64,000 bases of DNA from Massalongia carnosa (Eukaryota), in NCBI GenBank assembly GCA_965645245.1, contig OZ287086.1, forward strand, positions 186,001 to 250,000. Direction: 5' to 3'. Of the stretch, positions 1 to 64,000 are shown piece by piece (positions within the stretch are counted from its first letter, which is position 1; every line of letters begins with the position of its first letter). The position numbers were made by a program, and so were the translations under genes. The notes beneath the pieces were generated by a model. The model searched no databases and was not told where the DNA came from. It saw only the letters and a program-made list of their open reading frames with translations.

Positions 1-1560
1 CCCAGCATGCGGAGAGGCCTCGTATCAGACTCGATACTTGTGGCCGTCGATCGTTATACAAAGTTCGCCATTTATATTCCCTCAAGAATGGACTGGTCAG
101 CCGAAATAATGGCCGATGCTGTGTTTGACCTAGTCTATGGTCAGCATGGAATGCCTGAGAATTAGGTCACTGACAGAGGCAGTCTGTTTACCTCTCATTT
201 CTGGGAAACTTTTTGCGCACACCTGTCGATACTGTGCCGCTACAGCAGCGCGTTTCACCCGCAAACTGACGGGCAGACAGAAAGACAAAATCAGACCTTG
301 GAACAATATCTTCGTACTTTATCAATTATCAGCAAGATGACTGGGCACAATGGTTAATTGTTGCTGCATTTGCTTACAATAATAGCGTTCACACGACTAC
401 CGGGGTGAGTCCATTCTTCGCCGCCTATGGCCGTCATCCCAGATGGGAAGAAGAAATCAAGGACGTAAATACAGACATCCCGGCGGCCAGGGTGCGGGCA
501 GAGGGACTCACAGAGATGAGACGCATGCTCGAAGCAAGATGGAAATCCATCATGGAGAAACAAGCCAAGAATTATGACAAAAAACATGTCCCTCACAACT
601 TCAGCAAAGGAGAAAAGGTATGGTTGAATGGAAAGAACATCCGCACCATTAGACCTTCCAAGAAGTTGGACTTCAAATTCTTTGGACCTTGTGAAATCAT
701 AGAACCCATAGGTAAGCAGGCGTACAGGCTCCGGCTTCCCACCACAGCGAAAGGCATACATGATGTTTTTCATGTGTCTCTATTGGAACCTTATAAGGTA
801 TCCGCCGATAGAGAAGAGCCTCAGCCGCCGCCAATGGAAGTTGACGGCGAAGAACAATGGGAAATAGAAGATGTACTAGACAGCCGCTTCTATTATGGGA
901 AAATACAATACTTAGTAAAGTGGTTGGGTTACCCAGATACGGATAACCAGTGGCTACCGGCCGGGGAAATGGAGGGAGCAAGAGAATTGACCTCGTCGTT
1001 TCATGAGAGGTATCCAAATAAACCACCAAGTGGTGGGCCACCCAAGAAACGACGACGACTCAACTAAGATGGAGACTCACTTCAAGTCACAATCAATCCA
1101 GCTTAAAGCGAGCAATGATGGAAAGTAAGATTGTTGATGTTACTTGGAAGAAGATTCTACGGGGAAGCGGGGTAACAACACTTGTACGTCTGGCGCGAAA
1201 TGGCGCACAGTCCGGCTCAAAAAAGCGGAGTTGTTACGAGAGTTAGGATTTAAGTCTTCCAAGAGTGAGGTTATTCCCAACTCGCGATAATGCGGCTCCT
1301 GAGGACAGTAGCCCTAAGGGGAGGCCTATTGTTACAGCGCCGCCGTATAAGGCTGATTATTACTAAGCCTGATGACTCAGTGGTGCTGAGTGGTAGTATA
1401 AAGACCAGATGGTCTGCACCTTCCAAGGCTGGCACCTTCCTATTTTAGTTAGTTAGCTTAGACTAGTGCTGGTAAAACCAGGCCTTTTGGCCTGGGAAAA
1501 ATATCATCTGCTTTCTACCTTCAGAACGCTTTTCGGGTCCATAGCTTTTCTTGCTGAACA
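1..1560 (+). mobile_element. 3' end of a Ty3/Gypsy chromovirus (integrase, chromodomain, PPT, 3' LTR); 5' part lies outside the window
   Basis: Integrase core motifs VDRYTK, TDRGSLF and [12 protein letters not shown] (with frameshifts near 165 and 320), a GPY/F module and chromodomain EEQWEIEDVLDSR..YLVKWLGY ending at 1067; PPT AAGGGGAGG near 1316-1324 before the LTR. Confidence 0.95.
1330..1560 (+). repeat. 3' LTR of the Ty3/Gypsy element
   Basis: Starts TGTTACAGC just after the PPT, ends GCTGAACA (imperfect inverted termini), and has an internal TATAAA. Confidence 0.75.
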
Positions 1561-1779
1561 CAGTCATACTATAGTCAGGTCAAGCGATGACTAATGGGAC
1601 GGGACAGAAGGTCAGTTGGCATAGTTGGCAGAGTACTGAAGAAACTCGACCTCGACTATTCCCACTGATCTATATAATGTGGTGTGAGGCCCACCTAGAT
1701 AGATCATCTTACAATTTAACTACTAATTTGTTCTACTCTTAACCCACTACACTACTCCTAGTCCAGAGCCACTCTCATA
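1561..1779 (+). repeat. Partial LTR (family D), interrupted upstream by the Gypsy element
   Basis: About 1676-1779 is the reverse complement of 9304-9410; it ends CTCTCATA versus CTCTCACA in the other copy; TATATAA present. Confidence 0.6.
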
Positions 1780-2017
1780 CTATCAGTACGATGAACAAAG
1801 CACCTACGGCTGCCCTAGATGGACAGATCATCTACGGAAACCGTAGATGCCGCAATAGGCTTAGTCCCAAGATAAGATAAGATCACCTCGATTAGAAGGG
1901 GGTGACCAGTAATAGGAAAAGATTGCTGCCTAGCAACTCTTCATCCTTAACATCTCGGTCATACATACCTTTATTATTACATAGCCATATAGCCATAGTC
2001 ATATACCTATTTCAACA
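1780..2017 (+). repeat. LTR family B, 5'-truncated copy
   Basis: Matches 2035-3380 and 27927-28200; ends TTCAACA. Confidence 0.85.
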
Positions 2018-2034
2018 AAAAAAGTCATTTCTGT

Positions 2035-3380
2035 TATTGAATATCCAATTCCTACCAGCACAATGAACACCTATCAGTACAATAAACATAGCACCTACGG
2101 CTGCCCTAGATTGACAGATCATCTACGGTTTCCGTAGATGCTGCATTAGGCTTAGTCCCAAGATAAGATAAGATCAACTCGCTTAGAAGGGGTTGACCAG
2201 TAATAGGAAAAGATTGCTACCTAGTAAATCTTCATCCTTAACAGCACGGTCATACATGTAATACGGATGGCGCTAGAGGGATACGTGATCGCCTAGGGCG
2301 GTTGCGGGATTAACTAGCATGAGCCAAGCCGTAGTACGAAGTCGCATAGCCGTCGAGGTTGCCACATCGCCACCTTGACACATCGCTATCTTGCCACAAC
2401 GCCACCTTGCCACACAACTTCGGATTAGTTGTTATCACGTTCTAGACTGCTTACAGATCAAACACCTGTCGAGGCCGCGGTGGTAGATTGCCATGGAGTG
2501 TAAGGCGAACTCCTGTGGACAATAGTATTGAACTCTATATGGAATCTACTGGCCTACTCGGAGCTACTCGATCTCTTGATGGATCAAGAGTTGTAGCAGG
2601 AGGCACGGCTAGCTGGACGCAGCTTGAGCTCGGCCTCCCCGGTGTAAACTTCAGCTTCCACCTTTATTGCTACGCTGGTAGTGATGTCGGCTGAATGAAC
2701 CTACATGACCTTGTGGTCTAGACCTTGTGTCTAGAGGCAGGTCCGCAGTGTAGACAGAGATTCAGTCGGAGGTAACCTTCCACCGTTACGTTGGTAGTGG
2801 TGACGGCGAAATGAAGCTACATAGCCTCGGCGTCTAGACTTTATGTTTAGAGGCGGGCTAGCAATGTGGCGAGGGATCTAGCCGGAGGTAGAAGCGTTCT
2901 ACCTTGCAAGGGAAGGTCTAGAAGGCTGCTCGAGGCTGACTAGATGATCCAGCGAACGCCGAGTTCGTAGATGGATCCTGAGGGATGGTTGTATGTAAGG
3001 CGATAAGGTCAGAAGTGGGTTGCAAGGCTCCTAAGGTTCCAAGGCTCCCAAGGCTATAGGCTTGGGGTGAGTAGGATAAATACCAGAACGAATCCTGTAG
3101 TATTCGTTAGCAATTAGTCTTTATTCTATGAACAACCTACGTTTGGGTCTCGGACGAGATCTCTTGGTCTAAGCACTTCCACATCCATAAGTTCTTTGGA
3201 TCACGTATACTCTCGGAGACCAGCACGTAGTAGCTATCTTCCACCTCTCACGCTGAGCATTTCCCCTTTCGAGATCAGTGTCGCTCGTGATTAGCTTACT
3301 GGTCTCGTACCCCATTACAATACAAACAAACCTTTATTATTACATAGCCATATAGCCATAGTTATATACCTATTTCAACA
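2035..3380 (+). repeat. Solo LTR family B, split by a family A solo LTR
   Basis: TATTGAA (mutated TGTTGAA)...TTCAACA with TSD TCTGT at 2030-2034 and 3381-3385. Confidence 0.9.
2257..3319 (+). repeat. Solo LTR family A (Ty3/Gypsy)
   Basis: TGTAAT...ATTACA, TSD ATACA; homologous to the LTRs of 45688-52207. Confidence 0.95.
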
Positions 3381-3470
3381 TCTGTTTGATGATGATGATG
3401 ATGTATTCATACTCCGATATGACACCGGCCGTAGGCCGGCCCATGCGGGCAAAGCTATCTAAGTTATGTT

Positions 3471-6400
3471 CTTTGATTACAGGAGGCTTAGTGGCAGACT
3501 GAAGGCTTTGAAAGGTGATTATATTAATGCTACCTAGAAGGAAGGAAGTTCGAGGGGTCCTCCCGAGGACCTTATTGACCAGATTGTTTGCTATAGCAAA
3601 CACCTCCTTAATCACCTTACCGGATTAGGATTCAGGGGGCCGGCCTATTGTAAGGCCGGCCTCCGATAAGGCTAGGTGGACCGTCGCTATTGTCAATCCA
3701 AAGCTCCCTCACAATAGGAAGGTTCCAACCTCCAGAAGTTTGAATCAACCTCATTGATTTGATGCCTCAGGGGCAGTGGTCATATTCATCTGATCGATGA
3801 ACCTTCGAAAGGAGATCCACGGTAGAGGCTTGGTTAGTCCATCAGCTATCATGTCCTTAGTGGGCACATAGCTAATTTGAATAGCTCCCTCAGCGATCAG
3901 CTCCCTCGTCTTATGATATTGGATATCGATGTGTTTGGCCCGAGGATGATTGATGGGGTTGTCGGCTAGCTTTATAGCCGCCGTATTGTCAGCTTTCAGG
4001 GGAACGGGGCCATTGACACCATATCCCAAGGATTTCAAGGCATTCGCCAAGAAGACAGCCTCCTTGCCAGCATGGCACTCCCCCATATACTCAGCCTCAG
4101 CTGTGGAGGTGGCCACCGAGGCCTGGCGTTTCGTTGACCAGCTGATTGGTCCGCTGTTCAGGAGGAAGACATAGGCGGAAGTGGATCTCCTAGTGTCCAG
4201 ACAGTCTCCATATGAGGCATCAGTATAACCGATTAAATCAGTGTGAACACCCTCATAGGAGGATCCAAAACATAGGCCTAGGTCCCTTGTTCCAGCCAAA
4301 TATCGAATTATTCTTTTTAAGATTGCGCCTTGATAGGGGGTAGGATTGATTGAATATCTACTGCAGCGATTCACCGAGTAAGCAATATCCGGCCGAGTCA
4401 TACATGCTAACCACAATAGAGATCCATAAGCATTTGATATGCCTTGATCTCTCTATTTGTAGCCTCGTATATCTTGCCTTTATAGTAATTCTTGACCAGA
4501 AGAAGATTGGTCTCCATGGGTGTTTTGACGGATTTGCAATCGGACATGTCGACTGCATCGACGATCCGCCTAATGTACGCCGATTGATGAACATATATTC
4601 TTCTATTTGGCCGGTCCCGAGTGACGTGCATCCCTAAATAGAAATTAATTGGTCCGAGATCCTTGATCCGGAATCGGTGAGACAATTCAGTCTTCAAAAG
4701 ACTGATGTCCGAAAGAGAGGGTCCGATGAGAAGTAGATCATCCACATAAATCGCTATTATGATGCCATTTTGCTGATGAATATAGACCGAATGGTCCTCG
4801 TCCACTCTCCTATAGCCCATGGTGATAAGATAGTCAGTGAGGGTGGAATACCATTCACGGGGGGCCTGCTTGAGACCATATAAGGCCTTCTTTAAGCGAC
4901 AGGCATATCCCCCTGGTTTGTCAAACCCATGGGGTTGTTCCATCCAGACCTCCTCTTTTAGAGGGGCCTCAAGGAAAGCGGTGACCACGTCGATCTGTTC
5001 GACCTCCAGGTCATATCTAGCCGCTATAGCCAGCAGGGCCTTCCATGTCATTGATTTGACCACGCTGGCATAGGTTTGATTATAGTCAATGCCTTCTATC
5101 TGGCAAAAACCTTTACCTACCCATCGGGCCTTATATCGAGATATTTCCCCATCCGGACCGAGTTTGGTGGTATAAACCCATCTACCAGGGAGGATCTTCC
5201 TACCAGGTGGTGGAATTTCCAGGTCCCAGGTCCCGTTGATGGAATGAGATTCAACCTCCTCCTCTGATGCTCGGATCCATTCGGTAGCCTCTGAAGACTG
5301 AATGGCCTCCTTGTAGGTGCTGGGGACGGTGAGGTCGTTTAAGGAGGCCTTAAGAGCTCTCAATGCGAATCCATTGTTACCCCCTTTCTTAGACCATGGA
5401 TCAGCTAATTTAGCATAATCGGGTCGAGAGGTGTTTCGGGATGGTCGGGATGATGATGTTGGTGGAGGTGGTGGTCTAGGTTCCTGAGGTACCTGTCCTG
5501 GTGCGGATTTGATCGACTGCTCGGAATTACTAGCAAATTGGCCTGTAAAAGGAGCAGTTGATGACCCAGAGGTCAGGTCGGCTACTTGTGAGTCCTCGGA
5601 ATTTTCTGAACTTTCTGATTTATCATCGTCCTCTCTCCCGGTTCCTTCATCTGCAAATTCCGGTTCTAAAGGCCGTTTAGGGGGTTCCTCATTAACGAGT
5701 TCCTCCTCTTCATTGGCATAAACTATCACTCCTGGTGTGTCCACCTCGTCGTCACCATTTCGGTAGAAGAATTGTAAGAAGCCATAGTCGTCGTCGCCAC
5801 TATCCCCCGATTCTTCAACCGAAAGGGATGCGGTCTCGTCCCATAGCACGTGTGCCGAAATGATGAGTTTCTTGGAGGTGAGGTCCCAAAGGCGATACTT
5901 GTTGTTGCCTTGAAGGCCAAGAAATCTGCATTTGATGCTTCTGTCGTCCAGCTTCTTCTTCTGAGGGTCAACATTGTAAGAGTATGCTACGCACCCGAAG
6001 ATACGAGCACCCGACAAGTCTGGCTGTCTGCCATACATCAGTTCGAAGGGTGTTTTATCACCATGCCTTGGACTCCTGTTTTTCAGGTAAGTAACGTAGG
6101 AAATAGCCTCCCCCCATTGATTAGAAGGCATTCCACTGTCACTAAGAATCGCACGGGTTCGCTCAAAGAGGGTGCGAAAGCACCTCTCGGCTACCCCATT
6201 CTGATTCGGATTGTGTGGTGCTGTCGCATCCCACTCGATGCCATTGTCCTTCAAAATTTGTAAGGTCTGATGGCCAGCATACTCCCCTCCGTTGTCACTG
6301 CGCATAAGTTTGACCGGATGTCCTTGTGTCTTCATCCATGCTAAATAGTCCTTTAGGACCTCCTTTAATTCGGATTTTTTCTTCAGAAGGTAAATTACCG

Positions 6401-8529
6401 TCCAGTCAGTAAAATCGTCAACGAAGGAGGCAGCATACTTGGCTCCCCCAATTGTCTGAGGTATGTCCCCCCCGCCAGCAATGTCGGTATGTACAATTTC
6501 ACCGATGTTGGTGGCCTTAAGTCGTTGAATTCTAACTGGATTTCGATGTTGTTTTCCTATTGCACATGATGGACACACGTTGATTTTAGGTTCTGCTGAT
6601 TCACATTTATCAGCCTTAATTGCATCAATGCCAGTGGAGAGTTTAGCTAAAATCTTGACGGCCTTCATGTTGAGATGGGCTAATCGTCGGTGCCACACCG
6701 TCCACGAGGCATTGTCGGAGGATTTGTAAGAGGTATGTAAGGTCTTTGATTGGTCCAGGTCGATCGAGTGTGTGGATCCAGAAGACTGACGAGTACCAGT
6801 AAGACAGAGTTCTCCGTCAGGGGCAAAACATTCAGTTCTTCCTTTTCCTACTCGAAATTCGAATCCTTTCGACTCAGTAACACCTACAGAAAACAGATTA
6901 TATGCTGACTCGGGTACGTGATGGACATCCTTTAGGCATACAGCCTTTGATTCACCATCCACGTCTAGATACAGGGTAACAGATCCTTTTCCTTTAATAA
7001 TCATATCAGTGGAGTTGGCCGTTTTTATGACCTTCCCTCTAATTGATTGATAGTCATCAAATAGGTCTTTGTCATAGCAAATATGGACATCGGAAGCCGA
7101 GTCTATCCACCAGGTACGATCCTTATTTTGAGACTTATGGACGTTAGTAAAGAGGGTCTTGGTTATCATTGATCTTGGAACGAAGGCTGATTTGGACGAG
7201 GGATTCGATTCCTTCTTGTCCTTATCCTCCTTCCTATCCTCCTTCTTATTCTTCACCAAGTTTTCCTTAGATGGGGCCGGTTTCCAGTTATCGGGCCGGT
7301 TGGTTGCATTCAGATAATAGCAATTGGTCTTGTTGTGGCCAGGACCGTCACAGTATTCACATTTTGACGAATTGGTATTTTTCTCCTTTTTCCCCTTTTT
7401 GCTCTTCTTATCTTCTTCTTTCTTTTCCTTCCTGTTGAACTTAGCCGTCAGTGCCTTGTTGGATTCCTCTAAGTTATGTTGACGGTTATCATGATCTATT
7501 AAGGCCATCATCATCTCGTCAACGTCTAACTCCCTCATGTTTGCTCTTGCAGCCTCTACGAGACTGAAGATATAAGGTTCCAGGTCCGGTTTAAGACCAA
7601 GTCGGAACGAGGTAGAGAGAACCCAGTCTGGTAACTTGTGACCGAGTTGTATCAACTGGGAATGGGCCTTCTTTAGGTGTTCGGCGTACTCCTGAATGGA
7701 TTTGAAATCTGATTGGCTAGCACGAAGTTGAAGGAAGGCCAGGTCTCTAGTGGCCAGAGTTGTTGCTTTGTAATGCTTTTCCAGTACATCCCACATCTCT
7801 TTTGGGTCTTCCAGGCCCTCTATATGGACTCGAGGGCCTGTTCCACAGTTCAAGTATATCTTGGTAGCTGCTTTTACCCTTCGCTTGTCCCATTTCTTCT
7901 GTTTGTCCTCGAAGGCCTCCAGTTTGTCCTCCCACCGCTCAATAGTGCTTTGTCACACTAGTATGGCCGGGGTGGTGACTCCATCCTCTATCTTAGAAGG
8001 GGAGTCCACTGGTCGAGGCGGAGCATTAAGGGGTCGGAGTTCTTCCCCTTTAACTATATCCCACAGTTCGTCTAAACTGAGGAGGTCTTTCACCTCCTCC
8101 TTCCATACATTGTAGTTCTTTTCACCTACCAACGGCTTTATCTGATAAGTTTCTAGTCCCATTGTTGAAGACTAAGCACCGACAGCTGAGGAGGTTCTTT
8201 GAGGCTTGATAATTGGCTTACAAGGACGAGGACTAGATATGTAGGAAGAGAAGAGATTATATAGCACTTCCCTAGCGTCTAGCCGGGCTCATAACCCTTT
8301 GATTACAGGAGGCTTAGTGGCAGACTGAAGGCTTTGAAAGGCGATTATATTAATGCTATCTAGAAGGAACGAAGTTCGGAGGGTCCTCCCGAGGACCTTA
8401 TTGACCAGATTGTTTGCTATAGCAAACACCTCCTTAATCACCTTACCGCATTAGGATTCAGGGGGCCGGCCTATTGTAAGGCCGGCCTCCGATAAGGCTA
8501 GGTGGACCGTCGCTATTGTCAATCCAAAG
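3471..8529 (-). mobile_element. Full-length Ty1/Copia retrotransposon with 233-bp LTRs (8297-8529 and 3471-3703)
   Basis: Direct repeats differing at only a few bases; PBS GGTTATGAGCCC at 8296-8285; PPT GTGAGGGAG next to 3703; TSD ATGTT. Confidence 0.97.
3751..8162 (-). pseudogene. Copia gag-pol polyprotein (gag, CCHC, protease, integrase, RT, RNase H) with two lesions
   Basis: CEYCDGPGHNKTNC, WWIDSAS, WHRRLAH..C..C, RSDNGGEY, YVDDLL, YTDASY, KHIDI in Copia order; in-frame TGA at 7953-7955 and a frameshift near 4420. Confidence 0.95.
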
Positions 8530-9303
8530 ATGTTACATGGAAAACCTTTCACAGGTGTAAAAACCATGTCCCTTGATACCCGTCCGATGTGACTTCGGGT
8601 CGACGTCGGGCGGGAGACGCAGTGCAAAAGACGTGTGGGAACTATAATGCCTTGTGAAAAGAGAAGAAAGAAAGAAAGGTTCAACTATTGTTGATTTTAC
8701 AATAATGTTGATGCTGGTGAGAATTGATTCAATAAGCCTGTTTTCATTAGCCAAGCAGTTAGTATCTTCAGAGTTTTTGATGATTTGGTCAGCTGCTGAT
8801 AGTCGCTCGTGCCGGCGGCGCGAAACATCTGTTCTCTATTGTCAATAAGTCTGCAGAACATGATTACATGTTCTGGAGTTTGTCTGTGCCAGCCACATGA
8901 GCAGGCCGGTGAGGTGACGGAGGGCACCCGTCGCTTGTAGAGGAAGTCAGCTAACCCGATCTTGCCAGTGCGGATTTGTGTTGTTAGAGCGCTTTCTGCC
9001 TTTTTTAGCTGCGTGTGTATTTTCAGCCGTTTTTTGCTCAGTGGGACTGCTTGTGCTATGGAGAGTTCGATGACTTCAACATCTGTTTATATATATGATT
9101 TATTCAACAAAATTCTGAAAACTGTAAAATCGTTGATGAATATTTTCGTGTTTGACAATCTCGATGAACGCATAACGCATTTTCTCGTAACAGCGCAACA
9201 AATCGAAAAAAGCATCAATTAGATAAAACAATTCATTCAAAATCTTCGAGATCGTTTAAACGTTAATAAAATCAATTTATTTGCAATGATTAATAACAAA
9301 AAC

Positions 9304-9410
9304 TGTGAGAGTGACTCTAGACTAGGAGTAGTGTAGGGGGTTAAGAGTAGAACAATTTAGTGGTTAAATTGTAAGATGATCTATCTAGGTGGGCCTAACA
9401 CCACATTACA
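9304..9410 (-). repeat. Fragment of LTR family D
   Basis: Inverted match to about 1676-1779; begins TGTGAGAG. Confidence 0.6.
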
Positions 9411-10251
9411 TGTACTTCTCCTTCGGCGGGCCCGTCTTCAGGCGCTCCATCTCGATCTCGAGCTGGTTGATCTTCCTGTCCTGCAACTCCAACGTAACCT
9501 TTATCGACATGATCATTTCCCTCAACTCACCGACGGCATCTGCGTCTACTTCACCTTGATTCACTTGCACATCATCATCTTCGCGCTCATCATCATCATC
9601 CCTTATCCTGAAGTTGATCAAGTCGTCGATCGTCTTCCCGTTCATCTCGGTGTTGAGGTACTCTCACAACAAGTAGTTGCTGGTCTGCTCTGGTTGTTTA
9701 TCTTCAACGTGATGATGTACTTATGCCAGGAACAACTACTAGACTGAGATAAGCTACTACGCTAACGGCATGACCGTGTTGACCGACGTGATCGACCTCT
9801 ACCGCTATGCCGAAGAGCGACTCCTACGCGCGGAGGCCCTTGAGCAACCCCGAGTCCGAGCACACGCAGATGTCCAAGGCCAGCCGGATCTTCAGGCTCA
9901 ACCCCGACGACAAATATGTCAAAATTACTTGCAAATTAAAGATCTTGAATAGCCTCAACTATTGACCAAGAAAGGGAGCAATTCGGATTGATTTGAGCTG
10001 TCAATTGGTTAAATGAGGTTTGGGGCAGACACGCGAAATTTAGGTACGATTTTTCGAAAATTCTGATAGGACAACACAGGGTTTTTCAAATATGGGTATT
10101 CGGCAAAATATCAAGGGCGGGGTAGCGGGGTCTGCCTAAGTCAATGAAACGGAAACACGTAATTGTCTTACTTAGTACCACATCATCCTAGGTCCTCATT
10201 TCCCTCACTTAACCATTTCACCATCCATTATCTTTAGCACTGTCGAGAAGG

Positions 10252-11221
10252 ATGACACCAGCAAAGCTTACTTGTCGCCTCCGCGTGAAAAAGATCGAAT
10301 ACAGTGATGATGACAGTCGGCAGCCACAGGAAGCGGCGCTGCTCCCTCTTAGAGACTGCCCCAACATAGGAATCGAGATACGCACACGCTGGGCCAATGA
10401 GGTGATGAAGCACTTTGAGCATACCGGGAAACCCCACACCAGCATTCGCCCAAGAGATTTTGCTGCTGGATTAGACGGATCTATCGAGTCTCTTTCAGTG
10501 CTAGGATCAGAAGGTGACCGCATTGACAGCTATCCCACTCGTTTTCAGATACCGGCAAGTACCTTAAACGGCTTGGATCGCGACGAAAAGGTTAAAAGAA
10601 CCGAATTGTTCGCAATGGCTAGTCTGCTCTACGAAATCATGACAGGGAGGAAGCCGCTTGAGGAATTAACCGACGAGGAGGTGCAGCATCGCTTCATTAA
10701 CGGAGATTTTCCCGAAGACGCCGCTACTTTACCAAATTCACTATTTATCCTTTCGGGCTGGAGTGCAGATTTCTCGCAGGAGATAACGAGACGAGGTATA
10801 CCTGATCGTTGACGCTTTTTAAAGAGCTTCTGACTGTTTCATAGTGAAATCACAAGATGTCACACTTTTCCAAGCCACGAAAAATTATGCCAAAGCCCAT
10901 CCTGTGCTCACCGGTCTTCAAATAGTAGGCACTACACTTTCCATTCTATCATTCTGCGCAGTACCTGCATTAGGAGCTATCGGATTCACGGCTGCAGGAC
11001 CCGCGGCCAACTCTGTTGCTGCAGCTTGGCAGGCATCGATAGGAGCGGTTAAGGCTGGCAGCCTCTTTGCTTGGTGTCAGAGTGCAGCGATGGGCGGAGG
11101 AGCGTTGAGCGGTATCCAAGTCGCTGGTGTTACTGGGACAGCACTTACAAGAGTGGGCGATCTTCCGGAGTTGGTGGAGACATTCAGGAGGAGTTTCCGT
11201 AAATCAAACCGAATAGAGTGA
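10252..11221 (+). CDS. Two-exon gene (10252-10795, 10845-11221, ~306 aa): truncated kinase-like C-lobe fused to an IFI27/Ifi-6-16-like Gly/Ala-rich domain
   Basis: A 49-bp GT..CTGAC..AG intron joins the two ORFs in frame; ELFAMASLLYEIMTGRKPL resembles kinase subdomain IX; GFTAAGPAANSVAAAWQASIGAVKAGSLFAWCQSAAMGG resembles the ISG12 motif. Confidence 0.75.
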
Positions 11222-11323
11222 TTCTGTCACGTTTACTGCATTGCCTTTAACAGCCTGACAAGAAGCAAAGAATGTGTTCCTTATTGGTCACGGTCCTGCC
11301 TTAATGTTCTCTATCATATAATA

Positions 11324-11508
11324 GTGGACACTATTAAAAAACTCAGAGCTGAAGCCCAGTCTTATCAAGCTGAACTGAGGTCGCTGAATGGCAAAATCCA
11401 ACGCGTGGAAGAGCAAGTGTTACAGGAAACTCCTGCTGAGAATATTGGAAAAGAGGTTCGGCTGCGATACTTGGAACAACCTCGACAGCGGATGGGAAGG
11501 GGCATCGG
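11324..11508 (+). pseudogene. Fragment of a coiled-coil protein gene, 3'-truncated
   Basis: Heptad-like DTIKKLRAEAQSYQAELRSLNGKIQRVEE, ending where the antisense dynamin fragment begins. Confidence 0.35.
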
Positions 11509-11700
11509 TATGCACAGATTATCTTTCGTCGGGAATGGGATGCCGGAAATAGCCTCTAGTACAGAACTTTTGCCAGATGACTGATCCCCGCAGACAATGA
11601 GCTGGGGCAAATTTACGTACTGGCTGACCCCCAAAGACCGAAGCTTGTCGATGTCATTCGATAGAGCAAGTTGTTTAGCAGACCCTAAAGTTTTCAACAT
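11509..11700 (-). pseudogene. N-terminal fragment of a dynamin-family (Mx-like) GTPase
   Basis: LPQLIVCGDQSSGKSSVLEAISGIPFPTKDNLC is the G1 P-loop; similarity stops before the expected G2 'TRF'. Confidence 0.9.
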
Positions 11701-11989
11701 GGTTGTAGAAATAGGTCGATTGCTTGCGTCCTAAACATAAAGGTCGAATGCATTCAACTATAAGAAGTGAGTTTCCTGCCCAGATAATCCAGACCAAGGT
11801 CACGGAAAGTTAAAAATAAAGTTTGTCAGTGTCCATACGGCCGAAGCCGGCTTCCACTCAAAAGAGAAGATTGGCCAGCAGAGCTACTGCAGCCGTTGTG
11901 CACAAACGTCAGCCGCTCGGTGAATGTTCCATTTATAGACTCATAACTTTTCGAAACTTGTCGACTCTTCTCTTTCTCAAGCATCGAAG

Positions 11990-13990
11990 AATTAGCGGCT
12001 ATTCGAATTATTTTCTAGCATTAGAGTAGTTAAAGCATTTTAATGCTCATTCTAAAAGGGTTCAAAAAGGAACGTTTAGGCTTCTTTTTGTAAAGCGGTA
12101 CGAGACCAGTAAGCTAATCACGAGCGACACTGATCTCGAAAGGGGAAATGCTCAGCGTGAGAGGTGGAAGATAGCTACTACGTGCTGGTCTCCGAGAGTA
12201 TACGTGATCCAAAGAACTAACGGATGTGGAAGTGCTTAGACCAAGAGATCTCGTCCGAGACCCAAACGTAGGTTGTTCATAGAATAAAGACTAATTGCTA
12301 ACGAATACTACAGGATTCGTTCTGGTATTTATCCTACTCACCCCAAGCCTATAGCTTTGGGAGCCTTGGAACCTTAGGAGCCTTGCAACCCACATCTGAC
12401 CTTATCGCCTTACATCCAATCATCCCTCAGGATCCATCTACGAACTCGACGTTCGCTGGAGCATCTAGTCAGCCTCGAGCAGCCTTCTAGATCTTCCCTT
12501 GCAAGGTAGAACAGTTCTACCTCCGGCTAGATCCCTCGCCACATTGCTAGCCTGCCTCTAAACATTAAGTTTAGACGCCGAGGCTATGTAGCTTCATTTC
12601 GCCGTCACCACTACCAACATAGCGGTGGAAGGTTACCTCCGACTGAATCCCTCGCTACACTGCGGACCTACCTCCAGACACAAGGTCTAGACAACGAGGT
12701 CATGTAGGTTCATTCAGCCGACATCACTACCAGCGTAGTAATAAAGGTGGAAGCTGAAGTTTACACCGGGGAGGCCGAGCTCAAGCTGCGTCCAGCTAGC
12801 CGTGCCTCCTGCTACAACTCTTGATCCATCAAGAGATCGAGTAGCTCCGAGTAGGCCAGTAGATTCCATATAGAGTTCCCGGCTAGCGTCCACACAGGAG
12901 TTCGCCTAACACTCCATGGCAATCTACCACCGCGACCTCGATAGGTGTTTGATCTGTAAGCAGTCTAGAACGTGATAACAACTAATCCGAAGTTGTGTGG
13001 CAAGGTAGCGTTGTGTCAACCTCGACGACTATGCGACTTCGTACTACGGCTTGGCTCATGCTAGTTAATCCGCCATCCGTATTACACTTTTGTTGGATGG
13101 ATATGGATCTTATCTAACGTAAGAATTTTGGGAATATTCGAAAGAAAATTAGATCTGTTTATTCAGATTACCCCCTCATTCAACCCATTTGACGCAGCCA
13201 TTGGACGTTGGTGTTTTTCAGCCAATGAAACATTATCATGCTGAAGCGGTTGACAACGCCATTCGGTTGGGTGACGTTGACTTAAATCGTCTGGATTTTC
13301 TGGCCGCATTCAATCAATTTCGTACATTTCGTACAAAGGCATTCAAATCATCTACTATCAAATCAGCCTGGGAAAAACTGGGTTGATACCTTACAATCCG
13401 GAGGTAGTCTTGACTAAAATTCGTGCTTTAAATCCGGCATTACTACCACTACCAATATCATCTTCGGAGACAATAATTCTACCTCATACCCCCAAAAACC
13501 CCAAAGACGTTGCTAAGGAAGGGGAAAACGTTATTCAACGAATGAATAATAATGAAGAAATTACTCCAGAAAGAATGCGACGTTTTATCAAAGGGTCGGT
13601 TGCAAACGCTAATTTACTAGAATTGACGCAACGCGACTTGCAAGCCACACATACAGCTGCATTAGCTAAAAGGGCCCGAAAAAAGCTTGCTGGCACCGTT
13701 GTTCAGAAGGGAGGAATCGTTACCGTTCGAGATGTGAGGCACAATCACCTACATCGTACCCAAGAAGAGGTGGAAAGGGAGGAGGGTCGCCAAAAGCGTG
13801 CTGAGACGGCTAGACAAAAGAAAATATTTCTCTATGGAAAAGCGATAGCTAAACGGTTTGGCTTGGTGGGTAAAAAGGCTGAAAGCTGGATATATGAACG
13901 TCAGCCTTTGATTTTGAATAGCTTCATTTTGAAAGGGTCAATCAATGGATATAATGTAAATAGTTTGAAAAATGCGTCATGGAGATGATA
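11990..13990 (+). mobile_element. Degenerate pogo/Fot1 DDE transposase relic interrupted by a solo LTR
   Basis: LLDGYGS and LPPHSTHLTQPLDVGVFQPMK motifs with stops and frameshifts; boundaries approximate. Confidence 0.85.
12089..13086 (-). repeat. Solo LTR family A
   Basis: Reverse complement of 2257-3319 with short deletions; TSD CTTTT. Confidence 0.95.
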
Positions 13991-14764
13991 GCGTCAATGA
14001 GGTGAACCGCACCCGGAGCTACGCTCCGGGTGCGGTCCACCACCAACGGTGGGGTTTCCTCGGTCGCACGGTTACTCGACGGTTTGAATCGAAGGAGGCG
14101 GAGTTGAGAGGAAAAGCCGTTCGGCACTCAATGCGGTAGGATTCTAAACACTCCTATAATATCATCAAAAATCAGGCTAGCAAGAGTAGAAGTGCATCCG
14201 AAACAGAAGATTGAGGCGCTTACGTTGATCGATTGAACAAATTCTTAAGCAGTGATGAAATGCTCTTTCTCAAGTTGTTTTCATCGCGCGCGGCTGTTGT
14301 AACACGAGAGACATACGACGCAGCAAGTGCAACCATCAGTTCGGCCACCATCGCCGCCGCGACTTCCCTCGTAGCAAGCTCGAGTCTTTCATCGTATGAG
14401 GACCGCGTCTTCTACTGGTAGTCATCTTTGAAACCAGCATACCGAAATGCACAAGTGCTTCGTGACAGCAGTCAGATCTTATCTTGGTTTGGAAGGAGTG
14501 CGATCTTTTTCTCATGTAAGGCGCGGGGCTTTCTGTCGACTTGAATTGTTTTACCCACTGAAAGCGACGAGAAAAGCCGCCACAGTTTGTCTGAAGCGTT
14601 CATGATACTTATGAGAAAATATAGATCAGTCAACTTGAAAATCTTTGACCGCGCGCGAGAGCTGCGGATGTTAGTAAAGAATCTGCTGCAAATGTTGTTC
14701 AAACAGAGTGCATGTCCCGCACAGCTGTCCACTTGTCAGCCACTTCAGCCACTTCAGCCACTGA

Positions 14765-16234
<1,470 letters not shown>

Positions 16235-17249
16235 GGTCGAGAGTCTCATTATCAATAGACTATCAGGTGATAAAACCTAAGGCTAATGAAGGAAGGGTAC
16301 CTATACGGAGATAGTAAGTCGTCTCCTAGATGTACTATAGTTGAAGGAACATCACAAACAGCGCGAGATCTACCTCCACAGCGCAAGAGTGAGTCATTTC
16401 ATCACTCATCCCGTCGTCCGACTAATCCTATGCAGCATCTTTTCAGAAAGAGTGGACTTACAAGCGATGACGAAGACCTCGACTGGGCGTGACTCGAGTC
16501 TAGTGGCTTGAAGCTCGCTCGAATCTATCAGCTGAGCTGCCTCGTCGTCGGGGCCGAAAGGCATGCGAAGACTAGAATTCAACCTGATCTGAAGAATAGA
16601 AGTTCCTCGAGATGAATGAGATTAATGACGCTAACTGCATTTCTATGAAAGCTCAAAGCCTGGGTTGAATCGCAATGAATCCTTGGAGTCATACGGCGCA
16701 GGTTTTGAGGCGAATCAGTCATTAGGATTCAGCAGTTGCTATCTTCCTCATCTCTTTAAGCGATTCTTTCTATTCTACGTCCTCAATGAAATCATTTTTA
16801 GGGAAAACATGTTTGCTGGCAAACAGGAGAGGAATGACAAGAACAGTTAATTAAACAGAAAACATAATGGATCGTGCAACGAACCTTTCGGATTTGCAGG
16901 AATGTCCCATGCATCAAGTTACTCAGACGACATGTGAACACATAAGACGACAGATGTGAGGAGAAGTGAAGTCATAAGACGAGATGAGATGCGAACACAC
17001 GTGACGATAGAGGAACAGACAGATTGTTTTTGTTCAGCATCTCTGCTTGATTATTCCAAAAGTTAATCGTCGGCTAGTCTCTCGCTTATCTCGGCCGACT
17101 CGAGGCGTTCGCCTCTAGTCGGGGAAAGCAACGTTCGGCGGAAAGCAAAGCTCGTCTTTTCAACTTTTACACGCAAAAAACAAATCAAATAACGATGGGA
17201 ATTTTTTTGTACAAAGATCAAGCATGAAAAATATTCTATTAGTAGTTAT

Positions 17250-19221
17250 ACTAATAATAACCCAACTGCTCCTGAACATCATCCTCGTCGCTGTCGTCGA
17301 CATCGTCGCCTACTTTCTCTTCCATTTCAAAGGCAACGAAGTCTTTTTTGTGACGAAACGAGATAGTGAATAGATTTCTACCATTGCGCCACCTGTCCTC
17401 CAGACCAAAAGGCACAATACTTAGTCCGCAGACCAAGCTCTATTCTAATATAACTGGGACTCCTGCTATGTTCGCTGTAGGTCCTGCCGTCCGCACCACG
17501 CTTGGTCGAACCGTTACATTTTTGTAGACGAATAGAATCACCTTCACCTATAAATTGTAGATTTTGATCACCAATAGTATCCATGATAAAGATAGTCTCT
17601 GTCTCTTCCTCTTCATCATTGAATATATGAGTATCTTTTACTCCTTTCTTCGTCTGTTTTTTGGTCTATTCCGTCTGCCTAGTAATGTCGCTCGCCTTCC
17701 AAATGGCCTCACCTCGCGAAGTAGTCGTTGTCTCGAAATGCCTCACTCGGTCAGTCCAGCACTTTACAAATCTCTGACGAAAAGAAATGTAGGTGGCATT
17801 AAGATACTTCACCAAATCAGCATGTCTACGATTGTATGTGATTCGAAACTGTCCCCACATCTCTTCAAAATTCGGCTCGGAATCAGCCTTAATAAGTGAT
17901 TTCCATCGTCCGTAAAAGACTTCCCATGCCTCAGTACTGAACGATTTCTTGCAATGAGCTAGGACATTCTTATTGATGTGCCAGATACACAATAAATGAC
18001 TGGTAGATGGAAAAATCAGCTCAATTACTGACATCAAACCTCTATCCATGTCGGTGACTGTCGTCGTTGGAGAAGGAAGTTCTAGCTGCGAGTACAAGAC
18101 TTTCAAACGAGTCATGGCCCAGATGTAAGACTCATTTGTCTCCTCATGCATGAAGCAGAAGGCTACATAGAACGTAGTATGCAATGCGGTCTGTCCGCCG
18201 ATGATCAACAAAGGCATTTTGAATCTGTTGGTTTTGTAGGTGCAATCCATCACTAAAACTTCCGGATTTGCCTTCAAAAGAGTCTGAGTACTGCATTTAC
18301 TGAAAAAAAGATTGACGATCTGATTGGTTCTCATCATTAGTCTGCAACTTCAGTTGTCCTGTCCTTGTCAAACTCACCTGATTCTCATCATTTGTCTGCA
18401 ACTCGTATACCCAGTCGCCCTTGTCAAACTCCTGAATCAGACTCTGTATCGGAGTCAATGAGCCCAAAGCATTTCGTCGCAATTGAGCTCGAAAGTTGTA
18501 GATGTGTCGACTGATAAACATCGGATTGACGACTTCAGGATTGCCATTCTCATCCCATCTGACCGAATTCGGAGTCGGAGCTCCAATACGAAGACTCGAC
18601 AGCACGTTGGCCGGTTTGGTTTGTACAGTCAATTGACGAGAAATCTCCTCCTTATGCTCGATCGAGGCGATTCTTCGATGCGCGGGATGTGCTCCACTCA
18701 AGCTAGCTTCATGATTATGTTCCGGTTTGACTACTTCCAAATGCCAGGCAACGTCATTCACGAAGGTAGCGATGCAGGAAATGGGACACTCAATTCATCT
18801 ACTGCTACTGTGACGTCGTTCTTCGCCTTGCGGTCTGGCCTTGCGACCTCGATCGCAGATGATCCACGCTTTTCGACGAATTCCCAGCTTTTATTTCTTG
18901 GTACGATGCAGGACAACGGCGTATCCCTCAGGGCCGGCATGTCGATTCAGGCAGAATAGACAGTCTTCTAGAGTTTCGAAAGACTGCCGTCGGCGGGAGG
19001 TAATAGAGGCATGATTGATCCAATATGTAGGATCAGGAAACTGAAAATTGAGATGAGAAAATGAAGAATTTACGTCACTTATCCTGATCGAGGAAGATGG
19101 CTTCCTAATGAGGTTTAGGGAGGGGTCCAGCCCTACCCCTAGAATTTTTTTGTGTGGGGTGTCTAGATAGCCGGAAAGGGTGTGTCTAGGTAGCGGATGG
19201 GGTGTCCATATATCAGTACCC
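17250..19221 (-). mobile_element. Degenerate MULE (Mutator) transposon
   Basis: HNH, MDCTYKTNRFKMPL, TDMDRGL, LLCIWHI and TTSRGE motifs; start near 19012 resembles the MULE at 61800; repeat-rich end at about 19120-19221; partner TIR not found. Confidence 0.88.
17349..17518 (-). repeat. Solo LTR family C (TRIM LTR) inside the MULE
   Basis: TGTGAC...GTTACA, TSD TTTTT. Confidence 0.93.
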
Positions 19222-20069
19222 TATATTTAAGGTCAATAAATCTTCAGATTATTCCGAACCGACTTCAGCGGTTGGCTTGCGATTACTAGCAATTTTGGTG
19301 GCATGCGAAGCTGAAAGGTAAGGTTTTTCGGATTTTGATGGGGTGCTTACAAACTAGCGTGTTGCAAATGGGGATGTGCAAATGGGGGTGAATACGAGTA
19401 CTTTGCACAAGTTTCGGGCGCAATTTGAATCCCGAGTTAACCTCGAGAGCCTCTCGTAATTTTATTGACAATTAAGAAAATCAAATTATTTTACTTTCAT
19501 CTTGTTTGCGCCTGCATTATAAATCGCAGAATATTGTTTGACTCAGACTCATGGGAGAGAGAGTCTCAGCTAATCGCTGGGCAGGAGGCAGGATGAGTTT
19601 TTCCGGGCTGCGCTTTAATGATCGAGATTTATTCTCTCTGACACTGGTCGTCTTCAGGGTGAGGCGTGTGATCCTGCCTAATCTCTCAAAGGAAGAATAT
19701 ACTCCCGCCGTGTGGTACGACTCCTGTTGTTCCCGACAGATCGATTGCTGGTTCGCTCGCTTCTCATGTTGCAAGGCTCTACATGGGGCATATCTAGGCT
19801 TAGACAGGTAACGGTCAAAATCAGTTTCATGATCTCAAGTGCCGCCATCATGAATTGTCCAATCTGCTGCACCTGAATCTTAACAGTCTTTTGTGTATTA
19901 GCGTCCTGGTATGCTTATCTTGTCTATGTTTTACTCAAGAGCATGTTGTTCTTGTTTCCACATGTTCTTCAGTATAAACTGCTCGATATTACACGACAAG
20001 ACGACGTTGCTGATGTAGATCTAAAAGTTTTTCGTGAAGTCTTTATTATTTCCTATATCATCTGAAATC

Positions 20070-23000
20070 ATGAACCTCTCCTTTAGAAGATTTCCCGAGG
20101 AAATGCCGCACCCGACGAAATGCCGCATCTTCTCACTTTCCAACCATTACTTTCAAACATGAATAAATCCACCCTCAACGCTCGTATCGAGCTCGCAATT
20201 CCTGATCTGAATCAGCAAGATCAGCCTAACCTCAGGGGTACAGCTAAAAGGTTTAGACTAGTCGAAAGTACCCTCCGGAGGCGCTGGAAAGGCCAAACGG
20301 TGTCCCAAAAGGCAGCCGCGTCAAAATACAAGCAACGACTTACCTTGGCCCAGGAAGAGGCCTTAATTCAGCAAATCAATCGCCTTGTCGATCGTGGACT
20401 GCCCCCAACCGCCAGAATTGTACGAAACCTAGCGGAGGAGGTGATAGGAGGGCCTGTAGGGAAGAACTGGACAGGGGATTTGTCCGCCGATACAAGGATA
20501 GGCTTAAAAGTCTTTATCTTCGAAATATGGATAGCCAGCGTATAAAATCTGAGTATCCGCCTTTATTTAAGCAATTCTACCATTTGGTAGCGTGTTAACT
20601 ACCTATTCCTATTTGTTGAATATTAATTATGATCGAAAATAACTAATGTTTCTATTAGCTAGTCGCCGTTGTCGAAAAATACAATATCACGGGGGAAAAC
20701 CTTTACAATTGGGACGAAAAGGGCTTTGTGATTGGCCAAGCAAGTGCCACGCAACGTATCATGTCGCTAGAGGCCCTCGAATCAGGGCAGATCACACATG
20801 CAAGCCAGGACGGGAATAGGGAGTTTATCAGCCTCCTTGCTTGTATCGGGACCGACGGAACCGCTTTACCTCCTGCCTTGATCTATAAAGGCGACTCTGG
20901 CATACTCCAGGATACATGGGTTGAGGATGTAAATCCTAATGACGAGGCGTTCTTTGCAGTATCGGCGAAAGGATGAAGTTGTGATATCCTTGGCCTGAAT
21001 TGGCTAGAGCAGGTTTTTCAGCGTTATACGAAGCAAAAGGCTAGAAATAGAAGACGTTTACTGATAGTAGACGGTCATTCTAGCCACGTGAATCTTAAGT
21101 TTATCGATAAATGCGATAAGTTACGTATTCTTCTCCTGATTCTACCTTCGCACTCTACGCATCGTTTACAGCCTCTGGACGTTTCTCTATTCGCGCCGTT
21201 AGCAACGTTCTATACCAATGGGCTGAATAGACTAATGTTCGATAGTCTAGGCATGATAAACATGTCAAAAAGAGCCTTTTGGAGCGTTTTCTTCCCTGCA
21301 TGGCAGCAGGCATTTTCGGAGGAAAAAATTACTTCTGCCTTCGAAAAAATCGGTATTTGGCCTTACAATCCGAGCCTTATACTGAATGTTATCACACCAC
21401 AGATAATCGAGGCTCCTTCTCAGTCGCCAAAAACACCAATGACAAGCCGTGCTATTCGCCGTACGCAGCGAGCGTACGATATTGCGCCTACGAAGTTATT
21501 ACTAGGAAAGATCTTCCGGGCTAACGAACGCCTTGCTGCCCAGGACTCTATCAACAAACACGTGATCAAAGAGCTCTGCAATACCCTTCAGAACGAAAAG
21601 AAGGAGGAAGAGAGGTAAACGGCTTAATTTAGTTGGGGAAGAGGACTCAGGCCCTCAATTCTTTAGTCCTAAGCGAGTACAGGCTGCCAGGGAATTTCAA
21701 GCAGCAAAAGAGGAAGTAGAAGCACAACGCCAGCTAGATGTTAGCGAGAAGCGACGACAAGCTACTACTAAAAGGTTACAGAAAGAAGAGGAGAAGCTAG
21801 AAAAGGTAGCAATCGCTCTAGAGAAGCGGCGATTGACTGCAGAAGCAAAGGTAGCAAAGGCCGCTGAGAAGCAGGCTCAGAAGGAGTTACGTAAAGCAGC
21901 AAACAGATATCCTAAGGGACAGCTCGGGCAGCAGAAGCAGTATACAGGGTCTAATAAAGTTCAAAAGACTCGAAAGAAGAAGGTAAAGCCGCCTACTCGT
22001 GTTATTATCGCTAAAGAGGTAGAGGAGGTGGTTTTAACTACCTCGACTGGAAGAAGGGTCCAGTGCCCAGGGCGTTTTGCTATGTAAGGTTTTTAGGGTC
22101 GGATATCGTGTATATACTTTCTATTTATACTATATATAATACACATTCCATTAATCGTTGTAGTTGTTGATTAACGACGAAAACAATATTCTAATGCCGA
22201 ATTGTAAAGTGCGGCATTTCCTCGGGAAATCTTCTATATATCTACTTTGTATTCTCTCTTGTGTGTTTGCAGCTAGGTTTTGGGCTCGACGCTTTCATTC
22301 CTGTGAGATATCATGCTTCTTTGATAGTGTAATTTACAGGCTGACTATCATGGTAAGCTGTTGTCGCGGGTGACTGGCTTTATATTTCTGGTGGTGATGT
22401 TGCTTATTGGGGTTACACTGCCGTGGGTCAAGAGCATACGATCGTGGTGAGTAGCAAGTCGAAGATCTTCGATTGTGTCAACGACTAATTCCATATGTTG
22501 GAATAAACAGAAAACTATACCTATGGAATCAATCTATCCAAGGATTGGACAAATTCCACTGTAGAGCTAATCCCAACCAAGAGACCCCCGAATAACCCTG
22601 CGCTCTGCCTTGAAGCTCTATGGCTTGACAACCTTCGCAGTTCATTTTATGCTTTCGGAGGCTATCGATCTTTCGCCACCACATTTACAGGAAATTCTTT
22701 CCCTCCTTCTGAATCTATCTAGCAGTTTTAGCTGAATGGAGGAGGGAGTGGTAATTGGAGCGAACTCCTCGGTCCTATCAGTTCGATACCATTTCCATCT
22801 GACATTCACCGTATAGCAAACGGTGCTACTGTGAGCGATGGTAGTAGTGCGTACTATATTGGGGGGTTTTACTCCTTGGAAACATCCACAGCAGCTCCCT
22901 CGACCAATCGGATCCCATCCTCTGGACTACTCGAGTTTGATTTCGACACTCTTATAATGACTAACTCAAGTGACGATGACTACCCAGCCGATATGGATGA

Positions 23001-24144
23001 TCCTCCCGCTACAATGATAAACATTCCTTACGGTGAGAGCGGTCTTCTTTTGTTCCTTGGCGACAATAGTAAGCTTCGGAATGCTTATGCCTTCAACAAT
23101 CACATATTATATGACAAGAAAGTCAAAAAATGGTATTCTCAAATCGCATTCGGTGATATCCCAGAACCAAGGTCTCATTTCTGCGCTGTGGGAGTTGCAG
23201 GAACTGCCAACTCCAGCTTTGAAATGTAAGTAAATGTTAGGGCTATCGCGAATACTATCTCGATAATAGAGCTGATTGTAACAGATTTGTGCATGGAGGC
23301 GTCATCGAGGGACATTTAGGCCCCCTAACTGCCAATTCGGATCAGGTGTATGTTCTTTCACTTCCCTCATTCTACTGGTTCCGCGCCGATTATCCTTCCA
23401 CCCGGTCACGAAGCAGGCACACATGTCACGCCGCAAACTCCAATCAGATGATCATGATCGGAGGTTCAGATCCCAGTACTTGTCTCGGAGTTCTGGGGGA
23501 TGGAGATGCTCACAACGAACTTCCAGATCCCTGGCCTCAAGGGATCGGCGTCTTTGATATGACTGCGCTGAATTTCAAAGACTCATATCAAGCCGGAGCG
23601 CCAGCTTATGAGACTCCAGAGATTATCAAGCAGCATTACAGCGTCAGGTATGTGCGATTGTAATCTTAGATTGATTTTTAATTTATCTAGACGACTTCTC
23701 ACAGTCTTAAGTGACAACAGATATCCGCGGGTATGGACATCTGTGGCCGTGAAAGAGCTTTTCGAAGGCAAATCTAGCAATAACTCCAACTCTACTGTCT
23801 CTCGAAATAACTCGACAGTGTCTCAAACCAATTCTACTGTGTCTCAAAACACCTCAAAGTCAGCCATTCCAGCTTTTCACCATCACCCTAAACCTGGAGT
23901 AATTTTTGGCATTGCCTCCGGCTGTGTCGCCGCTGTGGCAGTATGCGTCATAGGAGTAGTTTTTCTTAAGAAACGCCAGCGGAACAATGTCAATGCAGGC
24001 GTTCCTGTCGACAATCCCATTCCGAGCATGCTATTCGAATCATCGCCCCAAGAATTTCCGGTGGAGGAGCGCGTGCACGAAATTCTAAGCAAACATCAGC
24101 ATCACGCAGAGCTTTCGAGCGTAGGCGAAAGAATCTTGCATTGA
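20070..24144 (+). pseudogene. Kelch-repeat type I membrane protein gene, interrupted by Fot1 and carrying two nonsense codons
   Basis: Removing Fot1 rebuilds the signal peptide MNLSFIYLLCILSCVFA; Kelch motifs WLYISGG, FYAFGG, PEPRSHFCAV and QVYVLSLPSFYW; Ser/Thr/Asn stalk, TM helix and KKRQR; TAG at 22720 and 22729. Confidence 0.85.
20086..22234 (+). mobile_element. Fot1/pogo DNA transposon with intact TIRs and a disrupted transposase
   Basis: 26-bp TIR GAAGATTTCCCGAGGAAATGCCGCAC at both ends, TA TSD; HTH, NWDEKGF, VDGHSSH and HSTHRLQPLD motifs; TGA at 20974 and frameshifts. Confidence 0.95.
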
Positions 24145-24967
24145 GATCGAGGATAATACGTTAAAAAGCCCAAAGCTTAGTAGATCTTAAATCATGCGTT
24201 AAATTACTTTTTGTATGATTAGTATTCAAAAGAGAACCAATGACGAGAAATGGGACGTTTTCAAACGAAAAATACTTCCATAAACTTGTTGTTTCTTGAC
24301 GTCGAGCATCGACAATAGAAGCACGAGCTTCTACAGGTATAAAAACAGATAATCAAACATAGTAAAATAAAACTCAATGTTTTGTTTTATTTGACTGAAT
24401 AATCCCTTTAGTTTGAACATTATAAAATGAACTTTTTCTTATTGAAATCACGCATAATCGCAACTTCATCAAAATTCACTATGTAAAGCCGGATTTGTAA
24501 ATTACTTATTGAACTACTCTAGAATGTTCAGGCAGAAGAATCCTTTTATATTGTTTAAACCGATCGGTAATGTTTAACATCGAGTTATATGATCAAAGTT
24601 TGTTTATCGTGACATTTCTTTCGCTAACGTTTAAAGTTGACAGGTGCATTCTTTATAAACTATGCTACAGCATGCATATGCCGCCTCGAGAGTTGAAGTA
24701 CATCATGACGTGATCCATCATCCCACGCGTCTGCCGGATCAAGAGATCAGCAATCCTATTCGCTAGTGACTGCCTTCATCGCTGCATCATCTTCACCTCA
24801 ACCGCATCGGAAGAGGTCTAAATGTCGTTCGATGACAGGGGTAGGGGACCTTCCCCTTACTACTTATACATTCGCAGCCTGGAGTCAACTTTTATGTCCT
24901 TCTTTCGAGTTTGTCGATTCTTAAAACTGAGTTGCGTTCAAAGGGCATCTCGTACCTGAAATTTTCA

Positions 24968-26730
24968 ATGGATATCAGCAATCGGAGCGCAAAAGATGTG
25001 GAATCCTTCCAAGATGCCACCCTTAGTATGCGACTCGGTTCCGAGGATGACATTGCCCAAGAAGCCCATGCTGCTGCTCTACACGAACACTCCCTGAGCC
25101 CTTTTCAAGCAATCTCCCTATACCGTGGCGCGGCCTTTTGGTCCGCCTTCTTCTGCATCGGCCAGATCATGATCGCATTCGACCCTCAAGTCCTGGTCAA
25201 CTTGTTCGCCATGCCCTCGTTCCAGAATGAATTCGGATACCGATTCGACGGACAGTACATCATTTCCGCGCCGTGGCAGACAGGTCTGCTGATGGGAGGG
25301 CCAATCGGCCAAGTCGTGGGCTCACTATTTGCGGGGTATCCCCTCGAATGGTTTGGCCGGAAGAGGACTTTTGGGTCCTGCGTGATCGGAACGACGGGGT
25401 GTATTTTCATCCAATTCTTCGCGCGATCTCTCGGGGTGTTGCTAGCAGGTGAGCTGCTCGGTGGACTGATACTAGGTTTCTATGCCGTCATAACGCCCGC
25501 CTATGCGTCGGAGGTCTGCCCGGTTCCACTCCGGGGCATCCTCACTGCAAATATCAACCTTTGCATCGCGGTAGGACAGTTTCTTGCCAACTGTGTGTGC
25601 GCGGGGACACAGCATTTGGATTCTCATTGGGCATACAGTGCTCCTTATGCTTTGCAATGGCTGTGGCCTGCAATCATCTTCCTGGGCCTGCCATTCGCTC
25701 CCGAAAGTCGGTGCTAAAGTCCCCTTGTGACCAAGATCATCTACTTATTTGGATCCGCAGGTCCATGGTGGCTCGTCCGTCAAGGCCGGCTTAACGAGGC
25801 CCAAGAATCTCTACAAAGCCTCGTCTCTTCCCGCGTCAACGTGAAACAAACCCTCGCATCCGTCATCGAGACCAACCGCATCGAGCAAGAAATGGAAGCC
25901 GGAACCACCTACCGTGACATATTCCGCAAAGACAACTTACGCAGGACAGAAATCTGCACGGGCGTCTATACGGTTCAAGTATTCTCCGGTATCTACCTCG
26001 TCGGGTACGGCACATACTTTTTCGAACGTACGATACCCTTTTCCTCCCCCCACCCAAGCCTTCCCTCCTCCACTTTTCCGTTTCTAACGCCTCCGCCCTA
26101 GAGGCCGGCCTCCCGACCTCCCAAGCCTTCAATATATCTCTCGGCTTTCTCGCCGTTGGCGTCATCGGCTGCATCCTCTGCTGGTTTCTCATCGCTAATT
26201 TCGGTCGGCGCCCCATCTACACCTACGGCCTCTACCTCCTCACCGCGCTCCAACTTTTAATCGGGATCCTCGATTGCGCACCCGATTACTCGCATCACCA
26301 GAGCGTCATTTGGGCTCAGGCAGCCCTGCTCCTGACTTGGAACTTCTTTTATAACTTCACCATCGGCCCCGTCGGCTTCTCCATCCTGTGCGAGACGTCC
26401 GCGACGCGGGTGCGGGAAAAAACCATCGCGTTCGCGACAGCGGTGCAGGCGTTGGTCGGGATTGGGATGACGATCGCCGTGCCGTATATGATCAACCCCG
26501 ATCAGGCAGATCTGCGTGGGAAGATGGGATTTTTCTTTGGGGGCCTGGAGGCGGTGAGTTGCGTGTGGGTGTATTTTCGGGTTCCGGAGACGGTATGTTC
26601 GCACAGGATATATCTCGCTCGTCAACACGGATGACTAACGGATACCCAGAAAGAGAGAACTTATACGGAACTAAATCTCTTGTTCGAGAGTGGCGTGCCG
26701 GCAAGGGGTTTCAAGGATTATGTGCTTTGA
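24968..26730 (+). CDS. MFS sugar porter, alpha-glucoside/maltose permease-like; exons 24968-25706, 25761-26027, 26102-26592, 26650-26730
   Basis: FGRKRT, YASEVCPVPLRG, PESPWWLVR, FGRRPIY and VPETK motifs; three canonical introns; frame intact. Confidence 0.93.
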
Positions 26731-27926
26731 GCAGCGATAACGACGGAAGAGAAATAAATCAGCGGGTGATGCTATTTGATTTGCAATCTTCGAAGCAAAA
26801 GATAACGCAGTTACGGGAAGAAGGATTGAACGACGCGGAGAACTGCATTTCGACTTAGTAGTGCTCACAACACTCACGATAAACAACTTGCAGAAATTGG
26901 AGACATCTCGATGAGTTCAGAAAGCGTCGTATGGAAAGAATCTACTATATCGTCAAGATTATTCATGTACGGGAGTTCAGCTTTGAGAATCAAGCAATTC
27001 GAATAACTTCAAACAGACCAACGTCTTCTTTTGTCACTTTCTCTCTATCAACCAACATATTATCCCACGTATCGACAGAAACTCCCCTTCCAAAAAATCC
27101 CTCCGCGAACAGGAAAATTGTCACATATCTCAGACCAACAATCAAGATCCATTCCCCCGTCCGCGACACCTCCAATCTTTTCATCATTATTATCACTCTT
27201 GTAAATCCCCCCAATCCTTCTTCCAACCACTGATTTCCTTTCCGAAAACCGATTAATTCTGATTCACAAATACGGAAGTAATCAGACGAGATCTATAGAT
27301 TTGTAATAGGGTAGGCCTAGTATGCGTTCGTTGAACGTAAGACTGGCCTATGTGGCTATGTGGGATACGTACAGCCAAAACAACCACCAAGACAATAAGG
27401 TCCCGCCTAACCCAGTTAGGCATAGTGTGGGGACTTAACTTATTATGGAGGTGTTTTCGTAGTACACGAAGTATCCCCTCGCCTCGCCTCACCTCCCCTA
27501 GCTCGCCTGCCTAGTCTCATCTACCCGTGTCTTTCGGTGACCGAAGTATTTCGGAGACCGAAAATACCAGGTAGTATGGGCAAGGTACGGAAGAAAAGCT
27601 TAGGTTGTGGATTGTCCTATCCTATATAGATCAATGATCAAGCACTTCAAAAGGGTAGCACTTAGTCTACCCTTTGACCCGACCCAACCTATTTGTACCT
27701 CTATTGTGACCATCACGTTGTGTAGCCACTGTAGATCCCCTCTTCCAGTAGTGAATGCCTGCTGGGAGACGGTCTCCCCGTTTCAAGATTCAATATTTCA
27801 ACAATTTATCGGAAAGTTGTACAATATCTAGTTTAGATATCTTCTATTGAACATGATTTCTGGATCTAAGCTCTTGATAACTGAAGAAAAATTTATCTTT
27901 TAAATAAACAGTTGAAAGTTAAATGA

Positions 27927-28200
27927 TGTTGAAAGAGCTATATGAATATGGCTCAATGGCTATGTAATAATAAAGGTATGTATGACCGTTATGTTAAAGA
28001 TGAAGAGTTGCTAGGCAGCAATCTTTTCCTATTAGTGGTCACCCTCTTCTAAGCGAGGTGATCTTATCTTATCTTGGGACTAAGCCTAATGCGGCATCTA
28101 CGGTTTCCGTAGATGATCTGTCCATCTAGGGCAGCCGTAGGTGCTATGTTCATCGTACTGATAGTTGTTCATTGTGCTGGTAGGAATTGGATATTCAACA
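27927..28200 (-). repeat. Solo LTR family B (274 bp)
   Basis: TGTTGAA...TTCAACA, TSD AATGA. Confidence 0.93.
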
Positions 28201-28206
28201 AATGAT

Positions 28207-28777
28207 TGTAACGGTTCGACCAAGCGTGGTGCGGACGGCAGGACCTACAGCGAACATAGCAGGAGTCCCAGTTATAGTAGAATAGAGTTTAGTCTGCGGA
28301 CTAAGTATTGTGCCTTTTGGTCGGGAAGGACAGGTGGCGTAATGGTAGAAATCTATTCACTATCTCGCTTCGTCATAGAATACTTAGTCATCAATCGGTG
28401 TACCAGTCGTGAGTTCGATTCCTGACCTGAGTTCCTCGCTTTTTCGCCTTGCTTCGACGGACTAAAGCTAGGACGAAACGGGAAAGCGTTGGATGAAAAC
28501 TCTCTAAGTCGGATCGGCGAGGGCAGTACGCTAAGAAGAGCCCATTCTTCGGGGCTAACTATAACTGGAAGCGGCTAGGGGCTAGCCGCAGCTAGACGGG
28601 CGGTAGTGTATCGGTTCGACCAAGCGTGGTGCGGACGGCAGGACCTACAGCGAACATAGCAGAAGTCCCAGTTATTGTAGAATAGAGCTTGGTCTGCGGA
28701 CTAAGTATAGTGCCTTTTGGTCGGGAAGGAAAGGTGGCGCAATGGTAGAAATCTATTCACTATCTCGCTTCGTCACA
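28207..28777 (+). mobile_element. TRIM: two 171-bp family C LTRs (28207-28377, 28607-28777) around a 229-bp non-coding interior
   Basis: Direct repeats, TSD ATGAT, purine-rich tract before the 3' LTR; second copy at 40214-40784. Confidence 0.95.
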
Positions 28778-28912
28778 ATGATGATTGCTTGCATTTTTAA
28801 AAAGAATATTTCAAAATTATCTAAATATGTTGCAATGCTAAAAGAACTTCGATTAATATATTATTCGAGTTACATATCGCTTACTGCTTGATTATTAAAT
28901 TAACTGATATAT

Positions 28913-29063
28913 AGTTAAATTGTATATCAGGTAGGGTGGAGAGAAGACTGTATGAAGGTGTGTTCTATTGAGATCTGTCTACATGGCTATTATATACTGC
29001 CTAGCGCGCCAAGGCTCGGAGGGCTGCGCTACACCCGCAAAGGGGTTGGAGGATAATTTAACA
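28913..29063. repeat. Probable short solo LTR (151 bp)
   Basis: AGTTAAAT...ATTTAACA inverted ends with TSD TATAT; only one copy in the window. Confidence 0.6.
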
Positions 29064-29414
29064 TATATCTTCTTAATAAGGATTTTCTTCAGCGAAATCT
29101 CATAATTTTTCTTCTTTAATCTCAAACTTAATAATTTGATGAATTACTTTAAACGTAAAATAAGGGATTGTATAGTAACATTAAGACTGCTCCTCTTTGC
29201 ACCCCTGAATAAGCTGGTGTCTAAGCGTTTATAGAGTCTTATTCGCGGCTATAATGAGAAGCTATTGACAAGTAAGTAAACTCGTATTATATTCTTTGCC
29301 TCTATTCGACTCATGCTGAGTAGTCAGAATTAGATTGGGAACAATTCTCATCAAGATTAAATTGATTACCTTCGCTGTTTGCGATCGTCGCTACAAGTAG
29401 TGTTCCATATTGAA

Positions 29415-29585
29415 TGTGACGAAGCGAGATAGTGAATAGATTTCTACTATTGCGCCACCTGTCCTTCCCGACCAAAAGGCACAATACTTAGTCCGCAGAC
29501 CAAGCTCTATTCTACTATAACTGGGTCTCCTGCTATGTTTGCTGTAGGTCCTGCCGTCCGCACCACGCTTGGTCGAACCGTTACA
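29415..29585 (-). repeat. Solo LTR family C
   Basis: TGTGAC...GTTACA, TSD TTGAA. Confidence 0.93.
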
Positions 29586-29926
29586 TTGAAAAGATATACA
29601 ATCGTAGAATACAGAGGCAAATAGAACCCTCCTTAAAAAAAGACCTCGCGACTACCTTCTTTTAGCTCCCTATAACATTTACTACAGACCCATTGCAATA
29701 TACCAATTATAGAACTTGCCGCGAAGGAGACTCCTTAAAAAATAACTAGGAGGCCGAACCGAACGGAAGGCCTTTTTCATTATAAGAAGGTTCCATCTTT
29801 TCAAGACGGAGGTAACCGAACGGGGCCTAAATAATAATTTTATTAATTTATCAGTAAAAATATTATTTGCTGATAATCAATTTATAATTATTTTTCTCTT
29901 AAATATTTCCTGACAAATTCAATGCT

Positions 29927-30076
29927 TAAGTCACACAACGGGTTGAGTTTTAGTCTTAAAACTGCTTTTTCGTCGTCGAGTTTTTCTTTCAAAACTTTAC
30001 CCGGACATCAAAAATTTTAAGATTCGTTACAAACGGGTTGGGTTTCAGTTGAGAAACTCGACCAGTTGCCGGCGTA
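29927..30076. mobile_element. Degenerate MITE of the TACGCCGCGCAA family
   Basis: Aligns along its length with 55696-55847 and 62200-62332. Confidence 0.7.
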
Positions 30077-30429
30077 ACAACGATTTCGAAATCATTAAAA
30101 AAATTTATTTATTATCATCATTTCAATTCGAAGTCTGAAAAGAATCCTTCTGATTAGAAAAAATATTGAATATCAGCGAAGACGGAGCTAATGAAAGCAA
30201 CAATCAAGGATTCCGTTATCGAAACGACGAAGAAATGCTCATAAAAAGAAGCAATATTAGTAATCGTCACGAATGTCAAATCGAATTACGAAGTCACTTC
30301 TTGCGATTCGATCGACGAAAGTTTATGAATTACGAGCTCGACTTCTTATTTTGAACTTCTTCAATGACTTCTAAAGTTCGAGAGATTTGTACAGTGCAAA
30401 ATCTTAAGCATTTATAGAATTGTCGTATT

Positions 30430-30781
30430 TGTGACGGTTCAACCAGGATGTGGAATTGACTATCTACTGGGAAGCTATGCACTAGAAAATATCAAAGATG
30501 CAGAATGGAAACAAGCAAAGGGTGCCCTCTCTAGGAGTCTATATAGATAATCGCTTGGCCCGATCCAGGTGCTTGTCTCTTCATCAATAAGTGAACAGTT
30601 TAGTCAAACAGTCTCTCTACCCTTTGTCCCTTTGATCCATTTGTGTTTGCTTTAGAAGGTCGTTCCGATTCGTCCATCCTTATGATTGCTAAAAGGGTTG
30701 AGTAACGGAAGCTGTTAGTGCGCCGGCAGATGCCGTAATTTCCTTTGATTGGCCTTGGGTGGATATGGTTGAACCGTGACA
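30430..30781. repeat. Solo LTR (352 bp)
   Basis: TGTGACGGTTCAACCA...TGGTTGAACCGTGACA, TSD GTATT. Confidence 0.85.
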
Positions 30782-30792
30782 GTATTCACGAG

Positions 30793-30885
30793 TACGCCGC
30801 GCAACGGGTTTGGGTCGGGTTTTCGGGTCGGGTTCGTGTTTTTTATGCGGGTTTCCGGGTTAAACAGTTCGACCCGGTCAGTTTT
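30793..30885. mobile_element. Orphan hAT-like terminus with CGGGTT subterminal repeats
   Basis: Starts TACGCCGCGCAACGGGTT, the same TIR as the MITEs. Confidence 0.65.
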
Positions 30886-31008
30886 TTCTGCAAATTAAAC
30901 ATGAGAATTTGACGAAAATATAATGATTAAAGTAATAAAAGTTTTGCTTAATAATCATCATTTCTTGATGACGAATTTTCAGACTTTTCAGAAATTTCAA
31001 ACGTGTTA

Positions 31009-33852
31009 ATGATGATGATGATGATGATTCTTATTCCGATGTGGTACCGTCCGAAGGCCGGCCAATGCGGGCGAGTCTATCTAGTTTTATAGTACATGGA
31101 AAACCTTTTGAGGAAGAAAAACCATGCAATCCTGTGTCCGGCCGAGGACCCTCCGGGTCCCAGCCGTGTGCTCCATGAAAGAACCTTCGACCTAAGACAA
31201 GTATGAAAAATGAAACAAAGTATGCCTAATGTTAGCAGTATAGATGCTGTGCTGTCAGCGAAAATTGTGACAACAAACCTGTCTTCATTAGCCACTTTGT
31301 GACTAATTTCATTGCTTTAGATGACTCAATAATTAATCGATAGTTGTTTGTGTCTATCGTATTTAGCAGAGTTTTTCTGTTGTCGTTGAGTTTGCAAAAC
31401 ATGATCACATGTTTTGTAGTCTGTTTGTGCCAGCCACATGAGCAATATGGGGACGAGACGTCTGGAACTCGGTGTCTATGTAGGAAGGCGGCTAGGCCTA
31501 TCTTTTCTGAGCGTGTCTGAATGGCTAGCGCGCTCTCCGCATTGGCTAGAGTTTCGTGCAATTTGATGCGTTTTTTGGAGAGTGAACCTGATTGTGCCGG
31601 GGTAGGAACGGGTGTGCGTTCCTGATATAATCTCCACGAGGCCTGCTATGCAACTGTGTGTCGTTTTTTGATTTCAGCAGTTATTTTGTTATGAGAGGCG
31701 CGTGCCTCCCCTATTTCTCGGGTGAGATTCGGGGGGGATTCGGCCCATGGTGGATTTGGTGTCGGTGTTGGAGGGTTATGTGCCTCCGATGTGATTCTCT
31801 TAGCCCAGGCGTATTTCAGCGTTCCTGGAGTGATGACTGGGGCCCTCTTGCGTCCTGCCCGACCTCGAAGTTTATTGGTTATTTTGTTGCATGCATTTGT
31901 GATGAAACTCTTTTGACCATTTCGACATAGGCGTTGTCTGGTCTGGGCTTGTAGTTGATCTAAATGTATGTCAACTGAGGCTATAAATGTCTCTGCATCT
32001 AGTACAGCTATAGGCGTTGCCTTGAAGGCTCCGGCTATGTTTCTTAGACATTTGTTTTATATGATAGCAAGTTTGTTTGAGATAACGTTTGATTTTTGAA
32101 TTTCTTTTGGCATGTGCCAAATGGTGGAGCCGTACGTCATGGCCGGCCTGACTACGGCGGTGTAAACCTGGCGTGTCTTTAGAAGAGTGGCGCCCTATGT
32201 GGAGGTGGATATTTTTGTCAATGCCCTAGATTTTTTTGTCATTTTTTCCTGGATTTTCCTTGTATGAGCACCCCATTTCAATTTTGAATCGATTTGAAGT
32301 CCTAGAATTCTGATATCTGTCTTTGGTTTTTTGATTTTATTTACTATTTAAATAACAGTAAACATGTTGAATTTCTTCGGAGCGAAGACTGAATCATGTC
32401 GACTTGCCTATTTTTCACATTTTTTGTGAATTACATCTAGCGTCTTGCAATTTTCTTCGGTGCTTTTTCCGTATGCTAGCACATTGATGTCATCTAGGAA
32501 GCCTAGAGCACAAGTGTTGCTGCCTGGTCTTTCACATATGTCTAGTAGGTCTGCATTGTAGAACAGATAAAGAATAGGAGAAATGGGGGAGCCTTGTGGA
32601 ATTCCGGTTTTTACATCGAATATGCCCGTGACTCGGCTGTGAATCGCCATGGTAGTGGTTCTTTCATTCAGAAAACAGTTCACCTAGTCAGTGATCCATT
32701 TTGGGATTTTACTTTTGCGAAGATTGTGAATCAGTCTTCGATGTGTCACTGTGTCATAGGCTCCTGCTACGTCCATGCTCAATAATATGGCTACTTTGTC
32801 TGTGCCTTGGCCCTACACTGTATGAATTTGTTTAGTCAACAATTCTAGTGCAGATTCGGCTGATCTTCCTCGTCTGGCGCCCATCTCGGTGTCGGGTAGG
32901 AGTCGGTGGGTTTCCGCTAGATGGGTTATTTTTTGTGACATGATGGATTCCATTACTTTTCCAAGCGTGTTTAGGAGTGCTATGGGTCGATAGCCGTTTG
33001 GGGCCGAATAGTCATCCTTGCCTGTTTTCTTGAGCGTGATTGTGTTGGCGGTTGTGAATGCACGAGGATAATATGCTTGTTCTACACATGCTTGAAACAG
33101 TGGGGTGAGTAATTTGACTAGCTTTTCCGAGCATGCCTTTACAATTCTGTTGGCTACTCCGTCCGGTCCCGGGGCCGTATCGGGCTTGAGTCGGCGTATG
33201 GCTTCCAGCACCTCTAGTTTGGTTATGATCATTAGACATTGTGGCGGGCTGGGGTAAAATGAACCCTCTATTTCGCTGAGGTCGGCCAGAGGGGCGGGTG
33301 GAAAGAATTTCTGTTTTAGCATGTCTGATTTCTCCTCGATCGTCTCTGCTACTTTGTCGTCTCGAACGAGATTGGGCATTTTGGGAATTTCTCTTGTCTG
33401 TTCACTTTTGTCTTTCGCCCATTTTGCTAGTCGCCAGAGACCAGTCGTCGATTCGGTGACTTTTTCTATTTCCTTGCGGAACGATAGTCTTTTAGCCTTT
33501 TGAATGATTTTTTGTTTTCTGTGATTGGATGTTGTGTATGTTATCCAATCAGAAATGTCTCTGGAATTGGACCAGACACGTCTGAGCCTACGAGTTTCTT
33601 TCGTGATCACACTGCATTCATCATTCCAAAAGGGTTTGGCGTACTTACTGGGTCTAGCCTAAGGTACAGAGGTTTCTATCACTTCTTGAAGAAATTTTTG
33701 AATCGACACGGTGTAAGCATCGATTTCGGCGGGGGATTGGGGTATCTTCGAGGGGGGCGCCCTCTTTTCCGCTTCTCTCAGTTTTCTCATATTCGTCAGT
33801 TTCCAGGCCCTGCGTTCTCTGATAGTTTGAACCTCACTGTTCAGCGCAATTC
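31009..33852 (-). mobile_element. Tad1-like LINE copy 1 (RT and C-terminal part of ORF2, 5'-truncated, multiple stops)
   Basis: (ATC)n tail; APGPDG, YRPIALLNTLGK, GIPQGSPISPILY and FLDD motifs; C-terminal CCHC-like motif; colinear with copy 2. Confidence 0.95.
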
Positions 33853-36800
33853 ACATCAAACGCCAGCGGCTGGTACAGCAAGGATGTCCCTGGCAACCAT
33901 ACTCATTTGTGGAAATTCCGGCTCGAGATCTTTCCACTGTTGTAGAATAGGACCCGAACAATTATGCATCGCTGTGTATTGTAAATAAGTTGTACACAAT
34001 GAGAAAAGACCTGATTTATTGTATCAGTTAACCTACCTCGCCGACGATAGCAGTTGAACTCGTCATCTAGAGCGAGCGGAGTAACATTATTCGTACTTAG
34101 AAGAAGATCCAGATTATTCAACTCTCGAATGACCGCGACATTACGCCCGCGTACTTGTGAGGTTTGAGAATACTCGTAGATATCGAATTCCGCTTCCAGA
34201 GATTGCCAATATTGATCTTCCCATCGACTTTCCCCATAGGGCGCATCCCAATTGGGACCCTTGAAAATTAGGTCCTTCTTATTGGGAGATAGCAATGCCG
34301 CCTTTCCATATAGATAACCTAATGAACCCCTGAGTTTTAGAATAGTATTGACGTAATTTCGTTGCAGCCGCCTCGATGCCATTCAATAGCGCACGTTTCC
34401 ACGATACTCGCTTACGAGATAATCTTGCGCGAGCTTGATCCAGATGATCGAACAGCTTATTGTAGATCTCGAACACCTGATGAATGGTCGGTTGCTTTGA
34501 TTGACCAATCATCTTTGTGAAGACGCAGAATAGCTTCGTTAAATCAATAAGATATTCTATCTGTGACCATTCCACGTCGAGCAATCTCAAATACTCGGCT
34601 TCATATTTATCATGATATCTATTCAGCGCTTGTCGCAACTTGAGCGCTCGATTTAACATTTGACATGTGGAGTCCTATCGAGTATTTACATCTTGAAAAA
34701 GCTTAAGTAATGTAACGCTGGCCGAGTTTCCAGTGCGTCTCTCTTCGTCATTCAATGCTCGTTGAACAGCGTAGAAGTTCTCCTTACGTAAATTGCTACT
34801 GTTAATGTAAACAGCTAATGCTCGAACCTAATCGAAATTTAGAACGACTACCACAACCTACCACAAAATAAATCTTGCCTTAGCTAGCGTAAGGGGAACT
34901 CCAGGTGTCGGGTTTTCGAAATCCCGTCTATCTTACTTATCATACCAGCTAGTTTTGAAATCGGCATTTTTGGGATTAATGTGAATACACCCAAGTAGCT
35001 GTTTCACGGCAAGTTGGATTACATGCTATAAACAAGGCACTCGCTGTATCTCATTAGCATCAGTGTGTAGAAGTGCCAAGGCTCGATTGCTTCGTATCAT
35101 TCGTCGTAACTCATCTACCATCGTTGTGTTATTAGATGCACTCTCTGTGGTAAATGCCAAAACACGATCTTCAATAGAATTTCTAATTAAAACGCTGTTC
35201 AATACTTCAGCAAGTTTTATTCCCGTGTGTGAGCCTTCAACGTGTTCGAAGGCAAGAAGCACTTCGTGATAATTCCATTTATCGTCAATGAAGTAAGCAT
35301 TGATGGCCAGATAACCTTGACGATTAAATGACGACCAATAATCCAAAGCCAGAGAGACCTTTGAACTACCCCTAGGTAGCCTCTCGAGCAAAAGCGGTAT
35401 AATCTCTTGACTTCGGGTCATCAAGCGATTCTTGATTGTCGATGGTTAAGGAAACTGTATATTATCGAGCAGAAAGTTGAACGCTCTTTGCAATTCGACA
35501 TTGGCGACACTTCGTAACGGTAGCCCAAGAGCAACAATCATACGAAGCAATTGAGGCGTGAAATCATCCTTTTTTAGTCTACGCCCGTTGAGAGTTAAGG
35601 CCTCTTGTCTTTTTGCTTCAATCTAATATTGATTAGCAAATCACGTAATGTGGTAGTCATTGTGGTAGTCATACTTCGGCACGGTATCCGACCATTAAGG
35701 AAAGTTGCTTCATTCCTTTCAATGTCGACGTCTTTTTACAGGACTCGGAATTTAAGTGATTAGTCATGCAGTTATTTCCGGATCCCAGTAAGGGATGAGT
35801 CAAGACCAGGGAGAATCGCGAGCAGATTATTTTGGGATTACCCTCGCCCACAGTGGCGCCTTCCTGAAACTCTTTCCATTCCGCCGCCTTTCTTTTGGTC
35901 GATCCCCAATCGATCTTCTTCATCGCCTTTCTACTCTTCTCTTCATTAGCAAAATGCCATCTCGTACTTCGCCACCATTTCATAAACTCCTCGCTCTTCT
36001 CGGCCACATATGCGTAGCATGTCACGAAATCAGGTCGAGGGCAAGGGCAAAGGCAAGGTGGGTTGATGGTCAAGCTTATTGATTGAGTCTATAGCTATGA
36101 ATCTAGGCTAGGCTAGGTTGGCTATTCAAGACGTTCGACAAAGAATCAGAACTTCCATGATTCGACTTCTTTCTTATATCTTTGTCCTCCTATATTCATC
36201 TTTCTAGGGTGGCGGCGAATGATGTCTAGTCAGTGCGATGATGAATGAGGGGCATTATAGCGGCAATAAGCACGATGGGGTCAGCGAGGAGACGGGAGAT
36301 GTCAAACATCAATGCGAAGCTATTAGACATGATAATAGTCGAAAGACGGGAATAAATCATCAATGCGAGGCTGATTAATGATCAGTAATCGGCGAATTCG
36401 AAGAATGATATGACGGTCCCGAAGGCATGGCACGACGTCCGTGAGTAGTCATCAGATCAAGGCACGTGATAGAGGGACGTGGTGAGGTCGGAGGCATTTC
36501 ATGACATAGCATCTGGTGGGTTTGCCCACAACTTGAAGATCGTGTATCTCTGAATGTCAGGGCATAGAAGGAATTAGGGCTAAGCTAACTAAGCGGGGCT
36601 TAGTTCTACGGCTAGGCTTAGTCATATGGAAAGCAGTTGGTCTGCGTTACGCGGTTGGTATCTACTGCCGAGAGTATAGTACGAGCGATCGAGATATACG
36701 AGGATGCTCGTACGACTAGTGAGCGGATGGTACGATACAGTCAGCACAGTGTCCACGATACAGTCAGCACAGTGTCCACGATGCAGTCAGCAGAGTGTTT

Positions 36801-37324
36801 AGCCGGCTTATCCGGTAGGAGTAATGGGCGGTCAAGATAGTTACAGTATCAAGGGCCCAGAGGGTCAAGGGCTTCGGTCCGGGTATATAAGGAGGCTGCT
36901 CGAGGGAGATGCAATCTTCAACGTTTAGTCTTCCGCTTTACCTACATACTTCTTTTAGTATATTAGTATAGCAAATCATTAGTGTCTTCACATTGTCACA
37001 TATCCCTAGGCCTGGTGTCTGCTAATCGCCAGGTCTGACTCTTACACTGAATCCATCATCTGCGAGCTGCTCATTGTTGCGAATGACGAGGATTGTATAT
37101 ATAGGAATGTATATATAGGATGTAGCAGTAGGAATGTAGCTGTAAGAATGTAACTTCATTGACTAGATTATGCTGCGATAAAGCATTAATAACTACGTTT
37201 ACGTTCTAAACACTCAGTCAAATTCAACGCATGCATACATATTCCATCTAAACTAGCCAACCCAACCTAGTCATACTGAACCTAACCATACCCAACCTAA
37301 CCTAGTTGCCAAGCGCGACCACTG
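33853..37324 (-). mobile_element. Degenerate hAT transposon (transposase relic about 33850-36100; one end at 37324)
   Basis: BED-like finger, LALDYWSS, SHTGIKLA, SASNNT, RVPCL and DVNTR motifs; terminus CAGTGGTCGCG (minus strand) with AACCT/AACCC subterminal repeats. Confidence 0.85.
36555..37046 (+). repeat. Solo LTR (492 bp) inside the hAT
   Basis: TGTCAG...CTTACA, TSD CTGAA, TATATAAG, and an internal ~23-bp tandem repeat near 36735-36792. Confidence 0.85.
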
Positions 37325-38439
37325 ATAACCTGTCTGCTTGCCTGTTTGCTTTTACGAGGTGCTTAGGGACAGCCCCCCCCGACCGTCCCCCCCCCCCCCC
37401 TGTGGTAAATCTTTGCTAGTAAACAGCCATTTCACTGCTTATCCAGGGTGCGTACATGCTAGTAATGCAACTGCCAACAGCTCATTAAACTCATTTCGGT
37501 TTAAATCGTATGACGTGTTATTGCTACTAATAATTACCCTACTCGGTCTGATAAAGCATACCCTCACCCTCACCCTCACTTACCATTTACCCTTGCCTAT
37601 AAGACCATCGGTGCAGAAAATATGTGATAAGGTGCGGAAAAAACAGTTAGATCAGGAGATTTTGTGCAATCAACAGTGAATACGCAATCCTAGATTGATC
37701 GATAGAAATGCTTTTACGCTACTTATTGGGAAAATTACGCATCATGCCATTGGCCTCGATTCAAGAGAACTCGATGCCGCCAAATCATTAGCTGAACGAA
37801 TCCTTTCTATTGTCCCTGATGGTGGAAGCTGTGTTTATGATTGTGAATTGTCTTTAAGGTACGGTCTCTGGTTGTATAACTACATAATCGACTCGGTCCC
37901 TATTCCCGTTTCCCTCATCCACCCCCGCTGGTTTTTTGATGGCCCACCTTATGTGGTCTCTTGGCAAATGACCTTCGATTTCGCTCGCGGCTCGGAGCCC
38001 GAGGTCAAAAAGATCGTCGATGAGGTCGAAGGAACTGGAAAGATTGAGGCGGATAAGGATGAGGTCGAGCTCGAAGAAGGCATGTTGAGTGAGGATAGAT
38101 TTCGCCGCGGGGGCCTTGATTTGCTACGTTCTGTAGCATATCAATCTATTGACCCGCATCAATCAATAGAAGATTCTCATCGAAGGGAGGAGTACGCTCG
38201 CGAGCATGCTCACATCGTTGAAAAGTTCAATAAGAAATGGCAAATGAAGGAGCTGGTAAGACCTCTCATCCCCACCACATTCCCCGACGAAATTCGGCCC
38301 AAAGAAAACCTCATGTATAAGAAAGGAGGGAGTCGTCGACGTGCCTACACTGGTCGCGCGGCAGCTGAGGCTAGAGAAACTGAACAGCGACGTACTAGGC
38401 GAAGGGACTCTATTGAACAAAGGTGAAGGCTTAGATATA

Positions 38440-39738
38440 CCGTATTAATTGACATATAAGACCCTGGTTTTATAGGGGGGTAGTCCGTCAAAGGGTCAAT
38501 TAGAACAGGGTTTTATAGGTAGGGGAGTTTTATAAGTGGGTGAGGTTTTATAGGGGGTTAGATATTAGTCAGCTGGATAGACAACGCGAAAACGCATACT
38601 AATTTAATATTTCTCCCCGATTTTTCGACCTTTGGATGGGACAAAAGGCTAGCCACATTGATGGTCTATGTTTCTGCTAATGGTGTGAATCGCTGCAAAT
38701 CTCTTCTTTTATTTCAGGGTTAAGATGTCGTCAAGAACAGTCGCATCAAAAAAAAATGCAGCAGTATGATTCAGGGGTGGTGGTTCAATGGAACGCAATG
38801 GCTTACTGCAATACAAAAGTCATGATTCGATTGCTAAAACAGCAGTATAAATTCGCAACTATAGGATTTTCAAATATTAATACTCGACGATTTTTATCCT
38901 TAGATGTATTTGCGGGACAAAAAACCGACGAGGTTTGTAATTGAATTCAATGCTACTTCAGATTACTAACAAATTGACTGGTTAAACAAGTCTTTCGAGA
39001 TTTGAATGTCACGGCCTCGTTTTTTCCATCCGGCTGTACCGGATTTGTGCGGGTTCTCGACGTAGCCATCAATAAACCTCTGAAAAATAGAATTTTCGAG
39101 CTGGCCGACATTCATTATGACGAGAATTTCGAGAAGTGGAACAAAGGCTCATACACGGTTGGTGAACGACGGATTATGCTAACACACTTGGTGGGTCAGG
39201 CATGGAGGGATATTCATCGCGAGAATGCCTCTCTGATTCGTCAGACCTTTCGAAAGCTTGGATTATCTTTAGCTATAGATGGTTCGGAAATAACGAGCTC
39301 TCAATCAAAGACATTCCAGACGTAAAAGTCGGAGAATGGAGGCTTCCGGCCGGTCAGGAGGCTATACAAGAGGTGGAAGAGCCCGACGCGGTCGATAATA
39401 TTCAGAAGGCCGTTGATGAGGTGCAGATAGAGGATGAAAATAAATTTGTTTTGGAAGGTGAACAGGGTGCTCAATTGATTGTTTCAGACGATGAAACAAA
39501 TGATCATGATGATAGCGAGATAGACGTAGAGGAAGATTGATTTTCTGAGAATTTTTGGGAGAACTCTGTTAGTTTTACATACAAAATTGCCCTATAGCTT
39601 ACAAATCATTCCAAATTGTCCCAAATATGGTTTTATAGGTCAGACCCCCCCTCAGTCAGAAAACAGTCATTTTGAACAGGGTTTTATAGGTAGGGGGGTT
39701 TTATATAAAAGTAGGGTCTTATATGTCAATTAATACGG
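38440..39738 (+). mobile_element. Internally deleted pogo/Tc1-mariner element
   Basis: TIR CCGTATTAATTGACATATAAGACCCT at both ends, TA TSD; partial DDE_1 (LSLDVF, PSGCTGFVRVLDVAINKPLK); no N-terminal HTH seen. Confidence 0.92.
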
Positions 39739-40213
39739 TAATAGATTGCGTGCTGGGGGCGACGATGAGGTTGAAGGTGAAACAGAAGGTGAAACAAATT
39801 GTAAAATTCACGATGTTGCAATGTTATTGCGCTCGGGTCGGCTAATATTGGGTACAATAGGTTTAGGAGAAAAATTAGTTATGGAGAGAATTGAAAATGC
39901 GTCTATCCTCTCCGACGACGACGACGAGGTGCAGTATATAAGCACTCAGCCCATTCTCGGCCGCTCTATGGATCCTATGTTTCCTTCGGATGACGAAAAT
40001 GATATTATTCTTACATCAGAAGCATGGTCGGATTCGCTCGAAGATATTGACGATGTGCTTGCCAAGCATAGTCAAAAAGCCCTACCTCAGGCAGCGCCGG
40101 CTCCATCTCTTTATAGTCTTAGCCAAAACGTGCGCGCCAGTCAAATTCTCCCTACTTCCTCTGCAACAACGCGAAGGTCTCGGGGTGTGGCGAAGAAATC
40201 TAAGGCTCAGTTG

Positions 40214-40784
40214 TGTGACGAAGCGAGATAGTGAATAGATTTCTACCATTGCGCCACCTGTCCTTCCCGACCAAAAGGCACAATACTTAGTCCGCAGACC
40301 AAGCTCTATTCTACTATAACTGGGACTCCTGCTATGTTCGCTGTAGGTCCTGCCGTCCGCACCACGCTTGGTCGAACCGTTACACTACCGCCCGTCTAGC
40401 TGCGGCTAGCCCCTAGCCGCTTCCAGTTATAGTTAGCCCCGAAGAATGGGCTCTTCTTAGCGTACTGCCCTCGCCGATCCGACTTAGAGAGTTTTCATCC
40501 AACGCTTTCCCGTTTCGTCCTAGCTTCAGTCCGTCGAAGCAAGGCGAAAAAGCGAGGAACTCAGGTCAGGAATCGAACTCACGACTGGTACACCGATTGA
40601 TGACTAAGTATTCTATGACGAAGCGAGATAGTGAATAGATTTCTACCATTGCGCCACCTGTCCTTCCCGACCAAAAGGCACAATACTTAGTCCGCAGACC
40701 AAGCTCTATTCTACTATAACTGGGACTCCTGCTATGTTCGCTGTAGGTCCTGCCGTCCGCACCACGCTTGGTCGAACTGTTACA
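40214..40784 (-). mobile_element. TRIM copy 2 (571 bp)
   Basis: Near-identical reverse complement of 28207-28777; TSD AGTTG. Confidence 0.95.
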
Positions 40785-41299
40785 AGTTGGAGTTGGAATC
40801 TCAGCAAAGAGTCGAGAAATCAGTCAAACAGGCTAGAACTCAAGTGAGAAAGGTGGCCAAAACCATGAAGCCTAGAAAAGATGATGTATCGCAATTGGCT
40901 GACGAGTTTTTGGAGTTGAAGTCATCGCAATAGCTAGATTTGTAGGTGTTGAATACACTTAGTCACTAATAGCAACATTATTAATACGTAGTGTAACTGC
41001 TAGCTTGTACGCACCCTGGATGAGTAGTAAAATGGCGACTGTCCCTAAGAATCTCGTTGCTTTTAGATATGGCACCGAAGACTCCGCGCAAGCGTACGAG
41101 CAAACCTGCGCGAATTCCAAACCGAACACTCGACAGAATACCCGGACCAGGTGCCAGAACTGGTGCGATAAGAAAACCAACCACCAGGAAGAGTATGCCT
41201 GGTGGTAAGTAGATGGTATAGTTGAGAATACATAAGATACTAACGCCGATCGCCACGTTGATAAGTCAAGGTTATTGATTACCATTACTAAGCATGTGA

Positions 41300-41393
41300 T
41301 TTGGGTAACCCAATGAAAACCCAACCCGAACCCAACCCAACCCAACAATAACCCAACCCGAACCCAACCCAACCCAACCCATTCCGCGGCGTA
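41300..41393. mobile_element. Orphan hAT-like terminus with AACCC subterminal repeats
   Basis: Ends ...CCCATTCCGCGGCGTA, related to the MITE TIR; abuts the broken 3' end of LINE copy 2. Confidence 0.65.
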
Positions 41394-41628
41394 GCTGTCA
41401 GCGAAAATTGTGACAACAAACCTGTCTTTATTAGCCACTTTGTGACTAATTTCATTGCTTTAGATGACTCAGTGATTAATCGATAGTTGTTTGTGCCTAT
41501 CGTATTTAGCAGAGTTTTTATGTTGTCGTTGAGCTTGCAAAACATGATCACATGTTTTGCAGTTTGTGTGTGCCAGCCACATGAGCAGTTTGGGGACGAG
41601 ACTTTTGGGACTCGGTATCTATGTAGGA

Positions 41629-42053
41629 TGTCACGGAATCGCTTCGCACCCTCCCGCTTGTCCTGATCGGGTTAGTATTTTAACAGGGCCCATTGCTGTC
41701 ATCCATCGTGCTCAGGCGTTCTTCTGCCGCCCTCAGCGCACTATCAATCTCCTACAATCCGTATCCAATCTCAACGTCTCCACTATCTAGGCTTATGACT
41801 GAGAGTGTTTCAGCACAGATAAAGGCGGGATAGGTCAAAGCAATCATGTTAAGGAAATTAGTACAGGAACAGATATGGGGCAAGTCGAGAATAGGAGAGT
41901 TGAAAGCCATGGCTATAAAGTCTATGTGGTTTCCCAGGTGTTTAGAGCTCTTCATCGGACGTCTTGTGTATTATTCTCTACTTCTAGTTTTAGCATATCT
42001 AGATATCCGTTCTGCAAGATAGAGTCTTGTATCTCTCCAGCCCTCCCCTGACA
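41629..42053. repeat. Solo LTR (425 bp) inside LINE ORF2
   Basis: TGTCA...TGACA, TSD TAGGA; absent from LINE copy 1 at the homologous site. Confidence 0.92.
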
Positions 42054-45000
42054 TAGGAAGGCGGCTAGGCCTATCTTTTCTGAGCGTATCTGAATAGCTA
42101 GCGCGCTCTCCGCTTTGGCTAGAGTTTCGTGCAATTTTATGCGTTTTTTGGAGAGTGAACCTGATTGTGCCGGGGTGGGAACGGGTATGCGTTCCTGATA
42201 TAATCTCCACGAGGACTGCCATGTAACTGTGTGTCATTTTTTGATTCGAGCAGTTATTTTGTTATGAGCGGCGCGTGCCTCCCCTATTTCTCGGGTGAGA
42301 TTCGGGGGGAATTCGGCCCATGGTGGATTTGTTGTCGCTATTGGAGGGTTATATGCCTCCGATGTGATTCTCTAGGCCCAGGCGTATTTCAACGTTCCTG
42401 GAGTGATGACTGGGGCCCTCTTGCGTCCTGCCCGACCTCGAAGTTTATTGGCTATTTTGTTGCATGCATTTGTGATGAAACTCTTTTGACCATTTCGACA
42501 TAGGCGTTGTCTGGTCTGGGCTTGTAGTTGATCTAAAATCTGAGGCTATAAATGTCTCTGCATCTAGTACTGCTATGAGCGTTGCTTCGAAGGCTCCGGC
42601 TATGTTTCTTAGACATTTGTTTTGTATGACAGCCAGTTTGTTTGAGATGACGTTTGATTTTTGAATTTCTTTTGGCATGTGCCAAATGGTGGAGCCGTAC
42701 GTCATCGCCGGCCTGACAACGGCGGTGTAAACCTGGCGTGCCTTTAGAAGAGTGGCGCCCCATGTGGAGGTGGATATTTTTGTCAATTCCATAGATTGTT
42801 TTGTCATTTTTTCCTGGATTTTCCTTGTATGAGCACCCCATTTCAATTTCAAATCGATTTGAAGTCCTAGAATTCTGATGTCTGTCTTTGGTTTTATGAT
42901 TTTATTTCCTATTTGAATAACAGTGAACATGTTGAATTTCTTCCGATTTCTTGACAGATGTATCAATTCGTATTTCTTCGGAGCGAAGACTGAACCATGT
43001 CGACTTGCCCATTTTTCATATTTTTTGTGAATTACCTCAAGCGTCTTGCAACTTTCTTCGATGCTTTTTCCGTATGCTAGCACATTGATGTCATCTACGA
43101 AGCCTAGAGCACTCGTGTTGCTGCCTGATCTTTCACATATGTCTAGTAGGTCTGCATTGTAGAACAGATAAAGAATAGGGGAAATAGGAGAGCCTTGATG
43201 GATTCCGGTTTTTACATCGAATATGCCCGTGACTCGGTTGTAAATCGCCAGGGTAGTGCTTCTTTCATTCAGAAAACTGTTCTCCCAGTCAGTGATCCAT
43301 TTTAGGATTTTCCTTTTGCGAAGATTGTGAATCAGTCTTCGATGTGTCACTGTGTCATAGGCTCCTGCTACGTCCATGCTCAATAATATAGCTTCTTTGT
43401 CTGTGCCTTGGCCCCACACTGTATGAATTTGTTCAGTCAACAATTCTAGTGCAGATTCGGTTGATTTTCCTCCTCTGGCGCCTATCCATCTGAGTGCCGG
43501 GCAGGAGTCGATGGGTTTCCGCTAGATGGGTTATTTTTTGTGACATGATAGATTCCATTACTTTTCCAAGCGTGTTTAGGAGTACTGTGGGTCGATATGC
43601 GTTCGGGCCGAATAGTCATCCTTTCCTGTTTTCTTGATCGTGATTTTGTTGCCGGTTTTGAATGCAGGAGGATAATATGCTTGTTCTACACATGCTTGAA
43701 ACAGTGGGGTGAGTAATTCGACTAGCTTTTCCGAGCATGCCTTTACAACTCTGTTGGCTATTCCGTCCGGACCCGGGGCCGTATCGGGCTTGAGTCGGCG
43801 TATGGCTTCCATCACCTCTAGTTTGGTTATGATCATTAGACATTGTGGCGGGCTAGGGTAAAATAAACCCTCCATATCGCTGAGGTGGGCCGGAGGGGCG
43901 GGTGGAAAGAATTTCTGTTTTAGCATGTCCGATTTTTCCTCGAACGTCTCTGCTACTTGGTCGTCTGGAACGAGATTGGGAATTTTGGGAATTTCTCTTG
44001 TCTGGTCACTTTTGTCTTTCGCCTATTTGGCTAGTCGCCAGAGACCAGTCGTCGATTCGGTGGCTTTTTCTATTTCCTTGCGGAACAAAAGTCTTTTAGC
44101 CTTTTGAATAATTTTTTGTTTTCTGTGATTGGATTTTGTGTATGTTATACAATCAAAAATGTCTCTGGAATTGGACCAGACACGTCTGATCCTACGAGTT
44201 TCTTTCGTGATTACACTGCATTTATCATTCCAAAAGGGTTTGGCGTACTTACTGGGTCTAGCCCAAGGTACATAGGTTTCTATCACTTCTTGAAGAAATT
44301 TTTGAATTGAAATTGTGTAAGTATCGATTTCGGCGGAGGATCGGGGATTCTTCGGGGGGGGCGCCCTCTTTTCCGCTTCTCCCAGTTTTCTCATGTTCGT
44401 CAGTTTCTAGGCCCTGCGTTCTCTAATTGTTTGAACCTCACTATTCAGGGCAATTCGGGTGGAGATCGGAATTTGATCGGACGACTTATTGAGTTCCGGT
44501 CTTGACATGCAATGTTCTTGTCTATCCGTTAATTCTTCGGACATGAATACAAGATCGATTGTGCTAGACGATTGTCTAGCCTCCCATGTAATGGTGTCTT
44601 TTGGAAGTGTTAGTGATTGATTTGCCTCTTCAATTATGTTCAGTAATTTTTCCGACTCCGCATATTGAGTAGGCCTCGGCGAATGATTCCACATTAGATG
44701 ATGTAGGTTGAAGTCGCCCAGTAAAATGTGTTTTGTCTCTGCAATTAATTGGCGTTTCACTGTTGCTAGCGTGGACGGACTGTCTATAGAAGAATAGGAA
44801 ATGGGAAAGGGATTATACACATTATGGATGTGGATCACGTCTGATGTGTTTCCAATTTTCATTCGAATTTTTAGAGTGCACATGTCGGCTGACCGATACT
44901 CTACTTCTCAGCTATCAGGGTCAATAGTATCATTTATGTAGAAACACACTCTGGTATCTCTATTTTGGCGATATAATAAATGAACCCCACTTTGATAAGA

Positions 45001-46807
45001 GCTTAACGTGTTAGGAATAGATAGATTGCGCCAGGGTTCCTGAGTTGCGATAATTTCATAGTCTTGAGTATTCGGATCGGCTAAGAGGGGTAACATTGTA
45101 CTCACTCTGTTATTTCTGACAATGTACTGCAATATGGAGAGAGATTTCGTGTCCCTCATAGGACGTCCATTGATTCGGCCTGGGCGGTCGAGGGGTCGTT
45201 GGTGGTGTTGTTTACTCTGATTATCGCCGGGGCAGTAGATACAGCTCGGGGTCTGAGTGGGGGTCTACCTACAACTGGTTTTGCAAGGGTCTTTGTCATG
45301 TTTTCTGGATTCATGATGCCCGTGTCAGCCCAGGATGGTCCTGTTCGTGGGGGATTCGGGGGGATATCGGAGGAGGGTGCGGTTTTCCTCTTTTTGCTGT
45401 TTGTGCTGCCAAGGACCGGGTTGATGTTTTCGCTCTGGAACCTGATCGAGGCCGGTACGGTGGCAACTAGTGGGTAGAATAGGACCCGTTTTTGCATAGA
45501 CCTCTCTGCTTTGCGTTTTTCGGCTTTCCTGATTTCGCAGGATGTTGACCAGGCTTCGTGCCCCTTTTCACTGCATGCTTCACATCTTCGTTATCTGCCT
45601 GTTGTTTCCATATTGCATTCGGTGCTAGGATGAGCCCCAGCACAGTGACCGCAGACAGTGGGGTTGGGACATGATCGACCTATATGATGTAATACGGATG
45701 GCGCTAGAGGGATACGTGATCGCCTATGGCGGTTGCGGGATTAACTAGCGTGGACCATGCCGTAGTACGAAGTCGCATAAGCCGTCGAGGCTAACACACT
45801 GCCATCTTGCCCCGAAACTTCGGAGTTATTGTTATCACGTTCTTGACTACTTACAGATCAAACACCTGTCGAGGCCGTGGTGGTAGATTGCCATGGAGTG
45901 TAAGGCGGACTCCTGTGGAGACGCCAAGGAACTCTATATGGGATCTACTGGCCTACTCGGAGCTACTGGATCTCTTGATGGTTCAAGAGAGGTAGCAGGA
46001 GGCACGGCTCGCTGGACGCAGCTTGAGCTAGGCTCCCCGGTGTAAACTTCAGCTTCAACCTTTATTACTACGTTGGTAGTGATGTCGGCTGAATGAACCT
46101 ACATGACCTCGTTGTCTAGACCTTGTGTTTAGAGGCAGGTCCGCAGTGTAGCGAGGTATTCAGTCGGAGGTAACCTTCCATCACTAGGTAGTGGTGACGG
46201 CGAAATGAAGCTACATAGCCTGAGGCATGTAGTGAGGGATCTAGCCGGGGGTAGAATTGTTCTACCTTGCAAGGGAAGGTCTAGAAGGCTGCTCGAGGCT
46301 GACTAGATGATCCAGCGAACGCCGAGTTCGTGGATGGATCCTGAGGGATGGTTGGATGTAATGCGATAAAGTCGGATGTGGATTGCAAGGCTGTAATGCT
46401 CGCAAGACTCCCAAGGCTTGCAAGGCTCCTAAGGTTCCAAGGCTCCCAAGGCTATAGGCTTGGGGTGAGTAGGATAAATATCAGAACGAATCTTGTAGTA
46501 TTCGTTAGCAATTAGTCTTTATTCTATGAACAACCTACGTTTGGGTCTCGGACGAGATCTCTTGGTCTAAGCACTTCCACATCCATTAGTTCTTTGGATC
46601 ACGTAAACTCTCGGAGACTAGCACGTAGTAGCTATCTTCCTCCTCTCACGCTGAGCATTTCCCCTTTCGAGATCAGTGTCGCTCGTGATAAGCTTACTGG
46701 TCTCGTAGCCCATTACAATTCTAATTGCTCTCATACCCTACGGGTCAGCCAGCCCGTTTGGAGGAAGCTTAGCTAGTGGAGCCATCTGTTCTTGAACTCC
46801 GCAAACG

Positions 46808-47959
46808 ATGTCTTCAAGCTCTCGCCCTCGCAGGAACGTTCGGCAAGGTCCAACAAGATCTCCCCAGGCAGAAGATACTTCAAGGCCTGCGGAAGAGACA
46901 CCGGCACCAAGCACTGAGGAAGCTACGGGCCCTGCCATATACACCGAGGAAGATCTGCAGCGAATCACAAAGCTCTGCATGGAGTCGTTCCTCCAGGGAC
47001 AAGGCAGTCGACATGAAGGCCCCCGAGAAGGTCAGTTGAAAGCTCGGTTCCCGGATCTCTACTATGGGAAGTCCCATATGGAGTGTTACCATTTCTGCCA
47101 ACAATGCGAAGACCACTTTGACACCGCCGGCGCCACTGGGTCTAACCGTACCCCCTTTGCCGCATCTTTCCTTCGTGGCCGGATTAGCTTTCGTTGGCAC
47201 CAGCACAAACGTCGAAGCCAAGGCGAAGAGGTAGGACCTTTGTCTTGGATCGAGTTCAAGGCTTTCCTTCGGAAGAATCTTGGAGACTCCAGGGCTTTTG
47301 TGGACGCAACCTGGAGTAGGATCAAGCGGGACTCACAGTATCAACAAGAAGAAGTTCAGGATTGGGCTTCTCACCTGGAACATCTGCAATCGATACTCCT
47401 GGAATTTGATGCTGAGGGAGCTCCAGAGGAGTCGGACCTTATTCGGTACTTTCGTGAAGGCCTCAAGCCTTCGATAAAGGCCCAGATGGAACAACGAGGA
47501 AGGGAACTAGACAGTTGGGAGGAGCTGGTCGAAAAAGCGATCGATGCTGAGGCAAAAGCTAGCCTGCAGCCGCAATCGATCCTTCGTGAGATGGATCAGC
47601 GCTGTCCACATGGAAACCGGCCCGCTCATGCCACTGTGGCCAAACCCCAGACCTCTACTCGAGACCCTCGAGACGAGCCTAGCGAAAAGCCCAAACCGTC
47701 GGGTCCGAAGCAATTAAACTCCTCGCGCCCAGAGAACAGCGAGATTGCTGACAAGAAAGCTCGGAGAGAAAAGAAAAGGCAGCGACGTCTTGATCAAGCT
47801 CGAGATCGGAAAGGCTCGGAGTCCACTCCGGCCACCGGTGCCAACACTTCCAGCGGCACCAGCAAGGACTTGTCCCAAATCACCTGCTTCAACTGCAACA
47901 AGAAGGGACACTACTCAAGTACTTGTCGCGAGTCCAAGAAGGACGCCTCAAAAAACTAG
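46808..47959 (+). CDS. gag: Gag (383 aa) with CCHC zinc knuckle
   Basis: Intact ORF; FREGLKPSIK and CFNCNKKGHYSSTC. Confidence 0.93.
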   Translation: MSSSSRPRRNVRQGPTRSPQAEDTSRPAEETPAPSTEEATGPAIYTEEDLQRITKLCMESFLQGQGSRHEGPREGQLKARFPDLYYGKSHMECYHFCQQCEDHFDTAGATGSNRTPFAASFLRGRISFRWHQHKRRSQGEEVGPLSWIEFKAFLRKNLGDSRAFVDATWSRIKRDSQYQQEEVQDWASHLEHLQSILLEFDAEGAPEESDLIRYFREGLKPSIKAQMEQRGRELDSWEELVEKAIDAEAKASLQPQSILREMDQRCPHGNRPAHATVAKPQTSTRDPRDEPSEKPKPSGPKQLNSSRPENSEIADKKARREKKRQRRLDQARDRKGSESTPATGANTSSGTSKDLSQITCFNCNKKGHYSSTCRESKKDASKN

Positions 47960-50345
47960 TATCGGTCTTGGCAACCTCCGTGCCTCCGACTGAAACTAGT
48001 AAGGAGGCTAATCTTGAGCGGGTTCCTTGTATTCGATATCCGGTCCGTTTGAGGAAGGATCAAGACGAGGTAGAAGCTTTGATAGATTCCGGCAGCGAGG
48101 TCAATGCAATGCACCCCGCTTATGCCGCGAAACTAGGGCTTCGTGTTAGGGAAACAGATGTTGGGGCGCAGAAGATTGATGGATCTCACCTGGATACCTT
48201 CGGTATGGTTATCGCAGGGTTCTCGGTCGAGGATAAGCTAGGGAAGGTTCGATTCTTCCAGGAAACCTTCTTGTTGGCTAATATTAGCCTGGAGGTGGTC
48301 CTGGGAATGCCTTTTCTTACACTCAGCAGTGTGGATATACGGTTTCTAGAGCGAGAGCTTGCCTGGAGAACTTACACAGCTGCCGAGGCTTTACCAACAA
48401 CCAGACGTGTGGAGATCATCGATAAGGAAGAGTTCGCGGAGACGGTCCTTGGAGGAGACGATGAGGCATATGTGGTGCATGTAATGGCCGTAAGCAAGCC
48501 ATCGTCCATGCCGATCCACGCCTCTCGCCAGGCCCAAGTAGCCTCGCTAGTGAGCGAGGAGGCCAATATCCCCGTTGAATATTCCGACTTCTCTGACGTT
48601 TTCTCCCCTGACTCTGCAGCGGAACTACCGGAGCACACCGGCTTTAACGACCATCCTATCGATCTAGTAGATGGTAAGCAGCCACCTTATGGCCCAATCT
48701 ACAGCCTAGGTCCTATGGAACTAGAGACACTGAAAACCTATATTGAAACCAACCTAGCCAGCGGTTTTATTAGGCCTTCTCAATCTCCGGCTGGTGCTCC
48801 TATACTGTTCATCCGCAAAAAGGACGGTAGTCTCCGCCTGTGTGTGGATTATCGAGGACTCAATACCCTGACAATCAAGAATCGGTACCCGTTGCCCTTG
48901 ATTGGAGAGTCGCTTGATCGACTAGGCCGTGCCAAGCGATTTACGCAGCTAGATCTCACGAACGCGTATCATCGGATGCGAATTCGAGAGGGTGATGAAT
49001 GGAAGACAGCCTTTAGGACTCGATATGGTCACTTCGAGTATCAGGTTATGCCCTTCGGCCTTTCCAATGCCCCAGCTAGTTTCCAGGGCTATATCAACAA
49101 AATTCTAGCAGAGAAACTCGACGTCTTTGTCATCGTATACTTAGATGACATCCTGATCTATACCGAGGACGTAGGTCAAGGCCATGTTGAGGCTGTTAAG
49201 TGGGTCTTGGAGAACCTCCGAAAAAACGGACTTTTTGCCAATCTAAAGAAGTGTCGTTTTCATCAAGATGAGGTTCGCTTCCTAGGCTACGTTGTCTCTG
49301 GCCAAGGAATTCGTATGGAAGAGGAAAGGATTGAAGCTGTCACGAACTGGCCAGAACCCAAGTCAGTACGAGGCGTCCAGGTGTTTATGGGATTCGCCAA
49401 CTTCTACCGGCGGTTCATCCGGGGGTTCAGCAAGATTGCTGCTCCACTCACCTCAATGCTCAAAACGAACTTGGTCGCCAACACTGGGCCATCCCCAAAG
49501 GCGAGGCGCGGAGCGGAAGAATCTTGTTTCCTAACTCCTGCCGCTAAGTTAGCCTTTGCCCAATTAAAGCAGGCGTTCACTGAAGCACCGATCCTCCGAC
49601 ATTTTGACCCTGAGCGCCACATCCGACTTGAGACGGACGCCTCGGGTTACGCCATAGGTGGCGTTCTTAGCCAGCTGGATATCGAAACCGGCCAATGGCA
49701 CCCAGTAGCGTATTTTTCTCGGAAAATGATTCCTGCGGAAACTCGTTACGAAACTCACGATGAGGAACTACTGGCCATCGTTGAAGCCTTTAAGAATTGG
49801 AGGCATTATCTCGAAGGTTGTAAGCATGAAGTTCTCGTGCTTACAGACCACAACAACCTGCGGCGATTTATGGATACGAAGAGTTTAAGCCCCCGCCGGG
49901 TTCGCTGGGCGCAAGAACTCTCTCGTTACAATTTCCGCATCGATTATCGTCAAAGCAAGGCTAATGGAGCTGCCGATGCTTTATCTCGCTATCCTCAGAG
50001 GAGCCAAGGCGAAGAGGAAGTGCTTCGAGCTGAGAATACTCGAATCCTTCACCGATTGCAGTCCTCACTGACCAGCGCCAGCATCTCTGGTATCACTAGT
50101 ACTCAGCATCTCACCCCTCCACACCACGTCATCATCTGCGGAACGCACGTCTTCCCTCAACTACGTCAGTTTTGGGATACGCTCCGCCAAGACTTGACCT
50201 CTGAAGGTCCTTACAAAGTCAGCATTGGTGGCATGAGGTTGAGGTTGCAGGAGTTGCAAGAGGAAGATACCCAAGCTCAGATGATTAGAGCAGAGAAGCT
50301 TGGAAAAGATGGCTGGGAAGACACCGATGGGATTTTGCATTATCA
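47950..50345 (+). CDS. pol: Pol (protease, RT, RNase H) in the -1 frame, intact up to the integrase deletion
   Basis: LIDSGS, LCVDYRGLN, YLDDILIY, LETDASG and ADALSR motifs; AAAAAAC heptamer just before the gag TAG. Confidence 0.93.
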
Positions 50346-50810
50346 AAGCAAGCCTACAAGCTGGAGCTTCCAAAGCGGTGGCGCATCCATGATGTCATTC
50401 ATGTATCACTGCTGGAGCAGGACACCACAAGGAAGGGGCGGGTGGACGAGAAGATCGCGGAGCAGCTGGAATTCGAAGCTGGTAACGATGAGGAGTACGA
50501 GGTTGAAGGCATTTTGGATAGCGCGGTCTACGCCAAGGAGTCAGAAGCTGGCCACCTACCAGGCCTCTACTATCTGGTCTCCTGTAAGGGCTATCCAGAG
50601 GATGAAAGTACGTGGGAACCGGCGGCAGCGATCAAACACTTACGGAAGATCGTCAAAGCCTACCATGAGGGTAACCCCACCAAGCCGACAGCAACCTCTC
50701 CTCCTATTGACACCGCACCGCCAATGGCTAAGCCGGCCGTTAAGCCTCAAGGCAAGAGGAAACGCGGCCGACAAGCTACCAGCACTCGGAGCAAGAAGGC
50801 GAAGAAGTAG
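50346..50810 (+). pseudogene. Out-of-frame integrase C-terminus and chromodomain
   Basis: KQAYKLELPKRWRIHDVIHVSLLE...EEYEVEGILDS..YYLVSCKGYPEDESTWEP. Confidence 0.9.
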
Positions 50811-53699
50811 TAGCCTAGGGGTTTCTCTCCTGCCACTTGCTATGGAATCTAGGATCGGTTTTCCCTTCGTTTTCCCGTTATCTTATCAGGGTTTAAGGGT
50901 TTTTCATCGATCTTGAGAAGTCGGTTTTCCCTACGTTCTCCCGTTGTCTTATCAGGGTTTTAGGGTTTTTCATCGATTTCGATAAATTGGGTTTTCCTCC
51001 TCAGTTCCCACTGGGTTAGGAGGTTTTTCATTGACTTCGGAGGCCGGTTTTCCTCCTTGCTATCATACAAGGAAGGAGGTTTTTCACCGCCTGCCATACA
51101 TATCATACCACCCACCTAACGTGTCGTTATTATCCAGTACACGCTCGGCGGAGCTCGCGTCCTAGAGGGGAGGCAATTGTAATACGGATGGCGCTAGAGG
51201 GATACGTGATCGCCTATGGCGGTTGCGGGATTAACTAGCGTGGACCATGCCGTAGTACGAAGTCGCATAAGCCGTCGAGGCTAACACACTGCCATCTTGC
51301 CCCGAAACTTCGGAGTTATTGTTATCACGTTCTTGACTACTTACAGATCAAACACCTGTCGAGGCCGTGGTGGTAGATTGCCATGGAGTGTAAGGCGGAC
51401 TCCTGTGGAGACGCCAAGGAACTCTATATGGGATCTACTGGCCTACTCGGAGCTACTGGATCTCTTGATGGTTCAAGAGAGGTAGCAGGAGGCACGGCTC
51501 GCTGGACGCAGCTTGAGCTAGGCTCCCCGGTGTAAACTTCAGCTTCAACCTTTATTACTACGTTGGTAGTGATGTCGGCTGAATGAACCTACATGACCTC
51601 GTTGTCTAGACCTTGTGTTTAGAGGCAGGTCCGCAGTGTAGCGAGGTATTCAGTCGGAGGTAACCTTCCATCACTAGGTAGTGGTGACGGCGAAATGAAG
51701 CTACATAGCCTGAGGCATGTAGTGAGGGATCTAGCCGGGGGTAGAATTGTTCTACCTTGCAAGGGAAGGTCTAGAAGGCTGCTCGAGGCTGACTAGATGA
51801 TCCAGCGAACGCCGAGTTCGTGGATGGATCCTGAGGGATGGTTGGATGTAATGCGATAAAGTCGGATGTGGATTGCAAGGCTGTAATGCTCGCAAGACTC
51901 CCAAGGCTTGCAAGGCTCCTAAGGTTCCAAGGCTCCCAAGGCTATAGGCTTGGGGTGAGTAGGATAAATATCAGAACGAATCTTGTAGTATTCGTTAGCA
52001 ATTAGTCTTTATTCTATGAACAACCTACGTTTGGGTCTCGGACGAGATCTCTTGGTCTAAGCACTTCCACATCCATTAGTTCTTTGGATCACGTAAACTC
52101 TCGGAGACTAGCACGTAGTAGCTATCTTCCTCCTCTCACGCTGAGCATTTCCCCTTTCGAGATCAGTGTCGCTCGTGATAAGCTTACTGGTCTCGTAGCC
52201 CATTACATATGACCATATTTGTGACAATTAAAACATTGCGTCATGGTGCATCCCTTTGTGAATCTTTTACAGTCTTTGATTTCATAGTCGATTATGAGAC
52301 CCTCGGCTATGATCCGCTTGGCCGTTTCGGCGGTGGCGACTTCCATATGTAGCGTGGAGAACGCCTTCTTTTCCCTTATAGCCCTGGTGGACCTGGCTAT
52401 TTTCTTTATCTGCAGGTCTGGGTGCAGGCGTGCGTTAGCGGTCTGCAGGTACCATATGGCCTGCGATTGGTTGGCGGTTTTGATGTGTTCCATCTTGATA
52501 CCATTTACTCTGACCGAGTATGTCCGTTTCTTAATCGCCGGTGAGTCGGCTATTTTTCGGGTCCATTCCGACTTTTCTTGTAGAGTCTTTTTGACTTCTA
52601 GTGATTCAGTGTGAATTTTGAGATCTCCGCTAATGAGTCGCGAAACTCCCCGTATCCCCTCCGTTTCTGCTTGTAGTGTCTCCACGAGATCTTTTGTGGG
52701 CATGTTCTTTATTTTTTCCTTGTCGCTTGCGCTGGAAATGACTACGGTCATTGCTCTGGCCTGTCGAACTTCTTATGGTGAAGGTTCGGTTTGTTTTGAA
52801 GAAGTGATTGGCTTGGTGCGGCGGAGAATCGGGGGGGCCTCGGAGGCTTGACCTCTGGTTGCGGCTGCGGAATAGCGGTTTGTGGTTGTTGTGGCTGTCT
52901 TAGCAGTTTCGATACGGGCTAGACTTCTTTGTATTTCTGTCAGGGTGTCGTGAATGGGCTTCGAAATGTTTTCGTTGTCGTTGTCGATGCTTCTCTGATT
53001 ATCGAGAAAAATTTTCACCTCCTCTAGAATCCCTGTTCCCTCCGGTTCCCCTCCGTCTCCTATATCTATCAGATAGTCATCTATCTTGTACAGCAGTTGA
53101 TCTCTCTGCTTCGCGTACGCGATCACGAACGGGTTTTCGAGTTGAATGTTCATCGCGTCCTCCGTATCTCTTCCCCGGCTTTCTTGACATATATTCTTGT
53201 TTGATCATTCAGTTTTTCCTCCGTTCCTCAAATTCAATACTGGCGGAGTTGCATGTTAAGTTAGGTAATCGTTTTCGCTTTATGTCCGGCCCAGCAATGA
53301 TATCTATGGAGATCTGAGAGATCAGAGGATGGGTTGAAGTAGAGACTGAGTTTATTGAACTACTGAGCTCGATAGAGCAGAATATATAGCTCAAATGATA
53401 ACTAAGTACACATGTGAAAGGGGACATACATAGGACATGTGAAAGGGGACATGTCGAGTGCATGTGATTGAACATTTGAAAGAGTGAGATTATTCCGGCT
53501 GATAATATCGTTTCTGTTTTTGGTCCTTTTCTTCCGGTTGACGCTGTTCCTTAATACAATCGTCACACGTACGATGACCAGGTTTACGTATGATGCATAG
53601 TTTTCGCTGTAGACCACGACCGAAATATATCTCATAAGAAAATCGTACTCTCTTCCAGTCATTGAGCTAATATATATGTCTTTTTTCCCAAGCCCAGGC

Positions 53700-54150
53700 A
53701 CGACGTGTGTTCATTAAATTCTCGGGAACGTAGGTCTTGATGCATGCAAGGCATTTGTGATAATTTCGCTTGTTTATAGCCCTCTGAATCGTACGTCATG
53801 AAACGAAAAGAGCGTCAACAGCTGCAGCCAATTGAGTCCAGGTCATTGTTATTCTCTCCAAGCCCCACGTTTGTAATATCTTATTCATAGGATCAATATT
53901 TTCGTCTGAAAGCTTATGATGGCGACCACGAGACTTTGATTCATCAGCGTTGTGAGCGCGACGACTGATATCCGTTTTTTTTAGCATAACATAAACATCA
54001 AGTCCTTTCCACGCCAAAATAATCGAACATATCCAACTTGCTGTACAGAATTCCCTTCGCCTGAGCATATTCTATAGCATCCTATACTTTAGCTTTAGTT
54101 AGAGTAGTAAAATCACCATATTTATTAGATTTGAAGGCTAAATTGAGCTC
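53700..54150 (-). mobile_element. Possible Tc1/mariner transposase N-terminal relic
   Basis: RGRHHKLS...MTWTQLA resembles a Tc1 HTH linker; strongly degenerate. Confidence 0.4.
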
Positions 54151-54370
54151 CATTATTATAAATGTAGAGGTTAGAAAGGTTGAGTAGCAAGCGAAAAATT
54201 TTAGTGTTCGCGATTTTATTGTCACCCGCGTGGGCACCACCCCCCCCCGCACTAACTGTAGATGGTCTAAACATCCCGAAACTTAAAATTTTGACCAATC
54301 AAGTCTAGATGCTGCTACCCCTATTTGATAGAGTGTCCAATCATTTACTATTTACATGAATATAATCCAC

Positions 54371-55195
54371 TATAATGCAGATGGCTGTAGAGGGATACGT
54401 GATCGCCTACGGCGGTTACGGGATTAACAAGCATGAGCAAGGCTGTAGTACTTAGTCGCATAGTCGTCGAGGCTGAAACGACGCCACCATGCCACACATC
54501 TCCGAATTAGTTGTTACTATGTTCTAGACTACTTACAGATCAAATACCTGTCGAGGCCGTGGTGGTAGATTGCCATGGAGTAAGGCGAACTCCTGTGGAG
54601 ACTAGCCGTGGACTCTATATGGAATCTACTGGCCTAATCGGAGCTACTCGATCTCTTGATGGATCAAGAGTTGTAGCAGGAGGCACGGCTAGCTGGACGC
54701 AGCTTGAGCTCGGCCTCCCCGGTGTAAACTTCAGCTTCAACCTTTATTGCTACGCTGGTAGTGATGTTGGCTGAATGAACCTACATGACCTTGTGGTCTA
54801 GACCTTGTGTCTAGAGGCAGGTCCGCAGTGTAGATAGAGATTCAGTTGGAGGTAACCTTCTATCGCTACGTTGGTAGTGGTGACGGCGAAATAAAGCAAC
54901 ATAGCCTCGGCGTCTAGAATTTGTGTTTAGAGGCAGGCTTGGGGTGAGTAGGATAAATACCAGAACGAATCCTGTAATATTGTTAGCAATTAGTCTTTAT
55001 TCTACAAACAACCTACGTTTGGGTCTCGGACGAGATCTCTTGGTCTAAGCACTTCCACATCCATTAGTTCTTTAGATCACGTATACTCTCGGAGAATAGC
55101 AAGTAGTAGTTATCTTCTACCTCTCACGCTGAGCATTTCCCCTTTCGTGATCAGTGTCGCTCGTGATAAGCTTACGAGTCTCGTAGCCCATTACA
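54371..55195 (+). repeat. Solo LTR family A, internally deleted
   Basis: TATAAT (mutated TG)...ATTACA, TSD TCCAC. Confidence 0.93.
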
Positions 55196-55695
55196 TCCAC
55201 CCCTTTCAATTCAGACGAACTGCTTGCCAGCAGTCCTGATTTTTACAGCAAGGCTTAATCGGATAATATCCTCCACATGCCCACTGTGTCTGAGCACCTC
55301 GTCGCTTTCTTTTGTTTCCACTAGCGTCTCTTTCAGCTAGTGATTCGCTCTTTCTCTTGAAAGGTCTTTTTTTATTGAAATTAGAATGCACACATTATTG
55401 TTTTTTGTTCAGATGAATGTAATGATGCTCGAAAGAACCGACAAAACAATCAGTTGTGACATCCTGAACGCTTTTCCGAGGCTTATATCGTTGTCTTTGA
55501 TTAGCGGAGCTTTTCAGAAGATAAAGAGAAAGATGACGAATAAAGTCAGCATGATCGAGGATTTTTTCTGTTGTTTCAGAGTTGTTCAATTGATAGAGCT
55601 TGTATGCATTTAACGCAGCAGCATATAACAAAATAGTAAAAAAATATCATTAATAACTATCACTTCGACGTTTATACGAATAATTTGCTCTTTGC

Positions 55696-55847
55696 TACGC
55701 CGCGCAAAGGGTTGGGTTTTCCCGACAAAATTGCTTTTTCGCCACTGGGTTTTTCTCTTAAAACTCAACCCGGACACCAAAAATCATAGGGTTCACCAAA
55801 AACGTGTTGGGTTTTAAGTAGAGAAACACGACCCGTTGCACGGCGTA
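55696..55847. mobile_element. MITE (hAT-like)
   Basis: TACGCCGCGCAA...TTGCACGGCGTA inverted ends; TSD imperfect. Confidence 0.85.
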
Positions 55848-57100
55848 CCTCATTGCTGAGTATTTTCATCTGAACCTCTCATGTGAAGTTTGTATTCTCT
55901 GATGAGAACATGAATCGATAATTCTAAAGGTTATAAAGACATTCGATCAGGCAGTAAAGTGATGTGTTCATGAATTGATGAATAATAAGTTATAGTCGAT
56001 TCATTCGAGTGTTCTGAATTTTCATTTCTTTTGAAAGAATGTAAATAATATGAATGATCAAGTTCTAGAGGATCATGAAACGTAGTCATAAGCTGAACAG
56101 TATTCTTATTCATTTAGTCTAAACAAAGCACTTCATTATCGAAAGTTGTATTGATACGAAGGCTTTAATGTTTCGCTTTTGTGACCACATCTCTCAGAAT
56201 TAGGAATTTCGAGGAAATTTCAGAGCCTTTCTTTACTTTTTCACAGACGACAATTCCTATTGATCGAAGAAATTTGAATAGTTTGGTGCTGCTAAAGAAG
56301 TTATCGCAAAAATAAACATAGTTTAGTGATTCGAGAAATGTTCGACAAAGCTGAATTATCATCAAAGTACTATCAGAAAGATCGTGTTTGATCAAAAATT
56401 CTAGCTGTCTGACGGTTTTGAATTGACTGATTTGGATAATTCTGAACGCAAAAAGAAACGAGATCAAATAATTATTCTGACAAAGATTATATAATTTAAA
56501 TCCTTTGCGGGCATGCTTGAAAGCTATTTTCAAAATATAACGTGATCGGTCTTTGAACTTAATCAATTGCTCATCAACTGAAACAATTCTTCCTGATCGG
56601 TAATATTTCAATAAAGTCGTTTGAAAATCAGTAGCAAGCGACTTCAATTTCTTTCATCAATCATGTTCTATGCTCATGCCGGAAGGCTCTGTACGTTCGT
56701 TGTTTATTTTCAAGAATCTTTTGATATTTTCAAATCAATTCAGAGAAATAGCCTCCTGAACAGACATGATAATAGGCTTATCAGGACATGTGTTTCAGTA
56801 GTCGCACTTTAAAGGTGCATCATTCATACTCATAAACAAAAGAAAACTCAGAAACACCTCTATCTCAGGTTCAATAACGTCATGTCATGCGCGATGATTA
56901 TTCTCCTTATCCTTCTTCATATAGTCGTGTACCTTGATATTGATATTATACGCGATAGTGTGACAGTGCTGAGCTGAAATGAATGGTTGAAACAATTCAA
57001 GAGGCGTATTAGCATGCCCTTTAGCAAGTGATTTAGGAGGTCTGTCGTCAACTAACACGGAAGTGTAATTGAGGGAGGGAGGTGGAATATCGGTCAAAAT

Positions 57101-57271
57101 TTTAACGGTTCGACCATGCGTGGTGCGGACGGCAGGACCTATAGCGAACATAACAGGAGTCCCAGTTATAGTAGAGTAGAGCTTTGTCTGCGGACTAAGT
57201 ATTGTGCCTTTTGGTCGGGAAGGACAGGTGGCGCAATGGTAGAAATATATTCACTATCTCCCTTCGTCACA
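57101..57271 (+). repeat. Solo LTR family C inside the piggyBac ORF
   Basis: Full-length match to family C; TSD AAAAT/AATAT. Confidence 0.9.
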
Positions 57272-57863
57272 AATATGCTCTCGACGGTGCGCTTCCTAAT
57301 GATTTTGTGCTGCTTTGCCGAGGAAGGAGATTTGTTTGAAACACTAGGAATCTCTTCTTTATTTAGCCTTATATTTTGCAATTAAATATGAAATAATTAT
57401 CACAATAATTGATGAGTAACTAAATCAGTTCGTGGAGTTGAGAATGATGATACTTGGGGTTGAAAACGTAAACAAATTTTGATGTTCTTGATTACTAATA
57501 CAATGCAGCTAATTACCAGTTGGGGGGGTAGTGCCTCCGCAGCGACGAAAAGGATACTCTCTTTTTCTCATATTCACATCTTATCTTTTTATTACACTTC
57601 TATGTTTTTTTATGTTCCTATTTATATTTTCAATTATATTTACATTTCTTCTCATTTAATTATTTTGACTTTTTTCCTTAATTACATTTATCTTTACATT
57701 AACTTTGTTTCACATTTCTTTTCAATTTTACTTTTACTTTTTCTTATTTTCCCTTCTATTTTCTCTCATCTTTAGTTTTCTTTTTTCTTAATTTTATTTC
57801 TCTATTTTTTTACTCTCATCTTTCCACTCATTGTATTTTTATTTCTTTTTAATTTCCTATCCC

Positions 57864-58034
57864 TGTAACGGTTCGACCAAGTGTGGTGCGGACGGCAGGA
57901 CCTACAGCGAACATAGCAGGAGTCCCAGTTATAGTAGAATAGAGCTTGGTCTGCGGACTAAGTATTGTGCCTTTTGGTCGGGAAGGACAGGTGGCGCAAT
58001 GGTAGAAATCCATTCACTATCTCGCTTAGTCACA
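57864..58034 (+). repeat. Solo LTR family C
   Basis: TGTAAC...GTCACA, TSD ATCCC. Confidence 0.93.
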
Positions 58035-58066
58035 ATCCCTACTCATACTTCTACTTATATTCACAT

Positions 58067-59091
58067 TGTAATACGGATGGCGCTAGAAGGATACGTGATC
58101 GCCTACGGCGGTTGCGGGATTAACTAGCATGAGCCAGGCCGTAGTACTTAGTGGCACAGCCGTCGAGGTTGACACGACGCCACCTTGCCACACAACTCCG
58201 AATTAGTTGTTACTACATTCTAGACTGCTTACAGATCAAACACCTGTCGAGGCCGTGGTGGTGGATTGCCATGGAGTAAGGCGAACTCCTGTGGAGAAGC
58301 CGTGAACTCTATATGGAATCTACTGACCTACTCGGAGCCTCGATCTCTTGATGGATCAAGAGTTGTAGCAGGAGGCACGGCTAGCTGGACGCAGCTTGAG
58401 CTCGGCCTCCCCGGTGTAAACTTCAGCTTCAACCTTTATTGCTACGTTGGTAGTGATGTCGGCTGAATGAGCCTACATGACCTTGTGGTCTAGACCTTGT
58501 GTCTAGAGGCAGGTCCGCAGTGTAGATAGAGATTCAGTTGGAGGTAACCTTCCATCGCTACGTTGGTAGTGGGGACGGCGAAATAAAGCTACATAGCCTC
58601 GGCGTCTAGACTTTATGTTTAGAGGCAGGCTAGCAATGTAGTGAGGGATCTAGCCGGAGGTATAAGTGTTCTACCTTGCAAGGGAAGGTCTAGAAGGCTG
58701 CTCGAGGCTGACTAGATGATCCAGCGAACGCCGAGTTCGTAGATGGATCCTGAGGGATGGTTAGATGTAAGGCGATAAGGTAAGAAGTGGGTTGCAAGGC
58801 TCCTAAGGTTCCAAGGCTCCCAAGGCTATAGGCTTGGGGTGAGTAGGATAAATACCAGAACGAATCCTGTAGTATTCGTTAGCAATTAGTCTTTATTCTA
58901 TGAACAACCTACGTTTGGGTCTCGGACGAGATCTCTTGGTCTAAGCACTTCCACATCCATTAGTTCTTTGGATCACGTATACTCTCGGAGACCAGCACGT
59001 AGTAGCTATCTTCCACCTGTCACGCTGAGCATTTCCCCTTTCGAGATCAATGTCGCTCGTGATAAGCTTACTGGTCTCGTAAGCCATTACA
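58067..59091 (+). repeat. Solo LTR family A
   Basis: TGTAAT...ATTACA, TSD CACAT/CATAT. Confidence 0.93.
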
Positions 59092-59354
59092 CATATCCAT
59101 CTTTTTTTATTTTTTTGTTCACATTCTTATTATTTTTACATTCTTATTCTCTTTTTCTTTTATATTTCTTTTGATTTTTAACTTTATCATTACATTTATA
59201 TTTAACTATCTTTTTACATTCATATTTACCTTTATATTTATACTTGTTTTTATTTTTATTTTCATATTCATATTTATATTCACATTTATTCATATATTTA
59301 CTCTTATTTTTTCTTATTTTTATCTTGAACTTTTATTTACTCTTATTTTTTTAA

Positions 59355-62014
59355 GGTTCGGATACGGGGACACCGGGTAGGATGCATTTACACCGGGCAC
59401 TTGATGCATGTACACCGGGCACTTGATATATATACATCCTCTTCCCACAAAGGTAAAGGGCCGGCACATTTTGCACCACTTTACCTTTCTTGGTTAGCAG
59501 ATGAAAAATCAGATGGTGATTTGAAAACTATGCGGCAATGAAGTTTTCAGCATTGATCTGTTGCATCTCATCAAGATTGATAAGATGACATCTTCTAGCT
59601 ACTCGGTCGCAATTGCCTCGTCAGTCCTACCCCTTCTTCCCCTGTCCCCCCTGCCCCCCCTGCCCGCCTCGCCGACCTTTTTCGCCTTGTCCGTCCTGTC
59701 CGCCCTGTGCGCCCTGCCCGCCCTGCCCGCCCTGCCCGCCCTGCCCGCCCTGCCCGCCCTGCCCGCCCTGCCCGCCCTGCCCGCCCTGCCCGCCCTGCCC
59801 GCCCTAGTTGCTGCTTGAGTCGCAGGCCTGGATGAGGCACGAGTGCCTGCCACCTCACCTTCATCTCGTCGTCGCTCGCGCCCGCGCCCGCGCCCGCGTC
59901 CCGCTGGTGTAGCCTCGGCTCTTGCCAGAACTCGTTCGATATCCGCTGGCAGTTCATTCCCATGTTGCTCTGCTATTTCACCTTCAACGATTTTGAATTG
60001 AGATGGATTCCGATAGGTGGAGTTGTCCAATGCTTGTCTACGATTCTCCGCCCCTGCAGGACGTCCTCGAGGTTGGACAACTACTAGTTCTTCCACCTTA
60101 ATTGGCGGATCGAGAGCTGGATCATTGATTGGATCAGGTAAGGAAGATCTTTCAAACCTCCAATGAGGATGGACATCTTCCAAAATCAGACATCCCTCAG
60201 GTCCGAATAAACGTTCCTGCATTTTGTGACTGCATGGTAATCCGGTAGTAGTTGTAAAGCTTCCAGTGCAACGATTGACTGCCGTTGCTTGGTCCATCAA
60301 CAGTCTGTATTGATCATCCATTCTTCTCAATGCGTATGGGGTTACGAACGCCGCGATGCGATTGAAAACTGGTTTTCGAAGATCCATAGGGTATCGCATC
60401 TTCGCTTCGTCAAAGGCTATCATGTAATTTTGTCGCTCGTTGATTAGAAGTAGGTTGATGCCATCTACAACTGTTTTCAAATCTCCTACAGCTCAGTCAG
60501 TATTGAATGTTTCTTAGGGTTGTACTCATTACCTGTTGATACTCCGAGATGACGTTTAAGAGCTGCGTGCCCCCCCTCACCTCTAGAAGTAGTTGTGGTT
60601 CCGAAGTGTAACACCTGATCGGTTTGAAATTTCACGAAGCGACGATGAAAGGACATGATGTACGTTTCTCGCAGATAATCCAAACATTCTCCATGCGTTA
60701 GATAGTAGGTGTCACTCATTCACTGCCACGCCGACTCGTAATCAACTCTGGAAGCGGCGTATACAACAGAAGTCCAGGCGGATATGAAGTCATCCCATTC
60801 TTCTTTGGTATTGAAGCCCTTCTTGCAATTTACCGTCACATTCTTGTTGATATGCCAAAGACAGAGCAGATGATTCGTATTCGGAAAGATCAATCGCACG
60901 GCATTCATCAACCCACGCTCCATTTCGGTCACAACAACCACCGGATCTGGAAGTTGCAACTGCGCATACAACGACTTCAATTGTCCCAATGTCTACTCAT
61001 AATCCACCTGCTTCTCCTTTGCCATGAAGCAAAACGCGACATAGAAATTAGTATGTAGGGCCGTTTGCCCGCTGATGATCAGCAACGGAAGTTTATATCT
61101 GTTGGTTTTGTAGGTGCAATCCATGACCAGAACTTCATGATTGACCTTCAGTAGAGTTTGGGATGTTCCTCTCACGAAGAATAAGTGGGTGATCTGATTG
61201 CGAATGTCTTTCTGATAGTTGTACGTCCAGTCGTTTTGATCAAGTTCCTGCATCAATTCCTGAACCGGGGTTAAAGGACCTAGAGTATCTCGTCTCAGCT
61301 GTGCCTTGATGTTGTAGATATCTCGAGGCTTGAATAACGGATTTTTGTTATCGGTGTCAATACGAAGGGTGGAGAGAATCTTAGAAGGAGCTGTTTGTAT
61401 GTACGGTCAATTGTCTAGAGATGTCGTTCTTAATCTCTTTAGTCATAGCCATTTTGCGTAACGTTGGATGCGATCCAGCAATTGTAGCTTCATGATTATG
61501 GAATGGGTTGATTACTTCCAATAACCAGGTTCCATCCACTCTGTTTCGCACCGCCGTGACCTTGAACTGACAATCGATGATTCGATTATTGGTATGACGT
61601 CTATCTCTGCCTCGAGGTATTCGATTGCTACCTCCCCTGTCGCAGCGCAACCAGACTTTTCTCTTGATGCCAAGATCTGATTTCTTTGATCCAGCTGTGA
61701 CCACCGCGTATCCTTCTGAGCCGGCGTGAGTATTGACGCTGAGAATGAGTTCTTCCAAGGTGGAAAAAACCTGGTCATCGTGAGGAGGAGCCAGAGGCAT
61801 GATTTGAGAATGATTGAGAAAGATGATGCATCAATTGAAAATTTCAAGATCTCATCTGATTTTTCATCTGCTAACCAAGAAAGGTAAAGTGGTGCGAAAT
61901 GTGCCGGCCCTTTACCTTTTTGGGAAGAGGGTGTATATGTATCAAGTGCCCGGTGTACATGCATCAAGTGCCCGGTATACATGCATCCTACCCGGTGTCC
62001 CCGTATCCGAACCC
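59355..62014 (-). mobile_element. Complete MULE with ~200-bp TIRs and a disrupted transposase (59599-61800)
   Basis: TIR GGTTCGGATACGGGGACACCGGGTAGGATGCAT..., 9-bp TSD TTTTTTTAA; FAR1-like WLRCDR..C..HNH, DCTYKTN, CLWH and SWIM (C..GLPCSH) motifs; stops at 60993 and 60720. Confidence 0.95.
59711..59804 (-). repeat. 9-bp tandem repeat (GCCCTGCCC), about 10 copies, encoding (RAG)n in the MULE transposase tail
   Basis: Directly visible; in frame with ORF 59599-60480. Confidence 0.95.
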
Positions 62015-62199
62015 TTTTTTTAAATGCGAATTGAATCTTATTGATGTTTTCGGCAATTTGGTAATTTTTAATTCATTTTTCAATTATTTTCATTGAACTT
62101 TTCGAAATAATTAATCTTCACTCGATTTTAATAATCCTGATTTCATTCCATTTGAAAAATTTAATGAATTTTGTTCCTGGAAATTTGCACGGGAATTGA

Positions 62200-62332
62200 T
62201 ACGCCGCGCAACGGGTTAGGTTTTCGCCACCAAATTGCTTTTTCGCTACCGGGTTTTTCTTTCAAAAATCATATGGTTCGCCGCAAACGGGTTGGGTTTT
62301 CAGTAGAGAAACCCGACCCATTGTGCGGCATA
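62200..62332. mobile_element. MITE (hAT-like)
   Basis: TACGCCGCGCAA...TTGTGCGGCATA; 8-bp TSD GGAATTGA/TGAATTGA. Confidence 0.85.
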
Positions 62333-62816
62333 TGAATTGATTGGAATAATATGAAATTCGATAATTTAATTCATTAATATGACAATTCTTGAAACTTTTC
62401 CGGCGCATAATAAAATTCCTTGACCAACTTCGTACATTCTAATCCTCCTCACATTACTCGTCGTCCCAACCATTGAAAAACTTCCTCTTTCTGCCCAACC
62501 GAAATGCCATCCGCCCGCGCTCGCGACCATGCCGAATCTTCGATAGCCTCCGAATACTTCGATATCAATTCCACCCATGTCCCTATAATCACCTCCGAAT
62601 ATTGGCATTCCGCCCCGGGAATCCCTACCCAAAATCCGGCCTCCTTGTCACGATAATATAACATAGCATGCTTTCGTACTCTAACACTTGCTTATCACCG
62701 TGATAAGCCCGGCTTAACTCTTTAGTCATTCCATGATAGGAGCAGGTCCAGATTGGGACTAGTCTAGATTAGCTGTATATAGACGAGCTTGCTCGCATAT
62801 CTCAATGGACATCCTT

Positions 62817-64000
62817 TTACACACTCTTATTATGATGATTACCTTTACACTCCTTCTCCGACTTGATCTCATATCGACGACATATTCCCTGTGGCAATCC
62901 ACAATGATAACAACACGAATATCGCTCGTATCGAATCTTCGATGCAATTTGCTTCTCTAATTCTTGCATCGTCGAAACCTCGTCCGAAACGCATTGTGTT
63001 AACGAATGACTCGTCACTCGCATGTCATCCGTCGTCTCGATCGACTCACATGCCGGGCATCGATGCTGCCAAAATTGCAAATGTCGCGTGAATCTTTCAA
63101 TTTCCGTTCTTTCTTGACTACTCTGCATTGTTTGACGCTCTCGTAATCCTCGACGTGCTCGTTGTTGCTCCTCGAATTCTCATGACGATGGTGAATCCTT
63201 CGGGGAACTGCCTGCCATACTTTCATGACCTTCGTCCGCTTCTTCCTCTCGTCTTCGATTCTGCATGTCATGACATCGTTGACATGACTCTTCATTCGTT
63301 TCGCATCCCTTGCGGTCTTGACGTCCATCCATATATTCATCCAATATGACCCGTTGACATTCCTGTTGTTTCGTCGCCATGATAAACCGTTTCATGGTCT
63401 GCCTGGATTCGCTGTCCGGAGACATCTCGCTCGGTGGCTGCGCCTCCGATCGAATCATGATGAAAACTTCGCTGATGTCGCCGTCTCGTCCCGCCCGTCC
63501 GCTTTCTTGCGCATATTCTTCTATACTGCGCGGGACATTCATGTGCACCACCACCCGAATGTCCGATAAATCAATCCCCATCCCAAACGCGCTGGTTGCC
63601 ACCATCACCCAACGGGTCCCCTGCATCAACCCCTGAAATATCTCGTCCTTGTCCGTCGCATGATGATAATATGCGCCGCAATCCAATGCCTGCGCCAACC
63701 GCTGCACTTTCGACACCGTGTTGGCGTACACAATCATCTTTTCGCTCGCTCGGCTCCGCAACATCTCCGTCAAAAAATTCGATTTGTTGCCTGCCGCTGT
63801 TCATCCCCCGCACGATGCGATAACGGATGTTGGCGCGACTCGTGCCGCTGCGAAAAATTCGCACCTCGTCGCGTACGAATCCCATCCGACGACACAATTC
63901 CATCTTCTGCCGGGGCGGCAACGTCGCCGTCAACAATATCATCTGCGTTTCTGCCCCGATTAATCGCCCTAATTGCTGCAATTGCGGTCGGAAATCCCAT
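62817..64000 (-). pseudogene. C-terminal half of a RecQ-like (telomere-linked type) helicase, frameshifted; 5' part lies outside the window
   Basis: LLTATLPP, VATSAFGMGID and YAQESGRAGRDG motifs; Cys-rich C-terminus (CPAC, CCYHCGLPQGIC); frameshifts near 63775 and 63180. Confidence 0.88.

Follow-up and report, generated by a model that had tools for sequence, protein, structure and literature searches.

A Ty1/copia retrotransposon with CT...AG long terminal repeats in a contig of Massalongia carnosa

Introduction

To our knowledge, a terminal CA is treated as a near-universal minimal requirement of retroviral-type integrases. The window analysed here (the whole stretch of 64,000 nucleotides from Massalongia carnosa) holds an LTR retrotransposon whose repeats appear to begin with CT and end with AG. 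The locus raises the question of whether these bases belong to the element and, if so, how such ends came to be joined to host DNA. We conclude that it is very probably a Ty1/copia element of a family that replicates with CT...AG LTRs, the ends of which would be joined by its own integrase. The question also matters for annotation. LTR_retriever searches seven non-canonical motifs, according to the cited part of its preprint (LTR_retriever preprint), and LTR finders demanding TGCA or a fixed motif list would mis-set or reject the boundaries of a CT...AG family, which would therefore be under-annotated in fungal or lichen genomes.

Results

Structure and coding state of the element

The element spans 5059 bp on the minus strand (window 3471-8529). 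Its features are as follows.

3466..3470, minus strand: target site duplication (TSD), downstream copy in element orientation; ATGTT on the plus strand (offset scan)
3471..3703, minus strand: 3' LTR, 233 bp (repeat alignment)
3704..3710, minus strand: polypurine tract (PPT) GAGGGAG, directly 5' of the 3' LTR (sequence; position as in relatives)
3751..4452, minus strand: RNase H region of pol, in a different reading frame (aligns with full-length relatives at their C-terminal part)
4407..8162, minus strand: gag-PR-IN-RT frame, interrupted by an in-frame TGA and ended by a frameshift (ORF and Pfam)
8283..8296, minus strand: primer-binding site (PBS) GGTTATGAGCCCGG, directly 3' of the 5' LTR (sequence; motif kept in relatives)
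8297..8529, minus strand: 5' LTR, 233 bp, CTTTGG...TCAAAG in element orientation (repeat alignment)
8530..8534, minus strand: TSD, upstream copy in element orientation; ATGTT on the plus strand, AACAT on the minus strand (single copy in empty-site contigs)

The LTRs form a direct repeat pair (3471-3703 and 8297-8529) identical at 227 of 233 bases (97%), with the ends CTTTGGATTG...GTAATCAAAG in element (minus) orientation. A blastn search with word size 7 found neither a third LTR copy nor a further fragment of the element in the window. The domain order is that of Ty1/copia (PR - IN - RT - RNase H, with an RVT_2-type RT). On the predicted protein P0001, Pfam places Retrotran_gag_2 at 10-87, Pol_BBD at 248-331, gag_pre-integrs at 368-435, rve at 454-549, SH3_retrovirus at 607-675 and RVT_2 at 873-1114, and no Pfam match was found for the RNase H part (3751..4452). 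Direct LTRs with a 5-bp TSD (4-6 bp in Ty1/copia), a PBS beside the 5' LTR and a PPT beside the 3' LTR are likewise present, whereas the TG...CA termini that are typical, if not strictly defining, of Ty1/copia are replaced by CT...AG. The identity of 3471-8529 as a Ty1/copia element, in a slightly damaged copy, is confirmed.

The D, D(35)E integrase triad is intact, with HTD, SDNGGEY and GVAER aligning with relatives and with the Ty1 integrase (7z0h). The copy is now defective: gag contains a single stop, and a single frameshift precedes RNase H. The main frame opens with an ATG at 8162-8160 and is interrupted by the TGA at 7955-7953; the frameshift lies near 4425 and is a 1-base deletion relative to contigs from public sequencing runs, all four of which carry an extra base behind 4425. 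With 6 of 233 positions differing between the LTRs and two lesions in the ORF, the copy is not young.

Read as its complement, the PBS shows CAT in a loop-like setting, as would be expected if it pairs with the anticodon loop of initiator tRNA-Met (half-tRNA type). The same motif stands directly at the end of the 5' LTR in 11 relatives from metagenomes. Half-tRNA priming is described for copia and Ty5 in the cited part of PMC5371799. A search for tRNA genes came back empty both for the window and for the loci of 33 relatives. The border between U5 and PBS can be drawn at either of two positions one base apart, as the last G of the LTR could also pair with the tRNA; this leaves the integrated end unchanged.

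Boundaries and empty site

The first-pass annotation had placed the TSD ATGTT at 3466-3470 and 8530-8534, the PBS directly after the LTR end, the PPT directly before the LTR start and the edges of the repeat at the same bases, giving 233-bp LTRs that begin with CT and end with AG. Each of these landmarks was recovered. The LTR alignment breaks at exactly the CT and AG bases on all four sides, the PPT GAGGGAG (3710-3704) abuts the 3' LTR start and GGTTATGAGCCCGG (8296-8283) abuts the 5' LTR end. ATGTT was the only zero-mismatch solution in an offset scan, two 4-bp alternatives each needing a mismatch, and the chance of an exact 5-bp TSD at fixed boundaries is about 1 in 1024. A gypsy element elsewhere in the window served as a control; its ends are TG..CA and it carries a 5-bp TSD.

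The empty site is present in public-run contigs that run from 3465 straight on to 8530, leaving out 5064 bases, with an overlap of 5 ambiguous bases. This joint was found in runs X1 (at least 2 contigs), X3 (at least 2) and X5 (at least 11). It was seen in none of the X2 contigs listed; a loose end at 3470 in X2 continues ACATGGAAAACCTTT, which fits the empty site. The contigs read ...CTAAGTT ATGTT ACATGG..., and the CTT and AAG of the LTR ends, whose prior presence there would have spoken against the first-pass reading, are absent. They are absent too from a diverged paralogue of the host repeat inside the window (~31080-31100). The CTT/AAG bases are therefore the element's own. This evidence from both flanks concerns one insertion of the CT...AG family. 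The insertion interrupts a LINE-like repeat of high copy number in its 3' part, and the identification of this repeat as a LINE, already proposed in the first pass, is plausible, with paralogues carrying RVT_1 ORFs and a (TGA)n tail.

Given the TG and CA that lie three bases inside each end, the LTRs could be supposed to end in TG...CA, with the outer CTT/AAG being target bases or part of a miscalled longer TSD. We give this next to no credence: the empty-site contigs refute it, CTT/AAG is also found at the inner LTR edges beside the PPT and PBS, and TG...CA boundaries give no TSD. It is also very improbable that DNA repair or recombination captured the cDNA at a break, which would make the ends uninformative on integrase specificity. 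That idea was raised only on account of the atypical ends and no support for it was found, whereas the LTR ends are complete, the 5-bp duplication is exact and neither junction has gained or lost a base, which is the signature of integrase joining.

Origin of the CT...AG ends

In relatives, the PPT is followed by TGTTGG, and CCAATA or CCAAGA is followed by the PBS, in the same register as in the window element; their 3' LTR border reads ...GAGGGAG/TGTTG, with the PPT positioned as here. Because TGTTGG...CCAAxA stands in the same register, the two outermost bases on each side have been substituted (TG to CT, CA to AG), as opposed to a 3-base extension. The internal TG/CA pair reported in the first pass is thus real but is not a displaced canonical terminus; it is the second TG that copia termini usually carry. 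All four terminal bases of the window element differ from TG...CA, and a perfect inverted dinucleotide is kept. The ends very probably descend from TGTTGG...CCAACA via two outer-base substitutions per side that preserved the inverted-repeat symmetry.

Such substitutions could also have struck a canonical TG...CA element after its insertion, and the age of the copy, with its diverged LTRs and two ORF lesions, would allow for this. However, the same CT/AG stands at all four LTR edges, which argues against later mutation: eight identical substitutions (two bases at each of four edges) would be needed in LTRs that otherwise differ by 2.6%. The nearest relatives lack CA too, and we regard mutation after insertion as highly unlikely. 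The CT...AG ends are better read as those with which the element inserted.

Among these relatives, TSDs of 5 bp stand immediately beside TG..GA ends in L003 and beside TG..TA ends in L020 and L067. A TSD scan covered the loci of 24 relatives, of which 9 gave no solution and 2 gave only a spurious 4-bp one; these 11 were left uncounted. The LTR pair of L001 is diverged (68% identical) with no matching TSD, and only its LTR end sequences were used. A terminus call for L004, the deepest member of the clade described below, was rejected; its contig has GGGAG then CGTTAG after pol and no second LTR.

Phylogeny and the integrase

A tree and an inspection of the integrase, both suggested in the first-pass annotation, placed the element in a well-supported clade and revealed a changed residue three positions after the catalytic Glu (E+3), where F replaces N. 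The tree has 58 rows; it groups the window element with L001-L004, L020 and L067 in a 7-row clade (SH-aLRT 99), and CA is found at the LTR 3' end in 0/5 readable ends of this clade. The integrase motif is ERCFRT in 6/6 clade rows and ER-x-N/H in most others. Among 114 database relatives with the motif, E+3 is N in 99, F in 14 and Q in 1; all 14 proteins with F, the query's own P0001 included, are within the 18 best-ranked. The Ty1 integrase (7z0h) has N, and L006 has I while its LTR still ends in CA. The clade-specific change from N to F may be connected with the non-CA ends, in an association that carries no statistical weight because it rests on a single clade and so on one evolutionary event. 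A second candidate for a specificity change, a His (Tyr in most relatives) 8 residues before the catalytic Glu, was dropped because the canonical elements L010, L044, L053, L060 and L073 have His too.

Integration and family size

We propose that reverse transcription uses two primers, a fragment of initiator tRNA-Met on the PBS next to U5 and the PPT next to U3. Because PBS and PPT abut U5 and U3, the linear cDNA would be blunt (5'-CTTTGG...TCAAAG-3'). The integrase of the element would then join the terminal G-3'OH with a 5-bp stagger and no 3' processing. The first pass had already suggested that the lineage may integrate an AG-3' end or skip this step. Joining of the AG end without processing is the simplest reading, since the LTR is directly adjoined by PBS and PPT, as it is in Ty1. 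On this reading the integrase would use the AG end efficiently.

Could the ends instead have arisen in one defective parent with mutated inner LTR edges, followed by a single lucky and inefficient integration outside any lineage adapted to such ends? One insertion has been seen with both flanks, and in the cited part of PMC8487063 the Ty1 integrase has weak in vitro activity on non-CA ends at high Mn2+. Against this, a single step is unlikely to yield four coordinated changes with the symmetry intact, at least 3 elements of the sister clade have been propagated with non-CA ends and TSDs, and contig depths in three runs suggest, roughly, some 10 near-identical copies with LTR and internal parts at 2:1. 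A single chance event is thus unlikely. The depths in question are about twice as high for the LTR as for the internal region (three runs) and about 10x those of single diverged flank contigs for the element; depths are not copy numbers, and on this rough basis the CT...AG family is probably multi-copy. The same run contigs lack the stop and the frameshift of the window copy.

The element occurs in lichen-metagenome runs. An exact scan of genome_contigs with 20 bases of the LTR end returned two bacterial records (Enterococcus and Acetatifactor), taken as chance since 596 Gb should hold about one such match. In viral_contigs, the 20-base scan returned nothing and a search with a protein profile turned up no relative.

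Discussion

With its empty site verified and all four terminal bases changed, the window element widens the range of LTR ends known to be tolerated. Moreover, the TA and GA ends of sister elements, together with AG, form a graded natural series. It is possible, though we hold it doubtful, that after the clade-wide Asn-to-Phe change at E+3 this lichen-associated lineage re-specified its integrase-LTR end use towards a 3'-terminal G, as distinct from merely relaxing it. Were that so, the clade would offer a natural progression (from CA through TA/GA to AG) in which to study how DDE integrases read DNA ends.

Comparison with known systems

Plants are well known to carry non-TGCA Copia elements, and CT...AG fits none of the types in the cited parts of the surveys. 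These include Tos17 (TG..GA), AtRE1 (TA..TA), TARE1/Hopscotch (TA..CA) and AcCOPIA1 (TG..TA), as well as TGCT, TGGT, TACT and TGTT groups in lotus and TGTT and AACA in Rosaceae (10.1101/137141, PMC9804982, PMC5659011). The window element shares with them LTRs that are short (means of 272-316 bp in the plant elements, 233 bp in the window), TSDs of 5 bp and non-TGCA termini, and its LTR length and Copia coding agree with the plant group as given in PMC9804982 Table 2 (~230-340 bp). The TG..TA and TG..GA ends of its sister clade also fit plant types. However, the lotus rule as cited has T always first, a purine second, C/G/T third and A or T last, and CT..AG departs from it at all four positions (C, T, A, G). 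In the cited survey passages more widely, the first base is T in all types but AACA, the last is A or T, and Copia exceptions alter one or two of the four terminal bases. Unlike those elements, the window element is not in a plant host, and its protein shares 28-45% identity with those plant proteins that are named among the database matches listed.

Ty5 of Saccharomyces ends in TG...CA, unlike the window element. The copia element of Drosophila also ends in TG...CA in the cited passage of a review (PMC5408687). The likeness to both lies in a PBS that abuts the LTR. In Ty5 and copia, as described in the cited part of PMC5371799, the PBS pairs with the anticodon stem-loop region of initiator tRNA-Met and not with the tRNA 3' end, and that of the window element may do the same. 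The best solved-structure match to the integrase core is the Ty1 integrase (PDB 7z0h, E 6.9e-14), which has ERLNRT where the clade of the window element has ERCFRT. According to the cited text of PMC8487063, Ty1 cDNA is blunt and needs no 3' processing, and the Ty1 integrase needs a terminal CA at physiological metal concentrations. Lastly, the Drosophila errantiviruses (gypsy, ZAM and Idefix; Ty3/gypsy) have AGT...AnT termini, taken in the cited passage as a changed integrase-end interaction (PMC5408687). They resemble the present case in being a whole LTR-element lineage with non-TG/CA termini, but differ in superfamily, in terminal bases and in their site-specific integration.

Structure of the element and its termini

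The Ty1/copia retrotransposon (5059 bp, minus strand) is bounded by two direct repeats, the sole pair given by the repeat finder. Pairwise alignment including the flanks showed identity at 227 of 233 positions, with the match starting and stopping at exactly the annotated bases at all four edges. In element orientation each LTR reads CTTTGGATTG...GTAATCAAAG. The features are as follows.

3471-3703 and 8297-8529, minus strand: LTR pair, 233-nt direct repeats, 97% identical
3466-3470 and 8530-8534: target-site duplication (TSD), ATGTT on plus and AACAT on minus, the same five bases outside both LTRs
8296-8283, minus strand: primer-binding site (PBS) GGTTATGAGCCCGG, adjoining the 5′ LTR end
3710-3704, minus strand: polypurine tract (PPT) GAGGGAG, adjoining the 3′ LTR start
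8162-8160, minus strand: ATG, start of the coding region
7955-7953, minus strand: in-frame TGA, the first of two lesions in this copy
near 4425, minus strand: frameshift, the second lesion, moving the RNase H part (3751-4452) into another frame
3320-3470 and 8530-9100: host repeat, with paralogues at 30994-31597 and 41394-41628

Pfam domains run from copia-type gag through Pol beta-barrel (protease region), GAG-pre-integrase, rve core and retroviral SH3-like domain to RVT_2, and this is the order of Ty1/copia. In an offset scan of ±8 bases at each end, ATGTT was the only mismatch-free TSD; two 4-bp alternatives each cost one mismatch between the LTRs. Both LTR ends have a longer imperfect inverted repeat in common (CTTTGGATTGACA versus CTTTGATTACAGG). 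No second copy of the element was found within the 64-kb window. Both LTRs also carry paired GGCCGG/CCGGCC palindromic blocks (ggccggcc...ggccggcc) a few bases apart (3636-3663, 8462-8489), and such paired blocks are found too in the unrelated host repeat of the flank (3426-3442).

The uninterrupted target site

The stretch is present in five public sequencing runs from three studies, with one run labelled as a lichen metagenome. Logan contigs of four of these (X1, X2, X3 and X5) were compared with positions 3000-9000 of the window. Some contigs pass directly from 3465 to 8530, with five bases fitting either side; the 5064 bases left out correspond to the 5059-bp element and one 5-bp duplication. 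The joint was present in two contigs from X1, two from X3 and eleven from X5, and was not found among the contigs of X2. One X2 contig reaches 3470 and then continues with ACATGGAAAACCTTT, and in X1 and X3 AAAGCTATCTAAGTT precedes 8530 in contigs ending there. The flanks are part of a highly abundant repeat, whose depth in the runs is two orders of magnitude (~100x) above that of the element, so the joint contigs are other host-repeat copies serving as paralogous empty sites. The uninterrupted site reads ...CTAAGTT ATGTT ACATGG..., without the terminal CTT or AAG, and a more diverged paralogue in the window (about 31080-31100) likewise lacks them. The CTT/AAG bases therefore belong to the element, as the first-pass annotation had maintained; an empty site already carrying them was not seen in the run contigs. 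Minus-strand RVT_1 ORFs lie in the paralogue neighbourhood, which has a terminal (TGA)n tract. This fits the initial naming of the host repeat as a LINE, probably one with a microsatellite tail.

Termini of related elements

A profile scan of metagenome contigs identified 79 loci encoding relatives, 25 of which are flanked by a direct-repeat pair. TSDs were sought at 24 loci, comprising 23 of the 25 (minus L015 and L021, whose repeats run off the contig) together with L001. Thirteen of the 24 had a 5-bp TSD, nine gave no solution and two gave spurious 4-bp solutions only. The TSD-backed termini were TG..CA at eight loci, TA..CA at two (L024, L060), TG..TA at two (L020, L067) and TG..GA at one (L003). 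As a control, the Ty3/gypsy element at 45688-52207 in the same window has TG...CA ends and the TSD TATGA.

In the nearest relatives the PPT side reads ...GAGGGAG/TGTTGG and the PBS side ...CCAATA/GGTTATGAGCCC or ...CCAAGA/GATTATGAGCTC, where the slash marks the LTR edge; the window element has ...GAGGGAG/CTTTGG and ...TCAAAG/GGTTATGAGCCC. Since PPT and PBS lie as far from the conserved inner TTGG/CCAA as in the relatives, there is no three-base extension of the LTR. Instead, the two outermost bases are substituted at either end (TG to CT, CA to AG), and the ends stay reverse-complementary. The TG/CA pair that the first-pass annotation placed three bases inside is present, though it represents the second TG found in ordinary copia end motifs and does not mark an extension. 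The unusual ends are real and their interpretation is supported, with this one correction. Half-tRNA-type PBS motifs numbered 11 across the 79 loci, preceded by CA (6), TA (4) or GA (1); AG preceded none of the 11.

A tree of the integrase-to-RT region (58 rows, i.e. the window element and 57 loci; 642 columns; IQ-TREE quick search, LG+G4) placed the element in a seven-row clade (SH-aLRT 99) with L001, L002, L003, L004, L020 and L067; all of these but L004 together form its sister group (support 94). CA is found at the LTR 3′ end in none of the five readable clade rows (window, L001, L003, L020, L067), a count outside which stand L002 and L004, whose contigs lack LTR ends. The post-pol tract of L004, the deepest clade member, runs ...AAATGGGAG and then CGTTAG (L004:4105-4125), versus TGTTGG in relatives. 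Here too the first base may be other than T, on a contig without a second LTR and in a copy that looks heavily mutated and AT-rich.

The integrase

The element's integrase has all three catalytic motifs, and its best solved-structure match was Ty1 integrase (7z0h, E 6.9e-14). Past the catalytic Glu, the sequence is ERCF(R/C/H)T in six of six clade rows and ER-x-N/H in most other rows; Ty1 (7z0h) has ERLNRT at the same place. Among 122 proteins retained from a database search with P0001, the protein of the gag-PR-IN-RT reading frame, 114 contain the motif. The residue three after the catalytic Glu (E+3) is Phe in 14 of these (P0001 included), Asn in 99 and Gln in one, and all 14 Phe proteins rank within the best 18 of the search. 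Judging from the Ty1 structure-match alignments, E+3 of copia integrases would correspond to N155 of HIV-1 integrase (numbering E152, N155; PMC3797783). Models predict that substitution at N155 changes where a metal ion and the 3′-terminal nucleotide are placed (PMC3797783), which makes the Phe at this position a specific candidate for changed end tolerance. With one clade, and so one event, this is a lead and not a finding; L006 has Ile at E+3, yet its LTR end is CA.

State of the family and other features of the window

Contig depth was 733 for the LTR versus 291-330 for the interior in X1, 100 versus 50-72 in X2 and 5413 versus 2467-2744 in X3. The LTR depth is thus about twice the internal depth, indicating few solo LTRs. 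Internal depth is ~10x that of single diverged contigs from the host repeat (about 24-31 in X1, 4-9 in X2 and 120-250 in X3), from which we roughly infer a family of about ten copies, contig depths not being copy numbers. Internal contigs are unbroken up to 2820 bases and ~0.6% different from the window. In all four runs the window bases at 7954 and 7955 are not matched by the contigs, so that no TGA is read, and the contigs have one extra base behind 4425, at the frameshift. Other family members therefore seem to be without the gag stop and frameshift of the window copy.

The window is mostly of transposon origin. The Ty3/gypsy element has 1030-bp LTRs (TGTAAT...ATTACA) that are 100% identical, with gag, protease, RVT_1 and RNase H ORFs, and is apparently young. 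Copies of the Ty3/gypsy LTR recur at 2257-3320, 54371-55195 and 58067-59091, and in inverted orientation at 12088-12508. A tandemly repeated 9-base unit (CCCTGCCCG-like) and an AACCC-like repeat run were observed at 59622-59819 and 41320-41390. The stretches 17666-18349, 20977-21618 and 24845-26634 hold transposase fragments (MULE and DDE_1) and two ORF pieces of a sugar-transporter gene, probably separated by an intron.

Proposed integration route and comparison with known elements

From the structure, transcription would start from the 5′ LTR and the minus strand would be primed by an initiator tRNA-Met fragment cut in the anticodon loop, as reported for copia and Ty5 (PMC5371799). Plus-strand synthesis would be primed from the PPT, and with PBS and PPT directly adjoining the LTR the cDNA would be blunt; Ty1 cDNA is blunt and 3′ processing is not needed (PMC8487063). 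The integrase would then join ...AAAG-3′OH to target DNA with a stagger of 5 bp. A one-base ambiguity arises because the final G of the LTR could pair with the tRNA too; since this G closes the integrated 3′ LTR and is absent from the empty site, the joined end was G.

Non-TGCA LTR elements of seven motif types are described from 42 of 50 plant genomes in the LTR_retriever preprint, being 89% Copia with a mean LTR of 272 bp and the first T as the sole invariable base (10.1101/137141). Eight Copia types are reported from lotus, with T at base 1, a purine at 2, C/G/T at 3 and A or T last (PMC9804982), and TGTT and AACA types were added from Rosaceae (PMC5659011). Outside Copia, Drosophila errantiviruses have AGT...AnT ends (PMC5408687). 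CT...AG ends were not found described in literature text searches, a method unable to match a bare dinucleotide motif. The TG..TA and TG..GA ends of the sister clade match plant non-TGCA types; the CT..AG of the window element differs at all four positions and matches none of the plant types in the available portions of these sources. It is a variant among established non-TGCA elements, involving no new mechanism, that is of interest to transposon and integrase specialists and of use for annotation.

Follow-up and report, generated by a model that had tools for sequence, protein, structure and literature searches.

Self-priming of reverse transcription is expected for the Tf1/sushi chromoviruses (accessible parts of bioRxiv 10.1101/2022.12.06.519325, PMC7175516 and PMC4600332). 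This is the Ty3/Gypsy group used here for comparison, and it includes Tf1, Tf2, Tj1, Tosmo1-3 and Tcry1 as well as MAGGY, skippy, Cft-1, Boty and Afut1. In Tf1, RNase H cuts between bases 11 and 12 according to the accessible part of PMC7175516. Canonical TRIMs, found in plants, ants, cestodes and bivalves, are shorter than 1 kb, have two LTRs, a PBS and a PPT, and lack an ORF; the accessible text of PMC6934838 defines them by a tRNA-complementary PBS. For bivalve TRIMs, the accessible descriptions give no clear PBS and propose no mechanism. In the accessible text of PMC6934838 and PMC5445492, self-priming is mentioned only for autonomous elements.

Two kinds of TRIM carry promoter motifs derived from small RNAs. 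Cassandra, confined to plants, has a 5S-derived type-1 promoter that lies wholly within the LTR, and its PBS is of the tRNA type (TGGTATCAGAGC; accessible part of PMC7215508). Helenus/TRIMp3 elements (Kojima 2024; accessible parts of PMC10886601) are shorter than 1 kb, combine an A and a B box with a decayed tRNA fold, produce target-site duplications (TSDs) of 5 bp and are primed by a host tRNA. As far as those parts go, the fungal Helenus are Copia-linked and come from Pucciniales and Agaricomycetes, each LTR holds both boxes (Helenus-1_AmAr and Helenus-1/2_CCin in the supplement), the PBS of Helenus-1_AmAr is TGG-type, and the author found the tRNA-like part and the PBS not to be complementary to each other.

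The window analysed here is a 64,000-nt stretch of the Massalongia carnosa genome (contig OZ287086.1, positions 186,001 to 250,000). It is rich in transposons, namely Ty3 elements (one with a chromodomain), Copia, LINE and DNA-transposon remains. At 28207-28777 on the plus strand it contains a 571-bp element composed of two 171-bp LTRs and a 229-bp interior, with the TSD ATGAT on both flanks. Like canonical TRIMs, this element is shorter than 1 kb, with LTRs in the 100-250 bp range, a PBS and a PPT. Its longest ATG-started ORF is just 27 aa, in agreement with its first-pass annotation as a non-coding TRIM. It shares with Tf1 an 11-nt complementarity between a sequence inside the LTR and a PBS just past the 5' LTR, and with the Tf1/sushi group as a whole the 5-bp TSD and the TG..CA ends. 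With a probability of about 0.85, it represents a recently active non-autonomous TRIM that replicates like Tf1 and carries a decayed tRNA-gene unit around its priming site. The features are as follows.

28202-28206, plus strand: 5' target-site duplication ATGAT
28207-28377, plus strand: 5' LTR, 171 bp, TG...CATA in window copy 1 and CACA in most copies
28272-28276, plus strand: TTATA, a weak TATA-like motif (TATAGTAG) opening a block kept in a diverged LTR
28299-28309, plus strand: predicted self-primer and RNA 5' end, GACTAAGTATT
28315-28318, plus strand: T4 run, missing from the diverged LTR
28319-28327, plus strand: LTR side of a 9-bp helix that may form with 28419-28427; weak (p=0.045)
28335-28345, plus strand: tRNA-type A box, TGGCGCAATGG in most copies and TGGCGTAATGG in window copy 1
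28379-28389, plus strand: PBS AATACTTAGTC, complement of the self-primer
28406-28421, plus strand: 16-nt identity to the T arm of host tRNA-Met, holding the B box GTTCGATTC at 28413-28421
28440-28444, plus strand: T5 run, positioned like a tRNA-gene terminator
28539-28556, plus strand: small hairpin AGCCC...GGGCT
28571-28589, plus strand: 8-bp perfect hairpin GCGGCTAG-GGG-CTAGCCGC
28591-28606, plus strand: purine-rich tract ending GGGCGGTAG, predicted plus-strand primer
28607-28777, plus strand: 3' LTR, 171 bp, TG...CA
28778-28782, plus strand: 3' target-site duplication ATGAT
40214-40784, minus strand: second full-length copy, TSD AGTTG (read on the plus strand)
Parts of the second copy, minus strand: primer 40682-40692, A box 40646-40656, PBS 40602-40612, B box 40570-40578
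17349-17518, minus strand: solo LTR, TSD AAAAA
29415-29585, minus strand: solo LTR, TSD TTCAA
57101-57271, plus strand: solo LTR, 5' end decayed, TSD imperfect
57864-58034, plus strand: solo LTR, TSD ATCCC

All coordinates first given for the two 571-bp insertions, with TSDs ATGAT and AGTTG, hold, and the four solo LTRs reported for the 64 kb were recovered, three of them with an exact 5-bp TSD. The two full-length copies differ at 10 of 571 positions. Copy 1 sits in another repeat (27927-28201), which recurs near the window start (1779-2257). For copy 2, a contig of run X4 joins 40208 to 40785 and skips 576 bases, i.e., 571+5; the flank is multicopy, so this junction is uninformative on polymorphism. 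In both window copies the 5' LTR ends in CATA and the 3' LTR in CACA (28376 and 40615), and this T is present in five of the best 30 genome copies. A CATA ending is not expected to pass through normal replication; it may stem from a CpA mutation common to both copies or from gene conversion between neighbours. The purine tract before the 3' LTR, GCTAGACGGGCGGTAG, contains 12 purines in 16 positions. Both interior hairpins named in the first-pass annotation are present, and their proposed role as packaging signals has no support beyond this presence. A perfect stem of at least 8 bp is seen in 76 of 3,000 shuffles, but the folding energy of the whole interior is ordinary (33 of 300 shuffles fold equally well).

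The genome search covered 52 Mb on 25 contigs. Near-full-length matches were found in all 40 candidates scored, out of 466. Of the best 30 copies, 25 are flanked by an exact 5-bp TSD, and in 12 the two LTRs are identical. Exact-pattern searches returned at least 57 LTR/PBS junctions, on 20 contigs, and at least 56 PPT/LTR junctions; at least 268 LTRs were counted by LTR 23-mer matches, and at least 75 B-box blocks with up to one mismatch allowed. Judged by these copies, the TRIM family is young and recently active. C-to-T changes affect 99 of 1727 CpA sites versus 55 of 3124 CpG sites, a count in which inherited variants enter more than once, and this CpA bias may hint at weak RIP and at an ascomycete genome. 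Several copies are nested in LTRs of Ty3 families, and several adjacent matches form a tandem array of the TRIM with shared LTRs (L026 region, G000:C9:713069-714277). At two different loci (L037 and L048), unrelated LTR elements share one 5-bp insertion site in the interior of the TRIM (element positions 245-249), a possible hotspot at the base of a hairpin.

The predicted self-primer GACTAAGTATT (28299-28309) is exactly complementary to the PBS AATACTTAGTC (28379-28389), which starts one base past the LTR end, as the first-pass annotation had stated; the TTATA that it placed upstream is located at 28272-28276, though it makes a weak TATA. Only three of 20,000 dinucleotide shuffles of the LTR contain a complement of that length (p about 1.5e-4). 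In predicted transcripts, the primer/PBS duplex dominates the fold, with pairing probabilities of 0.70-0.91 per position. For the side duplexes of the Tf1 pretzel, one test gave weak values (p=0.72 and 0.57), and a second returned one 9-bp helix at p=0.045, with mixed results for autonomous controls (4/7 at p<0.05); a three-duplex pretzel is only weakly supported for the TRIM. The TRIM departs from the Tf1/sushi group in being non-coding and in showing no helper to which its sequence links it. Conservation of primer, PBS and boxes inside the family is unusable as support, since 20 of the loci were chosen by exact PBS match. Among 67 distinct copies of this very young family, 49 have a perfect duplex and 18 a changed one, none with a compensatory primer/PBS change. 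No primer/PBS variants occur among the matches listed from four contig runs, which belong to the same family throughout, and the searches yielded no diverged full-length relative for a covariation comparison.

Self-priming is the norm for Ty3 elements of this genome: of nine Ty3 families with clean ends, seven show an exact self-complement of 8-11 nt that lies 2-3 nt past the LTR, and a tenth family has one of 11 nt. A Ty3 element in the window (45688-52207) has identical 1030-bp LTRs, the TSD TATGA and a 9-nt self-primer; at 6520 bp, compared with about 7520 bp in two other copies, it is internally deleted. Since seven of the nine families are self-primed locally, self-priming of the TRIM is to be expected. 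The Tf1-type mechanism put forward in the first-pass annotation is therefore supported, while the surprise attached to it is smaller than implied.

The alternative would be a tRNA-primed TRIM using a tRNA 3' end or an anticodon half, as in Copia-carried fungal Helenus, with the LTR complement being incidental. Most fungal Helenus use tRNA halves and have 5-bp TSDs according to the accessible parts of PMC10886601, and Copia elements are present in the window. The junction, however, contains no TGG, as first noted, and no complement to the PBS longer than 7 nt exists among 30 host tRNA gene models, a set that includes tRNA-Met(CAT) and Asp, was drawn from 63 scored candidates, 31 of them nuclear Rfam matches, and is incomplete, which leaves this alternative some room. 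The Ile-TAT and Arg-TCT tRNA genes, found later, have no complement to the PBS either. The two 7-nt exact matches among the 30 models fall downstream of the PBS. A match to a host tRNA 3' end or half, which would have spoken against self-priming, was thus not found in this set. Together with the low chance probability of a perfect 11-nt self-complement, the retention of the primer block in a diverged LTR and the aberrant junctions at the primer (both described below), this makes tRNA priming very improbable. Tf1-like self-priming of the element is well supported by its sequence.

The RNA 5' end predicted for a self-primed element can be compared with three genome copies (L231, L232/L090 and L230) that are inverted at primer and PBS. 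L231 (L231:373-1239; G000:C7:2359172-2360038) is a perfect 867-bp palindromic insertion of the TRIM with identical 402-nt arms (element positions 170-571) and a spacer corresponding to element positions 107-169. It has U5 ends on both sides, a direct TSD (CAAAA), flanks that are not palindromic, and a junction without U3, the copied part extending to position 105-107. L232/L090 has the same junction without a matching TSD, so that a TSD is verified in one of the three copies; the junction shared by L231 and L232 has the spacer G on both arms. In L230 the joint falls inside positions 93-104; a nested element has cost this copy its right end. In its simplest reading, L231 would be minus-strand DNA that was copied to the RNA end, folded back, extended and integrated. 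The L231 and L232 junctions at positions 105-107 are compatible with an RNase H-cut end, and the aberrant copies support an RNA 5' end, intact or cut, within element positions 93-107 (28299-28313).

Inverted junctions do not always mark the RNA end, since L235, the fourth of the aberrant copies, has its fold-back point at 149/167 and not at the primer. This break coincides with another small palindrome, and the 11-bp inverted repeat, with its 69-nt loop, could plausibly serve for recombination or fork switching at the DNA level, a process that would make the inverted copies uninformative on the RNA start. The L230 junction is what a simple inversion predicts. L231, on the other hand, is bounded exactly by U5 termini, with a direct TSD and non-palindromic flanks, its arms are identical and its junction lacks U3, while the spacer G on both arms of the L231/L232 junction differs from a plain inversion. 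A DNA-level origin of these copies is for these reasons considered unlikely.

In the reading favoured here, RNA would start at or near 28299 and its first 11 nt would pair with the PBS. The RT-RNase H of a helper Ty3/chromovirus would cut off these 11 nt, thereby producing the minus-strand primer, the purine tract would prime the plus strand, and the helper integrase would insert the cDNA with a 5-bp duplication. The exact start site, the primer cleavage and the Ty3 helper are the parts that we infer, the helper from the priming mode and the purine tract.

A search for an autonomous element with the same LTR, across 22 PBS junctions outside the top 40 copies and 11 orphan PPT junctions, found none; these loci are TRIM copies, fragments, or TRIMs split by nested insertions with their own LTRs. 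Similarity searches over 20 Ty3 loci from 150 SH3_Tf2-1 matches and three others gave no helper, blastn returning only an overlap artefact, and local alignments between the TRIM and 10 families all had p values of 0.07 or more. At the termini, the U5 end of the L148 family matches best (11/12), and the purine tract matches that of the L149 family at 9 of 12 positions. A resemblance to the TRIM in U5 end, purine tract or geometry makes the L148, L149 and L230-nested families leads only. The TRIM primer is also near-complementary to the self-primer of the autonomous L149 family (ATGCTTAGTC), with 9/10 positions paired plus one G-U pair.

The first-pass annotation, supported as to the self-primer, overlooked a tRNA-type A box, a B box and a T5 run in the region of the priming site. 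The A box lies at 28335 in the LTR, where 14 nt of copy 2 are identical to positions 8-21 of host tRNA-Arg(CCT). The B box (28413; element position 207) lies in the interior, within 16 nt identical to host tRNA-Met from position 48. Among 20,000 shuffles, the 16-nt tRNA identity recurs in 2, the 14-nt identity in 71 and an ordered A..B pair in 65. At 78, the spacing from A to B falls inside the host tRNA range of 43-127 (29/30 models). In the tRNA register, acceptor-stem pairs 4-7 hold, the T stem is decayed and no D stem is seen by inspection, and the LTR end and PBS occupy the place of the anticodon arm. The split tRNA boxes are real. In the genome, the A..B-box pattern has 55 matches, 51 in the TRIM family and four others, one of them a tRNA-Ile gene; this pattern search found no second A..B-box TRIM family. 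The three matches in a metagenome scan are GC-rich, resemble bacterial coding sequence and have neither LTR nor tRNA.

The conservation of the boxes can be followed in a diverged solo LTR with its own TSD (L171, G000:C4:793200-794500), which is 152 bp long and single-copy among the 40 scored candidates. Its TATA-primer block is retained at 40 of 41 positions, its A-box block at all 22 and its U5 end at all 16; it has changed in U3 (39/63) and in the spacer between primer and A box (3/20). By inspection, the replaced spacer is still pairable with the same interior stretch after the B box. This pattern, which rests on one LTR, is what selection on the A box would give.

One alternative takes the boxes for chance motifs or for the inert remnant of a captured tRNA gene or SINE, in an ordinary Pol II self-primed TRIM. 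The element has no Rfam or covariance-model tRNA match, its only Rfam match being a chance one to U4 (E=6.6), its T stem is decayed and no D stem is seen, and the two best identities belong to different tRNAs. Within the family, moreover, the A box mutates like its neighbours (20 of 477 non-CpG differences). Chance is made improbable by the shuffles, given the low counts for the 16-nt identity and the ordered pair and the exact register at tRNA positions 8 and 48. The intact A-box block in an LTR whose adjoining spacer was replaced argues against an inert relic, as do boxes that outlast their decayed stems, a pattern that Kojima takes as promoter retention in Helenus (accessible parts of PMC10886601). 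An inert relic comes close to even odds without reaching them, and so does some working role of the boxes, be it in a short RNA, as a TFIIIC insulator or in read-through. The relic alternative and the preferred reading agree on self-priming.

A Pol III-driven TRIM of the TRIMp3 type would use TFIIIC on the split A and B boxes, aided by the TATA motif, start at the primer and read through T5, and its split promoter would restrict transcription to the 5' LTRs of intact copies. The consensus A and B boxes are ordered and spaced as in host tRNA genes, and such a pair at tRNA spacing is absent from the Ty3 families with clean ends in this genome, setting the TRIM apart from local autonomous elements. 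The precise start required by self-priming would also suit Pol III, and Cassandra is a validated Pol III TRIM (accessible parts of PMC10886601). Counted from the primer start, the A box is at +27 in the diverged LTR, its block there being unchanged, and at +37 in the main family. The latter distance is farther than usual for the A box of a tRNA gene and thus counts against this alternative. Pol III can pass the T4 at 28315-28318, since T4 runs lie inside 5/29 host tRNA bodies. T5 is found in 0/29, and the first three T runs downstream of host tRNA genes never exceed T5 in 16/29; from this host pattern, the T5 at 28440, 19 nt past the B box, is expected to stop Pol III about 146 nt from the primer start. 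The aberrant copies, furthermore, need an RNA that reaches position 107 or farther upstream, at the edge of a tRNA-like start. A Pol III-driven TRIM is hence unlikely, and the genomic RNA is probably not made by Pol III, or only inefficiently.

In the preferred reading, the decayed tRNA-gene unit, with the A box in the LTR and the B box and T5 inside, would exist in full only where a full-length copy has its 5' LTR, and is probably kept for TFIIIC binding, the full-length RNA coming more likely from Pol II than from Pol III. The element may also stand for a recurring class of fungal TRIMs that join tRNA-free self-priming with a Pol III promoter split across the LTR/PBS boundary, although such a class is rather doubtful. 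Only the 5' LTR of an intact copy would then be a working promoter, and hundreds of solo LTRs would be silent. Starting from the primer, Pol III would make either genomic RNA by read-through or an RNA of ~146 nt (primer-R-U5-PBS) ending at T5. This short RNA would serve as its own primer and hand minus-strand strong-stop DNA over to a long template of separate origin; no such scheme of replication with two RNAs was found in the literature searched.

Compared with the systems described above, the element fits the structural TRIM definition save for the tRNA primer, most likely works like Tf1 and is not a Helenus. It resembles Helenus/TRIMp3 in its size, A and B boxes, decayed tRNA fold, 5-bp TSD and fungal host, and its boxes, above chance and in register, qualify as the small-RNA-derived promoter motifs of TRIMp3. 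In contrast to Helenus, as described in the accessible parts of PMC10886601, only the A box is in the LTR while the B box is interior, the pair straddling the LTR end and PBS, and priming is most likely by a self-complement; no host tRNA primer match exists in the 30 models, an incomplete set, which also separates the element from canonical TRIMs. Like Cassandra, it is a non-autonomous LTR element with small-RNA promoter motifs through which it may use Pol III, and a short terminal redundancy set by start and stop inside the LTRs is conceivable, as in Cassandra; its boxes are, however, split and tRNA-type. No described self-primed TRIM was found in the literature searched, whose scope excluded Repbase and most subscription papers.

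The host tRNA genes show features of their own. Few nuclear genes were recovered, mostly one per anticodon, and several have long introns of 40-76 nt. The tRNA-Arg (ACG) gene (L106:57-108; G000:C1:3481420-3481670, plus strand) has a 52-nt insert in the D arm, and the tRNA-Arg (TCT) gene (L178; G000:C5:454800-455100, minus strand, positions 111-159 of the reverse complement) one of 49 nt. Both inserts start with GTAAG, end with TAG and contain a branch-like motif (ACTAAC and CTGAT, respectively); upon their removal, each gene folds as a canonical tRNA of 72-73 nt. These inserts look like spliceosomal introns in tRNA genes, of which the literature searched, including the accessible part of PMC13149111, holds no report.

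With this TRIM, self-primed reverse transcription of the Tf1 type gains a natural minimal substrate of 571 bp, and copies in the genome preserve strand-transfer errors that would locate the RNA end. Because a self-primer needs no match, a non-autonomous element of this kind can depend on a helper with which it has neither primer nor LTR nor interior sequence in common. The proposal that tRNA-box TRIMs use Pol III becomes testable here by two small mutations. If the split boxes work, they would extend the TRIMp3 idea to a Ty3-linked, tRNA-independent form in which the promoter exists only in intact copies.
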